Below, piece after piece: positions 1 through 60,499 of a stretch of 60,499 nt of DNA. The notes below the pieces were generated by a model, which ran no database searches, had not been told where the DNA came from, and saw nothing but the letters and a program-made list of their open reading frames with translations. Each line of letters opens with the position of its first letter. Position 1 is the first letter of the stretch. The position numbers and the translations under genes were made by a program. Source of the DNA: an uncultured Bacilli bacterium (GTDB lineage: Bacteria > Bacillota_I > Bacilli_A > RF39 > UBA660); contig CANQQR010000001.1 of the NCBI GenBank assembly GCA_947626035.1, forward strand, positions 79,096 through 139,594. Reading direction: 5' to 3'.

Positions 1-66
1 AAAGTAGGAGTCACAGAGTTTAAAGATATATGCGCGGGAACTGGGTTAACGATGTATACAGCGGGT
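1..66 (+). CDS. recJ: RecJ-like DHH/DHHA1 ssDNA exonuclease, end of upstream exon (gene starts before window)
   Basis: Frame 1 reads KVGVTEFKDICAGTGLTMYTAG. Joined to 1075 it gives AG|HQGAFG, the DHHA1 GH-x-x-A-x-G motif. Confidence 0.75.
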
Positions 67-1074
67 CAACGGTGGCCCCTAAACATTTTACCGTTTATCA
101 GCGGGGTCATTTAAATAGAAAAAATGTCCAAGTTTGGACATTCTTAATTAAATGGCTAACGAGAAAACCTAAATATATATAGAGAAGATAGATTATATCT
201 ATATATACATGGCAACCTCGTGGGAAGATTTAATACTATTTTCTCTAATACAATAAAATAAAAGGAGAAAATAAAATGGAAAAATATATTTATAAAATTA
301 CCAATAAGATTAATGGTAAGTCTTATATAGGTCAAACAACTGATTATAAGAGAAGATTTTCTGAGCATAAGGCAAAAGGATATAACAATGAAGAAAACAA
401 GCTATTATATTATGCTTTTGATAAGTATGGTATAGATAATTTTACATTTGAAGTGATAGAGGATAAAACACCAAATTATAATGAAAGAGAAAAATATTGG
501 ATTCAATATTATGATTCATATGAAAATGGTTATAATATGACTTTAGGTGGAGAGGAACCTCCTTTAAATATTAAAGAAAATAGTCCTTTTGCAACGCATA
601 CTCAAGAAGATGTAGATAAGGTTATTGATTTATTAATAAATACAACTATACAAATGAAAGATATAGCAGTATTAACTAATTATGATTATTCAACTATTAA
701 GAGAATTAATAGTGGTAAATTATGGCATAATGAAAAATTAGCTTATCCACTTCGTAAAGAAACAAGTAGAGAATATCAAAAAGAAAGAGCATTAAATATA
801 ATTCATGACCTTATGTATACTGATTTATCTCAATATAAAATTGCTGAAAAATATGGGTGCGCAAGAAGTACGGTAACAGCAATTAATTCTGGGAAAAATA
901 ATAGACAAGAAAATATAAAATATCCAATTAGAAAATAGTATTAAATAACCTGTATCGACTATCCTGGGTTAGACTAGGAGTACTGGAACTATTGATACGT
1001 TCTGGGAAAAAGTGTTCTTATAACCATGTTATAAGTAAAAAATAGTCAGAGCCAATGGAAACATTGGATTTTCG
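67..1074 (+). mobile_element. Group I intron in recJ-like gene
   Basis: Exon ends GGGU, which pairs with GCCC (P1 with U.G). P7 halves GACTA (~957) and TAGTC (~1043); terminal G at 1074. Removal restores the frame into the 1156 ORF. Confidence 0.85.
276..938 (+). CDS. Intron-encoded GIY-YIG homing endonuclease
   Basis: YIYKITNKINGKSYIGQT motif, ERE-x-YWI, GYN; C-terminal HTH-like repeats. Confidence 0.9.
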   Translation: MEKYIYKITNKINGKSYIGQTTDYKRRFSEHKAKGYNNEENKLLYYAFDKYGIDNFTFEVIEDKTPNYNEREKYWIQYYDSYENGYNMTLGGEEPPLNIKENSPFATHTQEDVDKVIDLLINTTIQMKDIAVLTNYDYSTIKRINSGKLWHNEKLAYPLRKETSREYQKERALNIIHDLMYTDLSQYKIAEKYGCARSTVTAINSGKNNRQENIKYPIRK

Positions 1075-1548
1075 CACCAAGGCGCTTTTGGGCTCGCTCT
1101 CCGCGCTCAAGACATTCCCGCATTCATTCAAAAAACTAATGAAGCTTTAAAAGATATGTCGGATGAAGCATTATATTATGTTGACTATATTTATGATGGA
1201 GTTAATGTAAATGCTGAAAACATTCTCGACATGGCAGATATGGATTCTTATATAGGCAAAGATATTGATGAACCAAAGATTGCTATTCATAATCTTAAGG
1301 TCACTAAAGATATGGTAACTCTTATGTCTCCTGATAAAGCTCCAACGCTTAAAATTATTTTGCCTAACAAAGTAGCTCTTATCAAATTTGGGTCAAGCCA
1401 AGAAGAATATGATAAACTAGCTACTGATGGATACGTCACTCTTGATATGGTAGGGTCGTGCAACAGAAACGAATATAATGGATGGGTGACGCCGCAAATT
1501 TTTATGGAGGACTATGAGATTGTTAACTCTTGTAAGTATTATTTTTGA
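1075..1548 (+). CDS. recJ: RecJ-like exonuclease, final exon (DHHA1 end plus OB-like C-terminus)
   Basis: HQGAFGLAL... is in frame with the listed 1156 ORF; ends with N-E-Y-N-G...PQIFMEDY, as in RecJ C-termini. Confidence 0.75.
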   Translation, partial: HQGAFGLALRAQDIPAFIQKTNEALKDMSDEALYYVDYIYDGVNVNAENILDMADMDSYIGKDIDEPKIAIHNLKVTKDMVTLMSPDKAPTLKIILPNKVALIKFGSSQEEYDKLATDGYVTLDMVGSCNRNEYNGWVTPQIFMEDYEIVNSCKYYF

Positions 1549-1577
1549 TTGACTTTTTATATAAATTATGATATAAT
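1549..1577 (+). promoter_or_regulatory. Sigma-A/70 promoter with extended -10
   Basis: TTGACT-N17-TATAAT with TG at the extended -10 position. Confidence 0.8.
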
Positions 1578-1600
1578 AGTTTATATGAAAAGGAGAAGAT

Positions 1601-1918
1601 ATGTATAAAGGAAAAGCAGACTTAAATGCGGTAACGCACTTGCAGAATGGAGAAGAGTGCATACTGGTTGGCTACGGTCAATCTATGATGCCTATTATTA
1701 GATCTGGTCAATCAGTAAAAGTCACTCCAATGACTGAAGAAGTTACCTTAGAGAAAGATGATATAGTGTTTTGTAAAGTAAATAGGCATTTTTATATACA
1801 TAAAATATCTGCTATTAAAAATAATAATAACTCATATCAAATATCTAATAATCATGGTCATATTAATGGTTGGATTAGTAGAAAGCAAATATATGGAAAG
1901 GTAATTGAGATACTATAA
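1601..1918 (+). CDS. S24/S26 peptidase-like protein
   Basis: GQSMMP serine motif, DIVF and IHKI. Confidence 0.6.
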   Translation: MYKGKADLNAVTHLQNGEECILVGYGQSMMPIIRSGQSVKVTPMTEEVTLEKDDIVFCKVNRHFYIHKISAIKNNNNSYQISNNHGHINGWISRKQIYGKVIEIL

Positions 1919-3102
1919 TGATACTAACTAATAAACAAGAGCAAGGATTAAATATTGTATTAGATAAATATAGAAATAAAGAAAAATATGCAATTATTAG
2001 TGGGTATGCGGGTAGCGGTAAGTCAACGCTTATTAAATTCATTATATCAGCTCTACTGCAAGAGCCAGGAGTAAAAGAAACCGATATAGTTTTTGCTACA
2101 TATACAGGTAAAGCCGCACAGGTTTTGATTAATAAAGGAAATAAACCAGCTATGACATTACATAAGTTGCTTTATGACTCTTTTCCAAAACCTGACGGTT
2201 CTTTTCTGCGTAAACCAAAGATAATGCTTGAATATAAGATTATAGTAGTTGATGAAATTTCGATGGCGCCTAAGACCTTGATGGATTTGTTATTGAGCCA
2301 CAACGTATTCGTCATAGGTCTTGGTGATCCTGCGCAGCTCCCGCCTATAGAAGAAAAAGAGGACAACCATTTGCTTGATAGGCCTGACATTTTTCTTGAC
2401 GAGATTATGCGGCAGGCGCAAGAGTCAGAAATCATACAGCTAACAATGAAAGTTAGAGCTGGAGAAGCTGTTCCCTATGGCTGCGGTAAAGAAGTGCAGG
2501 TATTAAGTCAAAGAGATTTAATCCCAGATATGAAGTTGTGGGCAGATCAAATTTTAGTAGCAACCAATAAAGCAAGAGATAGAGTGAATCAAGAAATGCG
2601 GGCACTGCTTAATAAGACAGAACCGATGCCTATGGAAGGCGATAAGGTTATTTGTGTGCGTAATTATTGGGATACAGTTTCTAATAATGAAAATAGTCTT
2701 ATCAATGGCACCATTGGCTACCTTAATCATAATTTTCAATCTAAGTATCCACTTCCGCGATGGACAGGTGGCGGTAATATAGATGTCACAATTTCTAATT
2801 TTAAGACAGACGCAGACGATGAATTTTCTAATCTTGAAATGGATACAAAGATGATCCTTACTGGAGAAAAGTGCGTAGATAAAAAGACCGAGTACAGATT
2901 ACACGCTAATCCAAAGACTAGAGCAATAGTGCCTTTGGAATTTGCATATGGTTACGCAATCACATTTTGGAAGGCGCAAGGTAGCGAGTGGGATAAAGTG
3001 CTTGTTCTTGAAGAGAGTTATCCTTGGGATAAAGAGTTGCATCGACGAGCTATATATACTGCCTTAACAAGAAGTAGTAAAAAAGTAGTTTGGATTCGAT
3101 AG
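1918..3102 (+). CDS. SF1B helicase (Dda/RecD-like)
   Basis: Walker A GYAGSGKS, VVDEISM, GDPAQLPP, KAQGSEW, YTALTR. Confidence 0.9.
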   Translation: MILTNKQEQGLNIVLDKYRNKEKYAIISGYAGSGKSTLIKFIISALLQEPGVKETDIVFATYTGKAAQVLINKGNKPAMTLHKLLYDSFPKPDGSFLRKPKIMLEYKIIVVDEISMAPKTLMDLLLSHNVFVIGLGDPAQLPPIEEKEDNHLLDRPDIFLDEIMRQAQESEIIQLTMKVRAGEAVPYGCGKEVQVLSQRDLIPDMKLWADQILVATNKARDRVNQEMRALLNKTEPMPMEGDKVICVRNYWDTVSNNENSLINGTIGYLNHNFQSKYPLPRWTGGGNIDVTISNFKTDADDEFSNLEMDTKMILTGEKCVDKKTEYRLHANPKTRAIVPLEFAYGYAITFWKAQGSEWDKVLVLEESYPWDKELHRRAIYTALTRSSKKVVWIR

Positions 3103-3111
3103 GAGTTAGAT

Positions 3112-3252
3112 ATGGTACTTCGAACTAGCTATTATTATCAAATACGTAACTTTAAGAGGAATATGATTCCGGTCTCTACAGCAATAGAAAATTGTTGCTC
3201 GTTGGCTCTATACAGCTTGCACTCGCGCGGCACAAAAGCTAGTTTTAATTAG
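3112..3252 (+). pseudogene. Truncated duplicate 5' end of the 4267-4746 gene
   Basis: MVLRTSYYYQIRNFKRNMIPVSTAI... with AGGAG RBS. Matches 19 of 20 residues of the 4267 ORF N-terminus, then diverges and stops. Confidence 0.75.
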
Positions 3253-3358
3253 ATAAGGAGATTTAATAAAATATGCTACCAAAAAACGCTGCCAAAAATG
3301 TTTAATTTACTATTTATAAAATTTATATATATTATAAAATAGTAAAGGAGAATTTAAT

Positions 3359-4270
3359 ATGGCAAAAGTCACAGATCTTACGGGTCAAACTTTTGGTAAA
3401 TTGACCGTAATATGCAGAGATATAGAAACTCAAAAGAAAAATAATAGTCCAAGAACTTATTGGCGGTGTCAATGTGAATGTGGAAAAATTGTTAGTGTTT
3501 GTCGCAACCATTTAATAAGTGGTCATACTAAATCGTGCGGATGTCAGAGGGGTAGAAAAGCTGAGGATTTAACAAATAAAATATTCTCTTATTTAACTGT
3601 TATTGAAAAATCTAATAGAACTGATGACTATGGTAAAGTTTTTTGGAAATGTAAATGTGTTTGTGGTAAAATTATAGAAGTATCAACTGCCGAGTTAAAT
3701 AGTGGTCATACGAAGTCGTGTGGATGTCAAAAAGGTAGAAAAATCGAAGATTTGGTAGGGCAAAAATTTAATAAATTAACAGTAATACAAAAAATTGAAA
3801 ATAAAAAGCAAGCAGGACATACTTTATGGTTATGTAAATGTGATTGTGGAAAAGAGGTTGAAGTTGCTGGTATACATTTAAAAAGTGGTCATACTGCAAG
3901 TTGTGGTTGTATATCTTCTTCTTTAGGAGAAGAACATATAGAGCAATTTTTAATTCAAAATCAAATTAAATATATTAAGGATAAACCTTATTTTAAAGAT
4001 TTAATACTGCCTTCTGGATATATAGGTAGATATGATTTTATATTACTAGATAGGCAAGATAAACCATATACAATTATAGAATTTGATGGGTTACAACACA
4101 CAAAAGAATGGGATCTTAGTAATACAACGTTGCAAGAAAGACAATTATATGATAATATAAAAAATGAATATGCAATAAATCATAAAATTCCGTTATATAG
4201 GATTCCATATTCTCAAAGAGATAATATTTGTTTTGAAACATTATTTAATAAGGAGTATTTAATTGAGTGA
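3359..4270 (+). CDS. Free-standing homing endonuclease (zinc-ribbon repeats plus Vsr/DUF559-like nuclease domain)
   Basis: Three W-x-C-x-C-x-CG...SGHTxSCGC repeats; C-terminal RYDF...IEFDGLQH. Confidence 0.8.
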   Translation: MAKVTDLTGQTFGKLTVICRDIETQKKNNSPRTYWRCQCECGKIVSVCRNHLISGHTKSCGCQRGRKAEDLTNKIFSYLTVIEKSNRTDDYGKVFWKCKCVCGKIIEVSTAELNSGHTKSCGCQKGRKIEDLVGQKFNKLTVIQKIENKKQAGHTLWLCKCDCGKEVEVAGIHLKSGHTASCGCISSSLGEEHIEQFLIQNQIKYIKDKPYFKDLILPSGYIGRYDFILLDRQDKPYTIIEFDGLQHTKEWDLSNTTLQERQLYDNIKNEYAINHKIPLYRIPYSQRDNICFETLFNKEYLIE

Positions 4271-4746
4271 AAATAAGAACGTCTTACTACTATCAAATTC
4301 GCAACTTTAAACGTAACTATATTCCAGTGTCAACCACCCAAACAGATCCTTTGTGGTTCCATGACTTCACTGGGGATTATAACTATATCTTCAAAGACAA
4401 GAGAGGAATAGTGAATGGTATCAGATGTCTACCTATAATAAAATGCGGGAAGGCCGCTCAAGGCTGTAAAGGTCCAGACCTATGTCAGTATACACCGGCG
4501 CCCGCGTGTCCTTTTCTGAGTAGCTACCGCGATAATTTAGCACAATTAGATTTTGATACTTTACTAAAAGACTTTTCTTCTCTTGCCTTACAATATCAAA
4601 TACATGAAAATATAGACGATGAAATAACTATTGTATTAATAGTATATGAAACTCCAAAGAATCCATGTAGTGAGCGACAGGCTCTGATAAACTATTTTAC
4701 ATCCAATGGAGTTGAGTGTAAGGAGCTAGAGTATCCTATCTCTTGA
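4267..4746 (+). CDS. Conserved phage protein (DUF488-like)
   Basis: TSYY at the N-terminus and LIVYE-x-P-x-x-x-CSER motif; GTG start overlaps the endonuclease stop codon. Confidence 0.5.
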   Translation: MKIRTSYYYQIRNFKRNYIPVSTTQTDPLWFHDFTGDYNYIFKDKRGIVNGIRCLPIIKCGKAAQGCKGPDLCQYTPAPACPFLSSYRDNLAQLDFDTLLKDFSSLALQYQIHENIDDEITIVLIVYETPKNPCSERQALINYFTSNGVECKELEYPIS

Positions 4747-4771
4747 CTTTCTATTAAAATTATGATATAAT
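4743..4771 (+). promoter_or_regulatory. Sigma-A/70 promoter for dnaE
   Basis: TTGACT-N17-TATAAT with extended TG. Confidence 0.8.
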
Positions 4772-4802
4772 ATATATAGAATAAAGAAATGGAGCAAAGA
4801 AA

Positions 4803-7800
4803 ATGGAAAAAAGAAGCTCGATGTATTCAACTAGGTTCGAGGTTCACAGCCACTCGATGTACTCTAATCTTCGCCTTCTCGACTGCATCAATCGTCCAGA
4901 GGACTTGATTAATAGAGCTATAGAACTCGGTTTAGCAGGTATTTGCATAACTGACCACGAGACGCTTGCGAGTCACGTTAAGGTAAACAAATATGCTCAA
5001 AAGATTCAGCAGGAGTATCCAGATTTTAAAGTAGCATTAGGTAATGAGATTTATCTATGTGAAAATAGAGAGAACGGGCAAAAATATTATCACTTTATTT
5101 TAATTGCAAAAAATAAAGATGGCTATCGAGCTTTAAGAGAGTTATCTTCAAGAGCATGGATGAACTCATATTGGGATCGCGGTATGGAGCGTGTTGTAAC
5201 AACATATGCAGACTTAAGAGAGATAGTGGGTAAGTATCCTGGTACTCTAATAGCAACGACCGCGTGTCTTGGTGGTGAGTTATCATCTCTTACTCTAAAG
5301 TTAATAGAGAGCGAAAGATTAAATGACACTAGTTCGATTCAATTAACACATGATAGAATTGTTAGTTTCATTCAATTTTGTAAAAGTTTGTTTGGAGAAG
5401 ACTTTTACATTGAATGTGCGCCAGGATTAAGTAAAGAACAAATTGCTGTTAATAAGAGATTAGTTTCTATTGCACAATGTTTTAATGTAAAAATGGTGGT
5501 GGGAACTGATGCCCATTATCTTAAAAAAGAAGATAGATTTGTTCATAAAGCATACTTAAACTCAAAAGGCGGAGAAAGGGAAGTCGATGATTTCTATGAG
5601 TATGCTTATTTGCAAACTCAAGACGAAGTTATTGATTATTTGAACCAAAGTATTCCAGATGAAGTAGAGCAAATGTTTGAAAATAGTCTGGAAATTTATA
5701 ATAAAATAGAAAATTATACACTAGCTCACAAACAAACAATACCGCAAGTCGAAGTAAAAGATTATCCTAAAAAAGCTTGGTGGGGCGTGAATAATCCAGA
5801 TGCAGATGAAATGGCGAATTATCCAATATTAAAGTCAATGTTTACATCTGATGATAAGGTTGAAAGATATTGGGTAAACCAATGCTGGGAATCTCTTGAA
5901 GAAAAAATTGGACATTGGAGCGAGCATTTAGATTATGTAGCGAGATTAGAAGAAGAAGCTGACACAAAAAGAGTTATTGGAGAAAAACTGGAAACTAATA
6001 TGTTTAGTTATCCAGTGACACTTCAGCATTATGTAGATTTATTCTGGGAATGTGGGAGTATTGTAGGCGCAGGCCGCGGCTCGAGTTGTTCAGGTCTAAA
6101 TCATTGGCTCCTAGGAGTAACTCAGCTAGATCCGATTAAGTGGAACTTTCCGTGGTTTCGATACATGAATAAAGAACGAGTGGAACTCGGTGATATTGAT
6201 ATTGATCTGAATCCATCGAAGCGTCCAACTATCCTTAAGGCAATTAAAAAGGAACGCGGTCAAAAATTTAAGGATAGTGTTGATGATTTATCTAAGAAAA
6301 ATCTTGGTTGTACATTAATAGCTACATTTGGGACAGAAGGAACTAGGTCAGCAATTTTAACCGCATGCCGCGGTTATAGAAGTGAAGAATATCCAGATGG
6401 CATTGATAGTGATACAGCTCAGTATATGTCATCTTTGATTCCGTCAGAAAGAGGATTTTTATGGCCACTTAATGACGTTGTTAATGGTAATAAGGATAAA
6501 GATAGAAGAGCAATAACTACATTTATTAATGAAGTAAATCAGTATGATGGATTATTAAGTATCATGATGGCTATTGAGGGCCTGGTTAATAAGCGTAGTA
6601 GTCATGCTTCTGGAGTTATTTTATTTGATGAAGATCCATATGAATTTGGATGTTTTATGAAGACTCCAAGTGGCGATATTATTACACAATATGATTTGCA
6701 TGATTGTGAATATGTTGGAATGACTAAGTATGATTTCTTGGTAACTGAAGTTTGTGATAAAATAACTCAGGCTATAAAACTTTTACAAAATGATAATGTA
6801 ATAGAAAAAAATTTATCACTAAGAAAAATATATAATAAATATTTTCATCCAAATATTCTTCCTCTTGACGATCAGGCGGTATGGAAAAACATTCAAAGTG
6901 GTTCTGTATTAAACGTGTTCCAGTTTGATAGTATGGTTGGCGCGCAGGCTGCGAAAAAGATTAAGCCAGTAAATATTCAAGAGTTAACAGACTGTAATGG
7001 CTTGATGAGACTTATGACTGCGGAAAAGGGTGAAGAGTCGCCAATTGATAAATATGTAAGATTTAAAAATAACATTAACTTGTGGTATAATGAAATGCGG
7101 GCGGCCGGTCTTTCCGTGAAAGAACAGGAGTCGTTAAAGCCATATTTCTTGTCTTCATACGGAGTTCCACCATCTCAGGAACAATTAATGTTGATGTTAA
7201 TGGATGAAAAATTATGCGGGTTCACATTAGCAGAAGCAAACGATGCTAGAAAAATTGTTGGAAAGAAGCAGATGTCAAGAATCCCAGAGTTGCAGGATAA
7301 AGTTATAAGTAGAGCTAAGTCAAAAAACCTAGGTCTATACATATGGAAGCACGGTGTGGGGCCGCAAATGGGCTATGCTTTTTCCGTAATACACTCGACC
7401 GCATATAGTATAATCGGGTTCCAGACTGCATATTTAGCAACTCACTGGAATCCCATATATTGGAACACAGCTTGTTTGATTGTAAATAGTGGTTCCCTTG
7501 AAGATGATGATGACGTAGAATATGAAATCATTGAAGATGATGATGGTGAGAAAGTCCAAAAGAAAGAAAAGGGCACTGACTATGCAAAAGTAGCAAAAGC
7601 TTTAGGCGAAATTATCTCTCGTGGTATTAAAGTATCTCTAGTTGACATTAATAAGTCAAGTTATAGTTTTGAACCAGATGTTGCTAATAATCAAATTTTG
7701 TTTGGTATGAAAGCATTAAGTAATGTTGGAACACCAGTAATTGAAATGATTATAGCGAATAGACCATATAATAACTTTAAAGATTTTTTAAATAAATGTC

Positions 7801-8816
7801 CATTAAATAAGTCAGCGATGATTTCGTTGATTAAAGCAGGCGCGTTTGATAATTTAGAGGCGGCTTGGGCAAAAGAATTAAATGTTCATCCAAGATTTTT
7901 AATAATGACTTATTATCTATCTCAGAATTGTGATGCAAAAAAACGATTAACATTACAAAACTTTAATGGTTTAATGCAGAAAGGATTGATTCCTGAATCA
8001 TTAAGTTTCCAGAAAGAAGTTTTTGTATTTAATAAACTTCTTAAGGCAGAGAAAAAAGTTGACAAGTATTATATCTTTGATAAAACGTGCGAAGATTTTT
8101 ACTTAGATAATTTTAATAGTGATAAACTTAGTGTAATAAATGGTATCACTTGTATTCTTCAAACAGACTGGGATAAAATATATAAAGGAGTAATGGATGG
8201 CGCGAGGGAATGGTTAAAAGAGAATCATGATGAGGTATTACATGAGTTTAACCAGGTATTATTCTTAGAGACCTGGAACAAGTATGCTTCTGGCAGCATC
8301 TCCGCGTGGGAAATGGAAAGTTTATGTTTTTATTATAATGAGCATGAGTTAGCGCATATTAATAATCATAAATTTGGTATTAGTAATTATTTTAAAATGC
8401 CAGAACAGCCAGAGGTTGATTATTTCTTTAAAAGAAATGGCAAGGACATTCCAATATATAAAACTTATAAAATTATTGGAACTGTAATAGGTAAGAATGA
8501 TACTCGTTCATCTATTGATATATTAACAACAGAAGGTGTGGTGACAGTTAAGTTTACAAAAGAATATTATGCTATGTATAATAGACAAATCTCGGAAGTT
8601 CAAGAAGATGGTACTAAAAAAGTTAAAGAGCGTGGCTGGTTTACAAGAGGTACTAAAGTAATGGTAACAGGCTTCCGCAGAGAAGATACTTTTGTGGGCA
8701 AAACTTATAGCCGCACAGCATCACATCAATTATATAAAATAACAAATGTAGATAAAAATGGTAATATGACGTTAGTTCATGAGAGATATGGAGTAGAAAG
8801 TAATGGAGAAAAATAA
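4803..8816 (+). CDS. dnaE: DNA polymerase III alpha subunit (C family)
   Basis: PHP domain (HSHSMYS, ITDHE, TDAHY), GAGRGS, DIDID, HASGV, KYDFL; OB-like C-terminus. No intein seen. Confidence 0.95.
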   Translation: MEKRSSMYSTRFEVHSHSMYSNLRLLDCINRPEDLINRAIELGLAGICITDHETLASHVKVNKYAQKIQQEYPDFKVALGNEIYLCENRENGQKYYHFILIAKNKDGYRALRELSSRAWMNSYWDRGMERVVTTYADLREIVGKYPGTLIATTACLGGELSSLTLKLIESERLNDTSSIQLTHDRIVSFIQFCKSLFGEDFYIECAPGLSKEQIAVNKRLVSIAQCFNVKMVVGTDAHYLKKEDRFVHKAYLNSKGGEREVDDFYEYAYLQTQDEVIDYLNQSIPDEVEQMFENSLEIYNKIENYTLAHKQTIPQVEVKDYPKKAWWGVNNPDADEMANYPILKSMFTSDDKVERYWVNQCWESLEEKIGHWSEHLDYVARLEEEADTKRVIGEKLETNMFSYPVTLQHYVDLFWECGSIVGAGRGSSCSGLNHWLLGVTQLDPIKWNFPWFRYMNKERVELGDIDIDLNPSKRPTILKAIKKERGQKFKDSVDDLSKKNLGCTLIATFGTEGTRSAILTACRGYRSEEYPDGIDSDTAQYMSSLIPSERGFLWPLNDVVNGNKDKDRRAITTFINEVNQYDGLLSIMMAIEGLVNKRSSHASGVILFDEDPYEFGCFMKTPSGDIITQYDLHDCEYVGMTKYDFLVTEVCDKITQAIKLLQNDNVIEKNLSLRKIYNKYFHPNILPLDDQAVWKNIQSGSVLNVFQFDSMVGAQAAKKIKPVNIQELTDCNGLMRLMTAEKGEESPIDKYVRFKNNINLWYNEMRAAGLSVKEQESLKPYFLSSYGVPPSQEQLMLMLMDEKLCGFTLAEANDARKIVGKKQMSRIPELQDKVISRAKSKNLGLYIWKHGVGPQMGYAFSVIHSTAYSIIGFQTAYLATHWNPIYWNTACLIVNSGSLEDDDDVEYEIIEDDDGEKVQKKEKGTDYAKVAKALGEIISRGIKVSLVDINKSSYSFEPDVANNQILFGMKALSNVGTPVIEMIIANRPYNNFKDFLNKCPLNKSAMISLIKAGAFDNLEAAWAKELNVHPRFLIMTYYLSQNCDAKKRLTLQNFNGLMQKGLIPESLSFQKEVFVFNKLLKAEKKVDKYYIFDKTCEDFYLDNFNSDKLSVINGITCILQTDWDKIYKGVMDGAREWLKENHDEVLHEFNQVLFLETWNKYASGSISAWEMESLCFYYNEHELAHINNHKFGISNYFKMPEQPEVDYFFKRNGKDIPIYKTYKIIGTVIGKNDTRSSIDILTTEGVVTVKFTKEYYAMYNRQISEVQEDGTKKVKERGWFTRGTKVMVTGFRREDTFVGKTYSRTASHQLYKITNVDKNGNMTLVHERYGVESNGEK

Positions 8817-9378
8817 ACAATATAAAGTTATTGCGTTGTTTGGCAAGAGCGGAGCTGGAAAAGATACCATCCTTAATTGGTTGGTATCTACTATTCCTAA
8901 CGCAAAACGCATTGTTAATCATACTACTAGACCAAAAAGAGAATATGAGATAGACGGAAACCCGTATCACTTCATATCTCACACAGATTTTGCTAACAAA
9001 GTCTTAGACGGTAGTATGATAGAAGCAACAGAATTTAATAATTGGTTTTATGGAACTTCTATTGAAGAATTAAATAGAGATAAAATTAATATTGGCATAT
9101 TTAATATCTATGCTATCCAGTGCTTATTACAAAATAATCAATTAGATGTTTTACCAATATATATTCATTCATATGATAAAACTAGACTTTTAAGAAATTT
9201 AAGTAGAGAGGATAGTCCCAACTGCTATGAAATTTGTAGACGTTTCATAACAGATGAAAAGGACTTTGATGATATAGATTTTGATCATGTGACATATTTA
9301 AATGTTGAGAATAATCCTACAGAATTTAATATAAATAAAATACCAGAAGTTGTAGATTTTCTACGTGGTCAAGACTAG
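8803..9378 (+). CDS. gmk: Guanylate kinase
   Basis: GKSGAGKDT, HTTRPKRxxE, YHF, WFYGT. Confidence 0.9.
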   Translation: MEKNKQYKVIALFGKSGAGKDTILNWLVSTIPNAKRIVNHTTRPKREYEIDGNPYHFISHTDFANKVLDGSMIEATEFNNWFYGTSIEELNRDKINIGIFNIYAIQCLLQNNQLDVLPIYIHSYDKTRLLRNLSREDSPNCYEICRRFITDEKDFDDIDFDHVTYLNVENNPTEFNINKIPEVVDFLRGQD

Positions 9379-9441
9379 ATAATGTTATTAAAATAAATTT
9401 TATATCTATTATAAGATTCTTAATAATAGGAGGATATATTT

Positions 9442-9732
9442 ATGGCAGCTATTTATTCCGCAACTCAATCAATTCCTGTAACAGTCAAGCAGGAATGTGA
9501 GGAATGTAAAATTAAAGATAATATTATCTTATATTCCACTGGTTGTCCAAAATGTAAAGTATTAAAGAAAAAATTAGATAGTGCTAATATTGACTATGAG
9601 TTAATTTCAGATGTTGATATTATGCAAGAGAAAGGTTTTGCATCTACGCCTGTGCTAGAAGTTAATGGTCATTGTATGAGTTTTGTTGAAGCCAATACTT
9701 GGGTAAAGGAACATATTGGTCATGAACGTTAA
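9442..9732 (+). CDS. Glutaredoxin/NrdH-like redoxin
   Basis: YSTGCPKC active site and TPVLEVNG. Confidence 0.8.
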   Translation: MAAIYSATQSIPVTVKQECEECKIKDNIILYSTGCPKCKVLKKKLDSANIDYELISDVDIMQEKGFASTPVLEVNGHCMSFVEANTWVKEHIGHER

Positions 9733-10408
9733 CATAAGACTTGGCAAAAATTTCGTTACTCAATATAACAAACTTCAAGCAGAATTTGGTACAGACATAG
9801 CTCGCATCAATGGCTTTGATGATGATCAGCTTAGTTATACGGACTTTATTGAAAATTTTATTGATAGCTCTGTCGTTGCAGATGCTAGTATAGATGGAAA
9901 TAGCAATGTATCTCATAAAGACATAGTTACCTTACTGAATGAAATGCCGAAGCCCCATAGAAAACTATTGGCTTTTAATAAAATATATTACGAAATTCAA
10001 AAGAAATATGGTTTTAAAGCAGCAAACGAGTGGCTTCGTATGGAGTGGATTGGTCAGCTTTATATGCACGATGCGGATACTTCTACATTTAAACATTATT
10101 GTTTTGCTTATGATTTAAAAGACTTAGCTGAAAAAGGCTTATATTTCATTGGTGGAAACTTTAATGCGAAACCCGCGCAGCACTTAATTACCTTCGTAGA
10201 TTTTGTAAAAGAGTTCATTAGCTACGCTAGCAATAGGTCTTCTGGCGCAGTCGGGCTTCCTAATTTGATCCCATATATGTACTACTTTTGGAAAAAAGAT
10301 GTAGATAATGATTACCTAGGAATTAAGTCTAGTCATCGAGAAATTGAATACGCTAAACAAAATTTTCAGCGGTTTATATATGCAGTGAATCAACCTTATG
10401 TCAGGGAT
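9722..10408 (+). CDS. nrdD: Anaerobic ribonucleotide reductase, exon 1
   Basis: LYMHD, YCFAY, SGAVG. Ends NQPYVRD and joins GSQSAFTN. Confidence 0.9.
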
Positions 10409-11566
10409 AGACTAAAGACTGTCCGTTAATTACTTTTCCTGCTCATCACAGGGGTTACATAGGTATAATATGTAGCTAACGGTGAAGCCTAAACTTATAA
10501 AAGCAAGGTAATACCGTGGAAATCAAAATATTAATTAATAGGTTAAATAAAATAACAAGGAGGTGAAATAATGAAGAAAGATATATATGTTATTAAAAAT
10601 GATATTAATTCTAATGTTTACATTGGCCAAGCAATCAATACATTAGAAAGATTTCAAGGTCATTGCAAACCAAGTGCGACTGATAGTCTTGTAGATAAAG
10701 CTATTAATAAATATGGTAGGAAGCATTTTTGGTATGAAATCTTGGAATCTCAGATAGATAACTATAATGAAAGAGAAAAATATTGGATAAAATATTATAA
10801 TAGTCTTGCGCCCAATGGTTATAATTTATCTGAAGGTGGAGATGAACCTCCTTTAATGAAAGGATGCGATCATCCTGAAGCTAAGCTAACTCCTGAACAG
10901 GTTATTAGTCTAACAAATACATTATTAACTTCATCAGAATCATTACGATCTTTAGCAAAAAAATATAATATTGCAGCATCTACTATAAAAGATTTTAATG
11001 ATGGAAAAACCTATTTTAGACCAGAAATTAATTATCCTATTAGAAAAGAGAATCCAATAGGTAAATTAACTGAATCTGATGTAGATATAATTATTAATAT
11101 TCTTAAAACATCATATCGTTCTTTTGAAGATATAGGTAAGGAATTTAATGTTGAAGCAAGAGCAATATCTCGAATTAATAGTGGAGTGTTTCACAAACGT
11201 AGTAATGAAGAATATCCAATAAGAGAAGGACAAGTTGGAAGATATGGTTCAAGGTTATCTTATGAACAAGTTACTACAATTATAGATATGTTATTACACA
11301 CAACTTATTCTTTAAGAGAAGTGGCTCGACTTAATTCTTGCGACTATGTAGATATTTTAGGAATAAAAAATGGTACTACTAAATTATATAGGCGAAAAGG
11401 TTTAACCTATCCTTTGCGCCCTAATAATTAATATTTTGAAGTCTGTATCGACTATCTCCGCGAAGGAGAGTACGGCTGCTATTGATACGCAGTTGGAAAG
11501 AGTAATTAGTTTCTTTTAGAGAAACTTAAAATATAGTCAGCGCTTTATGAAAGTAAAGAGTTCGCG
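10409..11566 (+). mobile_element. Group I intron in nrdD
   Basis: P1 GGAU/GUCC with U.G. GACTA (~11450) and ATATAGTC (~11531); terminal G at 11566. Removal restores the frame. Confidence 0.9.
10571..11431 (+). CDS. Intron-encoded GIY-YIG homing endonuclease
   Basis: DIYVIKN...VYIGQ, EREKYWI, NGYN; three HTH-like repeats ending YPIR/YPLR. Confidence 0.9.
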   Translation: MKKDIYVIKNDINSNVYIGQAINTLERFQGHCKPSATDSLVDKAINKYGRKHFWYEILESQIDNYNEREKYWIKYYNSLAPNGYNLSEGGDEPPLMKGCDHPEAKLTPEQVISLTNTLLTSSESLRSLAKKYNIAASTIKDFNDGKTYFRPEINYPIRKENPIGKLTESDVDIIINILKTSYRSFEDIGKEFNVEARAISRINSGVFHKRSNEEYPIREGQVGRYGSRLSYEQVTTIIDMLLHTTYSLREVARLNSCDYVDILGIKNGTTKLYRRKGLTYPLRPNN

Positions 11567-12814
11567 GGTTCACAATCTGCATTCACCAACACCTCTGTCT
11601 TTGATAGACCGTACTTTGAAGCATTATTTGGTGGCTCAGAGTTCCCAGATGGTTCCTTTATGATTGACTATGAAGAAGAAATTATTGAGTTCCAAAAGTT
11701 ATATATGGAAGTAATGGCAAAGATTCGTCAAGAAAATATGTTTACCTTTCCAGTTTCAACAATTTCTCTTCTACGTCAAAAAGGCAAATTTGTTAATGAA
11801 GATTTTGCAAGATGGGCATTAAAACATAATATGACTTGGTCTGATAGCAATTTATTTATTGATAGTTCTGTCAATAGTCTGTCTAACTGTTGTAGGCTGA
11901 AAAGTGATATCAGAGACCTCGGTTATTTCAACAGTATAGGTGGGACCGCGCTGAAAGTAGGCTCGGTAAAAGTCTCTACTATTAACCTTGCTAGACTTGC
12001 ATTAGATACCTCAACAGAAGAAGAATATCTTGAAGAACTTAAGCATAGAGTAGAAGTAGACCTGCGGGCGCTCGATTGCGTGCGCCATATAATCACGCGC
12101 AATGTAGAAAAGGGCTTACTTCCAAACTTCACTCATGGTCTTGTAGATTTTGATCATCTTTATAATACTATTGGATTCTTAGGTATTTATGAAACAATGA
12201 AGAAATTTGGATATACAAGAACAGATGAGTTTGGTAATGTGTTCTACACTGATAAAGCTAGTACATTTGGTGAGAAAATCTTTAAAACAATACGTCAAAC
12301 CGCTGATACTTTTATCGAGACCGAAGGCGTATCATACCGCGTTAATTGCGAACAAATTCCAGGTGAGTCAGCCGCGGCCAAGCTCATGAAAAAAGATAAG
12401 TTCTTCTATCCAGATGCTAACATTTATGATTTACCACTATATGGTAATCAATTCATTCCTTTGGGTATCCAAACAACAATAGAAGAAAGGATTAGGATTG
12501 CCTCATTGTTTGATAGCTATTGTAATGGTGGGTCGATTTTACATGTAAATATCGACGCCCCATTTGATAACTTTGATAAGATGTGGAATATGGTAAATTA
12601 CATCGCAGATCAGGGAGTTACTTACTTTGCTTTTAATACAAAGATTCAAGCTTGTAAGAATAATCACGCATTTTATGGAAATGTGTGTCCAGTATGCGGG
12701 AACCCGGTCCATACGGAATATACCAGAATCGTTGGATTCTACACACCTATCTCAACGTGGTCAAAAGAAAGAAATAGTGAATATAAAATGAGAAAGTGGG
12801 AGCCAGTAAATTAG
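11567..12814 (+). CDS. nrdD: Anaerobic ribonucleotide reductase, exon 2
   Basis: SNCCRL finger loop, EQIPGES, CxxxH...CPVCG zinc site, YTRIVGF glycyl-radical motif. Confidence 0.92.
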   Translation, partial: GSQSAFTNTSVFDRPYFEALFGGSEFPDGSFMIDYEEEIIEFQKLYMEVMAKIRQENMFTFPVSTISLLRQKGKFVNEDFARWALKHNMTWSDSNLFIDSSVNSLSNCCRLKSDIRDLGYFNSIGGTALKVGSVKVSTINLARLALDTSTEEEYLEELKHRVEVDLRALDCVRHIITRNVEKGLLPNFTHGLVDFDHLYNTIGFLGIYETMKKFGYTRTDEFGNVFYTDKASTFGEKIFKTIRQTADTFIETEGVSYRVNCEQIPGESAAAKLMKKDKFFYPDANIYDLPLYGNQFIPLGIQTTIEERIRIASLFDSYCNGGSILHVNIDAPFDNFDKMWNMVNYIADQGVTYFAFNTKIQACKNNHAFYGNVCPVCGNPVHTEYTRIVGFYTPISTWSKERNSEYKMRKWEPVN

Positions 12815-12815
12815 T

Positions 12816-13313
12816 ATGTTATTAAAAGGTGTTATATTTGAAGATTTTGTAAATTACAAGAAGCCCTGTATGACACTTGAGTTCCCTTACTGTACTTTTA
12901 AGTGCGGAAGCTCGTATTGTCAAAACAGTTCGCTTGCTAAGAGAGAAGATATAGATGTAGATATTGATAGTCTTATAACTAGATATCTCCGCAATCAAAT
13001 TACTGAGGCAGTCTGTTTTCAAGGTCTAGAACCGTTAGATAGTGAACAAGATATGTTGCGTTTTATAGCGAGCTTCCGCGCACAAAGTGAAGATGATATT
13101 GTTATATACACTGGCTATACTGAAAATGAGATACCTAAAATACTTAAAGAGCTTAAGCAATATAATAATATTATTATTAAGTTTGGCAGATATATACCAA
13201 ATCAAACAATACATTTTGATAAAATACTAGGTGTAAATTTGGCCAGTGATAACCAGTATGCAATAAGAATTGAAGATATTGATATAAATAAATTTTCATG
13301 GAGTATAGATTGA
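12816..13313 (+). CDS. nrdG: Anaerobic RNR activating radical-SAM protein
   Basis: CTFKC...CQN, GLEP, YTGY, GRY, SDNQ; directly after nrdD. Confidence 0.85.
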   Translation: MLLKGVIFEDFVNYKKPCMTLEFPYCTFKCGSSYCQNSSLAKREDIDVDIDSLITRYLRNQITEAVCFQGLEPLDSEQDMLRFIASFRAQSEDDIVIYTGYTENEIPKILKELKQYNNIIIKFGRYIPNQTIHFDKILGVNLASDNQYAIRIEDIDINKFSWSID

Positions 13314-13314
13314 T

Positions 13315-13698
13315 ATGAGTAATATTACCCTTGGCAATTTATATGATTTAAATAAATCAATTAATAAGCTAGAGAAAACGCTAACCGCGACAGAGAAAAA
13401 GCGTGTATTAAGAGAAATAAAAACATACTTTAGAAATGTTGACAATAAGTATTTCATGCTATTGTGCAAAGAGCGTAGTGACTATACTATATTTGCCTTT
13501 AATGATAAAAATGAGGTAGTTATGCAAAAAGCTATGCAAGATATTAAAGAATGTTTTGACAATCGCGGTAAGCTTATTTCAGTGGAACCCGCGGAAGGAA
13601 ACGCACTTGAGATCTGGCTTAGAGTAGATGATGAGTCTTTTGTTTATTACTTATTCCCATATGATGTGGGTGTTATTGAGGAAGGTGTATGTGAATGA
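13315..13698 (+). CDS. Hypothetical phage protein
   Basis: ORF in operon context. Confidence 0.6.
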   Translation: MSNITLGNLYDLNKSINKLEKTLTATEKKRVLREIKTYFRNVDNKYFMLLCKERSDYTIFAFNDKNEVVMQKAMQDIKECFDNRGKLISVEPAEGNALEIWLRVDDESFVYYLFPYDVGVIEEGVCE

Positions 13699-13961
13699 CA
13701 ACTGATAAGATTGTTGGTATTCTTCGTCCTTTTGATAGACGTCAAAACTTTTATGTATATAAAGATGGAAACAAGGTAGATAAAATCTCTGTTACTCTTG
13801 ACGAAATGAATAATAGTATATTTGCTCTTAGTGAGAAATATCAAATTACTCGATTAGATTTAACAGGACCTAAGCAGTACGCAAGAGGAATTGCTAAACA
13901 ATTACAAGAGGCAGAGATGATTAAATACGAAAAGAATATATTAGAAATTAACATTATTTAA
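13695..13961 (+). CDS. Hypothetical phage protein
   Basis: ATGA overlap with the upstream gene. Confidence 0.6.
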   Translation: MTTDKIVGILRPFDRRQNFYVYKDGNKVDKISVTLDEMNNSIFALSEKYQITRLDLTGPKQYARGIAKQLQEAEMIKYEKNILEINII

Positions 13962-13982
13962 TAATAAGGAGATAAAAGGATT

Positions 13983-14222
13983 ATGTCAAGATATTTAATA
14001 TCTACTACTGAAACGTATAGAGTTGATAGTGAAGATGAAGCTAAGGCGTTAATTGATGAAGCAAAGCATGAATCTATTAGTAATTTAAATAAATATTCAT
14101 GCGTTCAAAAGGAACAGAAGCTAAAAGGTGAGGTAGTTCAGAGTTGGTATAGAGTTACATTAAATAAGTCATTTACAAATGAGAAAGAACCTGAAGAGGA
14201 GGTAACCATTTCTTATGAGTAG
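13983..14222 (+). CDS. Hypothetical phage protein
   Basis: RBS present; operon context. Confidence 0.6.
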   Translation: MSRYLISTTETYRVDSEDEAKALIDEAKHESISNLNKYSCVQKEQKLKGEVVQSWYRVTLNKSFTNEKEPEEEVTISYE

Positions 14223-14700
14223 ATATAATTGCAAGCCTGTACTATATAAGCCAGAAGTAATTACCTCTCAGAAAACAATTAAGGTTAGATACTTTAATAA
14301 TGAAGTAGAAAAAATAAAACCTATCTGTAATGGTGATTGGATTGATTTGCGGGCGGCCGCTCCAGTACACTTAACCGCGGGCCAACATGTATTAATCCCG
14401 CTTGGTGTTGCAATGCAGCTTCCCGCAGGTTACGAAGCAATTATTGCTCCTCGTAGTTCTAGTTTTAAGAAATGGGGCATTCTTCAAACTAATTCTATTG
14501 GTGTCATTGATGAATCTTATTGTGGTGATAATGATCAATGGATGATGTCAGTATATGCTACAAGAGATGCTGATATTGAATTAAATGATAGGGTGTGTCA
14601 GTTTAGAATTATCAAGCATCAGCCAAAGATTGCTTTTACCGAGGTAGAGACTCTAGGAAATAAAGATCGCGGTGGCTTCGGTTCAACCGGCACGAAGTGA
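14215..14700 (+). CDS. dut: Trimeric dUTPase
   Basis: IDLRA, PRSS, GVIDESYCG, RVCQ, RGGFGSTG. Confidence 0.95.
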   Translation: MSRYNCKPVLYKPEVITSQKTIKVRYFNNEVEKIKPICNGDWIDLRAAAPVHLTAGQHVLIPLGVAMQLPAGYEAIIAPRSSSFKKWGILQTNSIGVIDESYCGDNDQWMMSVYATRDADIELNDRVCQFRIIKHQPKIAFTEVETLGNKDRGGFGSTGTK

Positions 14701-14713
14701 GGTACATGTAGAC

Positions 14714-15031
14714 ATGAACGAGAATTATAAATGTCAGATAGATGGACTATCTTGTATATCTGAAAGAGAGCTGCTTCAACGTAAGGAATTTGCTTTCTTA
14801 GATTCATTAGAGGGACTAGATAATTATTTAAAAAAGCCAGAGTGGTCACTTCCTAAAATTATGAGCGAGATTCAAGAAGATCAAGGCGCTCGATATAAAG
14901 ATGAATCATATATTTTTAATAATATAAATCAAGATGAATTTATGGAGTACATCAGAAAACGCTATAAAGGTAAATATAAATTTTATATATATACAGAAGT
15001 AAGAGTATCAGAACTAGAGAGCAAGGCGTAA
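14714..15031 (+). CDS. Hypothetical protein
   Basis: ATG at 14714 follows GAGG; terminator downstream. Confidence 0.55.
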   Translation: MNENYKCQIDGLSCISERELLQRKEFAFLDSLEGLDNYLKKPEWSLPKIMSEIQEDQGARYKDESYIFNNINQDEFMEYIRKRYKGKYKFYIYTEVRVSELESKA

Positions 15032-15048
15032 ATCGCTTTGCTCTTTTT
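15018..15048 (+). terminator. Intrinsic terminator
   Basis: AGAGCAAGGCG/CGCTTTGCTCT stem followed by a T-run. Confidence 0.7.
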
Positions 15049-15057
15049 ATTTAGATC

Positions 15058-15086
15058 TTGACAAGATTAAAAATTTTTGATATAAT
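15058..15086 (+). promoter_or_regulatory. Sigma-A/70 promoter
   Basis: Perfect TTGACA-N17-TATAAT with TG. Confidence 0.85.
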
Positions 15087-15117
15087 CTAGATATAAGGAA
15101 ACAAGGAGGAGTTATTT

Positions 15118-15609
15118 ATGAGGGTGCTAGCCCTAGATTTAAGTAGTAAGAGTTCGGGATGGTGCGTTGGTGATGAAAAAGATATTATAGATTATGGATG
15201 TATTACTTCTACTAGCACTATTAATATAAAAAGAATTATCGTAATGCGTGATGGTATTATAGATATTATTAAGAAGCATAACGTGGATCAAATTGTTATT
15301 GAAGAAGTACGTACAGATTATAAGAATGCGCACACCTATAAAATATTAACCTGGCTTCAAGCCGCAATAGTGATAGCCGCGTATGAGATTAATCCAAAGA
15401 TTGAAATTACCTATCTTCAGCCTTCCTCTTGGAGAGCCGCGATAGGTATTCATACAGGTCGAGGAGTAAAAAGAGATGAGTTAAAAAAGGCAGATATTAA
15501 GCATGTTAAAGATAAATATGGCATTGAGGCCAATGATGATGTGAGTGATGCTATTTGCATTCGAGAAGCTTATATGATAAAGAATAATACTGAGATGAAT
15601 TGGGAATAA
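15118..15609 (+). CDS. RuvC-like Holliday junction resolvase
   Basis: VLALDLS...SGW, IVIEE, PSSWR, DDVSDAI. Confidence 0.85.
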   Translation: MRVLALDLSSKSSGWCVGDEKDIIDYGCITSTSTINIKRIIVMRDGIIDIIKKHNVDQIVIEEVRTDYKNAHTYKILTWLQAAIVIAAYEINPKIEITYLQPSSWRAAIGIHTGRGVKRDELKKADIKHVKDKYGIEANDDVSDAICIREAYMIKNNTEMNWE

Positions 15610-15612
15610 AGA

Positions 15613-15636
15613 AAAGGGAGTCCTTAGACTCCCTTT
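15613..15636. terminator. Bidirectional terminator at the convergence of the two genome arms
   Basis: AAAGGGAGTC-CTTA-GACTCCCTTT palindrome between convergent genes. Confidence 0.75.
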
Positions 15637-15938
15637 AGTTTATTAAATACTTTGTTTGTAATATGTATAATTTCCTCTCCATAAGTGGCAATTAAGTCAG
15701 CTAAAAGCTCTTCCTGCTCCAGAGTAAGATCAACATTATAAGAAAACATAGCTGCGTGTGTCAACTCATGACAAAGCACTTTTTTAAAGAATTTGCCCTT
15801 TAGCTGATCATTAATATAAATAGTCTTAGTATTATCATCGCAAGTAGCAATGGATAAAGAGCCGTCGCTTCGATACAATAGAGGATGATACTCATTTACA
15901 AATTTAATGTACCAAGTCTCACCATTAATCTCTATCAT
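15624..15938 (-). CDS. Small zincin metallopeptidase (ImmA/IrrE-like)
   Basis: LCHELTHA (HExxH) with downstream EE. Confidence 0.7.
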   Translation of the reverse strand: MIEINGETWYIKFVNEYHPLLYRSDGSLSIATCDDNTKTIYINDQLKGKFFKKVLCHELTHAAMFSYNVDLTLEQEELLADLIATYGEEIIHITNKVFNKLKGV

Positions 15939-16576
15939 TTTATTTTAGCGGCAAGCGTAGTCAATTTCTGACTTAGCATAGCTCTTTCCTCGGGAGATGC
16001 ATCCTGAATCATTTCAGTCATATCTTCAGTGAGTTCTTGCATATATGTCTCTAACTCTTTCATTTGCTCAGGCGTTCCTTTATGTAATTCTTTAGACTCC
16101 ATATAGTTTTTTCTACTCATTGGACTTCTACCTTCCCTTACATCCCTGATTTCCATTGGGTAATTATAGTCTGAAAAATTGCGGGAGCTGCCGCTTGAAG
16201 ACGAACTGGAGTCACCTCTTCCGCCACCGGAACTAGACATATTTCCACCTGACCGAGACCCGCCGCTGTAATACATGCGACCATAATCTCTATCCATATC
16301 TCTGTATTCAGGATGCATATGATAATATGGCTCTTGATAGAAGCGCTGAGGCTGATTTTGAGGCATATATTCCTTAATCTTATCCATTACTTTCTTCTCT
16401 TCTTTTGATTCTTCCATGGCCTTAACGACGCTACAGTAATACATCGCTTCTTCCATGTCTTTAATCATGTCAATTACCTCGCCCAATTCTTTTGCATCGA
16501 CTTCCGCGAGGTTTTGTCCCATTTGAGACTCTACACAGCTTACAAGCTGATTTTTGATAGCTTTTAATCTTTCCAT
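15935..16576 (-). CDS. Uncharacterised helical protein with G/S-rich linker
   Basis: ELGEVIDMIKD helix, low-complexity centre, acidic/Met-rich C-terminal helices. Confidence 0.7.
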   Translation of the reverse strand: MERLKAIKNQLVSCVESQMGQNLAEVDAKELGEVIDMIKDMEEAMYYCSVVKAMEESKEEKKVMDKIKEYMPQNQPQRFYQEPYYHMHPEYRDMDRDYGRMYYSGGSRSGGNMSSSGGGRGDSSSSSSGSSRNFSDYNYPMEIRDVREGRSPMSRKNYMESKELHKGTPEQMKELETYMQELTEDMTEMIQDASPEERAMLSQKLTTLAAKIK

Positions 16577-16588
16577 AGTTTTACCTCC

Positions 16589-17032
16589 TTATGCAACTCT
16601 TTCTACTACTAAATTAGCATTTTGAACGTCTATTGTTTGAGCACTGACATTCTTAACGCTTATCTGTGAGCAGCAGCCAAGAGGAACACTAACAAAAGCT
16701 ACGCTAGATACATTATTAAATTCAGCAGTCGTAGTTGGTGTTACTGTAGCAGTAGAGCTGGCTAACGCTTCTCCGTTAATTGCAATAGCTACAGAAATTG
16801 GCGCAGGTACTGTTCCGCCATCTGGCACTGCTATATTTGCTCCAAATGAAACCTTATACAATGCGCGGCACTGCTTAGAGCTACCGCGCAGAGTAACAAG
16901 GCCACTACCCTCACGATGGAGTATGGAGCAAGAACAGCTATACACAGGCACTTCTGTGAATAATACATTTTGATTTGTTGCTACTGTTTGTAGAGTAACC
17001 GCTGTAAATTCAGCCATTTCTTTTACCTCCAA
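16589..17032 (-). CDS. Beta-rich protein, BclA C-terminal/C1q-like fold suspected
   Basis: Alternating beta pattern, YKVSFGANI, NANLVVERVA; Cys pairs. Confidence 0.55.
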   Translation of the reverse strand: MEVKEMAEFTAVTLQTVATNQNVLFTEVPVYSCSCSILHREGSGLVTLRGSSKQCRALYKVSFGANIAVPDGGTVPAPISVAIAINGEALASSTATVTPTTTAEFNNVSSVAFVSVPLGCCSQISVKNVSAQTIDVQNANLVVERVA

Positions 17033-17052
17033 GATAGTTATTAATTAGTTAA

Positions 17053-17907
17053 TTACGCTACTGCGTAACCTTGACCATAGCCGCAACCACAGCCGCTATA
17101 TCCATAGCTATTAGCTAAAACCGCGGGAGACCAGTTGCCCAAACCGCATGGAGACGCCGCAGGATAAGCTGGAACTGGCGTTGGAGCTACAATACCGCGG
17201 ACCTGATTGATAATATACTGTGCGGTTGTCTGATCGCCGCATGAAGCAAGTTTGGTACGCAGGTCAGCAATAGTTTCATCTTTTCTAGCACTTTCCATAG
17301 CATCAAGACGAGCCAAGATACGATCAGTATCATTATGCGCGTTCTGTATAATAGCCGTTGTATTAGTAGCAGCATTGTAATTAGTGTCACAGTTAGCTCT
17401 TTCAATCTGGTTGCCAATCTGCATCTGACCAGTCCGTAAGTCACAGCAGCATCCCGATAATTGAGTTTGCAGAGCATTCTGATTCTGAAGAGCAACGGTA
17501 TTAGCAGCATAAAAGCCGCCCTGAATTGTGTTGTTCAGACCATTGATCATCTGAGCGGTATCATACTGTTGATTACAGATAGTGCTATTTAAATTAGCAA
17601 AACCTACATTAACAGCGTCAGAGATTGCGCCAGTCTCACGCATTAAGTTCTGGAAGTTATTGTCGATACAAGCTTGTTCGCGAGTTAGTGCACCTTGAGA
17701 CGCGGCAGTGCTACCACCCCCGCCACGGTTGCCCATACCACCAAAACCATTACCATCCCATCCGCAGAAGACGAATAAGAACAGGATGATAATCCACCAA
17801 GCGTATCCACCTCCAAAACCATCTCCATTATTGGAGTTTCTTCCACTGCCGCCTGTTGCAGCAGCAATGTCGGCTAAACTATAGCCACAGTTTGAAGTGT
17901 TAAACAT
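17053..17907 (-). CDS. Gly-rich membrane protein with coiled coil and Cys cluster
   Basis: Hydrophobic WWIIILFLFVFCGW flanked by Gly-rich tracts; N/Q heptads, CCC, P-rich and GCG tail. Confidence 0.75.
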   Translation of the reverse strand: MFNTSNCGYSLADIAAATGGSGRNSNNGDGFGGGYAWWIIILFLFVFCGWDGNGFGGMGNRGGGGSTAASQGALTREQACIDNNFQNLMRETGAISDAVNVGFANLNSTICNQQYDTAQMINGLNNTIQGGFYAANTVALQNQNALQTQLSGCCCDLRTGQMQIGNQIERANCDTNYNAATNTTAIIQNAHNDTDRILARLDAMESARKDETIADLRTKLASCGDQTTAQYIINQVRGIVAPTPVPAYPAASPCGLGNWSPAVLANSYGYSGCGCGYGQGYAVA

Positions 17908-17948
17908 TTTGTTATCCTCCTATAAAATATTTGTTATATATAAAAAGT

Positions 17949-18188
17949 TTACAGACCTATTTGTTTCTTAAAATCTGCAAACTCTTTATCAAAATTGGTG
18001 CCCCTCTCATTGCAAATATTACGAGCTATTTGTTCAATACCCGCAGTATCATTATGTTGAGCTAAATTCAATAGATTAGCAAATGTTGGATTCCCTTCGC
18101 TACTTTGTTGTAATATGTTTAATATAAACTGTTGCGGATTTCCGCTTCTCATCATTAAACCAATTGTTTGCAATAAATTAGAAGCCAT
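17949..18188 (-). CDS. Small helical protein (NPQQ/NP motifs)
   Basis: GNPQQFILNIL...NPTFANLL; overlaps the upstream gene. Confidence 0.65.
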   Translation of the reverse strand: MASNLLQTIGLMMRSGNPQQFILNILQQSSEGNPTFANLLNLAQHNDTAGIEQIARNICNERGTNFDKEFADFKKQIGL

Positions 18189-18621
18189 TCTTACTTACCT
18201 CCTTGCGCGGCGGCTGCTGCTTTGGAGCGTCAATAAGCGAATCTATTTTCTCGTCTAATCCAGTTATTTTCTCCATTAACTGAGATAATATTGTGCTAGA
18301 GTTCTCGGTCTCTTCGGCTTGAGCGGCGACCGCGGGTTCATATTTTACAATACTAGTTGTACCATTATTATTCCAAGTCTTTAAGTAGATTTCACTTAAA
18401 TCTGCTTTTGGAAACACGCCATATCCGCCCATCGGTACTTCTGTAGCCTTAACCATTTCCTCGCTGTCTACTACTTTCCCATTTAATATAGTTTGCGGCT
18501 GCGGTTGAGGCTGTACAAACTGTTGCTGCGGTTGCTGCACCATAGATTGCTGATATGGATATTGGTACTGATTATTATAGAGACTATTCATATAATAACC
18601 AGGTGTTTGATAATAATTCAT
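18178..18621 (-). CDS. Q/Y/N-rich N-terminus protein
   Basis: Low-complexity N-terminus, IYLKTWNNNG domain, C-terminal coiled coil; strong RBS. Confidence 0.7.
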   Translation of the reverse strand: MNYYQTPGYYMNSLYNNQYQYPYQQSMVQQPQQQFVQPQPQPQTILNGKVVDSEEMVKATEVPMGGYGVFPKADLSEIYLKTWNNNGTTSIVKYEPAVAAQAEETENSSTILSQLMEKITGLDEKIDSLIDAPKQQPPRKEVSKNGF

Positions 18622-18825
18622 ATCTTCCTCCTTTTAAAATATTATTTACCTTTCCCTTACATCTATTATTAAAAATTAGTTTAAATGAAATTTTAATGAT
18701 TGTCCTAAGTTTTTATTAAAATTTAAAATTTGGCAGGTAACTCGTTGAAAGAGTTAGAATATGAATATTTTATCATTTCTAAAAAAAGCTTAGATTTTTA
18801 GCCTAACACCAATTTATAGGAGAAT

Positions 18826-18892
18826 AAAAAAAATGGGAAATACTAAGTATTTCCCAATAAAAATAAGCGGAAAGATTTTACTCTTTCCGCTA
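18826..18892 (-). terminator. Tandem hairpins ending the tail/DGR transcript
   Basis: AGCGGAAAGA/TCTTTCCGCT and TGGGAAATAC/GTATTTCCCA stems with T-runs on the minus strand. Confidence 0.65.
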
Positions 18893-19156
18893 TCATTCTA
18901 GTACACAATCAACAATTGTTGATTCAGACTCATCCTGTTCAAATTGAACAGAAGTAATATTTACATTTTTAAATTGTAATATTCCACTTTTACCTAATTC
19001 AAATGAAATTCCATTTAGTTTAACATAATTTCTGACTTTAGAACATATACCTATTCGTACAATACTTCTAAAATCAGGGGACTCCACCTTTATTCTATCT
19101 ACAAGCTCCTCGCCCGCAGAGAAAGGACCTCGTAATTGTACATTCTTATTATTCAT
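18893..19156 (-). CDS. Small putative virion protein, similar to C-terminus of 25530-26243
   Basis: RIGI...LNG...GKSGI matches KIGI...LNG...GRSGI. Confidence 0.6.
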   Translation of the reverse strand: MNNKNVQLRGPFSAGEELVDRIKVESPDFRSIVRIGICSKVRNYVKLNGISFELGKSGILQFKNVNITSVQFEQDESESTIVDCVLE

Positions 19157-19170
19157 AATATAACCCTCCT

Positions 19171-20328
19171 CTACGCTGCTAAACCAATTTTCTTCATATT
19201 ATCTACCATAATTGGTATCATAAATAAATCATGATATAATTTTTCTAATCTATATTGTGTCTTTCGACTATTCTTCCCTTTAAAATATCCACGCATAGAC
19301 TGATAAGCTGTATTAATCATATCTATATTTAACTTGCCTAAGTCATATAATTTTTTGAGCTTCTTAAACTTGCGTCTATTACGTGTCACATATGCTCTTT
19401 CTACTCGCCGCACAACCTTACCTGTAGTACTTAAATTGTATTGTGTCTTAAGAAAAGTGAAAGAGTGTGTCAACTTAACTAAACGTATCTTCTTCTCATT
19501 TAACTCTATACCAACTTCCGTGCATTTCTTACTTATCTCTTGTAAACAATATTGTAAGTATTCTTTACTTTCATGAATAAGATAGCTATCATCCATATAT
19601 CTCCCATAGCCTTTAATTCTTAACACTTCTGTAATATAATGATCTATCTTATTTGGATAATTGATCGCAAATGTTTGATTGGTTTCACTTCCTAACCCAA
19701 GCCCTTTTTCTCCATAAACATCAACTGTTTGGTGAATTAAATTAATAATTCTTTTATCATATATCTTCTTCTCCATATCTTTATAAATAGGTTCATGAAG
19801 AATATTTTCAAAATAACTATGATAATCTATAAGCAAGATATATCCATCTCGTCCACGCTTCCTATAAAAATCAGTTAAATGTTTTACAATAGCTTTCTGA
19901 TGAAAACTAATTCCTTTTCTATATAAACTTGCGCCGTTATAATAAATCAATGAGTTAGAAATTATAGGAATCAAGCAATTCTGATTTAACGATTTTAAAA
20001 CTACTCTTTCACTTATATGTACGCTCTTGATATTACGTACTTTACCGCGTTCTCGCAACGTAAACTCAAAGAATCCTTTAAAGACACTATCTCCATTACG
20101 TAGCAGTCTCCGCGCCTTATAAATATTTTCTAGTATATGCGCTTCATACTTTTGAGTGCTAGCTTTCCAACCAACACTTTTCTTACACTGATAGAAAGAA
20201 TTATATAAACTTTCAAATGCTATGATATTATTAAAATTGCCATATTTTTTATTTAAAACATCTCTTTTAGCTTTTCGCGCTTTTCTTCTTCTTTGAAATC
20301 TAGCTTCATGCCTTTCGGAACTTGTCAT
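19171..20328 (-). CDS. DGR reverse transcriptase
   Basis: RYMDD catalytic motif, LLIDYHSYF, GLGLGSETNQ, FTFL; adjacent to TR and avd. Confidence 0.93.
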   Translation of the reverse strand: MTSSERHEARFQRRRKARKAKRDVLNKKYGNFNNIIAFESLYNSFYQCKKSVGWKASTQKYEAHILENIYKARRLLRNGDSVFKGFFEFTLRERGKVRNIKSVHISERVVLKSLNQNCLIPIISNSLIYYNGASLYRKGISFHQKAIVKHLTDFYRKRGRDGYILLIDYHSYFENILHEPIYKDMEKKIYDKRIINLIHQTVDVYGEKGLGLGSETNQTFAINYPNKIDHYITEVLRIKGYGRYMDDSYLIHESKEYLQYCLQEISKKCTEVGIELNEKKIRLVKLTHSFTFLKTQYNLSTTGKVVRRVERAYVTRNRRKFKKLKKLYDLGKLNIDMINTAYQSMRGYFKGKNSRKTQYRLEKLYHDLFMIPIMVDNMKKIGLAA

Positions 20329-20733
20329 AGACTATCCTCTCTTTATTAAAAAATATTTGGCACATGCGAGCCTTATCCAGGTGTGGCATGTGCCTATGCC
20401 GGGTCCTACTGTAAGATTGACCCAATCTACGCGCTATTACAAACCGTATCACTAGAGTATGGGCATGAAAGCAAGGATGACGCGTAGAACCTTGCCCATG
20501 CAAGAAGCGTCCGCCCATCTCATCCCAGCACCAATTTGTGGCAATTTCTTGCCAGCAGGTCACAAGCTCATAAATAATTATTTTTATATTATATTTTTGA
20601 CGTATGCTCATTGTCTGTATACAGGTCCAGAAACACGATCTAGACAATTGGTTTCAGCTTGTATCTCCCACCCGTAGATGTAGACCTTACATAGCTTACT
20701 CCGTCGAAGCAACGCTGATAAAAATTATTTATC

Positions 20734-20853
20734 CACAGAGGCACCCCATTAGAGTTGGTAGCGCTGTTGTAGTTGGCATTGCCGTTGTTGTTGACATTGC
20801 AGCAGTTAGTAGATGAAGCAGTGCTTACAGAAGCTAACCACCAGTTGTAGCGA
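20734..20853 (-). repeat. DGR template repeat (TR)
   Basis: 120 nt, AAC-rich, aligns without gaps to 21656-21775; all 17 mismatches fall at TR adenines. Confidence 0.95.
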
Positions 20854-20964
20854 AAATTTTTATTAAAAATTTTTGTCCCAACCGTCGTCGCGAACTCAAC
20901 AAAAACATCAGATAACCGATGTCCCACTGGAACATAGCTTGTAACCTATGTATATTATTTAAAA

Positions 20965-21384
20965 TTAAGAATCTTTATGACTCTTAATTAATTTGTCTAA
21001 TTTATGTTTGATCAGCTCATTTTCGTCAACAAGTAACGCTACAACTCTTTCATATGGGCTAATCTTAATATGTAGATGAAGCTTTGCCATTTGTAGCTCC
21101 GAAAAAATCTTATCTATTGCATCAAGCATACCTAGCAAAGCCATCTTTTGACGCTCATAAGTAATCTCAGATTTCTCTTTATCATACTTACAATTATCAT
21201 ATTTATATCCATTGTCTATTAATTCCCTACACGCATCAATTGCTGATGTGGCATAGACAAAACGATACCGTTTAGGTATAGCCTTCTCATTCATGACTAA
21301 TCTAGTAACTTCTACGCGGATTTCCTTTGCTCTGTTTAAATATTCTGTTTCCGCTATCTCTCTTTGCGTAAGCAATACGCTCAT
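20965..21384 (-). CDS. avd: Avd-like accessory variability determinant
   Basis: MSVL start, PKRYRF motif, four-helix character, located immediately 5' of TR. Confidence 0.8.
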   Translation of the reverse strand: MSVLLTQREIAETEYLNRAKEIRVEVTRLVMNEKAIPKRYRFVYATSAIDACRELIDNGYKYDNCKYDKEKSEITYERQKMALLGMLDAIDKIFSELQMAKLHLHIKISPYERVVALLVDENELIKHKLDKLIKSHKDS

Positions 21385-21599
21385 TCTTGAATCTCCTTTA
21401 ACTCTTCTTCTAACCGATTAATTTCAGCTCGCCACTCTTCTCTTTGCTCTTTAATTGGCGCATACTCTTCCTCAGAGAACAGACCTTCGGAATGTTTCAT
21501 GGCTTTATAATCGGTATCTATTAATAGACTTTTATAAATATTTATTTTGTTCATAGTTTCTTGAAATCTATAAGATTTCTCTTCATCAAAGTTGTCCAA
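21381..21599 (-). CDS. Small tail-fibre-associated protein
   Basis: TTG start with AAGGAGG; TDYKAMK...REEWRAEINRLE; follows the fibre gene. Confidence 0.6.
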   Translation of the reverse strand: MDNFDEEKSYRFQETMNKINIYKSLLIDTDYKAMKHSEGLFSEEEYAPIKEQREEWRAEINRLEEELKEIQE

Positions 21600-21621
21600 A
21601 ATTTTTTATCCTCCTTTAAAG

Positions 21622-23835
21622 TTAAACTAATTTTGTTGTGTGAGAAGTGCGGAAGCACAGAGGCACCCCAAGAGAGTTGGTAGCGCTGCCGCAGTAGGCA
21701 TTGCCGCCGCTGCTGACAATGCAGCAGTAAGTAGATGAAGCAGTGCCGACAGAAGCTAACCACCAGGCGGAGCGACCGCCACCATTTCCTCTACCCTTAA
21801 TCCTATACTTCCAATTGTTTGCAAATAATGGATATTGTACTGCTTGCCCTGAACCATATCCTGGTTGACTCCATATATTACAACCAAAAACTTCATATTC
21901 TGTAGGCACCCATAGCTTACCCATAGGATACCAGTGCCATCCCGAAGACGATGTTAATGTTGTAGATCCTTTCTGACCTCTTCGTTCTAGTAAGTATTGC
22001 TTATTAATAATTACGTTTTGTAAATCAGCAGGTAAACTACTAAATAGCCCATCAAGCTTAGATTTTAAATTGCAAGATAACCATGGTACGTCAGTTCCAT
22101 CATCTGAACCACTAGCACTAAGAGCATTATTAGTATTTGTAATATTCCATTGATATAATGTAGTAAAACAATCTTTACTAACCCAATCAATATGATGTGG
22201 TATTGGACTTAAAGTGCCTGTTTCGTATGCTCCATGAGTTTCAGTATTACCAGTATTTAAATAAGTATCAATACCAACTATTTGCGGTTTCATTGTTTCA
22301 GTGCCAACTTGAATAGTCATGTAATCGCCTAGCATAATATCTTTATAATTAACATCCTTAGTCATTTGATTAAAGTCGCTCCACCTATATCCTAGTGTAG
22401 TTAAATCACGACCTTCATAGACATGCTGACCTGGTACAATTACATAAGTTTTCATTACAGTATCTAAATATTTTTTATTAACAGCATTATCGTCAAGAGT
22501 AGGATCTGCTATTCCACTAAGTATAATATTATTAGAAGCGACATTTCCTTCTCCACCTGCAATAGTCAATGATCCTTTATCATCCATACTAATATTTACA
22601 ACATGTCCGCTATATTTTAATACAAGAGATGGAGGAATTGCATCAGACTCTATTACTAACGGTCCACTCTTCAGAGTCTGCATACTATCATTACCTAAGA
22701 AATTACTCGTAACATATTTCTTAGTAGTAGCATCATCGTTGAGTCTAGGATCTGCGACCTGCAATGTTTTTAAAGCATCTGTCTTAACGTCTTTAATCTT
22801 AACTTGTTTCTCCTCAAAGCTTACTTTAAATCCATCTCCAGCTTTATCTGTAAGACTTAATCCGTCTGCTTCAAGCGATCCCTTATTCCCATTACTATCA
22901 GTAAGAGTCACCTCAAAAGAACTTACATTTAATGTACTAGCAGCCTCATTTTCTTTAGCGGTCAGACTAATATCTTCACTTGTTACTTCATTTGTATAAG
23001 ATAAAGTACCTCCAACTGTACTTGTAGTTGTCAATTTTACATTATCGCCGCTAACAACAGTTGTATCAGTAATTTCTCCAACATCAGTCGTTGTCTTTGT
23101 TATAGTAACGGATTCATTACTGTAAGTAGCTGAAGGATCTGTTGCTGCTGTACCTGGCATCTGTAATGCCCCAGTCATAGTGTCGCCAACCTTTTTTACA
23201 AGTCCTTCTTCGCCACCTTTTACCATATATCTTTCATCGCCAAAGTCAACGGTAATTAAATCTTTTCCTTCTTTAGGTTTAGCGCCGCCTTGAAGAATCT
23301 TTGTTTGATCTTTAAGCTCTATGTGATCGCCATCATCTGCAATATGCCATAGTGGCACATCTGCGGGTATTGGTAAATTACCAAGGACGATACCTACTGT
23401 AATATCCGCGGTTGGTTTGCTATAGACCCAGAATGTAACACTGCCATCCGCGGTTTCCGCGTATCCGCTAGCAAGAATACTAAAGTTTTGAGAATATACA
23501 GACTGTTCTTCTGGAGAAGTATTTTTACCAACCAGATTGACAAGTAAAGCATTTCTGTCAGAAATATTCTCATTTTCAACTGTTTGTACCCATAAAGCTT
23601 TACCTTCAGCACCTGGCTTCCATCCACTTTCTAGCAAAGTTACTTCTACTAAAAGATTACCTTTATCTAACTCAATCTGAATGTTCTTAAATTGCTTCTC
23701 AACATTAATACCGCTTTCAAGTACGACATTTTTACCTTCAGCACCAATAGGATAAGATGTAAACGTGCCATCCGCATTTTTCTGATTAATAGTTTTTATA
23801 TACTTACCATCTTTAGGTGTTAATTCATACGCCAT
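21622..23835 (-). CDS. Tail fibre/receptor-binding protein, DGR target (C-type-lectin-like C-terminus)
   Basis: Two ADP...D(A/N)A-x-x-KKY fibre neck motifs; LWVPTEYEVFG...QYPLF...WWLAS; VR at the 3' end. Confidence 0.85.
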   Translation of the reverse strand: MAYELTPKDGKYIKTINQKNADGTFTSYPIGAEGKNVVLESGINVEKQFKNIQIELDKGNLLVEVTLLESGWKPGAEGKALWVQTVENENISDRNALLVNLVGKNTSPEEQSVYSQNFSILASGYAETADGSVTFWVYSKPTADITVGIVLGNLPIPADVPLWHIADDGDHIELKDQTKILQGGAKPKEGKDLITVDFGDERYMVKGGEEGLVKKVGDTMTGALQMPGTAATDPSATYSNESVTITKTTTDVGEITDTTVVSGDNVKLTTTSTVGGTLSYTNEVTSEDISLTAKENEAASTLNVSSFEVTLTDSNGNKGSLEADGLSLTDKAGDGFKVSFEEKQVKIKDVKTDALKTLQVADPRLNDDATTKKYVTSNFLGNDSMQTLKSGPLVIESDAIPPSLVLKYSGHVVNISMDDKGSLTIAGGEGNVASNNIILSGIADPTLDDNAVNKKYLDTVMKTYVIVPGQHVYEGRDLTTLGYRWSDFNQMTKDVNYKDIMLGDYMTIQVGTETMKPQIVGIDTYLNTGNTETHGAYETGTLSPIPHHIDWVSKDCFTTLYQWNITNTNNALSASGSDDGTDVPWLSCNLKSKLDGLFSSLPADLQNVIINKQYLLERRGQKGSTTLTSSSGWHWYPMGKLWVPTEYEVFGCNIWSQPGYGSGQAVQYPLFANNWKYRIKGRGNGGGRSAWWLASVGTASSTYCCIVSSGGNAYCGSATNSLGVPLCFRTSHTTKLV
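21656..21775 (-). repeat. DGR variable repeat (VR)
   Basis: Copy of TR with A-to-N substitutions. Homology ends at CTGTG, followed by CTTC in VR and GATA in TR (IMH/IMH* boundary). Confidence 0.95.
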
Positions 23836-23838
23836 TCT

Positions 23839-25509
23839 TTATCCAGCCTCCTCTAACGTATTATTGTCCTCAACTTTAAACCAAACACCCTTTTCATTTA
23901 AAGCATCTATCTTCTCTATTTCATTTTCTTCAGCCACTGCTAAGATCATCTCTATCTCTAGCTGTAAGCAACCTAGATAATACCAACCTTTATAAGAGCC
24001 ATCTTCTTTCTTATTATAATTAAAAGCATAGAATAGTTTACTCTTATCTTCATAACCAACAGTTACTACTTTACCAGTTAAGTTATCGCCAATCAACCCC
24101 TCTTTATAAGTTTCATTTAAATACTTAATTGTGCTTTCTTTAGTAGTAAAGTCAGCACCTTCTGGAGGACTTTCTTTTTCTAAGTTAAGACCAATTAGGA
24201 TACCGTCCTCATCCTTAATTGCTCCCATATCCTGCCAGTCATCCTCACCCATATACCCAGCGCCATCTTTACCTTTATAATTAAGATCCTGCTCTTTTAT
24301 TTGCTGTCTCTTAGCTGGATCGCTATGTTTTATAATTAAGTGAAAATCTTCAGTAACCGCGGTTTTCATGATATAGTTAAGCGGTTTTCCGATAGCTGTA
24401 CCCTTAGATTCAGCTGCATCAGTATTATATTTAACCCTTACTTGCTGAGTGCCAGTTCCTTCACCTTCTCCGTCTTCACCAGTATCAACATTAACATCAA
24501 CTAACCACTTAACCTTAGTATCTAATTGAGTATCTTCTTGATTGGTATAATGTAAAACGACAGTACCATCCTCTTGAATATCCAACCCATTGAGCCAAAT
24601 CAGTTCTATCTTCTTTTCATCATCATGTGTATATGCGATAGTTACATTGCCATCATTGTCAATATTTATATCTTCAATGACATTATAATCACCTACATAC
24701 AAAGTAACCTTCTCACCATTCGATTCCTTATCATAATGATAATAATCAACAACCCAGATCTTGCGGCCTTTCTCTTTATCATCTTCCTGATTAGGGTATT
24801 CCTCAACTGTCACTGTTTCATCATTCGCGGCAATGACTCTAAGATTTTCAAAGCCTGCACCGTGGATACCTTTAGGTATTGAAATATGCCAATGCTCGTG
24901 GAAAGGATGATCCTTTTCATCTGTTCTCTCTACTAAATTTTCATTAGTAAAATTATCAGTGTGTTCTGCCGCGTCGCTTCTATTATAATAAGGATCCACG
25001 CTTTCCGCAGAGTAATCAATTACTGGATAAGGTATCTGAAAACCTATATACGCAGTGCAATCATCATTATTCTCAGTTCTCACAGAATAACAATTCCACT
25101 TAATTTCATCATTAAACTCGCCCTCATCAGTTTTACCAGGCACCAGCGCATCATTTTCAACAGACCAGCTACCTTCACTAAATCTATATCTTACGCCCTC
25201 CTCTTTTGGCATCTCATCAACTTCTTTAAGAGTGCTCATCTCAACATGCGGAGCCATGCCAGAAGGACCAACTATCGTACCAACATATTGCGCGCCACCA
25301 AACTCATTGGTATAATCCATCCCGCGCCTATATATTTTACCATTATCTTTATCATGCTTATCTACTGTATTAATAAGCACATATTCATTAAAATGCACAT
25401 CGCTATATTCTGGGCCTTTTTTAAACCGCTCCACCATCTCCGCTACAGAAGCGTATGATTTCGCAATTACAAAGGAGTACCCAGGTCTGCCTGCATAGAA
25501 GCTGTCCAT
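23839..25509 (-). CDS. Putative tail/baseplate protein
   Basis: Acidic, beta-rich; tail-module position. Confidence 0.55.
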   Translation of the reverse strand: MDSFYAGRPGYSFVIAKSYASVAEMVERFKKGPEYSDVHFNEYVLINTVDKHDKDNGKIYRRGMDYTNEFGGAQYVGTIVGPSGMAPHVEMSTLKEVDEMPKEEGVRYRFSEGSWSVENDALVPGKTDEGEFNDEIKWNCYSVRTENNDDCTAYIGFQIPYPVIDYSAESVDPYYNRSDAAEHTDNFTNENLVERTDEKDHPFHEHWHISIPKGIHGAGFENLRVIAANDETVTVEEYPNQEDDKEKGRKIWVVDYYHYDKESNGEKVTLYVGDYNVIEDINIDNDGNVTIAYTHDDEKKIELIWLNGLDIQEDGTVVLHYTNQEDTQLDTKVKWLVDVNVDTGEDGEGEGTGTQQVRVKYNTDAAESKGTAIGKPLNYIMKTAVTEDFHLIIKHSDPAKRQQIKEQDLNYKGKDGAGYMGEDDWQDMGAIKDEDGILIGLNLEKESPPEGADFTTKESTIKYLNETYKEGLIGDNLTGKVVTVGYEDKSKLFYAFNYNKKEDGSYKGWYYLGCLQLEIEMILAVAEENEIEKIDALNEKGVWFKVEDNNTLEEAG

Positions 25510-25529
25510 AATTCTCCTTTTACCTCCTT

Positions 25530-26243
25530 TTAATAATATTTAAAGTCCATAAGAAAAAAGTCTAAACCATCTTGAGTTATTAAAGACTTCTTTAAGACAA
25601 ATCCAATATATTTGATTGTAATATCATCATAATACAATTCGTAAATACCTGATCTACCTACACGCATTTCCTCTCCATTTAATACAAATAGTAATCCAGG
25701 AGGCCCCTGGATACCTATCTTCTTTAATCCATTTACAATCTTTGGAAACAAAACTTTTAATTCAGTATCTACTATATTTAAAATTCTATCAAATCTATCA
25801 ACAGTAACTTTTAAAAATCTACCATTTGTACCATCTTCATTATACTGTTGATAATCCAAGGCATCTCGTCTTAGCAAGAAAACAATAGAATCATACGTAG
25901 CATTAGGATTAAATATTAATTCAAAAGGAACTGTACCAACCCCTTTAGGTATCTCAAAAGTTCTAATAGTTTGAGTATCCTCAGATAAAGGCTCTTTATT
26001 TCTTAGTTCAATTGTAAACTTTTGATCTCTATCTGGAATTTGATTAACACTAAAACTCATATAATAACTATTCAATGAGTCAATAACATTATCAGCTGTC
26101 AAATATAATATAGGATCATAAAAATCCATCATTATATCTGCTTCATTGATAATTTTATCTTGAGTATAATCAATTGCAGTAGTATAATTAGTAGCTTGAG
26201 TTCTTCTAAATTGTCCTACATTAAAAGTCTCTGCATCGAACAT
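25530..26243 (-). CDS. Putative tail/baseplate protein
   Basis: Tail-module position; KIGIQGPPG module. Confidence 0.55.
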   Translation of the reverse strand: MFDAETFNVGQFRRTQATNYTTAIDYTQDKIINEADIMMDFYDPILYLTADNVIDSLNSYYMSFSVNQIPDRDQKFTIELRNKEPLSEDTQTIRTFEIPKGVGTVPFELIFNPNATYDSIVFLLRRDALDYQQYNEDGTNGRFLKVTVDRFDRILNIVDTELKVLFPKIVNGLKKIGIQGPPGLLFVLNGEEMRVGRSGIYELYYDDITIKYIGFVLKKSLITQDGLDFFLMDFKYY

Positions 26244-26259
26244 CCTTTTATCTCCTTCC

Positions 26260-28278
26260 TTACAATCTATCTAAAGCTCTTGTACAAGATAACGTCATAG
26301 TGCTTGATATATCAAGAGGAATAGTGATTGTATTAATCATATAATCTCCATATATATTACTTAAACCATCTCTAACAGTAATTCTAGTGTTAGGTTCTAG
26401 GTATAAAATAGGTAATGTATTAAGTGAAATACTCTCATTATAACTTGTATATTGATACAATAATTCTCTAACTAGCACATACGCAGAATTAAAGTGTCCA
26501 CCAATAGCAAGTAAGTTATAAATATTAGCACCGACCTGCACATAATCTTGACCCTGAGCCTCGCATTCCGCGCGCAAATCCGCAGGCGAATCACCATCAA
26601 TATTAATAATAACAAGATCTGGGATCTCTGGCTCAAAAATACAATTAACACTTTCATCTACTATTATCTTTTGGCGGCGGCCTATATTTTGTACACTAAG
26701 ATCACCTATTGCGGCATGAGAGTCGATAAAATCAAGAAAATAATCTATATCACTCTGATACTTTAAAGTTTCATCAAAATACTTACCATTCTTAATATCA
26801 TATAACTTAGGCCACTCATTCTTCAACTCTGTATAATAATAATTGCTTTTAGTAGCTAAAGGATCGCTCGCACATCCTGAAAGATATAATTCTTGTCTCC
26901 AGTCTTTAGTTGTAATTTGCTCTAATCCTACAATAACTAGTTTATATTCTTTATCCGCGGGAACCCACTCATAGATGCTACCATCCGAGGTATCCATATA
27001 AAAAACCTCGGCCTGTCCAACTTTAGGGAACTGCCGCGCGCTATCAAATTTCATCGGACATTTAGCTTTTGTTAAACCATCTAGCTCGTCTTGGTAAAAG
27101 AAACAATCATAAGTATTACCAACATCTGGCTTCTTATCAATAGCTAAATGGTAACGAATAGGCCAGCTATTTCCATTAGCATCTTCTTTCATTCCCCACA
27201 CAATAAAGTCATTCTTAATCATGTTATATTGTGGGGCGTTGCTAAAAGATGTAATCAAAGTAGCATCATCAAATACATAGACAGCCTTGCCTTTTTCCAT
27301 ATCTACTAAGTAATCATCCTGTTTTAACTGATCTAATACTACAGTTGGTTGACTTGTATTAATATAATTCTTCTTCTCTTGGAAAATAAAATTACCTTCA
27401 ATGTCATAAAAATATTCGTAGTTCCCTAATACTCCAAGAATCTGGTCCAATATGTCACAAACCGAGGACCCCGCGTCACCAATAAGTTCTCCAGGGTATG
27501 TAAAATCAGTATAAATATAGCCTACATCGTCACCATATTCATACATCTTATAAGTCTGCGCGGCCGCCGCTTCAGAACCGTCAGTAGTCGGCAGATATTG
27601 GACGACACCCTCCTCCCGCTTCTCTATCACATAAAGCGGAGACGTGCCAGTCCATTTCATTACTTGTTTTACTCTAGTATCTAGATCATTGATAATTATC
27701 TTAGATACCTGTTCTCCACCAAAATGATTAACTAATTCATAAATAATCTGATAAATAGTTGGTTTAAGTGTTACGTATTTACCATTCTCATCTATTGTAT
27801 CATATTCATGGAAGGTAGTGGAGGCGGGGATCAAGCCCCCGCACTCCCCATTTAATAAGCACATCTTATCTTTGAGCTGTAATGAGATATTCACGCCATC
27901 AAGAGAGTGACTGATAGAAGGTGAGTTCATTACATAGATACCCATTGGAAACCACAAGACATCATAATCTTTATATTGATTGGTTATATTCTTATAACCA
28001 ATCTCTAAACTAGCTTTCTTATTAATAGAAAGTAAGTTATCAACATTAGTTAAATCATTATCTTTATCATAAGCCACTAAAGACAAATTGCAACTTCTGC
28101 GAACTGTTGAATTGCCATCAATAGTTACACTTCCGCCAGTAGTTCTACCCTCAATAGCTTGTAAAGGTCTCTCATAAAAATCAAGAATAGTAATTCTAAC
28201 AAACTGTTCTTTATTTCGTATCCTATCTACCTCTTCTAAGAAAGTAGAGTCATTTAAGTAAGGATAACTTCTCTTCAT
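26260..28278 (-). CDS. Putative baseplate hub/tail protein
   Basis: GSVTIDG...RRSCNL, LKDKMCLLNG, YLEPNTRI C-terminus. Confidence 0.6.
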   Translation of the reverse strand: MKRSYPYLNDSTFLEEVDRIRNKEQFVRITILDFYERPLQAIEGRTTGGSVTIDGNSTVRRSCNLSLVAYDKDNDLTNVDNLLSINKKASLEIGYKNITNQYKDYDVLWFPMGIYVMNSPSISHSLDGVNISLQLKDKMCLLNGECGGLIPASTTFHEYDTIDENGKYVTLKPTIYQIIYELVNHFGGEQVSKIIINDLDTRVKQVMKWTGTSPLYVIEKREEGVVQYLPTTDGSEAAAAQTYKMYEYGDDVGYIYTDFTYPGELIGDAGSSVCDILDQILGVLGNYEYFYDIEGNFIFQEKKNYINTSQPTVVLDQLKQDDYLVDMEKGKAVYVFDDATLITSFSNAPQYNMIKNDFIVWGMKEDANGNSWPIRYHLAIDKKPDVGNTYDCFFYQDELDGLTKAKCPMKFDSARQFPKVGQAEVFYMDTSDGSIYEWVPADKEYKLVIVGLEQITTKDWRQELYLSGCASDPLATKSNYYYTELKNEWPKLYDIKNGKYFDETLKYQSDIDYFLDFIDSHAAIGDLSVQNIGRRQKIIVDESVNCIFEPEIPDLVIINIDGDSPADLRAECEAQGQDYVQVGANIYNLLAIGGHFNSAYVLVRELLYQYTSYNESISLNTLPILYLEPNTRITVRDGLSNIYGDYMINTITIPLDISSTMTLSCTRALDRL

Positions 28279-28280
28279 AC

Positions 28281-31013
28281 TTAATACTCTCCCTTCACTG
28301 TCTCACAAATATAATCTATAGTTGCATCAATAGGACACATAACATCATGATTATCTGTAAAAATATACCATTGACTATGATAATAAATATAACGACTACT
28401 CTCATTATGCAAGCTGGCTTTCATCATCGCCAGATACGGATCTTTTACAGTCTCTTCTGATCTTTTCAATAACATCTCTTGAGGTTCTGTTAAATCCACT
28501 TTCATAGTCTTAATAGTATAAACGCCATTCTTAATAGGATTTTCTATATCATCAATACTGTCTACTGTGATACCAGTATTAATGAACTCTTCGTCTCTAA
28601 CTTCATTTCTATTGCCATCATGATCAACTAAGTGCATACCATAAATATAAGCATTAGTAATAACAGTATCTTTATTATAAAATCTTAATGTGCCAGTTGG
28701 TCCAACAACGTGTCTATAATAATCTGTATCAAAAGCATCTTTAACATAAATAACTGCGCCAGGCGCGCTTTCAATAGCAAGATAGTCAACCGAAAGCAGC
28801 TTGGTATAAAAGTCTTTTCGCTGAGTCTTATATTTCATATAAATAGCTCCAACGACAGATTGGTCAATATCAAAACTGCCCCATTGCTGACCCGCAATTG
28901 TACTATAATAATATTTAGATGCAGCAATCTTTTCTGAGTTTTCAGATTCGGTTAATACAGCTACATAATTAAAATCAACATCTGTATCAAGAGGAAAAGT
29001 GATAGAAGTAACGGCAGTTCCTTCATCTGATAACTCATAATAACCACGCGGGCTAACTATGATAGGTGTATTATTAATATAAACAAGATAACCATAAGCT
29101 AAATTTTCTGCGCGGGAACCTGACTCAGTGGCGTCCGAAGTCTTGGTCCATGGCTTCAATACCCCGCCGCCCGCATCTTCAATTAAGTATGGATCAGATG
29201 AAAATTCTAACTTAATAGCTCTAAAAACTTCTAAAGTATTAATTAAATCTGCGTCAACCATAGAATTATATTTTTCTTGTACTAGATTAAATAGATCTTC
29301 ATTAGCTTTAACTACACCTTGCCATTGACCCACCTTACCATAAGTATGTGTTAAATCTTGGCTATAAGTTCCAACACTTAAAATACCATATTTTTCATAA
29401 TTAGCTAATGTACACTCATCAACTTCATAAGCCATAGCTGAGAATGAATATAGCATTCTTCCAAGTGTTTGATTGGGAGTAAAATTAATATCCATCAATT
29501 TAACAAGTATGTTACCTTCGGTAGTTGATCTAAATAGTTTTATTGTATTTTCATATAGGAAGTCCATTACCTTCTCCCTAAATTCACGCTCATATATATA
29601 ATCTTGGTACTCGTCTATATTCTCTTCTAGATTATAGTTATTATAATCATTGACGTAGCCCTTGTAAATTTTATCTTTATTAATAAACACGCCCTCTTCA
29701 TCACAAAACCAGGTAATTAATCCAGCGATGGGAAATTGCTTATAGCAGACGCTACCATTCCTTCTGAAATAAGGATATTTTGATCCAATGGTCTCAGTTA
29801 ATGATTCAGATATTGTCCGCTTGAAAGAACTGATATTAGGATCGTATCGTAATCTCACTTGCATATTATCTCTTGTTAAGAACATATCATCAAAAACAAT
29901 CATTTCTCCATGCTCACTTAATACAGCAAAACTTCTCTCACCCTGCGTATTCACGGTCTGTGCAGCATATCTGTAAAAGATTCCGCTCTTAACAGTATAG
30001 TCATTCCATGTGTAATCAAGATGCTCAGTGGGCTCATTAGCGACTACATCAAAATGTATATCTTCCCATAGGGTAAAATTACTTTCATTAGAGCTACGTC
30101 TAATAACTAAGTTATTTACCATCATCACGCTCTTGTCTGAAAATACATTAATACTCATACATCCTAAATCTACATTTGGAGTGACTGTAATTCTAGCATC
30201 AAACTCTTCTAAATTACCTTCTACTACAGAAAAGTGCTTAATGTAGTCTCTATTTGTATACTCATTATAAGTCGTATATGATAGATTTAATCTATAATTA
30301 ATATTTTCTTCTAACAAATAAGTTAATAGATAATTAATCTGGTTAGGATCTTCATAATAGTTAGTAAAAATCTCTCCAGAATCAAATATTAGTTCATCAC
30401 TAGACTCATCATAAATATAAAATCTATAAGACTTTAGTGTCTCTTTCTCCAACTCCGCGTTCTCAAATTGCAAACTGCCAACAAAGTTAATGTTAAAAGT
30501 AGAAAATTGTACAATCTGATTATCATCCGTAACATTCTCAAAATTTCTCAAATATACTGTTGGTTGAGAGATGCCACGAATCAAACAAACCCGCGACCAT
30601 TCAGAAAAAAATTTTTGATTATCAATTAACCATCCCGCGACTTTACCGTCCTCAGGAGGTTGGGGAGCATTGATGCTAGTAAATCTAATTTGGACTTTAT
30701 AAAATTTATTTATCTCAAATTGTCCGCCCTCTATATCTATTTTAGGTATTATCTCAATATAATATTTATCATTCCCTCGCCTATTAGGATCTTCTTGTAA
30801 CTGAGTTATCATTATCCCAGTAGGGTACTTAGTTGGGTTTAATACAGAAGCATTAGTGTTCTGATCATTAACTACTACTTGAGCATTACCTATATCTGTT
30901 TTTACATTATAAATAGATAAAGAGAAATATACTCGACATGGCTGAGTCCTAACAAACGCGGGCATCCATGTAGAGGTCTGAGGCGGATATAAATTATTTT
31001 CAATACCTATCAT
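28281..31013 (-). CDS. Putative distal tail/baseplate protein with FN3-like segment
   Basis: DYTVKSGIFYRY; TETIGSKYPYFRRNG; tail-module position. Confidence 0.55.
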   Translation of the reverse strand: MIGIENNLYPPQTSTWMPAFVRTQPCRVYFSLSIYNVKTDIGNAQVVVNDQNTNASVLNPTKYPTGIMITQLQEDPNRRGNDKYYIEIIPKIDIEGGQFEINKFYKVQIRFTSINAPQPPEDGKVAGWLIDNQKFFSEWSRVCLIRGISQPTVYLRNFENVTDDNQIVQFSTFNINFVGSLQFENAELEKETLKSYRFYIYDESSDELIFDSGEIFTNYYEDPNQINYLLTYLLEENINYRLNLSYTTYNEYTNRDYIKHFSVVEGNLEEFDARITVTPNVDLGCMSINVFSDKSVMMVNNLVIRRSSNESNFTLWEDIHFDVVANEPTEHLDYTWNDYTVKSGIFYRYAAQTVNTQGERSFAVLSEHGEMIVFDDMFLTRDNMQVRLRYDPNISSFKRTISESLTETIGSKYPYFRRNGSVCYKQFPIAGLITWFCDEEGVFINKDKIYKGYVNDYNNYNLEENIDEYQDYIYEREFREKVMDFLYENTIKLFRSTTEGNILVKLMDINFTPNQTLGRMLYSFSAMAYEVDECTLANYEKYGILSVGTYSQDLTHTYGKVGQWQGVVKANEDLFNLVQEKYNSMVDADLINTLEVFRAIKLEFSSDPYLIEDAGGGVLKPWTKTSDATESGSRAENLAYGYLVYINNTPIIVSPRGYYELSDEGTAVTSITFPLDTDVDFNYVAVLTESENSEKIAASKYYYSTIAGQQWGSFDIDQSVVGAIYMKYKTQRKDFYTKLLSVDYLAIESAPGAVIYVKDAFDTDYYRHVVGPTGTLRFYNKDTVITNAYIYGMHLVDHDGNRNEVRDEEFINTGITVDSIDDIENPIKNGVYTIKTMKVDLTEPQEMLLKRSEETVKDPYLAMMKASLHNESSRYIYYHSQWYIFTDNHDVMCPIDATIDYICETVKGEY

Positions 31014-31031
31014 CCTTTTATCTCCTCTTGT

Positions 31032-31508
31032 TTACTCTTTGTCTTTTGGAGGGCGCTTAGGTAATGCTCTAAGGCCTTCCATTAACCCATGCACAAAGCT
31101 GTTGCCGCCTTCCTGCTTATAATGTGTATATCTCTTTTCTATACAATCTAAGCTATAATCATCAACCCAGCCTTTTTGCTCAGTAAAATAATGATATTCT
31201 CTTACAATAAAAGATTTAATATCATCCTTGTCTGATTCAGATAAAATAGCTATCTGATTCTGCATTGTATTGATTGTATCAGTATTTTTCTTTTGGGATT
31301 CTATCAATGTGTTGAGGCTATCATCTATCTTATTTAATCGTTCCTCTAATTGTTTGTCTTTATTATCTTCATCTGTCTCTTTCTGGAAAACTTGTCTTAA
31401 TCTATTATATCCCCAATCCCAGAAAGTTACGCAACCTTTTATAGCAAGGGCTAGACAAACTATGAAACCTAGTATTTGTTCAATTGGGTAGTTTTGTAAT
31501 AATTCCAT
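31032..31508 (-). CDS. Holin-like membrane protein
   Basis: N-terminal TM helix, coiled coil, YKQEGGNS C-terminal motif. Confidence 0.55.
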   Translation of the reverse strand: MELLQNYPIEQILGFIVCLALAIKGCVTFWDWGYNRLRQVFQKETDEDNKDKQLEERLNKIDDSLNTLIESQKKNTDTINTMQNQIAILSESDKDDIKSFIVREYHYFTEQKGWVDDYSLDCIEKRYTHYKQEGGNSFVHGLMEGLRALPKRPPKDKE

Positions 31509-31572
31509 AGTATTCCTCCTTTACTATAAAATTATAAAAATTTTACCTATAAAAATAAAAAGAGTTGCCCAA

Positions 31573-31767
31573 TTACTCGGACAACTCTTGATTTTGTGCT
31601 TTCGCTACTTCTTCACGTTCTTTTGCTAAAACTTGAGAATGAACCTCATCAAGTTCACTCATCATATCTTTTATCATGTAATACACAAGAGAAATAGGAA
31701 GTTCGCTTTCATTAATAAGTTTAGCAATATTCTTCCTTAACTCCGCGCATCTTAAATTTATATTCAT
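31573..31767 (-). CDS. Hypothetical small protein
   Basis: RBS; helical ORF. Confidence 0.55.
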   Translation of the reverse strand: MNINLRCAELRKNIAKLINESELPISLVYYMIKDMMSELDEVHSQVLAKEREEVAKAQNQELSE

Positions 31768-31780
31768 CCTTTTGTCTCCT

Positions 31781-34700
31781 TTATCTTCCTAAAGCCGCGA
31801 TTTGACCTTCTAGACTTGAGATCTGCGCAGCCAATTGGTCGCATCTGCCATTAAGCGCAACACATTTCGTACTTATTGCGTTAACTAATTCTGACAATTT
31901 TGTATAAGTAGAACTATCAAAAGTCCATGTATTACCCGCAGTTAACTCAAGTTCTTTTCTTATCTTTACTGTATCGTGTTGGACGCCAAAAGCCATATCT
32001 GATGAAGTGTTGTATCCAGCCCATATCCAATATTCACTAGCTGTATTAGTTATGGTAGCAGATATACCACTAACTGCCTTATCAAAGTTACCCCACTCAT
32101 CTGTCTTGCTTGGCGAATACAAAGAAAAGAAGCATGGCCTTTCAGCGGAACCATCTGACGCACGAGCCAACCTAATAATAAAATCACCTAAAATAATTCT
32201 GCGGTAATTGCTATCTAGTAAGCCTAAATCAATATGTGTGTCATCATCATCTGGCTCAACATCTAGTTGTAGTTGCTTAAAATGAGCAAGTCCGCTCTGA
32301 CTAATTGACCAGTTAGGCCCTACTATATGGCCATCAGCATAAAGCGTAATATTTCCATCTCTTGATTTTAAGTTATCGTCATTGATTACCCAGCCACCAA
32401 TGTCACCAGTGATAGAATGTAAATTACCATATTTATCAACACTAAAATTACCGTTGCCATACTTAATTTCAGGAGTAGTCAAATCTATCATTAAGCCGTC
32501 TCCACTTTCTACTCCATTCTTAAAGTAATTACCACTATAAATCTGCGCACGGTTGTTGGTTGGATCAATAACAATCTGGCCTGATCCGCGCTTACCGAAC
32601 TCTGATTTACCAGTTTCTGCGTCTAAAAAGATCGTTCTTTCACCATGATCATAACCAAAGAAACCAACTTCTTGCTGGCCATAAGTTTCTTTAACTTTAC
32701 CCATTACTACGCCAGTAAAAGTGTTATCACTTTCTTTAATGCCAGCGCCCATCTGCGGAGCTAACAAGAAGCCACCCTCTTTATTTAGCTCTATTGTATT
32801 ACCATCCCAACCATTAATTGCAGCATTACCATGAGTATCTAAATACAAATGGATAGGTATATGAATGCGAGCAACCTCAGCCCCCGCGTGTGACAAAACT
32901 GCTTCAAGAGCTGTTGACTTAGACTCTCCATCGTACTCATCCAATAGAGAAATAGCCTTCTGCGCCCTAGTGACAACAACATAATTATTATTAGTGATGT
33001 AATTAGGATAACCTAAATAGTTCCATTGGTAATCAATTAAATAAGTATTAGAAGTTTTTTCACTCACATCTTCCCAATAGCCATTACCTAAATTATATGT
33101 AGTAACAAGAGTAAAAGGATTAGTTTTATCATATGTGGGTTGGCGGCCATCGTTTGCATAAATAGCATATCTAAAACCAGTATATTCTTTTAAATTAACT
33201 CTGTAACTATCATTTTTTAGTCTAACTGAGATAATTGGCATTGTAGCTGTATATTCTACATTATCATAAGTTAATTGTACTTTTATAATATTTATTGGGT
33301 TATCATTCCTATATCCAGTAAAGCTAAGAACTCCAGTAGATTCTTGAATACTAAAAGCAGAAACACTTCTATGCGTAATATCTGATGTCCATGTGTGGTC
33401 TGGATCTATAATTCTATAATTATTGATTGGTATACTCCATCTTACTCTTCTGACTGCGCGGCCCTCAGTTGAAGTGCCATCGACCGCGGCATCAAAAATT
33501 TTCTGTTCGTTATGCCATAATTGCGCTTTGAAATATACTCCCGCGGTCGCCGGTGTATAGTTCCATTGAGCTGAACCATCAGATAATTCAGTGACAGTTG
33601 GATAAAGTGGCGCGACAACGCCTCCACGTACATTTGGCACTATTTTACATAAGAAATCTGTACCATTAGTGCCTGGCTCGCCCTCTTTAGAAAAGGTAAA
33701 ATTTGTTTGCGCGCTTAAACTCACACCTTTATAATCTACATATAAAGTGATCATATTTTGATTGTAAGATATGTTATATCTATCCTTAATATCATAAGAA
33801 AGTGACATAATATTACTATACGTTGCAGTATCTGTTCCAACAACAGAAGGATGGTAAGATGATGGTATCTCAATCATTGTGTTTACTGTAGGCACGACCC
33901 ACTTAATATCACTATGTTCAATTACATCATCTTCGATAGGATTACCTAAATTATCAAACACTGTAAATGTAAGTGCTTTAATACTAATTGGCTGCTCAGC
34001 TGTAGAACTTGCAGGACTGACACCTGCGTAATTGTATTTATATACATAATCTGCGTCATTAATAATAAGATGATACATACCTTCTGCTTCAAGATTATTG
34101 TTTAAAACAATAGAAGCAGTACCAAGGTAGACATCTCCATCATAAACAGAGCATTGATACGTACAAAAGTTAACAATTGTATTTATTTGAACATTATGTA
34201 TTTTATTATTCTCTACACGTGTAATTAAATCATACGCGGCTAATTGCTTTTCTAAATCAGCTAGCTTACTTTGATTAGGCGCGGCGGGCGCCGACTCATT
34301 CGCTATAGACCTAGTTAAATCATCATATTCTGTCTTCAGGACATTATAAGTAGTATTTTGTTCCGCGGTCGCCGGTAATGTCTGATAGACTCCAGAACTA
34401 TCTGTCATACCCCAGGCAAATGTGTATTGACCGGGACCCGCGCCATTAACTAAACAGGTGAGAGTAGGATGTCCTATATCAAAATAAAACTGCGTTCCCG
34501 CATCAGAAGTTATAGTAATGTCATAAGGTGAAGACATATTCTTAATGGTCACTACTTTAGAAATAACACTATTATCATAAATAGCTACGCATTTATACTT
34601 CACTTCCTTTGCTACCACGTCAGACTTCTTGACATCTAAAATATAAGACATAGGTATCCATTCAACTACTGGTTCTTCGCCTTCGGCTTCTGGAGCAATA

Positions 34701-35764
34701 ATATTATAAGGATTTAAACACTTCCAACCTTGACCGCCATATTTATTATACTCTTTACTAGTAACAGTAACGCCAACACTTTGAACAAACCAATAAAAAG
34801 ATATTTTCTGTGAATCATAATTAACTACACTACCCTTAACTCGTAGTTGACCTTGTAAACTTCTTACGTCAGTTGGTAAGTCTCCATCAGTAAAGTATGT
34901 TCCTTGCGGTGTTATAATAGATAAACTATAATTACTTGCGTCTCTTTCACTTAAAGGAACCGCACCACAAAATTCTATGTTTGTAATAAAAATATCTTCT
35001 GGCGGATTGTCCTTATAATGCGGAAATCCTTTGCAAAATAAAGCAATATAATTAATACCAATAAAGTTAGAACCATCTATATCAAAAATGGCATATTGCT
35101 TTGTCGGGGTTACTAACTTATATGGATTGCCAATCATCTTATCAACATCTAACACATAGTCTCTGGTTACCTCTGCGCCAGTTGCATTATCCATAAACTT
35201 AAGTGAGAAGATGATTCCGTAGTCGCCTCTGTATTGTTGTTCCGCGGCCAATGCTGTTTCGACCTGAATCCCGCATTTTAAATATTTAGATGTTTTGATA
35301 TATTCATTAAGATCTGTTGCATCAACGTTTAAACAGTTTTGCCCAGCGCTGCTCTCATACAACATAATTACATCACCATCTTTTTTATATGAATGCAAGC
35401 CAGGCCATTCTTTAACTTGTTCAACGCAATTTTTACCAACAGTATCGTATAAATCTTTATCTTCAACAACAGGAATATAGTTAATACCAAGCTTCTTAAC
35501 TGTGCCAATGATTCTTTTGTCTCTTGACATATCATTACCTGGCACTAGCACATATACACTGCTACCTTTTGTATATGTGGCATCAGTATTTTCAGAGTAT
35601 GCGTAAAACATACCATCTTGATACTTTACCTTATATTCACCTATTGTTTTATCTGTGCACTCAACTATGACAGCTTGAATCGTTCTATCATAGCCTGCGT
35701 CAGATACAGTCTTGTTAACTATTATGTCAATAGCTTGTAAAATATTATTTTCGAGCTGACCCAT
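31781..35764 (-). CDS. Large tail tip/central fibre protein
   Basis: Follows TMP; OB-like N-terminus, beta-helix-like C-terminus. Likely start MGQLEN at 35764 after GGAG. Confidence 0.65.
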   Translation of the reverse strand: MGQLENNILQAIDIIVNKTVSDAGYDRTIQAVIVECTDKTIGEYKVKYQDGMFYAYSENTDATYTKGSSVYVLVPGNDMSRDKRIIGTVKKLGINYIPVVEDKDLYDTVGKNCVEQVKEWPGLHSYKKDGDVIMLYESSAGQNCLNVDATDLNEYIKTSKYLKCGIQVETALAAEQQYRGDYGIIFSLKFMDNATGAEVTRDYVLDVDKMIGNPYKLVTPTKQYAIFDIDGSNFIGINYIALFCKGFPHYKDNPPEDIFITNIEFCGAVPLSERDASNYSLSIITPQGTYFTDGDLPTDVRSLQGQLRVKGSVVNYDSQKISFYWFVQSVGVTVTSKEYNKYGGQGWKCLNPYNIIAPEAEGEEPVVEWIPMSYILDVKKSDVVAKEVKYKCVAIYDNSVISKVVTIKNMSSPYDITITSDAGTQFYFDIGHPTLTCLVNGAGPGQYTFAWGMTDSSGVYQTLPATAEQNTTYNVLKTEYDDLTRSIANESAPAAPNQSKLADLEKQLAAYDLITRVENNKIHNVQINTIVNFCTYQCSVYDGDVYLGTASIVLNNNLEAEGMYHLIINDADYVYKYNYAGVSPASSTAEQPISIKALTFTVFDNLGNPIEDDVIEHSDIKWVVPTVNTMIEIPSSYHPSVVGTDTATYSNIMSLSYDIKDRYNISYNQNMITLYVDYKGVSLSAQTNFTFSKEGEPGTNGTDFLCKIVPNVRGGVVAPLYPTVTELSDGSAQWNYTPATAGVYFKAQLWHNEQKIFDAAVDGTSTEGRAVRRVRWSIPINNYRIIDPDHTWTSDITHRSVSAFSIQESTGVLSFTGYRNDNPINIIKVQLTYDNVEYTATMPIISVRLKNDSYRVNLKEYTGFRYAIYANDGRQPTYDKTNPFTLVTTYNLGNGYWEDVSEKTSNTYLIDYQWNYLGYPNYITNNNYVVVTRAQKAISLLDEYDGESKSTALEAVLSHAGAEVARIHIPIHLYLDTHGNAAINGWDGNTIELNKEGGFLLAPQMGAGIKESDNTFTGVVMGKVKETYGQQEVGFFGYDHGERTIFLDAETGKSEFGKRGSGQIVIDPTNNRAQIYSGNYFKNGVESGDGLMIDLTTPEIKYGNGNFSVDKYGNLHSITGDIGGWVINDDNLKSRDGNITLYADGHIVGPNWSISQSGLAHFKQLQLDVEPDDDDTHIDLGLLDSNYRRIILGDFIIRLARASDGSAERPCFFSLYSPSKTDEWGNFDKAVSGISATITNTASEYWIWAGYNTSSDMAFGVQHDTVKIRKELELTAGNTWTFDSSTYTKLSELVNAISTKCVALNGRCDQLAAQISSLEGQIAALGR

Positions 35765-35838
35765 AGTTATTCTCTCCTTTTTTCTCTTATATATTAATAT
35801 GTATTCTGTGTCCAGAAAAATTGACAAAAATGACCAAA

Positions 35839-35868
35839 TAAAAAAAAGGAGGGCATAAAGCCCTCCTC
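35839..35868 (-). terminator. Terminator after TMP
   Basis: GGAGGGC/GCCCTCC stem with T-run on the minus strand. Confidence 0.7.
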
Positions 35869-38800
35869 TTATCTTCTATTGCTAAAAGCGTGCATAGATG
35901 CAGCATTCACTAAGTTATTTAAAGCTTCCTCGATCTCTCTCGCATCGCGGACTCCTGGGAAGTTAGCCTCGATGTGCACATTCTGATCAAGAGCTCCCGC
36001 AGTATTAGGCGTAGCTGTAAATCTCGTAAAACCAATACCGCTTGTTAGATTAGCCATATGTGCATTAGTAGCTGTGTTAAGATTATTGATTAAATCATCC
36101 ATGTGACGAACGATACCAACAGCAGATAAGATATTCTGTGTATCTGTTTGATTAAGAACTAGTTCTTTTTCGTGAAGAATCGCAGCTTTGCCTCCACTGC
36201 CAGCCCAGTTACCTGTGTAACCACCTGTATCAAAAGCAGTAAGTGGCAACCAACCGAATTTCTTTTTAGTAGTTCCCCATCTTACGTGAACAGGGTAATC
36301 TTCAGCCGCAGATTTATTATATCCAACGATCTCAACCTGCCCTCCAACCTGTCCTTCAAATGTCGCATATCGAGCATACGGACCGCTATAATAAGGCGTT
36401 AATGAAAAAGTTTTCTTGTCATTAAGATTATAGCCTTTGCCAGAAGCACCAGTAAATAAATAATTAGCTCCAGATGGACTTCCGCTATTAGAATAACCTC
36501 CGCCGCCAAAACCACTTTCAGATCCAGAACTGCTACTACTATTACTCCCAGGGCCACTAGTATTAGTTCTATTTTGTAGCACGTTAGCAGGTATGTTACT
36601 GCTTGCAGAAGGACTATAACCATCATCCCAATCCGCGGACGCCGCTGCTTCCCGCTGGGCCTGGGCTAATTCGTATGCAGCGGTCGCCGCGTCTTCAGCA
36701 GCACTCTTAATCGCTCCATACTTAGTCTCTAAATCATCTAACTGACCTAAAACACCCTGAATAGCTGGAATTAATTCATCTCTATACTTCTTAATTAAGG
36801 CATCATTACTACTCATTAAATCTCTTGTAGCTTGAACACCTTCAGTGATTCCAGTATGTAGCTGACTAAAGGTGACGTCCGCAGCATCTTCTAGTCTACT
36901 TAAGTCTTCCTGGTAGTTATTAGTAGTCTCTACCAATTCTGAGAAAGCCTCGCTACATGTAGGAATAAAACCACCCTCGCCAGCGAAGGTGTCCGCCATA
37001 TGCTGAACTCCTGAATCCCACTGAGGTATCAAACTATTCATTAGCTCGTCCTTCTCAGCTTGACTCATGTTCTTGAAGTTCTGGACGTCGGTTTGGTACA
37101 ACAAAGCGAGATCCGCGAAAGCAGAATCATAAAGATTATTCCTGATATAAGCGTTCTCTGTAACAATACCATTGATTAACTCACCATACTGCTCAGCCAA
37201 CAGCGCTTCCCGCTTATTTCTCTCTTCTGGGTCTAATGTAGGATCAAGATATAACTCTTTCAGCTTATCCTGGAACTCCTCATAAATACTATATAAGTCA
37301 TCAAGATTCTGTTGATACTGATTCTTATCAAAGTTATACAAGTCATTCTGTGCGTCTTGTAACTCTTGCTGCTTCTGCGCGACCTCTTCCTCATCTGATA
37401 CATACTGATAAGTATAGTTACCTTGAGAGTCACGTCTTAGACGAAGATTAGTCTTGCTTTGTTGCGCGTTCTGTAAGGCTAGCTGTTTCAGAGTTAACTC
37501 ATAGATCATATTAGCACGCTCAACATCATACTCGGTCAGCTTATCTTTCTCACGTAAGTAGTCTAACTGCTGACCCATGACATCTCTAATCTTTTGTTGG
37601 TCAGCTAAATTATCTGTACTGTCAAGAGCATCTAAGTATTTATTTTCTAGCTCTTGAACAGCTTGCATTGCATTAATATTATCAAGATACCTTTCAGCAT
37701 TAGCATTGATTAAATCCCATTCCTCGCCAACGTAATCTAGCCCAAGACCGCCTGTAACTTTATCATTGAGTTTATCAAAAATCATGTTGATAATATTGCT
37801 ATATTTGTCAATAATGTTTTCTACAGCTTCTTCAACTTTACTATTTAACTGCTCTAAAGAATCCTGCCATTCCTCTTGCCATTTTTCGCGGGCTTCGGGA
37901 TCAGTTTCTAGATCCGTCATCTGTTTAGCATAATCAACGCGCTTCCGCAAGAAATCTAATTCATTATTATCATTCTCTTGAATCTGCCGATAGTACTTAT
38001 CCATGTCAGCATACGCATCATCACCATATAACAAACCAATTAGATTCATATCATGATTAAGTAAATCATTAATATAATCATACTGGTCTACATGCTTATC
38101 AAACTCGTCGATAGCTTTGTCTATCATATCCAGGTAAGACTCTTTAATCTGATCTGATAGATCTTTCATATCTTCAAGCTGACTCATTAACTCAGAATAA
38201 TAATTATCTAAGTCTTCAAGCGCTTGCTGCGCATCCTTACCATAGATATCACTTACTCCACCAGGTTCCGCAAGTTTCTGGACTTCCGCGATAGTTTTAT
38301 TTACCTGAGTTGTTAATGCTTGGATAGGACCAGTCCCCGTATTAAAAGTATCTAAAAACGCGTAGTAGTCTTCTAGATCTGATGTAGCATTACCTAAGAT
38401 ATCATCGTCTGCTATCTCTCTTAATATCTTACGGCGGAACTCGCTAAAGTCTTTCTCAGCCTCGGCTATGTCTAGCCTTAGCTCGATCTCCGCGGTAAAT
38501 TTCTGGATATTAATCTCTATTTGACGGTCAAAAGCTTCTTCGATGTTATCTTGTAACTCAGGAATTTCTTTAGATATTATTGTATCATACCGACTAATAT
38601 TATCTTTTAAGGTCTCATAATCTTTTTTGGCCCGCTCAACAACATCTTTGAATGTTTTTTGTTCATCCGCAGATAAGGAATTATATAAATCTATTAAATT
38701 ATTTACTTGATCCATTTTCACTTGAAGAATATTAGTATAATTAGTTAAATATCCTTCTGAATCAAAAGTAGCTCCTTGAGCGCTTAAAACATTTCTTAGT

Positions 38801-41800
38801 TCATTTGCTTCATCTTTTTCTAGTCTGATTTTATTTTCATAAACAGCTTTTTGTTTTTCTAATACATCAAGTTGATCATTTAAATTTGCTAGCAAATCAT
38901 CTCCAGCTAGTTTATCTTGATCTCTTTGGATTCTGGATAGCTGCTCATCTAACTTTTCTAATTCTAAATTTATATCGTGATAACGCTCAGCTTGATCTTG
39001 TAAATAATCAATAAAATCAGGATCTTTATCACCACCACCACTCTTTTTTCCTACTCCTTTTCCACTACTAATATCAGTAAATTTCTTCTCTAAATCAACA
39101 CCGCGAGCGCCAAGCTCTGTAATCATCCCTTCAATATCATTAGCTTGCGCACCAACAGAATCAGCTAAATTTTGATATAAATCTGCTAATTCCGCCCATT
39201 CTTGTCTAGTAGTGTCATAAGTGCTAGTTAATGCTCTATCTGTTCTTTCAGCTGCAACAGCTTCGCCAGATTTACCCGCACTTCCTTTATATTGAACATC
39301 AAAGTCTCCGGCATTTACAGCTCGACCGCCCGCCGCGACAGATGCCATATTATCAGCTGCTGCATTAGCAAAATCAGCAGAAGCTTTCGCGGCTGCTGCG
39401 AATCCTTTAGTCCAGTTATCTGCAACTATACCTGCATTAATATCTGAATTATCTGCTGTTGCTTGTTGATTATCAATCTCTATTTGAGCAGTATCTTTTG
39501 AATTTAATTCTTTTATATTACTTAGCTCATTTGAAATGATAGCCCTAGCTTCAGAAGAAGAAATTTCTGTGTTAGTTTCTACTCCAGCTAATGCTCTAGC
39601 AGCTTCGGCCATTTGTAGATAAGACTGTTGTTTAGCTCTTAATAAAGTAGCTTGTGCTTGCAGTTTTTCAGCCGCAGCGTGCATATCAGCTGCAACTTCT
39701 GTTCGAGCAGCATCAATGGCTGAATTAGCTATTTCTTTATTAATTTGTACTGTTCCATCCCCAAGATCTTTCATACCTTGGATAATTCCAGGAAAAGTAT
39801 TATTTAATTCTCTTATATCATCAACAGCTACAACAAAATTTTTACCAATTAAAGAAGCTTTCTCTTCTATATCCTCCATAGCCGCGACTAAAGAATCAAA
39901 TTCACGTTCAGCTTGAGAATGTACTTCTATATCAATAGAATATTCAGCATCTAATAAATCATTGACACTATTAATAAACTGTTCAGGATTAGCTCTAATA
40001 CTAATAACTCCAGTTTCAGTAGTAATTTTTTCTAATTCATCTTCTGTTTTTTCAACTGCTTTATTAGCTTCTTCTGCCAATCTATCAAAATTTAATTTAT
40101 TTACCGCATCTTGAATTTCTTGTAAGGCTTCTATATAATCTTGCGTACCAACTTCCCAATTACTAGAAACAACATTAAAAGCTCTACTAATATTAGGATA
40201 TTCATCGGAATATAGTCGTTGCAAGTCCTCCTTTAACATTGCTAACGTATCTAAATAAGCTTTCAATTCTTCGTTATCTTTGTCTAATAAATTGGTATAA
40301 TCTATATCGCCAGATTGTATTTGTGCCATTATGTCGCTAGTTTGAGGAGCGATTGTTTCGACAACAATACTAATTCTATTTTTTCTAGCTTGATCTAATT
40401 CATTATTTATATCTGCAATACTCTTTTGTATTTTATTACCAGCATTGTCTTCAAGAGATAAATCTACGGTGGCAATTAAAGTTAAATCATTATTTTGTTC
40501 CCATTCTGAAATTTGTTGTTCAATATCAGTTATATTTTCTCCACTTTGAGCTAACAAATCTCTAATTCTATCTGCTACATTCTTTTCCTGCTCAAATAAA
40601 TTAGATAAATCAAAAGAACTAAAATAGTCTTCTGTCAATTTCTCCAATTTATCCATCTGATCTGTATTTAAATCATCTAGCGGAGCTTCAAACATAATAT
40701 CACTTAATTGCTCTTGAAATTTATCTCTATAATCTTCAAATTCAGATAAGGTATCAATTGTAGCTATATCATAGTCTGGAAGTAATTCTGTTTGTGCAGC
40801 GGCAAGATTTACCATATTTTGCTCTAAATGTTCTTGAGCATCTAGGTAAGCATCATAATTTTGTTTATTATCTTTTAACCATTGATTTAATGATTCTCGG
40901 TATAACTCAGATTTATTTTTTGTTTCTTCATCAATATCTTGCATATCTGAATATGCTTGATTTATAGTTTCATAAACTTTAATAAAAGCTTCCGGAGTTT
41001 TAATATCATAAATGTCAAAAGAACGAGTTGGAACACTAGCATCTTCAATCTCTATTTTATTGGTTTCTCCAATAATATCTTGTTCTAATAAAGGTTGCAA
41101 CGCATCGTTTAAAACATCTAATATAGCCTTTTCATCATTAGTAGTAAGACCAGCCTTAAAGCTAAGATTAAAAGTGCTGCCACTCGGAGCTGGCTGAGCA
41201 CCGCCATAATACAATGCCTCTTCCGCGCTTTTAATTTCAGTTTGAGACGCTTCTAAACTTTTTTGAGCTTCTTCAACTCTTTTTCTTTTAATTTGTTCAT
41301 TTACTCTATTATAACTTTCTTCAAGTGTGTCTACTTGAGCAATTTCTTCGCCTAAAGCATCAGCTAATTCCTTTGTAGCAGTAATTAACTCTTCTTTTCC
41401 AGAACCAGTATCTTTATATGCCTTATATAATTGTTCATATTTTTCATAAAGAGTTTGAACGCTTTCTGCTTCTTCATATTTTTGAGCGGCCTCATCTCTA
41501 GTAGCTTCTGCATTTTTAGCTAATTGTTCATTAACTTTTTTAATATGATCAGTATAAAGAACCATTGCTCCAATAACTGCTCCAATGGCAGCTATTGTTG
41601 CTATTAACGGATTTCCAAGTAAAGACTTATTAAAAGCTTCTTGCATAGCAATTTGTTTTGCTTTTGCATCACTTTCAATATTTTCAGCTTGGATTAATTC
41701 AACAATACTTAAAATTTGATCTTTATATTGTGCATTAACCTGCTGCAAATTCATATGCAGCATACCTTGCAATTTAATAGCAATCTGATTTTCTATATTA

Positions 41801-44559
41801 GCCGCAGATTGTGCTCTTGCACCACCAGTAACAACAGCATCATATGCAAAATACTCTTCAATAATTTTTGCTATTTGCGCTTGAGTGAGCGTAAATTGTT
41901 GATTTTCAGCAGTTTGCGCCAAAACATGAGCAGTAGTCACACTAGTTACAGTTGCTTGTAAAGCTCTATATGTCCCCATTAATAAATTAGTTGTTCCAAA
42001 AGCTTCGTTTAATCGAGCAAAAGAACTAATTAGCATTGGAAAAGAAGTCCCAAAGAAAATTAAACTTTGAGTCATCTTATCTCCAAATGTAGCCTCTTCA
42101 TCTTTCCACGTGCTTAAAACATTTCTAAGAGAATTAAAAGCAAACCCAACCTGCCCCATAGTGCTAGCTAATTGGGTAAATTGTGTTACCGCAGCACGAA
42201 GATCCAAACCTTTAGTTAAATCTTCAAAGTTTTGTCTTGTTGCATATATTTTTTGCTCTAAGTTTTTAGTTGCGCCATCGGCCTCTTGTTCGATAACAGT
42301 GCGAGTTTTTTTAGCCTCTTCCTGAATCCGAACCCCTGTGGTTCTCATGATCTCTACTACTCTATTAGCAGCATTTCTCACATGAACATCTTCTACAACC
42401 ATTCTGTCAGCACTGGCACTAGAAGCCTCTCTTGCAGATTCATATTCTTTTAAGGCAGCAATTAAATCTTGTAATATTGGAGTTTGTTGTCCATATGTGG
42501 TAATCCAATCATTAGCTTTATTAATAGACTCTCCAATTTCAACATTTACATCTTCTAAAGCTTTTTTATATTGTTTCGCACTATTTGCTTGGCTACTTAA
42601 TCTTAAAGCTTCATCTGCAATTTCTCTGAAATTTCTAGCATTCTTTGAAACTTCATCGAACTCTTGCGATAAAGATGTTAATTCTGCTTTTACATCATCC
42701 GCCTGCTTAGGCCCAAACATATTACTAAAATTAAATTGAGGATCTACAAAATTTTGAACAAAATCTGTTGCAGCCTGTTTTGTAGCTTCCCATTCAGCCT
42801 TATTATTTTGTAATTCATGAGTTTGATTAATAATACTGTTTGCTATTTGATGCTCTTGTTCAGTTACTACTTTCCCATACGATAGTATTTGCTCTCGCAT
42901 TCCAATAAGTTCACGAGTATCGCTATCATTAATATTAAGACCATGAAACTGCTCAAGAATTTCCATTTGGGCTTGCAACTTCACTGCATTTTCTTGTAGT
43001 CCCCGCATATTAAGAATGCTTGTTGCTATTCCACTAGCAATTTGCCTAGAAAAAACTTGAGTTCCGATAGCTCCAAGACCTAATAAAACATTTTTTCCTC
43101 CACCAATAGTCTCTACAAAAGCATCCATACCCGCAACAAGATGAGTTAAAGCATCAACTACTCCATTTATATCATCTGCGTTAAACAAAGATGCGTATAA
43201 ATCTTCTGTTTCTGCTCTTAATTGTTTTAAATGCGCGGCAGTGCCTTCCATATAAATATCTTGCTGTTCTTGCAACGTACCCATAGCATTACGAGAAGTC
43301 TCTATTGCTTCACTGTACATATCCCAGTTGTCAAATAGAGCTAACATATTATTATACTGACGAGTACCTGCGATTGACTGAGAAAGGAAGATTTGCTGTT
43401 CTCGTGACATGGTATCCCATTTTTCACCAATCTCTTCAATGACGTCACCCATATCACGTAACTTATTATTTGCATCAAGAACATTAATACCCATTTGAGC
43501 CATTTGCTCAGTATAATTATCAAGCGTAGTTTCTTCATCTAATCCAGCTTGAATATCTGACATACGAGCATATACACTTCTTAATGCAACACCAACAGAT
43601 TCTGGTGCTTGACGAGTAACAGATACAATAGTAGCTAACTGAGCATTTAATTGATCAACATCGACGCCCATCAAGTTTGCGGCTGATGCTACACGGCTCA
43701 TGCCTGTACTTAATTCTTCTAGATCCGCAGCAGTGGAAGCAGCAACCGCGGCTAACTTATCGACATACAATTCAGCCTCATCGGCAGTAACCTTATAGCC
43801 ATTCCACACAGCAGTTAATTGCTCTGATACTTCAGCAGTACTTTGCTGAGTAACATTAGCAGCTTTTAAGGTTGTTTCAGTTCTTGCCTGAACATCTTCA
43901 TCACTTAAACCCTGTTGATAATAGATCAAAGAAGCGTTAGTATAATCAGTTGTATATGCAGCTAAAGATTTTGCAGCATTATTAGCCTGCAAAGCGAACT
44001 CTGCCATATCGTCCGCAGATTTACCGGTAACTATTCTAATATCATTTAGAGAATGATCTAAATCTTTTGCAAAACTGTAAGCCTGTTGAATAGAACCAGT
44101 AATAGAGTTAATAATACCTGCTGTTATATTCCATCTGATTGTGTTGGCCATTGTGGTGGCCATTTTATCTAATAAAACATTACTTTGTTTTAATTGTAAA
44201 TTTGTTGTTAAAATATCATTTGTAATATTTTTAAAAGCCCTTTGCCCTACCTGCCCAGCAGAGCTAAAGTCCTGATAAATTTTTTGTAAGTCTAATGATC
44301 TTAATTCTTGCTGAAATTGCGTTAAATTAACTGCACCTAAACTTGAATTAAAAGAACGAGTTAAAGCATTTCCCAACTCAGTAGCAGACATTCTCAATTG
44401 TTTTAATTGTCTGTTTGCTTCTTGTAAATTCATTCCGCTATTTAAATCCATTAAATCTTGAGTCGTAAAGCTTCTCAATTCATTTAATGAGCGCTTAATT
44501 TCATCTAGGCTAGTTTTATTCAACTGGTACCCAACCTGAAAAGTAATCTGGTTAGCCAT
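35869..44559 (-). CDS. Tape measure protein (~2,900 aa)
   Basis: TP901-type TMP core region, hydrophobic segments, long coiled coils, FDTGGYTG C-terminal motif. Likely start MANQI at 44559. Confidence 0.9.
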   Translation of the reverse strand: MANQITFQVGYQLNKTSLDEIKRSLNELRSFTTQDLMDLNSGMNLQEANRQLKQLRMSATELGNALTRSFNSSLGAVNLTQFQQELRSLDLQKIYQDFSSAGQVGQRAFKNITNDILTTNLQLKQSNVLLDKMATTMANTIRWNITAGIINSITGSIQQAYSFAKDLDHSLNDIRIVTGKSADDMAEFALQANNAAKSLAAYTTDYTNASLIYYQQGLSDEDVQARTETTLKAANVTQQSTAEVSEQLTAVWNGYKVTADEAELYVDKLAAVAASTAADLEELSTGMSRVASAANLMGVDVDQLNAQLATIVSVTRQAPESVGVALRSVYARMSDIQAGLDEETTLDNYTEQMAQMGINVLDANNKLRDMGDVIEEIGEKWDTMSREQQIFLSQSIAGTRQYNNMLALFDNWDMYSEAIETSRNAMGTLQEQQDIYMEGTAAHLKQLRAETEDLYASLFNADDINGVVDALTHLVAGMDAFVETIGGGKNVLLGLGAIGTQVFSRQIASGIATSILNMRGLQENAVKLQAQMEILEQFHGLNINDSDTRELIGMREQILSYGKVVTEQEHQIANSIINQTHELQNNKAEWEATKQAATDFVQNFVDPQFNFSNMFGPKQADDVKAELTSLSQEFDEVSKNARNFREIADEALRLSSQANSAKQYKKALEDVNVEIGESINKANDWITTYGQQTPILQDLIAALKEYESAREASSASADRMVVEDVHVRNAANRVVEIMRTTGVRIQEEAKKTRTVIEQEADGATKNLEQKIYATRQNFEDLTKGLDLRAAVTQFTQLASTMGQVGFAFNSLRNVLSTWKDEEATFGDKMTQSLIFFGTSFPMLISSFARLNEAFGTTNLLMGTYRALQATVTSVTTAHVLAQTAENQQFTLTQAQIAKIIEEYFAYDAVVTGGARAQSAANIENQIAIKLQGMLHMNLQQVNAQYKDQILSIVELIQAENIESDAKAKQIAMQEAFNKSLLGNPLIATIAAIGAVIGAMVLYTDHIKKVNEQLAKNAEATRDEAAQKYEEAESVQTLYEKYEQLYKAYKDTGSGKEELITATKELADALGEEIAQVDTLEESYNRVNEQIKRKRVEEAQKSLEASQTEIKSAEEALYYGGAQPAPSGSTFNLSFKAGLTTNDEKAILDVLNDALQPLLEQDIIGETNKIEIEDASVPTRSFDIYDIKTPEAFIKVYETINQAYSDMQDIDEETKNKSELYRESLNQWLKDNKQNYDAYLDAQEHLEQNMVNLAAAQTELLPDYDIATIDTLSEFEDYRDKFQEQLSDIMFEAPLDDLNTDQMDKLEKLTEDYFSSFDLSNLFEQEKNVADRIRDLLAQSGENITDIEQQISEWEQNNDLTLIATVDLSLEDNAGNKIQKSIADINNELDQARKNRISIVVETIAPQTSDIMAQIQSGDIDYTNLLDKDNEELKAYLDTLAMLKEDLQRLYSDEYPNISRAFNVVSSNWEVGTQDYIEALQEIQDAVNKLNFDRLAEEANKAVEKTEDELEKITTETGVISIRANPEQFINSVNDLLDAEYSIDIEVHSQAEREFDSLVAAMEDIEEKASLIGKNFVVAVDDIRELNNTFPGIIQGMKDLGDGTVQINKEIANSAIDAARTEVAADMHAAAEKLQAQATLLRAKQQSYLQMAEAARALAGVETNTEISSSEARAIISNELSNIKELNSKDTAQIEIDNQQATADNSDINAGIVADNWTKGFAAAAKASADFANAAADNMASVAAGGRAVNAGDFDVQYKGSAGKSGEAVAAERTDRALTSTYDTTRQEWAELADLYQNLADSVGAQANDIEGMITELGARGVDLEKKFTDISSGKGVGKKSGGGDKDPDFIDYLQDQAERYHDINLELEKLDEQLSRIQRDQDKLAGDDLLANLNDQLDVLEKQKAVYENKIRLEKDEANELRNVLSAQGATFDSEGYLTNYTNILQVKMDQVNNLIDLYNSLSADEQKTFKDVVERAKKDYETLKDNISRYDTIISKEIPELQDNIEEAFDRQIEINIQKFTAEIELRLDIAEAEKDFSEFRRKILREIADDDILGNATSDLEDYYAFLDTFNTGTGPIQALTTQVNKTIAEVQKLAEPGGVSDIYGKDAQQALEDLDNYYSELMSQLEDMKDLSDQIKESYLDMIDKAIDEFDKHVDQYDYINDLLNHDMNLIGLLYGDDAYADMDKYYRQIQENDNNELDFLRKRVDYAKQMTDLETDPEAREKWQEEWQDSLEQLNSKVEEAVENIIDKYSNIINMIFDKLNDKVTGGLGLDYVGEEWDLINANAERYLDNINAMQAVQELENKYLDALDSTDNLADQQKIRDVMGQQLDYLREKDKLTEYDVERANMIYELTLKQLALQNAQQSKTNLRLRRDSQGNYTYQYVSDEEEVAQKQQELQDAQNDLYNFDKNQYQQNLDDLYSIYEEFQDKLKELYLDPTLDPEERNKREALLAEQYGELINGIVTENAYIRNNLYDSAFADLALLYQTDVQNFKNMSQAEKDELMNSLIPQWDSGVQHMADTFAGEGGFIPTCSEAFSELVETTNNYQEDLSRLEDAADVTFSQLHTGITEGVQATRDLMSSNDALIKKYRDELIPAIQGVLGQLDDLETKYGAIKSAAEDAATAAYELAQAQREAAASADWDDGYSPSASSNIPANVLQNRTNTSGPGSNSSSSSGSESGFGGGGYSNSGSPSGANYLFTGASGKGYNLNDKKTFSLTPYYSGPYARYATFEGQVGGQVEIVGYNKSAAEDYPVHVRWGTTKKKFGWLPLTAFDTGGYTGNWAGSGGKAAILHEKELVLNQTDTQNILSAVGIVRHMDDLINNLNTATNAHMANLTSGIGFTRFTATPNTAGALDQNVHIEANFPGVRDAREIEEALNNLVNAASMHAFSNRR

Positions 44560-44654
44560 ATCTATCCTTGTACCTCCTTGACAAAATAAAAATAATGCCT
44601 CTACTACCATATTATGATAATAGAAGCATTAATATTAATTTATTTTGACCTTAT

Positions 44655-45233
44655 TTACTTTCCGTCACCTTCAAGAGCATCCGCGGCTAAGGCACGCCTA
44701 CCGATTGGCCTATTTCCATTCGCGGCTTCCGCGAATTTAATAACTTCCTGGTACTTTTCAGGATTGAAGTTATCCACAATTTGTCTAGCGGCTTCCGCGT
44801 TCTTTGGTAGGTCAGTAATTAAACTTTGTAGCACAGCCGCGGCGCTGTTACGATACTTCATGTTATCCTTAACTAAAGAATTAATATAGACATTTAAAGT
44901 ATTATACTCATCATCATCCATATTAGCTAAGAAAACATTCATAAATCCGCTTTGTACAAGCTTGTCATATAACACTTCTTCAACCTCTCTATCTTCATCA
45001 GTGAACTGAATGTCTGTGTACATATACACCAGATGAAGGTGAAAATACATATCAATCTTTAATGGATTATATAATCCGTCTTCCTTTGCTTTCTGTAAAG
45101 TAATCATTACAAGATCATACTTATCTCTTGTAGGTAAGTATTGCTTAACTTGCACTTTCTGATTATTAAAATCAAAAGTTTTTACTTTATCTTTAATGGC
45201 AGTATTTAGTTGCAGATCATTAAAATTAACCAT
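44655..45233 (-). CDS. Probable tail assembly chaperone
   Basis: Directly upstream of TMP; likely start MVNFN at 45233. Confidence 0.55.
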   Translation of the reverse strand: MVNFNDLQLNTAIKDKVKTFDFNNQKVQVKQYLPTRDKYDLVMITLQKAKEDGLYNPLKIDMYFHLHLVYMYTDIQFTDEDREVEEVLYDKLVQSGFMNVFLANMDDDEYNTLNVYINSLVKDNMKYRNSAAAVLQSLITDLPKNAEAARQIVDNFNPEKYQEVIKFAEAANGNRPIGRRALAADALEGDGK

Positions 45234-45270
45234 ACCTTTTCTCCTTTTGTTTTTTCTCAACTCTATTTAT

Positions 45271-45299
45271 ATTATATCACAAAATTTTCTATTTGTCAA
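45271..45299 (-). promoter_or_regulatory. Sigma-A/70 promoter
   Basis: TTGACA-N17-TATAAT with TG on the minus strand. Confidence 0.8.
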
Positions 45300-46768
45300 G
45301 GTGAGAAGCTCTTAAGGCCAGCCGCGTATCGCATTAATGCTCCAGTTTGCATCTTCAAATCTATTTTTATTGATTGCAGATTTCTTAATAATGTCAAAAT
45401 ACGCGCATTTGGCCCATTATCGTCATATTCCTGTTCTATTGTAAAATCAGCTGATAATAGTTTAGATACATATATATTTTTACTACTAATGCCATTTTCA
45501 TCACCTACAATAGCTTTTTGTATGTAGTAAATCAAAGCTTTTATATTATATACAGAAATCTTTTTCTCTATTGCATTGTTAATAATTAATAATTCAGCTT
45601 TATTGTTTACATCGAATCCTTCCATTCCAAGTCTTATCATCAAAGCGTTCATAAGTTGATTAGCTTGTTTAAGTCTACTACTATCAGAAGTTTTATTATC
45701 AGTTGAAGTTATTACATTAAGATAATGTGTGCCAAAATCATAGTCATTAGATAGCGCCAGCATACGATATAAATTAGAATTTTGAACAAGATGGATTGAA
45801 TCTGACAATGTAGTAATATTTTTAGCAGAGACATTTTTTGTCTTAATAGAATTATCTAATTGATCTTGATAAGTAATAACAACGTCTGTCTTATCTCTAA
45901 CAGTAGTTACTTTCATTTTAAAATTTTTTTCATTAATAATATCTATTGGTCTAGTCGCTGTATATGCGGATTTAGTTATATCGGGAATAGAAAGCTGCGT
46001 TCTATTTGTACCTTGAACATTAGTTTCAGTCAATTTTTGCATAGCTTTAACCAATTCTTCTTCAGCTAATGTAGAACCCTGCAATTCAATATAAGGCAAT
46101 AACCACTCAAACACATCTCCACTCTCATTTGTAAGTAACGGAGTTCTATTCCATAAACTAATTATCTCTTTAAGCGTTTGCACGTCTACCGAGTTAGCAG
46201 GTAATTCTCTTGCGCCACTTTCATTTGCTAATTTTTTTATAATTTCCTGAACTCGCGCCTGAGCTGTCTCTAATTCTCCTTTTGCTTCTGGTACACTCTT
46301 AAAAGCATCCTGATTTAATAATTCTTCTATTTCTTTTGCTTTCGTCAATAGATCTTCAGCTTTTAAACTCTGTATTCCTTCTATTGTTTTATAGCTAGTT
46401 TTCGCATCTTTAATCGCGGCAATCATATTTTCATATAAAGCATTAGTTTCAATAGACAAATTACTAGGATTGAATGTTCCCGCAATTAAACCAAATTCCT
46501 TTTCTAACTTTTGGTTAACAGCTTTCTCAAAAGCTGCTCTAAATCTATTAGTTTGAAAAGTATTAGCCTTGGGATAAAATAATTCATTATATTGTTCTTC
46601 TAATTGCTTTGCTTCGGCCATCATAGCTTGATAACTTGTTTCTTGTCCAACTCTACTTTTAACTCTACTATAAACACTACCCCATTTTTCTCCATTGCCA
46701 TCTCTAGTAATTCCATGAACATCATAATTTTCTTTATGTAAATGGACATAGTTACCTAATGCGCTCAT
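45296..46768 (-). CDS. Hypothetical protein, coiled coil plus possible PD-(D/E)xK-like domain
   Basis: GDVFE...KTDV...VSAK pattern. Confidence 0.5.
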   Translation of the reverse strand: MSALGNYVHLHKENYDVHGITRDGNGEKWGSVYSRVKSRVGQETSYQAMMAEAKQLEEQYNELFYPKANTFQTNRFRAAFEKAVNQKLEKEFGLIAGTFNPSNLSIETNALYENMIAAIKDAKTSYKTIEGIQSLKAEDLLTKAKEIEELLNQDAFKSVPEAKGELETAQARVQEIIKKLANESGARELPANSVDVQTLKEIISLWNRTPLLTNESGDVFEWLLPYIELQGSTLAEEELVKAMQKLTETNVQGTNRTQLSIPDITKSAYTATRPIDIINEKNFKMKVTTVRDKTDVVITYQDQLDNSIKTKNVSAKNITTLSDSIHLVQNSNLYRMLALSNDYDFGTHYLNVITSTDNKTSDSSRLKQANQLMNALMIRLGMEGFDVNNKAELLIINNAIEKKISVYNIKALIYYIQKAIVGDENGISSKNIYVSKLLSADFTIEQEYDDNGPNARILTLLRNLQSIKIDLKMQTGALMRYAAGLKSFSP

Positions 46769-46787
46769 AATTTATCCCTCCATAAAA

Positions 46788-46819
46788 ACAAAAAAAGGGA
46801 GGACATATGTCCTCCCTTT
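46788..46819 (-). terminator. Terminator after tail tube gene
   Basis: AAAGGGAGGACAT/ATGTCCTCCCTTT palindrome plus T-run. Confidence 0.75.
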
Positions 46820-46823
46820 ATTC

Positions 46824-47954
46824 TCACTGTGCCTTTGGTTTTGTATCGCCATAAGTAATATTGTCAAAATGTAACTCAGACTCCGCAATAACCTTTTTCT
46901 CTTTATCTTTAACAGTAATTCTTAAATCTGTAATTACAGAGGTTCCGCTATCTTCAGCAATGCGAGCTACGATAGTTTCATCATATGGAACTATTTTTTC
47001 GTTGCTATACTCGCCCTCACCATTTTTCTTAGCTAGTGTCATTTCGTCTCCGCCAGGAACATTAATCTGGGTTGGGAAGAAATAACCTGTATTTGGACCA
47101 CTTGCACTGAAATCAGTCCAAGCCTCGTCTATTTTATATAGCTCTGCGGTAACGCTACCATTATCAGAAATTGTTGCGCTCTTCACAAGATCTCCGGCAG
47201 TCTTATTACCTAACTCTAAAGATGCTTCAGCATCCATTACCTGGAATGGAGAAACACTATCTTCAGCGGCCTCTGGTAGAGACTCAGCATCGTCATGCGG
47301 GAATACAGGTAGAATGTTAGTATTAGCAGCATGCGGGTCATTAATAATCTGCATAGCGCAAAGTACTTTACGTCTTGGTTCAAAATATGTATATCCTGGG
47401 AAAGCGTCCATTGTGAAGCTGAACGTTGAAGGATCACCAGTTGAAGCCATTGAGAATGTGAAGTTAGACTGAATCTTAACGTTTGGGAATGTCAGCTCAG
47501 CAGGCATATCGAAACCATCGTTCTGGCGTCTGAACAGCGTGCTAGCTTCAACATAGTAGTAACCACCAAAGTTCTCGGCATCAATCTGTAACTCATCAAC
47601 AACAGTAGAATCCTTAACTACATAGTAGTCAACAAAGTAAGTCTTGCTGGCAGGAATAGTACCAATCAGCTTTTTACCACTCTGGTCTACAGTTAAGTTC
47701 TCTAACATATCACCAGTAATAGAACCATCGGCCTCAGCCTCAACGACGAATACAGGAGCAGTCGCACAGACTTTCTCATCTTCGTTCAGCGCATCAGTTA
47801 AGTCAATCTCATTAGAGCTACTATAGGCCTGGCTTGTTCTGTGAACGTGAACCTGTCTATTAGCATATTCGCCCTGGAATAAGCCAGCACCAGATAGAAT
47901 AGCGAATCCCATAGGAGATAATAGAGCATCTTCAACAGTGAATGTTAATGTTTT
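46824..47954 (-). CDS. Major tail (tube) protein, exon 2
   Basis: KTLTFTVEDALLSP...FSMASTGDPSTFSFTMDA, plus an extra C-terminal domain; continues exon 1. Confidence 0.8.
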   Translation of the reverse strand, partial: KTLTFTVEDALLSPMGFAILSGAGLFQGEYANRQVHVHRTSQAYSSSNEIDLTDALNEDEKVCATAPVFVVEAEADGSITGDMLENLTVDQSGKKLIGTIPASKTYFVDYYVVKDSTVVDELQIDAENFGGYYYVEASTLFRRQNDGFDMPAELTFPNVKIQSNFTFSMASTGDPSTFSFTMDAFPGYTYFEPRRKVLCAMQIINDPHAANTNILPVFPHDDAESLPEAAEDSVSPFQVMDAEASLELGNKTAGDLVKSATISDNGSVTAELYKIDEAWTDFSASGPNTGYFFPTQINVPGGDEMTLAKKNGEGEYSNEKIVPYDETIVARIAEDSGTSVITDLRITVKDKEKKVIAESELHFDNITYGDTKPKAQ

Positions 47955-49182
47955 CAAGTGTTCAAGGTCTTTTAACCTTGCTTAGACTATATCTTTATGC
48001 CAGACAAGCGTGGATTTTATATCGTCTGGTCATACTCTTCACAGTTTCCATAAAGGAACACTTAGTCGTTGAAGTTTTTAATTATAATTTGCCAGAAATC
48101 TGAAGTAACTAAGAAAGTTTCTATATCATTAAAATATTGATAAGGAATTACTAAAAAAGGTATCTTATTATCTTCAGAAAATTTTCTTTTTATGTAATCA
48201 TGTTTTTGCTGTGTTAAAAGTCTTTCGGGAGTGTCCCATCCTGTGCCTGATGTAGAATAATGTAAAGAGCCATTGTTTTCTATTAATCCAATTAATTCCT
48301 CTTGCTGATTAAATAAAGCAAAATCAAAAGGAAGTGGTTGTTTATCTCTACAGTCATCAAATTTATATTCTCTTTTAAAAGGAATATTATATTTTGCAAG
48401 TATTTTAGCCATCAACTCATTGGCTTTAGAATTTAGACAACCACATGAAGATGTTGTACCAAAAAATAAATTCTTTCCTAATACATCCACTTTATTTCCA
48501 CAATCACAGTCGCATTTATACCAATAGTTTCCATTCTTTAAGTAACAATCTGTAATTGTAAGATAACCATACTTTTCACCAATATGGCTTTGCGCGTTTT
48601 CTAAATTCTTTTGTTTTGTTCGTTCTGATTTTAAACAACCGCAACTCAAAGTCCTACCTGTTGTCAGTGAACCGCCAAATACACTTTTAATAGTTCCGCA
48701 ATCACACTTACAAATATAATATCTTGGTCTGGATAAATCTTTCTTTAACACTGTCCATCGACCAAACTTACTTCCGATAATTTGAGAAGCGCATTCTTTA
48801 CTACATGCTTTTGAAGTACCATTTATTAAAGAAGTACCTCGAACAGATCTTTCATTACCACAAACATCACACTTACATAAAAAATATTTAATTCTATGTT
48901 CATTGGTGTGGTCATATTTTATAACCTCCCAATGATTAAATTTCATACCTGGCTTAATCTCACTTGGAGTCATATTTTAGTCTCCTTTTTCTAGTGTTTA
49001 ATAATTAACTTACCTGCGGATTATCCAATCTTTAACCTTTTTACCATATCTTTGTGATTAGCAAAGCCCTTATTCACATCACTGCAATAAGTTGGTAGTT
49101 AAAGCTCTAAGGAGATCCCCGCAATTCAAAGAGTTGTTTTAGAAGGCAACAACATTAACCTGGACTTTAGGTATTATTAGTC
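47955..49182 (-). mobile_element. Group I intron in tail tube gene
   Basis: Minus strand: GAATTGCGGGGA (P), AATCCGCAG (Q), CAACGACTA (R), AAGATATAGTC (S), P9 hairpin, terminal G at 47955. The 5' boundary is uncertain by +/-3 nt. Confidence 0.85.
48062..48973 (-). CDS. Intron-encoded endonuclease (zinc-ribbon repeats plus Vsr/DUF559-like domain)
   Basis: CKCDCG...SCGC repeats; PFDF...IENNGSLH; stop codon overlaps the intron R element. Confidence 0.8.
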   Translation of the reverse strand: MTPSEIKPGMKFNHWEVIKYDHTNEHRIKYFLCKCDVCGNERSVRGTSLINGTSKACSKECASQIIGSKFGRWTVLKKDLSRPRYYICKCDCGTIKSVFGGSLTTGRTLSCGCLKSERTKQKNLENAQSHIGEKYGYLTITDCYLKNGNYWYKCDCDCGNKVDVLGKNLFFGTTSSCGCLNSKANELMAKILAKYNIPFKREYKFDDCRDKQPLPFDFALFNQQEELIGLIENNGSLHYSTSGTGWDTPERLLTQQKHDYIKRKFSEDNKIPFLVIPYQYFNDIETFLVTSDFWQIIIKNFND

Positions 49183-49383
49183 TTCGCCTTCCCACGCTAC
49201 TAATCGAGTATTACCCTTGCCACCAGTAGCATAAACTGTGGTGGCTGCACCTTCCATAGTAGAGGTCTTAGCTGAATCGATGTAGAGAACAGGTTGGCCC
49301 TTTTTGAACCACTTCTCGCCGATCTTTGTGTCTGCTTTTGCCTTAAACACAACGTCGCAAATTTCGCGTACACCAAATTTCAT
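49183..49383 (-). CDS. Major tail (tube) protein, exon 1
   Basis: MKFGVREICDVVFKAK...GGKGNTRLVAWEGE with strong RBS. Confidence 0.8.
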
Positions 49384-49419
49384 TTAAATTTTCCTCCTTA
49401 TTTAATTTATCATTAAAAC

Positions 49420-50157
49420 TTAGTGGATTTCTTTCATCCAATGTTCTACCTCTTCGACATCTTTAGCACCCGCTAATTTAAGTTGTATATAAGTGTCAAA
49501 ATCTTCTTTAAGATTAAAACGCTCAAACTCATCGAATAATTGGTAGACTGTATATTGCAAAAGAGAGTTCATATCTTTGGACTCTCCTACTGCTAGTATT
49601 GAAACATAACGACTAAAAATAGCAACTTTATCTATACTCTGACCACGTGCAGCTGCCGCTTTTTGGCGTCCACGTTGCAGCTTCTCCGCGATTTCTCTAG
49701 CCTTATCACCTTTTGGATTATAATCTTGCGCGGCTTTTGCTTTCTTTAAACAAAAAATACTCACAAGTATATCTTTAAATTCTTCAAAGTTTATGGTATT
49801 GATAGTATGTGGAGGTTCGCCATCTTTTATTAGCAAAATACAACTATCTTTTATAGAAATCTTATATTCTGGAAACAATAGAGTCAAAACTTGCATTACA
49901 TTGATACGAGTTTGTTTCAAATTACTATTTTTGTCATTCATTATTGACATAAATACTTCAAAATTGCTTTTATTCTCTAAATTAATTTTGTCCTCGTTAT
50001 TTAAAATATCTTTTGAAAAATTTAATAACTCACAACCAGAGAATAAAGCCTCTTCACCTATATAGGAAATCTCTTTGATTGTAGGCTGATGAATGATAAC
50101 TTGGGCGTCTACAAAAGGAATGTCACTGCCTGATATTAACAATAAGTCATTGTTCAT
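49420..50157 (-). CDS. Conserved virion-module protein
   Basis: Position in the neck/tail operon; start approximate. Confidence 0.55.
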   Translation of the reverse strand: MNNDLLLISGSDIPFVDAQVIIHQPTIKEISYIGEEALFSGCELLNFSKDILNNEDKINLENKSNFEVFMSIMNDKNSNLKQTRINVMQVLTLLFPEYKISIKDSCILLIKDGEPPHTINTINFEEFKDILVSIFCLKKAKAAQDYNPKGDKAREIAEKLQRGRQKAAAARGQSIDKVAIFSRYVSILAVGESKDMNSLLQYTVYQLFDEFERFNLKEDFDTYIQLKLAGAKDVEEVEHWMKEIH

Positions 50158-50746
50158 CTTCATCAACGTCCTTGAAAGGAATTTGATCATCGCTACCATG
50201 AATAGCTTTGTAAATCATAGTATATCCAGCCAAATCTTCACTTAAAATCAATTCATTACATCCTGCAAACTGAAACGTTCCTATACCAGTTAATTTAGTT
50301 TTATCTAATAAACCATCAATATAACCAGCTATCTTAAGCGGTCGCACCCTATAGTTACCTAAATCCCAGCAATCTGTATGACAAACGATATCAAAAGTAA
50401 CTAAACAATCCCTGAATTGAGGATTTGTTGGATTAGGTGTAAAATTATCAAAAGTAAGAATGATGTAAGCCTTAACCTCTTCATGCTCAGGCAATCTAAT
50501 CTTTGGCGCGAGTCTAATGTAGCCATATTTTTGCATATCTGCAACGCTCATATTAATGCTATTATTATATATTTCACTTGTTTTGTTATCTAAGCAATCT
50601 GGAGTATTTACAATAAGCAGCCGCTTCAATTGATTACTGTAAGGCTGGCTTTCAACAAACAATCTATTATAAATTAACTCAGCATCCTTCTCACAAGAGA
50701 GAAAAGAGGAAGTTAATGGTTTTGTTAATCTTAGATCTCGTTTCAT
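50147..50746 (-). CDS. Putative tail terminator/completion protein
   Basis: TFDIVCH...W...RPLKI pattern; position. Confidence 0.5.
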   Translation of the reverse strand: MKRDLRLTKPLTSSFLSCEKDAELIYNRLFVESQPYSNQLKRLLIVNTPDCLDNKTSEIYNNSINMSVADMQKYGYIRLAPKIRLPEHEEVKAYIILTFDNFTPNPTNPQFRDCLVTFDIVCHTDCWDLGNYRVRPLKIAGYIDGLLDKTKLTGIGTFQFAGCNELILSEDLAGYTMIYKAIHGSDDQIPFKDVDEDEQ

Positions 50747-50765
50747 ATAAACTCCTTTTATCTCC

Positions 50766-51734
50766 TTAGATAGATCTGATAGTGATTGGTAACTCTATAT
50801 CTGGTTCATTCTCTCTTTGATAGTAAAGAGTAAATGATCCACTTCTACCAGTCGTTATATCTAATGTCGCGGCGGCCGCGGTCTGATGTCGTATAACCGC
50901 CTTCTTTGTCTTAAGGACCCAGATACCGCCGCCCGCGTTCTTAATACTATATTCACACTTAGTATCAAACGCATGGACTTCCGCGGGCCCATCTATATAA
51001 ATACTATCTTCCGCAGGTGGCTCAGGTTTAGGCTGGGCATCTTGCTCCTTCTTAGCCTCTTCCGCGATTGTATTATTATACCATTCGCCCAAGCATATTT
51101 CAATAACACCATCGCCATGGTATGGATCTACAACCTTTACTTCCCACATCTTGCCATCTATCTTAACTTTAGTAAATCTATGAAAATAATCTAATGTTTC
51201 TTCATTCTTGGTAATATAAACAATCAAAGAATAGTTAATATCATTCCAGATATCACCTTTCTTTTGATTCCACTGAATAGTCGTTTCAACTGGTCCACGT
51301 ACATAGACTTTATACTTATTCTCACCTATCTCTATCTCAGCTTCGCATCTACGGATTTGCGCCCTAAAGTACGCATCTTCTTCAAGATATTGTAAGTATA
51401 TAATCCAATATGTTCCAGTCTCAACCCACTCAAATACATCTCCTGGCTTAATACCAGTTTCTTCGATACCATCAGTAGTCTTACCAAGTTTAGGTTTATT
51501 TAAACATACGTCTTTATATGGGATTGACAGTATTTTATTATCATAATCATTATTAATCTTATCAGGATTAATTAAGCATCGAAACTCTCTTCCATCTGCT
51601 AACCGCGCGGTCGCCGCCTGATAGGAGTAAAGAAGCGCTTTCTTTAAGGTATTGAGCTTGTCTTGCTGCATCCTCTGCTCCTGGTTTCCGCCTCTATAGG
51701 TTAATCTAGTTTTTAAATTCTCTATTCCTGTCAT
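50766..51734 (-). CDS. Putative head-closure protein
   Basis: KPGDVFEW...YWIIY; neck-region position. Confidence 0.5.
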   Translation of the reverse strand: MTGIENLKTRLTYRGGNQEQRMQQDKLNTLKKALLYSYQAATARLADGREFRCLINPDKINNDYDNKILSIPYKDVCLNKPKLGKTTDGIEETGIKPGDVFEWVETGTYWIIYLQYLEEDAYFRAQIRRCEAEIEIGENKYKVYVRGPVETTIQWNQKKGDIWNDINYSLIVYITKNEETLDYFHRFTKVKIDGKMWEVKVVDPYHGDGVIEICLGEWYNNTIAEEAKKEQDAQPKPEPPAEDSIYIDGPAEVHAFDTKCEYSIKNAGGGIWVLKTKKAVIRHQTAAAATLDITTGRSGSFTLYYQRENEPDIELPITIRSI

Positions 51735-52066
51735 GATACATCCTCCTTAGAAGATATAACATCATTCTTAATAGTATTAATTAAGCTTAAACACTCAAAG
51801 ATAGTCCTTCTAAACATAGGAAAATCTCTATTCTCTGTTAAAGTATTTAAACCCTCTAACTTACATAATAATGGAAATAAAGTTTCATGCTCTTTAACTA
51901 ATAGTAGGTGCATTCCCGCGAGTTCTTCTATAATGGTATTTAAAGGCTTTTGCCAATCTACGTTTTCTTCGCGGTTGGGCAAAAGTTTATAAATTTGGTT
52001 TGTTAGCCGTTTTAAGTTAACACAGATAGCTTCATTATCAATATTAACTCCATACTTTATCATCAT
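51731..52066 (-). CDS. Hypothetical neck-region protein
   Basis: Overlapping operon ORF. Confidence 0.55.
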   Translation of the reverse strand: MMIKYGVNIDNEAICVNLKRLTNQIYKLLPNREENVDWQKPLNTIIEELAGMHLLLVKEHETLFPLLCKLEGLNTLTENRDFPMFRRTIFECLSLINTIKNDVISSKEDVS

Positions 52067-52626
52067 AAAATCACCTCACTAGGAGGTTCTACTATCTTTC
52101 CCATTGTAGAGCGCATGATTCCATCTTTATCAAGTATTCTTCTCTTATATAGTCTTTGTAAATGAAACCCTTCTCGTTCATAATCTTTCTTAATAGTTAA
52201 TAACTTCTGCATATGGTTTGCTTGTGAAGTAAACTTAAAATCAGAACCGCTATATTTCATTCTAGTGTTTTCCACACTAGCTAATTGACGACCTATCCAT
52301 TCAACTACCATATACACGGCTAAGATATTAATTTCTTCTAAACCAAGAGCCACATTGAAGTGGCCCTCATTATAAATATGAGCAGTAGCATTTTGGTAAT
52401 CGCTCTCAACCCCACGATATTCTACAACGTCCTCATATTCATTAATATCATAATCAAAAGTATTAACTCTAGGAAATTCAAACTTTGGAATTGCAGCAAT
52501 CAAAAGGTCCTCAAGCATAGCAAATGTCTCTAACTCTGTAAATTCCATATACATATCATCTGTAACTTTAGTTGATAAAAAACAATCATAAATCTTTGAG
52601 AAAGGTGTATTTTGATTAGTTTCCAT
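52063..52626 (-). CDS. Putative head-tail adaptor
   Basis: EEINILAVYMVVEW...DFKFTSQAN; position. Confidence 0.55.
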   Translation of the reverse strand: METNQNTPFSKIYDCFLSTKVTDDMYMEFTELETFAMLEDLLIAAIPKFEFPRVNTFDYDINEYEDVVEYRGVESDYQNATAHIYNEGHFNVALGLEEINILAVYMVVEWIGRQLASVENTRMKYSGSDFKFTSQANHMQKLLTIKKDYEREGFHLQRLYKRRILDKDGIMRSTMGKIVEPPSEVIL

Positions 52627-52643
52627 TACACACCTCCAACAAA

Positions 52644-53213
52644 TTATTTTTGTAATACAGTATATTTAGGCGGAGTCGTTCTACGCGCGGGCGCCGCATT
52701 TTCTGCAGGAATCTGGACTCTTCTACCTTGGACCGGGGCCTCCGCGCCCTCTTCTTCACCATCATATTTCATATTTTTAATTTCAATAGCTTTTGTTACG
52801 TCAAAACTCATTTTGTCCTGAATAGCATTTCTTTTATCTACATCATTTACAGGCAGCTCGACCGCGAGCTTTTTAATCATTTCTAGTACGCCTTCTGGTG
52901 CAAAATCTAGACAGTCCAAAAACTCATTTAAAGATCCATGAAGTAATAGATTCTTTACATCTTCTTCAGAATAATAATATTCAGGCTCAACATGTAATCC
53001 CAATTCCTTAATCGCGGCTGCGCTTGCAATACTTAGGTAATCCTCCAAGATCGGCATACCGCCAGGAAGATAAGAGAGTGCTTGTAACTCACCATAAGGA
53101 ATTTCTTTAGTTTCTTTACTAGCAAACTGTCGCTGCACATTGAGTTCTGGAACAATATATCCGACTCTACAAGTGCTTCTATTAGTAACTTTAATTAATT
53201 CTTCTTTATTCAT
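52644..53213 (-). CDS. Conserved protein downstream of capsid gene
   Basis: Operon position and RBS. Confidence 0.55.
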   Translation of the reverse strand: MNKEELIKVTNRSTCRVGYIVPELNVQRQFASKETKEIPYGELQALSYLPGGMPILEDYLSIASAAAIKELGLHVEPEYYYSEEDVKNLLLHGSLNEFLDCLDFAPEGVLEMIKKLAVELPVNDVDKRNAIQDKMSFDVTKAIEIKNMKYDGEEEGAEAPVQGRRVQIPAENAAPARRTTPPKYTVLQK

Positions 53214-53240
53214 AATAACTCCTTTTATCTCCTAAAAATT

Positions 53241-53292
53241 AAAGGGAGAATAATTAATAAGTAACAAAATCTATTTAATTATTCTCCCTATA
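53241..53292 (-). terminator. Hairpin after major capsid gene
   Basis: AGGGAGAATAATTAA/TTAATTATTCTCCCT inverted repeat. Confidence 0.6.
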
Positions 53293-53299
53293 AAATCAA

Positions 53300-54337
53300 T
53301 TATTTATCTTTCTGTTGTAGGGCAGTATTAGTATAAGCGCAAATACCTGGATTTACTAAATAAGTAGCAACACCAAGTTTCTGATAAGTCTGAATTTCTT
53401 CTGACCAATCCCTATTCTCAAAGGACTTAACTTGAGTTGTGCCCTCAAAAGCAACCTTAACTGGTTTTTCAGCTCCAGTCGGAATAATGTAAGCAATACT
53501 TGGATCAATAACTTTCTTGCTATTGGTTGTATCCTCGTAGGACTGCGGCAGAATAATTACTCTATGGCCTTTATAGGTTGTAAAATAGCCATTGTTCCAA
53601 ATCTCATTCTTCATCTCATTGGAAGCCCAATCCTTCTGAGGAATCATTGTAGATGCAAATTCATAAGTACAATAAATAGTAGCCTTACCATAAGAATCAG
53701 CAATAGCTAACATCTTATCCATTTCATTCTCATTGAAAGAACCTTGTATTGTATGATTGTTAGTGCCTAACTGAGCAACCATAGCCTTAAGAGCTTTTGC
53801 AATCTCACGATAAACAGCTTCATCCATACCTTCAAGCACTAGGTTGTAGTAGTCAGCCATGGTGAATCTTTGATCCAGCATCTCTTCCCACTCAACTCTA
53901 GCAGCTCCGCCATATGCACTGGTCGGTACTTCGAGTGAATAACCATCCAGCTTAAAGGTTTCATATCTACCAGCAAGACCCACCTTGGTCACAAACTGCT
54001 TAGCTCTCTTCTTAGAAGCTTCGCTAATACGTACCTTAAATACAGGCTTAGTTCCTTGCGCATAGGTCTGCACGTCTGCGAACTGACCATAACTTTGCAT
54101 AACTTTAACTGGAACGACCTCGGTTAAAGCAACCTCTAGCAGAGTAAAAATTAATTCCTTATTCTGACGGAATAATTGAGTTGTCTTACCTAACTCATTC
54201 AATTCATTCATAAAAGTCTTATTTAAAGCTTCAGCAGAAAAATTCTCATTCTGGAAAGAAAAAGTAGCAGAAGGATTTAAAGAAGCTTTAGCACTGACTC
54301 TTGCTAATTCAATTAAATTATTTCTATCTAATGCCAT
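53300..54337 (-). CDS. Major capsid protein (HK97-like)
   Basis: 345 aa, after scaffold and decoration genes, followed by a hairpin. Confidence 0.75.
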   Translation of the reverse strand: MALDRNNLIELARVSAKASLNPSATFSFQNENFSAEALNKTFMNELNELGKTTQLFRQNKELIFTLLEVALTEVVPVKVMQSYGQFADVQTYAQGTKPVFKVRISEASKKRAKQFVTKVGLAGRYETFKLDGYSLEVPTSAYGGAARVEWEEMLDQRFTMADYYNLVLEGMDEAVYREIAKALKAMVAQLGTNNHTIQGSFNENEMDKMLAIADSYGKATIYCTYEFASTMIPQKDWASNEMKNEIWNNGYFTTYKGHRVIILPQSYEDTTNSKKVIDPSIAYIIPTGAEKPVKVAFEGTTQVKSFENRDWSEEIQTYQKLGVATYLVNPGICAYTNTALQQKDK

Positions 54338-54350
54338 CTCTGTATCCTCC

Positions 54351-54926
54351 TTATTTTATTCTCATTAACTTAACACCAGGCTGGCCATCTGGCATTGTGT
54401 ATTCTTTAACAACTTGAAATTCTGGACCATTAGTATCAGCTTCAGCACCTGTTGGTTTTGCACTGCCGCTATTAGTGCATAGATAACCGCTCTTCTTATC
54501 TACATAAACCTTATCACCAACAGATAGTTCAATACCACCATAGCCACCAATCTTCTCGTCATATGGACCAAAAGCATTGGTAGTAAAAATATCCCCAACT
54601 AGAATAGAAATTAAACGAGGAACCATTTCTCCGTCGGTATAGTCACCAGAAACCATTGCGAAATCCTTATTACTCTGCTTCCGCTCATCATAAAGCTTCT
54701 GCTCATTATAAATCATCATCCACTCTCCGCCGTCAGTATGGTCTTCTCCACCAAGATCAACCTTACCAACAGCATAGTGATATTTAGCAAAACGGCCATT
54801 CTCAATAGTCTTACCCATAGCTTCTGTATCAACAGGTAACTGAGCTAAAATCTGCCCAGTAACAATACCAGATAGATGATTAGGTTCTACCTGAGCATAG
54901 CCTTTTCTACTTACAGTTAAAGCCAT
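54351..54926 (-). CDS. Capsid decoration/minor head protein
   Basis: GYAQVEPNHLS...YTMPDGQPGVK; lies between scaffold and MCP. Confidence 0.6.
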   Translation of the reverse strand: MALTVSRKGYAQVEPNHLSGIVTGQILAQLPVDTEAMGKTIENGRFAKYHYAVGKVDLGGEDHTDGGEWMMIYNEQKLYDERKQSNKDFAMVSGDYTDGEMVPRLISILVGDIFTTNAFGPYDEKIGGYGGIELSVGDKVYVDKKSGYLCTNSGSAKPTGAEADTNGPEFQVVKEYTMPDGQPGVKLMRIK

Positions 54927-54953
54927 TTCTTAATCCTCCTATTTATATATAAT

Positions 54954-56303
54954 TTACATTGTTTTTTCAACAGCACGGACAGCTTTGATCCAATCAGGAA
55001 CGCTGCCTGCTTCGCTTTCAGACATTTGATAAGTAACAGTACCAGTATTATTGTTGATCTGCTCTTGACTCTTATCTTGCGCTGACGCTAGCTGTTTCTT
55101 AGTATAGATGACAGAAAGTTTAGCTTCAATATCATCGACGGAATACTCATCTTTGTGATCGATAACATCTTTTTTATCTTCATCAGATAACATATAGAAC
55201 TTATTAATCATTTCATCTTTTTGAGTAGATTCGATAGATTGCTTAAACTTTAACAGCTCTTGATAAGTTGACTCCATATCACTATATTTTTGTTGTAACT
55301 CATTATACTTTTGTTCCAATGTAGTATACTTATCATCATTCTGCGGCTCGCAAGTATTCTTTGTTGCCGGCTGTTTCTTCTTCTCTTCGTCATCATCAGT
55401 AGTATCATTATTATCATCCGCGGTCTTGTTCTCTTCATCATCATCATTTTTCTTAACAAAAGAAGATGCTTCTCCCGCTTCTGTAGAATTTTGAATTTCT
55501 GCGGTATCATTTTGTTCAACTTTGCCCTCTTCAGCAGAAAAATTTTCTGCTACTTGCTCAGTTGACTCCTCTACCGTAAAATCTTTATTTCCCATTGAGG
55601 TTCCTCCTTTTAACACGGCTTGTAAATCTTGCATCATAGAGTACAAAGTACGTGTAAAATCTTTATTATTCTTTGTAAAGTTTTTACTTATCTCAGGGGC
55701 CTTAATATTTGACTCCTCAAAACAAGGTTCAATATCTTCTCCTAAAATACATAACTTTGAAAATATTGCGTCATTTATAATAAAAAATTCAATATTCTTA
55801 TTATAATCTTCTGCCCAATGACCTTCTAAAGAGTCATGATCTAACTCCATTGAATGCGGGCGCCCGTCATCTTCAAAGACAGCTTTACATTCTTTATATT
55901 GGCCTGTCCATAAATAACCAGTAGTCATTAAATATTCACGCTCAATGACATTCCCGAACTCATCACTCTCATTAAACTTTTGAAACCATACTTTTGCATC
56001 AGGAGCAACGAAACCATATGGTTTAGTTAAACAATTAAAATGAATACCATCTGCATCCATGGTAATTTGCTCACCGTGGTCCCTAAAATCTTCTTTATCC
56101 TCGTTATAGTATCCTACAATCGGGGCCCCGCGCAAACTTTTAGCCATATTCATGGCCGCATCTTTATCAATATATGTTCTATTCCGATTTTGACCTAGAT
56201 ATAAAACTTTAATTTCACAAGCTGACATTAAAGGATTTATATCAACAGGCTGTAAGTTGATAAATTCTGGATTGCCTATTGAGGAAACTGCGACTTGAGC
56301 CAT
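54954..56303 (-). CDS. Prohead protease/scaffold
   Basis: GYLWTG, HSMEL, LCILG...EPCFE N-domain; acidic coiled-coil C-terminus. Confidence 0.7.
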   Translation of the reverse strand: MAQVAVSSIGNPEFINLQPVDINPLMSACEIKVLYLGQNRNRTYIDKDAAMNMAKSLRGAPIVGYYNEDKEDFRDHGEQITMDADGIHFNCLTKPYGFVAPDAKVWFQKFNESDEFGNVIEREYLMTTGYLWTGQYKECKAVFEDDGRPHSMELDHDSLEGHWAEDYNKNIEFFIINDAIFSKLCILGEDIEPCFEESNIKAPEISKNFTKNNKDFTRTLYSMMQDLQAVLKGGTSMGNKDFTVEESTEQVAENFSAEEGKVEQNDTAEIQNSTEAGEASSFVKKNDDDEENKTADDNNDTTDDDEEKKKQPATKNTCEPQNDDKYTTLEQKYNELQQKYSDMESTYQELLKFKQSIESTQKDEMINKFYMLSDEDKKDVIDHKDEYSVDDIEAKLSVIYTKKQLASAQDKSQEQINNNTGTVTYQMSESEAGSVPDWIKAVRAVEKTM

Positions 56304-56314
56304 AGTTTGCCTCC

Positions 56315-57895
56315 TTAATTCATAGATTCTCTATTTCGAATGGTCTTCTCTGATTTCTCATCATCAGGTTTTTCGTTTCTACCTACTTCACCATTCCCCT
56401 CACTACTGCTACTACTATTGTTCTTACTTCTATTAAGAGACTCCGCGTTCATAGTACTAGACATAAGCGGAGGAATAAATACATTAACTAAATCAAGTAT
56501 ATCATTCTCAAAATAAGCATTAGCAAGTATTGAGCTTTGACTTTGACCAAGAGCAATCTGTGGTAACATCTTAGAATAACCTAATTGTGTTTGCTCTTTA
56601 TATAATTTTGCTAAATCTTTATAATTATAAATTGTCGTTGGTAATATTTCTACATTATAATATACTTTTTTTGGATTTTTATTGAAAGGTTTAATTAAAT
56701 CATTTAAAAAGATTTCAAACTGAGCTATTAGATTATATAAAGAAGCTTCGTCATTTAAGATAGATTTCTCAAGAGCAATATTACCATCAGTATTAAACTG
56801 CATTTGAGAAACACCCGCTTCGTTGTAAATCGCGCGCTCAACTTTTTCTAACTCGTCCCGCGCAGTTGTATTACTATTATCTGAAGTATCTGCAACATCG
56901 ACATCCGCAAAAGTAGTCAAAACTTCAATACCTAAGGCATTACCTATCATGCGGACCGCGTTATTGTGTAATTGTTGAGCCTCGTCAATGTCAAATATTA
57001 AATCACCATTCTTATCAATTGGCATCTTTTGAATTATAATCTTTAAAAGTTGTTGCTGCATCCTTTTCTTATCTAGATCTTTAGCATCATCTAAATCTAT
57101 AATTGCAGGAATAACAGCAATAAAGGCAGGAAAATCTTCTCCATTGATATTAAATTTAATAACACTTCCTACTTCTAAACAATACCAGCCAGCTGTATCT
57201 CCAGGAAAATCTGGCGGGATTTTACCAGCTTTGAACAAATCATAGCCACGCTTAAATTCTTTTGGAAATAAATCTAACATTCGCATCTTCTGCGCGGTAT
57301 TGATAAATTTATCATCAAAATATCTCATGTTAAACTCAACAACAGGTCGATTGTCAACATAAAATCGCGTTCTACAATACTCTGGTGGAAGTTCTTGAAT
57401 ATAAACAGAATTGCCTTTACGAATTAGGTAGCCATAGTAACAACCATTTCTAATAACTTTTAAAGCTACTTCTCCAAATACTTTTTTGACCTGGAACTCA
57501 TCCAAAAAATATAAGACCTTATTAAAATCATCTATTACTTTATCAACCTTTAAGGTTGCACTATTTCTATTTATATGCGGAGTCACTATCCAATCATATC
57601 TATATAAATAAGCCATATATCTACATAATCTTGAATAGATACCGCTTGTCTTATAGAAGAAATTAGAAATCTCTCTCATTGTATTATAATCGCAATTATT
57701 TATCGCTCGCAATACATATTCTTTATCTCCTAGCTGAGGATTAATTCTTCGGTAAGAACCAATAGCAGTATAAATAGGGTCATCTAAGATCTTTGTTCCA
57801 ATCTTCAGTTTAGAAAAATCTATAGGCACATATTTATCATCAATAGGAGTCATGTTAAAACCCTTCTGTTTAATAGCTTGTTTCCTATTAATCAT
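56315..57895 (-). CDS. Portal protein
   Basis: 526 aa between terminase and scaffold; G-R-x-E-K-P-D acidic tail. Confidence 0.75.
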   Translation of the reverse strand: MINRKQAIKQKGFNMTPIDDKYVPIDFSKLKIGTKILDDPIYTAIGSYRRINPQLGDKEYVLRAINNCDYNTMREISNFFYKTSGIYSRLCRYMAYLYRYDWIVTPHINRNSATLKVDKVIDDFNKVLYFLDEFQVKKVFGEVALKVIRNGCYYGYLIRKGNSVYIQELPPEYCRTRFYVDNRPVVEFNMRYFDDKFINTAQKMRMLDLFPKEFKRGYDLFKAGKIPPDFPGDTAGWYCLEVGSVIKFNINGEDFPAFIAVIPAIIDLDDAKDLDKKRMQQQLLKIIIQKMPIDKNGDLIFDIDEAQQLHNNAVRMIGNALGIEVLTTFADVDVADTSDNSNTTARDELEKVERAIYNEAGVSQMQFNTDGNIALEKSILNDEASLYNLIAQFEIFLNDLIKPFNKNPKKVYYNVEILPTTIYNYKDLAKLYKEQTQLGYSKMLPQIALGQSQSSILANAYFENDILDLVNVFIPPLMSSTMNAESLNRSKNNSSSSSEGNGEVGRNEKPDDEKSEKTIRNRESMN

Positions 57896-57922
57896 ATCTA
57901 CACCTCATCTTTCTATAACTAT

Positions 57923-57951
57923 AGTATATCAAAAATTTTTAATCTTGTCAA
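57923..57951 (-). promoter_or_regulatory. Sigma-A/70 promoter for portal operon
   Basis: TTGACA-N17-TATACT with TG. Confidence 0.75.
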
Positions 57952-57996
57952 ATTTTGCTATGCTTGCATAAAGCGCGGAAGCTGGGTATGTGACGC

Positions 57997-58363
57997 CTAA
58001 TACCCAGCCGCCCGCATTATATAATCATAGTCTACTCGACCCTCATCCCAATATGGTATAGCAATCAGAGTAATACCATGCTTTTCACAGTACTCTCTCT
58101 TTTGCATATCATTGAATTGTTGTTTTCTCAGGCCAGAGAGTCCGCCGAACTTGCTCTTTGCTTGATAATGTTCTTCGGTGCTGGATCCCTTGAAATTCAA
58201 TCAAGAAATCCAGTTCATCATTATCATCGAATACGGCGAAGTCAAATCTCAACGGTCTCCCATTGGTGCTCACAAGGTCTGAAAAACTATATTCCTCTTG
58301 AAATTTTAATCCCGCGTCTCGCAGAATTTCTTCAATTTTAATCTCGCCTCTACTCGCTCGCAT
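57997..58363 (-). pseudogene. Vsr/DUF559-like endonuclease frameshifted by a 10-bp insertion
   Basis: MRASRGE...LRFDF...IEFQGIQH in one frame and HYQAKSKFGG...IPYWDE in another. Deleting 58171-58180 restores one ORF. Confidence 0.7.
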
Positions 58364-59150
58364 TCTTACTCCCCTCCTCTCCAACCTCAACATAATATTC
58401 CCAGTAAAGAGGAATGTTAGTTTCAGGATGCTTACCGGATTGATGCGTTTTACTTCTTAAAGCTATGCTTAGCGTATTAGATTTTACACCTGCATATTCT
58501 GCGGCTGCTTTTACGCTATCGAAAACTTCCCCAGTTTCTATACATCTAACGGCTTTGCATATTTTTTTTCTATATTCTGGATTTTGCCAATCCCTTTTTC
58601 TCAATTCAGATTGAATTGTTGCAATTTTTTCTCTATATCCTTCCTGCTTCCAAGCGTTTTTACTGCGTTCAGAAGTAGCCTTTTTTCTTTCTTCTGTCCA
58701 AGCTTCTTGTTGTTTTGTCTTATAAGAACTATTTTTCCAAACTTCTTTCATTCTTTCAGATTGTTCTTTATGATAATCTTCTGTATTTCTTTGCTCAGTT
58801 AATTTAATTATTATTTTTTTTCTAGTTTCTGGATTTGCCCATAAATCTGCAAAATGATAATTTGAATAATTTTTCTTATATGTATTATAACCTTTCTCTG
58901 GTAAATATGATTGATAAAACTCAATCATTTCTTCTTCTTTTAAATCAGCCTCTTCAGAAGAAAGAGATTTATAAAGAATTATATGTTCAAAAGAGTCCCA
59001 ACCATATTTCTCAATATCTTTATAAAAATTTTCTTGAGTCTTATAGCCAAAACCATTTTTCCATCTATCTTCTGGCTTTTGACATGTTTGACCGATGTAA
59101 ACCTTGTTATTTATTTTATTTTTGTGCATATAAATACAATAATTATTCAT
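58350..59150 (-). CDS. Free-standing GIY-YIG homing endonuclease with NUMOD-type C-terminus
   Basis: CIYMHKNKINNKVYIGQT, GYN, VRCIETGEVFDSVKAAA. Confidence 0.85.
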   Translation of the reverse strand: MNNYCIYMHKNKINNKVYIGQTCQKPEDRWKNGFGYKTQENFYKDIEKYGWDSFEHIILYKSLSSEEADLKEEEMIEFYQSYLPEKGYNTYKKNYSNYHFADLWANPETRKKIIIKLTEQRNTEDYHKEQSERMKEVWKNSSYKTKQQEAWTEERKKATSERSKNAWKQEGYREKIATIQSELRKRDWQNPEYRKKICKAVRCIETGEVFDSVKAAAEYAGVKSNTLSIALRSKTHQSGKHPETNIPLYWEYYVEVGEEGSKNASE

Positions 59151-59281
59151 TTTAATATTCTCCTTTATTAAAATTTAAAATAAAGCTTGCCTTATGGAGA
59201 ATAAAGCATTACTCAATAGGTAGCTAATCTATTGCTCCCTCTATTTCTATTGTAATATCAAAAATAAATTTTATCATTTAA

Positions 59282-60436
59282 TCAACCATGACCAAAGAAC
59301 ATAAAATCAGAAATATTTCTTTTTTTACGTTTATTCTTTGAATCTTCATCTTTCTTTACATAATATAAGCCATAAGTTAGCGCAGAAAACTTATCTTTCT
59401 TAATGCCTCGAGACGACTGCTTTAAGATAATATTCACTCCCTCATTCTCTTCAACAAGGTTTAATAATTGCTCTCTTAAAATCGTCGTTAATGTAAATGG
59501 CTTCAGATACTCAGCTCTCTTATCTGCGTCCATAGCTTGACCCATCTTAGTGGTCATTAATTTAGATTTAGCAGTATTTTCATCAATTAAGAATTTAATT
59601 TTACCGCTAGCCATCTGTGTTTGTACATAGGTATACGCTTCCGTATTAATTGGCGCATTTGCTTTAATTAAATACATCGCATTCTCTTCTACGCCGGCGC
59701 CTCTTATCTTTTTATACGGCTCTGTAACATCCTCAGAGGTTCCGCCTTCAACACCAAATGGCGGCAGCTCATCACCTGTTTCAGGATCTATCTGAGCCTT
59801 CGTCATAAAGTCTATCAAACCGGCACCAAGACCATTGGCATCAATAGAACAGATTCTAGCTTTATATTTATAATAAAGTTTCTTAATATTAATAGCTTGT
59901 ATTTCAAAGTCTTCCGCTTCATAGGTATATAGATTAACTATAGATTTTAAACTAGCCCCTTGCGGTTGTGGGGTTACTTTAATAATTGTTGCTTCAGTTG
60001 TGCATTTAAATCGACCAACGTCGATCCCTATAACATAATATCCAGCTTTTGATGTTCTTCCACTATATTCGTACTCAGGTTGTAACAACACCCTGTGCTT
60101 ATCAAATTTTTCTGAATCAAAGAACGCATTTTCCGCGTCTCCGCTCCACTCAGACTCGTACTCTCGTGCAAAGGACGCGTCATTATAGGTTCCATCTAGC
60201 TTCAATTCTTCTATAAAGCTACGTTGTAATAATTTTTCCATCACTGGGACTCGCCAGGTTCCGCCCAATACGATGGCTTCATCTGGCTCTATGATCTGCT
60301 GAATCAAGGTCTGTATGAGCTTTTCGTAAGCGAACGTGCTCTTCCAACCTGCGGTTGTGACAAATATTTGGCTCTTATTAACAAGCTCTTCTTCATGACG
60401 AGACCCGTCTGGAAGACGCCTATTAACATTCATTGT
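59282..60436 (-). CDS. terL: Terminase large subunit, 3' exon
   Basis: VTTAG coupling motif, FAREYESEW, IGIDVGR nuclease Asp, IDANGLG, KDKFSA. Confidence 0.88.
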   Translation of the reverse strand, partial: TMNVNRRLPDGSRHEEELVNKSQIFVTTAGWKSTFAYEKLIQTLIQQIIEPDEAIVLGGTWRVPVMEKLLQRSFIEELKLDGTYNDASFAREYESEWSGDAENAFFDSEKFDKHRVLLQPEYEYSGRTSKAGYYVIGIDVGRFKCTTEATIIKVTPQPQGASLKSIVNLYTYEAEDFEIQAINIKKLYYKYKARICSIDANGLGAGLIDFMTKAQIDPETGDELPPFGVEGGTSEDVTEPYKKIRGAGVEENAMYLIKANAPINTEAYTYVQTQMASGKIKFLIDENTAKSKLMTTKMGQAMDADKRAEYLKPFTLTTILREQLLNLVEENEGVNIILKQSSRGIKKDKFSALTYGLYYVKKDEDSKNKRKKRNISDFMFFGHG

Positions 60437-60499
60437 CAAGAGGATATTTATTCAATATCCTCTTGGACTATCTCTTCAACTAACTTCCATCTATAACCT
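60437..60499 (-). mobile_element. 3' end of group I intron in terminase gene (truncated by window edge)
   Basis: Minus strand: AAGAGATAGTC (S/P7'), CAAGAGGATATT/AATATCCTCTTG hairpin, terminal G, then in-frame ACA ATG AAT. Confidence 0.75.

What the first reader, a model, noticed from the sequence alone, without database searches (positions are those of the whole stretch)
15624..18705. Self-contained six-gene cassette of unknown function: best candidate for an undescribed system
Seen: a tightly packed operon with its own promoter-like motif (18705) and flanking terminators, at the junction of the two genome arms. It encodes (1) a Q/Y/N-rich protein, (2) a small NPQQ helical protein, (3) a Gly-flanked single-TM protein with long N/Q coiled coil, CCC and a Cys/Gly tail, visibly GC-richer than the background, (4) a Cys-containing beta-sandwich resembling BclA-CTD/C1q, (5) a helical protein with G/S linker, and (6) a HExxH metallopeptidase. 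None is a recognisable replication, virion or lysis gene. From recollection (unverified), similar proteins recur in gut Firmicutes phages as hypotheticals. Inference: a trimeric, disulfide-linked, protease-matured membrane or surface assembly with a chaperone. Possible roles are spore-coat/exosporium modification, superinfection exclusion, or a membrane-penetrating toxin.
Basis: partly seen in the sequence, partly recalled or inferred. Interest (0 to 1): 0.78.

Follow-up and report, generated by a model that had tools for sequence, protein, structure and literature searches.

The report
Portable phage filament-and-knob gene cassette
Six tightly packed late genes of a large gut phage are one copy of a very common but unstudied add-on cassette; it encodes a cysteine-rich protein with a greasy anchor, a knob folded like spore-surface and C1q proteins, three low-complexity partners and a tiny zinc peptidase, and its job is still unknown.

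Summary
The six minus-strand genes (15624-18621) are real. Five have GGAGG ribosome sites and the sixth is translationally coupled. Terminators bound the unit on both sides, at the point where the two genome arms converge.

- **g4:** folds as a TNF/C1q jelly roll. Nearest are F-BclA, BclA, BxpB and ExsF (Z 15-17).
- **g3:** has one short hydrophobic segment, a CCC motif kept in 192 of 193 homologues, and a Cys/Gly tail. Its "coiled coil" was not confirmed (pLDDT 40.7).
- **g6:** a minimal HExxH...E peptidase, nearest to IrrE.

The cassette recurs in IMG/VR phages and in MAGs. g3 and g5 flank g4 in 38 of 38 roomy loci. The peptidase is either a papain-like enzyme at the 5' end (22 loci) or the HExxH enzyme at the 3' end (13), never both. 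Its neighbourhood varies. A holin-endolysin pair lies elsewhere in the genome.

My best reading, at 0.4, is a self-contained, peptidase-matured, membrane-tethered filament-and-knob assembly that does not depend on the virion. The function is unproven.

This scan has noted the same cassette at least ten times on other DNA. My paper searches found no description of it.

The parts
18702..18740 (-). Conserved upstream element specific to the cassette (candidate promoter or operator), about 80-120 nt before the g1 start
   Evidence: Nearly invariant in six relatives (L001, L002, L021, L101, L102, L130) although the rest of the spacer has diverged. It occurs once in the 139.6-kb contig at up to 2-3 mismatches. 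It overlaps the weak sigma-70-like match at 18719-18690 (9 of 12).
18178..18621 (-). g1, 147 aa: Q/P/Y-rich N-terminal low-complexity region, a small beta-rich middle domain and a short C-terminal helix; no Cys
   Evidence: ORF and composition. phrog_21718 at E 2.3e-8. Alignment of 19 homologues. No Pfam, NCBIfam, PADLOC or PDB-sequence match. Present in 34 of 38 roomy g4-seeded loci.
17949..18188 (-). g2, 79 aa: small helical-looking protein with an NPQQ motif
   Evidence: ORF overlapping the end of g1 by 11 nt, with a GGAGG site. Similar 72-96 aa ORFs sit between g1 and g3 in 9 representative loci that lack the papain-type gene (L001, L021, L024, L026, L045, L050, L055, L086, L098). No family match.
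17053..17907 (-). g3, 284 aa: about 35 N-terminal residues, a Gly run, a short hydrophobic segment (36-50), a second Gly run, a Cys-studded middle with CCC (153-155), a Pro-rich PAY motif (about 241-258) and a Cys/Gly tail
   Evidence: phrog_16490 at E 2.6e-31. 3610 homologues among 5597 candidates scored. CCC in 192 of 193 distinct homologues, and at least 2 Cys in the last 25 residues in 191 of 193. The AF2 monomer model is poor.
16589..17017 (-). g4, 142 aa from the ATG at 17017: stand-alone TNF/C1q-type jelly roll (the 'knob') with an invariant CC at 115-116
   Evidence: AF2 pLDDT 83.4, pTM 0.80. Foldseek: F-BclA CTD 9h38 at E 2.6e-7, TM 0.73. VIA Z 17.2 for F-BclA, 15.2-15.3 for BclA, 15.2 for BxpB, 15.0 for ExsF. 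phrog_20016 at E 1.1e-49. 7968 of 8000 scored candidates are homologues.
15935..16576 (-). g5, 213 aa: N- and C-terminal helical-looking ends around a Y/S/R/D/G-rich low-complexity centre
   Evidence: No significant Pfam, PHROG, NCBIfam or PDB match. Next to g4 in 38 of 38 roomy loci.
15624..15938 (-). g6, 104 aa: minimal HExxH...E zinc peptidase, translationally coupled to g5
   Evidence: D34, H57, E58, H61 and E77 are invariant in 10 homologues. phrog_1233 at E 2.1e-15. Weak DUF6782, M78 and SprT matches below the Pfam cut-offs. The homologue in L001 reaches the DUF6782 cut-off (29 against 27 bits). The profile's best PDB match is IrrE at E 0.002-0.003.
18834..18891 (-). Two tandem terminator hairpins that close the upstream (DGR) unit and bound the cassette on its 5' side
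   Evidence: 18891-18866 and 18856-18834; sequence read.
15613..15636 (.). Bidirectional terminator hairpin at the convergence of the two arms, just past the g6 stop
   Evidence: the same 10-bp stem is scored on both strands.

Best explanation
The six genes are a self-contained, horizontally mobile accessory module. The phage expresses it in the orientation of its late genes, but it is not part of the virion-building or lysis machinery.

My reading of how it works:
- g3 is tethered to the cytoplasmic membrane by its short Trp-flanked hydrophobic segment and forms a cysteine-stabilised filament.
- g4 forms a TNF/C1q-type (probably trimeric) binding head that works with g3.
- g1, g2 and g5, all low-complexity and lacking export signals, co-assemble with or chaperone these two in the cytoplasm.
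- The small peptidase (g6 here; a papain-like enzyme in other phages) trims one of the cassette's own proteins, most likely g3.
- The complex becomes exposed when the cell lyses, as exosporium proteins made in the mother cell do. It then acts as a binding or adhesion device, or as a device that modifies the envelope.

Shown: the genes, their linkage, the g4 fold, the g3 motifs, the catalytic motifs of the peptidase, and the either/or pattern of peptidases.

Inferred: membrane tethering, g3-g4 contact, the trimer, processing, time of expression, and the role.
For: - **Tight operon:** SD sites, bounding terminators and its own conserved, genome-unique upstream element.
- **Linkage in g4-seeded MAG loci:** g3 and g5 lie next to g4 in 38 of 38 roomy loci, and g1 in 34 of 38.
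- **Linkage in IMG/VR:** across 95 loci the two main patterns are cysP-g1-g2-g3-g4-g5 (55) and g1-g3-g4-g5-g6 (21).
- **One of two unrelated peptidases:** 22 loci have the papain-like enzyme only, 13 the HExxH only, 0 both and 3 neither, of 38. Among 24 dereplicated clusters the split is 10, 10, 1 both, 2 neither and 1 cut short.
- **Context varies while the order is kept**: next to integrase or repressor (6 loci), after a holin or endolysin (4), between minor capsid and scaffold genes (3), after fibre or RT genes (4).
- **Same-fold proteins in varied phages:** stand-alone proteins with this fold occur in phages labelled sipho-, podo- and myovirus.
- **Only g3 is hydrophobic:** none of the other five has an N-terminal hydrophobic segment.
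- **g4 fold**.
- **A holin-like gene and a CHAP endolysin lie 37 kb away**.
- **No defence family matches**.
Against: - No experiment or proteome bears on the cassette.
- The g3 model is poor, so the word "filament" rests on sequence features only.
- No g3-g4 fusion was found (weak evidence).
- The type of the g3 N-terminal segment does not track the type of peptidase. Processing of that segment therefore has no comparative support.
- The TNF/C1q fold is also the usual tip of phage tail fibres. In this window the cassette directly follows the fibre/DGR genes, so a virion role is not excluded.
- Late timing is inferred from orientation alone.
- The 95 IMG/VR loci and 80 MAG loci were chosen by similarity to g3 or g4 and include near-duplicates.
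Confidence: 0.4

Rival explanations
1. It is an accessory virion fibre. g3 is a stalk and g4 the receptor-binding tip of a dispensable head or tail fibre. g1, g2 and g5 are assembly chaperones and the peptidase matures the fibre.
For: - The g4 fold matches fibre tips: the cyanophage A-1(L) short tail fibre CBD and an A4 portal-tail chain at Z 13.0-13.1, and collagen-like and tail-fibre proteins in BFVD.
- In this window the cassette follows the tail and DGR-diversified fibre genes.
- In L021 and L086 it follows fibre-like genes. In L047, L007 and L011 it sits inside the head module.
- None of the six proteins has an export signal, as is true of virion proteins.
Against: - The same cassette occurs in phages of 30-150 kb with very different structural modules, and lies after lysis genes or next to integrases.
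- It has its own terminators and its own regulatory element.
- A hydrophobic membrane-type segment is unusual in fibres.
- No PHROG structural annotation matches.
Confidence: 0.2
2. It is an inner-membrane device that acts inside the infected or lysogenic cell. It either excludes superinfecting phages by blocking DNA entry or tunes the timing of lysis, with g3 as the membrane component.
For: - g3 is the only membrane-type protein and all its partners look cytoplasmic.
- The cassette often lies between lysis genes and the integrase/repressor, the usual place for conversion genes (Ceridwen).
- It forms a self-contained transcription unit.
Against: - Six genes, including a C1q-type binding head and three low-complexity proteins, are far more than known exclusion or antiholin systems need (general knowledge).
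- A canonical holin-endolysin pair exists elsewhere.
- The cassette is also carried by phages with no lysogeny genes nearby, such as this 139.6-kb contig.
Confidence: 0.15
3. It is a bacteriocin-like or membrane-inserting toxin released at lysis. g3 is a precursor with a leader and a Gly-rich hydrophobic core that is processed by the peptidase, and g4 supplies target binding.
For: - The N-terminal about 20 residues of g3 (S-x-A-D-I-A-A-x-T-G-G type), followed by Gly-rich hydrophobic sequence, look like a double-glycine leader and core. That resemblance is recalled from memory, not tested.
- A papain-like enzyme with an invariant Cys, His and Asp accompanies the cassette in other phages.
Against: - The papain-like protein has no Pfam C39 match.
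- No transporter or immunity gene was seen among the neighbours examined.
- Leader type does not follow peptidase type.
- About 230 further conserved residues of g3 would go unexplained.
Confidence: 0.08
4. It remodels the spore surface. The phage adds a BclA/ExsF-like nap or appendage to the host's spores.
For: - The nearest solved folds are exosporium proteins.
- The Cys-rich and Q/Y-rich partners recall coat proteins (from memory, not tested).
- The MAG that holds this contig encodes Spo0A (138 bits) and SpoIVA (331 bits).
- Most MAG labels are Clostridia-type.
Against: - Cultured Butyrivibrio phage Ceridwen carries cysP-g1-g2-g3-g4 and a g5-like gene. It was observed only in the lytic cycle (PMC7372960, passages). 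Butyrivibrio is described as non-spore-forming (my own knowledge).
- There are no collagen repeats and no match to any NCBIfam model, among them the exosporium-leader model.
- The link between this contig and the MAG rests on binning only, and their GC differs (36.9% against about 29%).
Confidence: 0.07

Closest known systems
BclA and F-BclA C-terminal domains (Bacillus cereus-group exosporium nap and F-ENA tip; PDB 1wck, 2z5w, 9h38; Pfam PF18573)
   Same: g4 has the same TNF/C1q jelly roll: Z 17.2 over 123 residues at rmsd 2.1 for 9h38, and Z 15.2-15.3 for BclA. 3 of 18 family members weakly hit the BclA_C model (best E 5e-4).
   Different: g4 is a stand-alone 142-aa protein with no collagen-like stalk and no fused forms. 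The window's own g4 has no Pfam match. It is phage-encoded and occurs in a phage of a host that, from my own knowledge, does not form spores.
ExsF/ExsFA/BxpB, the stand-alone trimeric exosporium anchor that binds the Pro-rich leader of BclA and F-Anchor (PDB 9h3d, 7r1m, 7r5i, 8d02)
   Same: It is a stand-alone protein of similar size with the same fold (Z 14.1-15.2). It works with a separate filament protein (preprint 10.1101/2025.02.11.637640, passages read). g3 has a conserved Pro-rich motif near its C-terminus that could play the part of that leader (inference).
   Different: g3 matches no NCBIfam model, among them the exosporium-leader model. Sequence identity is only about 16-18%. The partner is a Cys-rich protein with a hydrophobic segment, not a collagen.
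IrrE/ImmA (Pfam M78) and minimal gluzincins (MJ1213-type, PDB 4qhf)
   Same: g6 has the HExxH motif plus a downstream Glu and an upstream Asp, all invariant. The best PDB sequence matches are IrrE 8slm and 3dte at E 0.002-0.003, and MJ1213 at E 0.09. At 104 aa it is similar in size to the 110-aa MJ1213.
   Different: The window's g6 scores below the Pfam cut-offs. No HTH repressor partner lies in the cassette. The substrate is unknown.
Catalogued but uncharacterised phage families: PHROG 16490 (g3), 20016 (g4), 21718 (g1) and 1233 (g6)
   Same: Direct sequence membership: E 2.6e-31, 1.1e-49, 2.3e-8 and 2.1e-15.
   Different: All four families are annotated 'unknown function'. They give no role and do not record the linkage between the genes.

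Membership tests
BclA_C / TNF-C1q domain family (g4) | TNF/C1q-type jelly-roll fold | tested here: met
   Model pLDDT 83.4. Foldseek E 2.6e-7 and TM 0.73 to 9h38, with 117 PDB hits at E<=1e-3. Z 17.2, 15.3 and 13-14 to F-BclA, BclA and C1q heads.
BclA_C / TNF-C1q domain family (g4) | Match to Pfam PF18573 at its curated cut-off | tested here: not met
   The window's g4 has no BclA_C hit, even at E<=10. 3 of 18 relatives hit weakly, best E 5e-4.
BclA-type filament | Collagen-like GXX stalk on the same polypeptide | tested here: not met
   142 aa, all of it jelly roll. The search for longer relatives found one 288-aa hit covering 62% and no collagen fusions.
BclA_C / TNF-C1q domain family (g4) | Homotrimer | not tested
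   No homo-oligomer prediction or experiment was run. The trimer is inferred from the fold family.
ExsF/BxpB anchor with leader-bearing partner | A partner protein carries the exosporium leader peptide (NCBIfam TIGR03720; name taken from the preprint passages) | tested here: not met
   The NCBIfam scan of all six proteins found no such match.
ExsF/BxpB anchor with leader-bearing partner | The knob binds a peptide of the filament protein | tested here: inconclusive
   The one complex job gave no verdict (see Tried and rejected).
ExsF/BxpB anchor with leader-bearing partner | Belongs to a sporulation programme | tested here: inconclusive
   The cassette is phage-borne and present in Butyrivibrio phage Ceridwen. 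However, the MAG holding this contig has Spo0A and SpoIVA.
IrrE/ImmA (M78) or minimal gluzincin peptidases (g6) | HExxH plus a third-ligand Glu conserved | tested here: met
   H57, E58, H61 and E77 (and D34) are invariant in 10 of 10 sequences.
IrrE/ImmA (M78) or minimal gluzincin peptidases (g6) | Score above the curated Pfam cut-off | tested here: not met
   Window g6: DUF6782 22.0 against 27 bits, M78 21.1 against 22, SprT 18.0 against 25.6. The L001 homologue reaches DUF6782 at 29.0 against 27.
IrrE/ImmA (M78) or minimal gluzincin peptidases (g6) | Adjacent HTH repressor substrate | tested here: not met
   None of the six cassette proteins has an HTH family match.
C39 double-glycine peptidase/leader systems (papain-like variant in other phages) | Catalytic Cys and His conserved in a papain-like protein | tested here: met
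   C23, H107 and D118 are invariant in 10 of 10 relatives. The window itself lacks this gene.
C39 double-glycine peptidase/leader systems (papain-like variant in other phages) | Pfam C39 match and a linked ABC exporter | tested here: not met
   Three such proteins have no Pfam match at E<=0.1. No transporter was found among 125 neighbouring ORFs.
Holin-endolysin lysis cassette | A muralytic enzyme plus a small multi-TM holin | tested here: not met
   The six proteins contain no muralytic domain. An 84-aa holin-like gene and a CHAP/choline-binding endolysin lie at contig C1 58068-59791.
Known anti-phage defence systems (PADLOC-DB 2.0) | Any model match | tested here: not met
   0 hits at E<=0.01 for the six proteins and two papain-like relatives.

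The most novel reading that the evidence does not exclude
This is a new class of phage-borne, self-assembling surface system. It would be a phage counterpart of the exosporium nap, made in the cytoplasm and exposed by lysis. A cysteine-cross-linked filament with a membrane-type anchor (g3) docks a stand-alone C1q/ExsF-like trimer (g4). Prion-like helper proteins and a dedicated, interchangeable peptidase complete it. Thousands of gut and rumen phages would use it to change what infected cells, their debris or their spores stick to.
Probability: 0.25. Interest if true: 0.8.

Novelty: categorically new. Interest (0 to 1): 0.6.

Why it matters
None of the listed proteins has a Pfam domain or a name beyond "hypothetical". 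A conserved five- to six-gene unit this common in gut and rumen phages, with no assigned function, is a sizeable gap in phage annotation.

If it builds a surface or adhesion structure, it would bear on several questions:
- how phages of Clostridia and Bacilli shape host aggregation, colonisation or spore properties;
- a second, phage-borne use of the BclA/ExsF fold;
- a case of non-homologous peptidase replacement within one system.

A cultured carrier, Butyrivibrio phage Ceridwen, makes the question testable by experiment.

Tried and rejected
- **g3-g4 contact:** one complex-prediction job (g4 x3 with g3 residues 196-284 x3) returned "no answer": score 0.01 against a mark of 0.32, with the partner's fold uncertain. 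It counts neither for nor against binding.
- **g3 structure:** the AF2 monomer from a 21-row alignment was poor (pLDDT 40.7, pTM 0.18), so I ran no fold search on it.
- **Protein Atlas:** neither g3 nor homologue P0216 is held there.
- **Profile searches against PDB sequences:**
  - g4: 0 hits at E<=10.
  - Papain-like protein: nothing meaningful, best E 0.7.
  - g1: best E 0.29, on coiled-coil segments of haemagglutinin.
  - g5: best E 0.25.
- **PADLOC:** no hits.
- **Does the g3 N-terminal type follow the peptidase type?** No clean pattern. The S-x-A-D-I-A-A type occurs with 5 papain-only, 6 HExxH-only, 1 both and 2 neither. The T-M-P-V-A-P type occurs with 5 papain and 1 HExxH. Four are of other types (3 HExxH, 1 neither). 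This covers 24 representatives.
- **Longer or fused forms of g4:** one doubtful hit.
- **Expression:**
  - One library recorded as metatranscriptomic (X5) holds contigs 85-99% alike over parts of g6, g5/g4, g4/g3 and the g3 N-terminus. One 393-nt contig spans the g3-g4 junction.
  - These are contigs of a relative and DNA carry-over is possible, so this does not show transcription.
  - Parts without cover prove nothing.
- **Lysis role:** rejected, because a holin-endolysin pair lies elsewhere.
- **General late promoter:** rejected for the upstream element, because it is unique in the contig.
- **Paper searches** gave no description of the cassette. The Ceridwen paper has no mass-spectrometry data (0 occurrences). 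Its supplements were not opened.
- **Dispensability:** in RuvC-seeded relatives, 7 of 9 loci have the cassette within 6 kb, in several different arrangements, and 2 of 9 do not (one of those has a short flank). That is too little to call the cassette dispensable.

Full report
**What is in the window**

The window is the right-hand 60.5 kb of a 139,594-bp contig. The contig's ends overlap. Its GC is 36.9%, against about 29% for the rest of the 1.43-Mb MAG it was binned with. It is a tailed phage.
- The + arm carries replication and nucleotide-metabolism genes: a Dda-like helicase, a DNA polymerase, an NrdD split by homing endonucleases, dUTPase and RuvC.
- The - arm carries terminase, portal, head and tail genes, including a 2913-aa tape measure.
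- Then comes a diversity-generating retroelement, followed by the six genes of the finding.
- The arms converge at 15609/15624, and GC skew changes sign there.

**The observation**

All six ORFs exist at the stated coordinates.
- g1-g5 each have a GGAGG site 6-9 nt before an ATG, and g6 overlaps the end of g5 by 4 nt. The spacings are -11, 41, 35, 12 and -4 nt.
- g4 should start at the ATG at 17017 (142 aa), as its homologues do.
- Two terminator hairpins precede the unit and a bidirectional one follows it. Terminator-like sites in the region number 9, against 3.5 +/- 1.6 in shuffles.
- A block at 18740-18702 is nearly invariant in six relatives whose spacer has otherwise diverged. It occurs once in the whole contig. 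It is found paired only upstream of g1 in the lineage that carries g6.
- I read that block as a regulatory element specific to the cassette. It is not a general late promoter.

**The proteins**

*g4.* It folds with confidence (pLDDT 83.4, pTM 0.80) into a TNF/C1q jelly roll.
- Foldseek puts F-BclA CTD first (E 2.6e-7, TM 0.73), then ExsF, ExsFA, BxpB and BclA CTD, then EDA, 4-1BBL and C1q family members.
- VIA-align gives Z 17.2 (F-BclA), 15.2-15.3 (BclA), 15.2 (BxpB), 15.0 (ExsF) and 13-14 (C1q heads). Two cyanophage tail proteins score 13.0-13.1.
- In BFVD the best matches are stand-alone proteins of 130-145 aa from uncultured phages. After them come the C-terminal domains of collagen-like and tail-fibre proteins.
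- At sequence level the link is faint. The window protein has no Pfam hit, while 3 of 18 relatives touch BclA_C at E down to 5e-4.

*g3.* It has one hydrophobic stretch of about 15 residues bounded by Trp and by Gly runs. Its 12 Cys include CCC at 153-155. It also has a conserved Pro-rich PAY motif and a Cys/Gly tail.
- CCC is present in 192 of 193 distinct homologues, and a tail with at least 2 Cys in 191 of 193.
- My AF2 model of g3 is poor (pLDDT 40.7). I therefore cannot confirm a coiled coil or rod, and the word "filament" is an inference from composition and motifs.

*g1, g2 and g5.* They are low-complexity proteins with short ordered-looking parts. They have no family or PDB match.

*g6.* D34, H57, E58, H61 and E77 are invariant. 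Its profile's best PDB matches are IrrE (E 0.002-0.003) and the 110-aa minigluzincin MJ1213 (E 0.09). Its Pfam scores fall just below the cut-offs.

Only g3 has a hydrophobic segment. None of the others has an export signal.

**Recurrence and linkage**

None of the 240 listed has a Pfam domain. The few that are named are called "hypothetical protein".
- In 14 g4-seeded IMG/VR loci, tblastn with the window's proteins found g3 beside g4 in 11. It found g2-g6 in the same order, followed by RuvC and dUTPase, in 4 of them, two of which also match g1.
- I built HMMs from these loci and applied them to 94 IMG/VR loci plus the window. The patterns were cysP-g1-g2-g3-g4-g5 (55), g1-g3-g4-g5-g6 (21) and smaller classes.
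- Here cysP is a papain-like protein of about 125 aa with an invariant Cys, His and Asp.
- After dereplication at 80% g3 identity there are 24 clusters: 10 with cysP only, 10 with g6 only, 1 with both, 2 with neither and 1 cut short.
- The g6-type loci also hold a g2-like small ORF that the HMM missed (9 representatives).
- In an independent g4-seeded set of 80 MAG loci, 38 had enough flank. All 38 had g3 and g5, and 34 had g1. 22 had cysP only, 13 had g6 only, none had both and 3 had neither.
- These loci were chosen by similarity and include near-duplicates, so the counts describe linkage, not prevalence.

**Context and hosts**

The neighbourhood changes while the internal order stays the same.
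- Next to an integrase or repressor: L074, L078, L084, L096, L026, L045.
- After a holin or endolysin-type gene: L003, L035, L098, L005.
- Between the minor capsid protein and the scaffold: L047, L007, L011.
- After fibre or reverse-transcriptase genes: L001, L050, L021, L086.

Among nine loci seeded with the window's RuvC, seven have the cassette within 6 kb, in several different arrangements.

The MAG labels break down as follows:
- Most are Clostridia-type.
- 10 of 80 are Bacilli-type.
- 6 of 80 are implausible bins such as Akkermansia and Methanobrevibacter.
- The closest relatives (76% and 70% g4 identity) carry "uncultured Bacilli" labels.

The only cultured carrier I found among 15 phage records is Butyrivibrio virus Ceridwen.
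- It has cysP-g1-g2-g3-g4 and a g5-like gene, placed after an endolysin-type gene and a terminator.
- Its paper reports only lytic growth and no mass spectrometry (PMC7372960, passages).

**What it is not**

- It is not the lysis cassette. An 84-aa holin-like gene overlaps a CHAP/choline-binding endolysin at contig positions 58068-59791.
- It is not a catalogued defence system.
- It is not a member of the BclA or ExsF systems. There is no collagen stalk, no match to any NCBIfam model (among them the exosporium-leader model), and no fused forms.
- The spore idea is weakened by Ceridwen's host, which I know as non-spore-forming. It is not closed for this window, because the MAG encodes Spo0A and SpoIVA. 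That host link rests on binning alone.

**How it most likely works**

The facts that constrain a mechanism are these:
- Strict g3-g4-g5 linkage.
- One of two unrelated peptidases, never both in the g4-seeded set.
- One membrane-type protein among five proteins that look cytoplasmic.
- A binding-type head domain whose known relatives are assembled in a cytoplasm and exposed by lysis (exosporium) or sit at fibre tips.
- Portability across unrelated phage backbones, with its own regulatory element.

I therefore favour, at 0.4, a self-contained assembly that does not depend on the virion. In this reading g3 is tethered to the membrane and stabilised by its cysteines, g4 forms its (probably trimeric) head, g1, g2 and g5 are assembly partners, and the peptidase matures a cassette protein. 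The whole is exposed at lysis and acts by binding.

By analogy with ExsF binding the Pro-rich leader of BclA and F-Anchor (preprint 10.1101/2025.02.11.637640, passages), the conserved PAY motif of g3 is my candidate docking peptide. This is untested.

The rivals are:
- an accessory virion fibre (0.2);
- an inner-membrane exclusion or lysis-timing device (0.15);
- a leader-processed membrane toxin (0.08);
- spore-surface remodelling (0.07).

**Relation to earlier notes of this scan**

Ten earlier follow-ups on other genomes describe the same "rod-and-knob" cassette and leave its function open. I re-derived the following independently:
- the g4 fold;
- the spread of the cassette;
- the variable context;
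- its separation from the lysis genes.

- the quantified either/or pattern of peptidases in two collections;
- the conserved, genome-unique upstream element;
- the negative test of leader type against peptidase type;
- the caution that g3's rod shape was not reproduced;
- the fact that this contig's MAG has sporulation genes.

**Novelty**

My three paper searches found no description of the cassette. The matching PHROG families are annotated "unknown function". Only one component has a known fold family, and the defining features of the systems that use that fold are not met. I therefore rate it categorically new as a system. The caveat is that "new" here means uncharacterised, not shown to work by a new principle.

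**Papers**

- 10.1101/2025.02.11.637640: passages.
- PMC7372960: passages.
- PMC13111695: abstract and outline only.
- PMC10470788 and 10.1101/2023.01.19.524802: search listings only.

Noticed in passing
window 19171-23835 (- strand): A complete diversity-generating retroelement lies directly upstream of the cassette. It has a reverse transcriptase at 19171-20328, a template repeat at 20734-20853 and a variable repeat at 21656-21775, inside the 3' end of the 737-aa gene at 21622-23835. All 17 mismatches within the 120-nt repeat fall at template adenines. Relatives L001 and L050 also have an RT gene just before the cassette.
   Followed up: partly
window 18702-18740 (- strand): A conserved element sits upstream of g1. 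Six relatives keep it (A and B halves both present), and it occurs once in the 139.6-kb contig. It is absent from the distant cassettes that carry the papain-type gene. What binds it is unknown.
   Followed up: partly
contig C1 of G000 (the window is C1:79096-139594): The contig's ends overlap, so the assembly looks circular. Its GC is 36.9% against about 29% for the other contigs, so the phage was probably binned into the MAG and is not integrated in it. The MAG has Spo0A (C16:5940-6251) and SpoIVA (C41:176-883).
   Followed up: partly
L019:18068-19791 (= C1:58068-59791, + strand): An 84-aa holin-like gene with two hydrophobic stretches overlaps the start of a 490-aa CHAP endolysin with choline-binding repeats. 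The pair lies among early or middle genes, far from the late arm.
   Followed up: partly
window 9716-12814 (+), 48062-48973 (-) and 58109-59150 (-): Homing endonuclease genes are frequent. A GIY-YIG gene at 10571-11431 splits the anaerobic ribonucleotide reductase large subunit into 9716-10429 and 11660-12814. HNH and GIY-YIG genes sit beside the terminase and among the head genes. More lie on the left part of the contig.
   Followed up: no
L006:3006-3263, L007:3316-3588, L011:3274-3477, L084:2758-3090: In some temperate relatives a small protein with a sigma-70 region-4-like HTH lies just upstream of the cassette (L011 Sigma70_r4_2 at E 1.3e-5; L084 at E 6.4e-9). It may be a dedicated regulator. 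The window has no such gene.
   Followed up: no
L006, L007, L011 (between g3 and g4); L015:9518-10312: Unrelated genes are sometimes inserted inside the cassette: a 143-249-aa ORF between g3 and g4, and in Ceridwen a 264-aa ORF between g4 and the g5-like gene. The unit therefore tolerates insertions.
   Followed up: no
window 35869-44610 (- strand): The tape-measure gene is very long (2913 aa), and only its first 550 or so residues match PHROG tape-measure families strongly.
   Followed up: no
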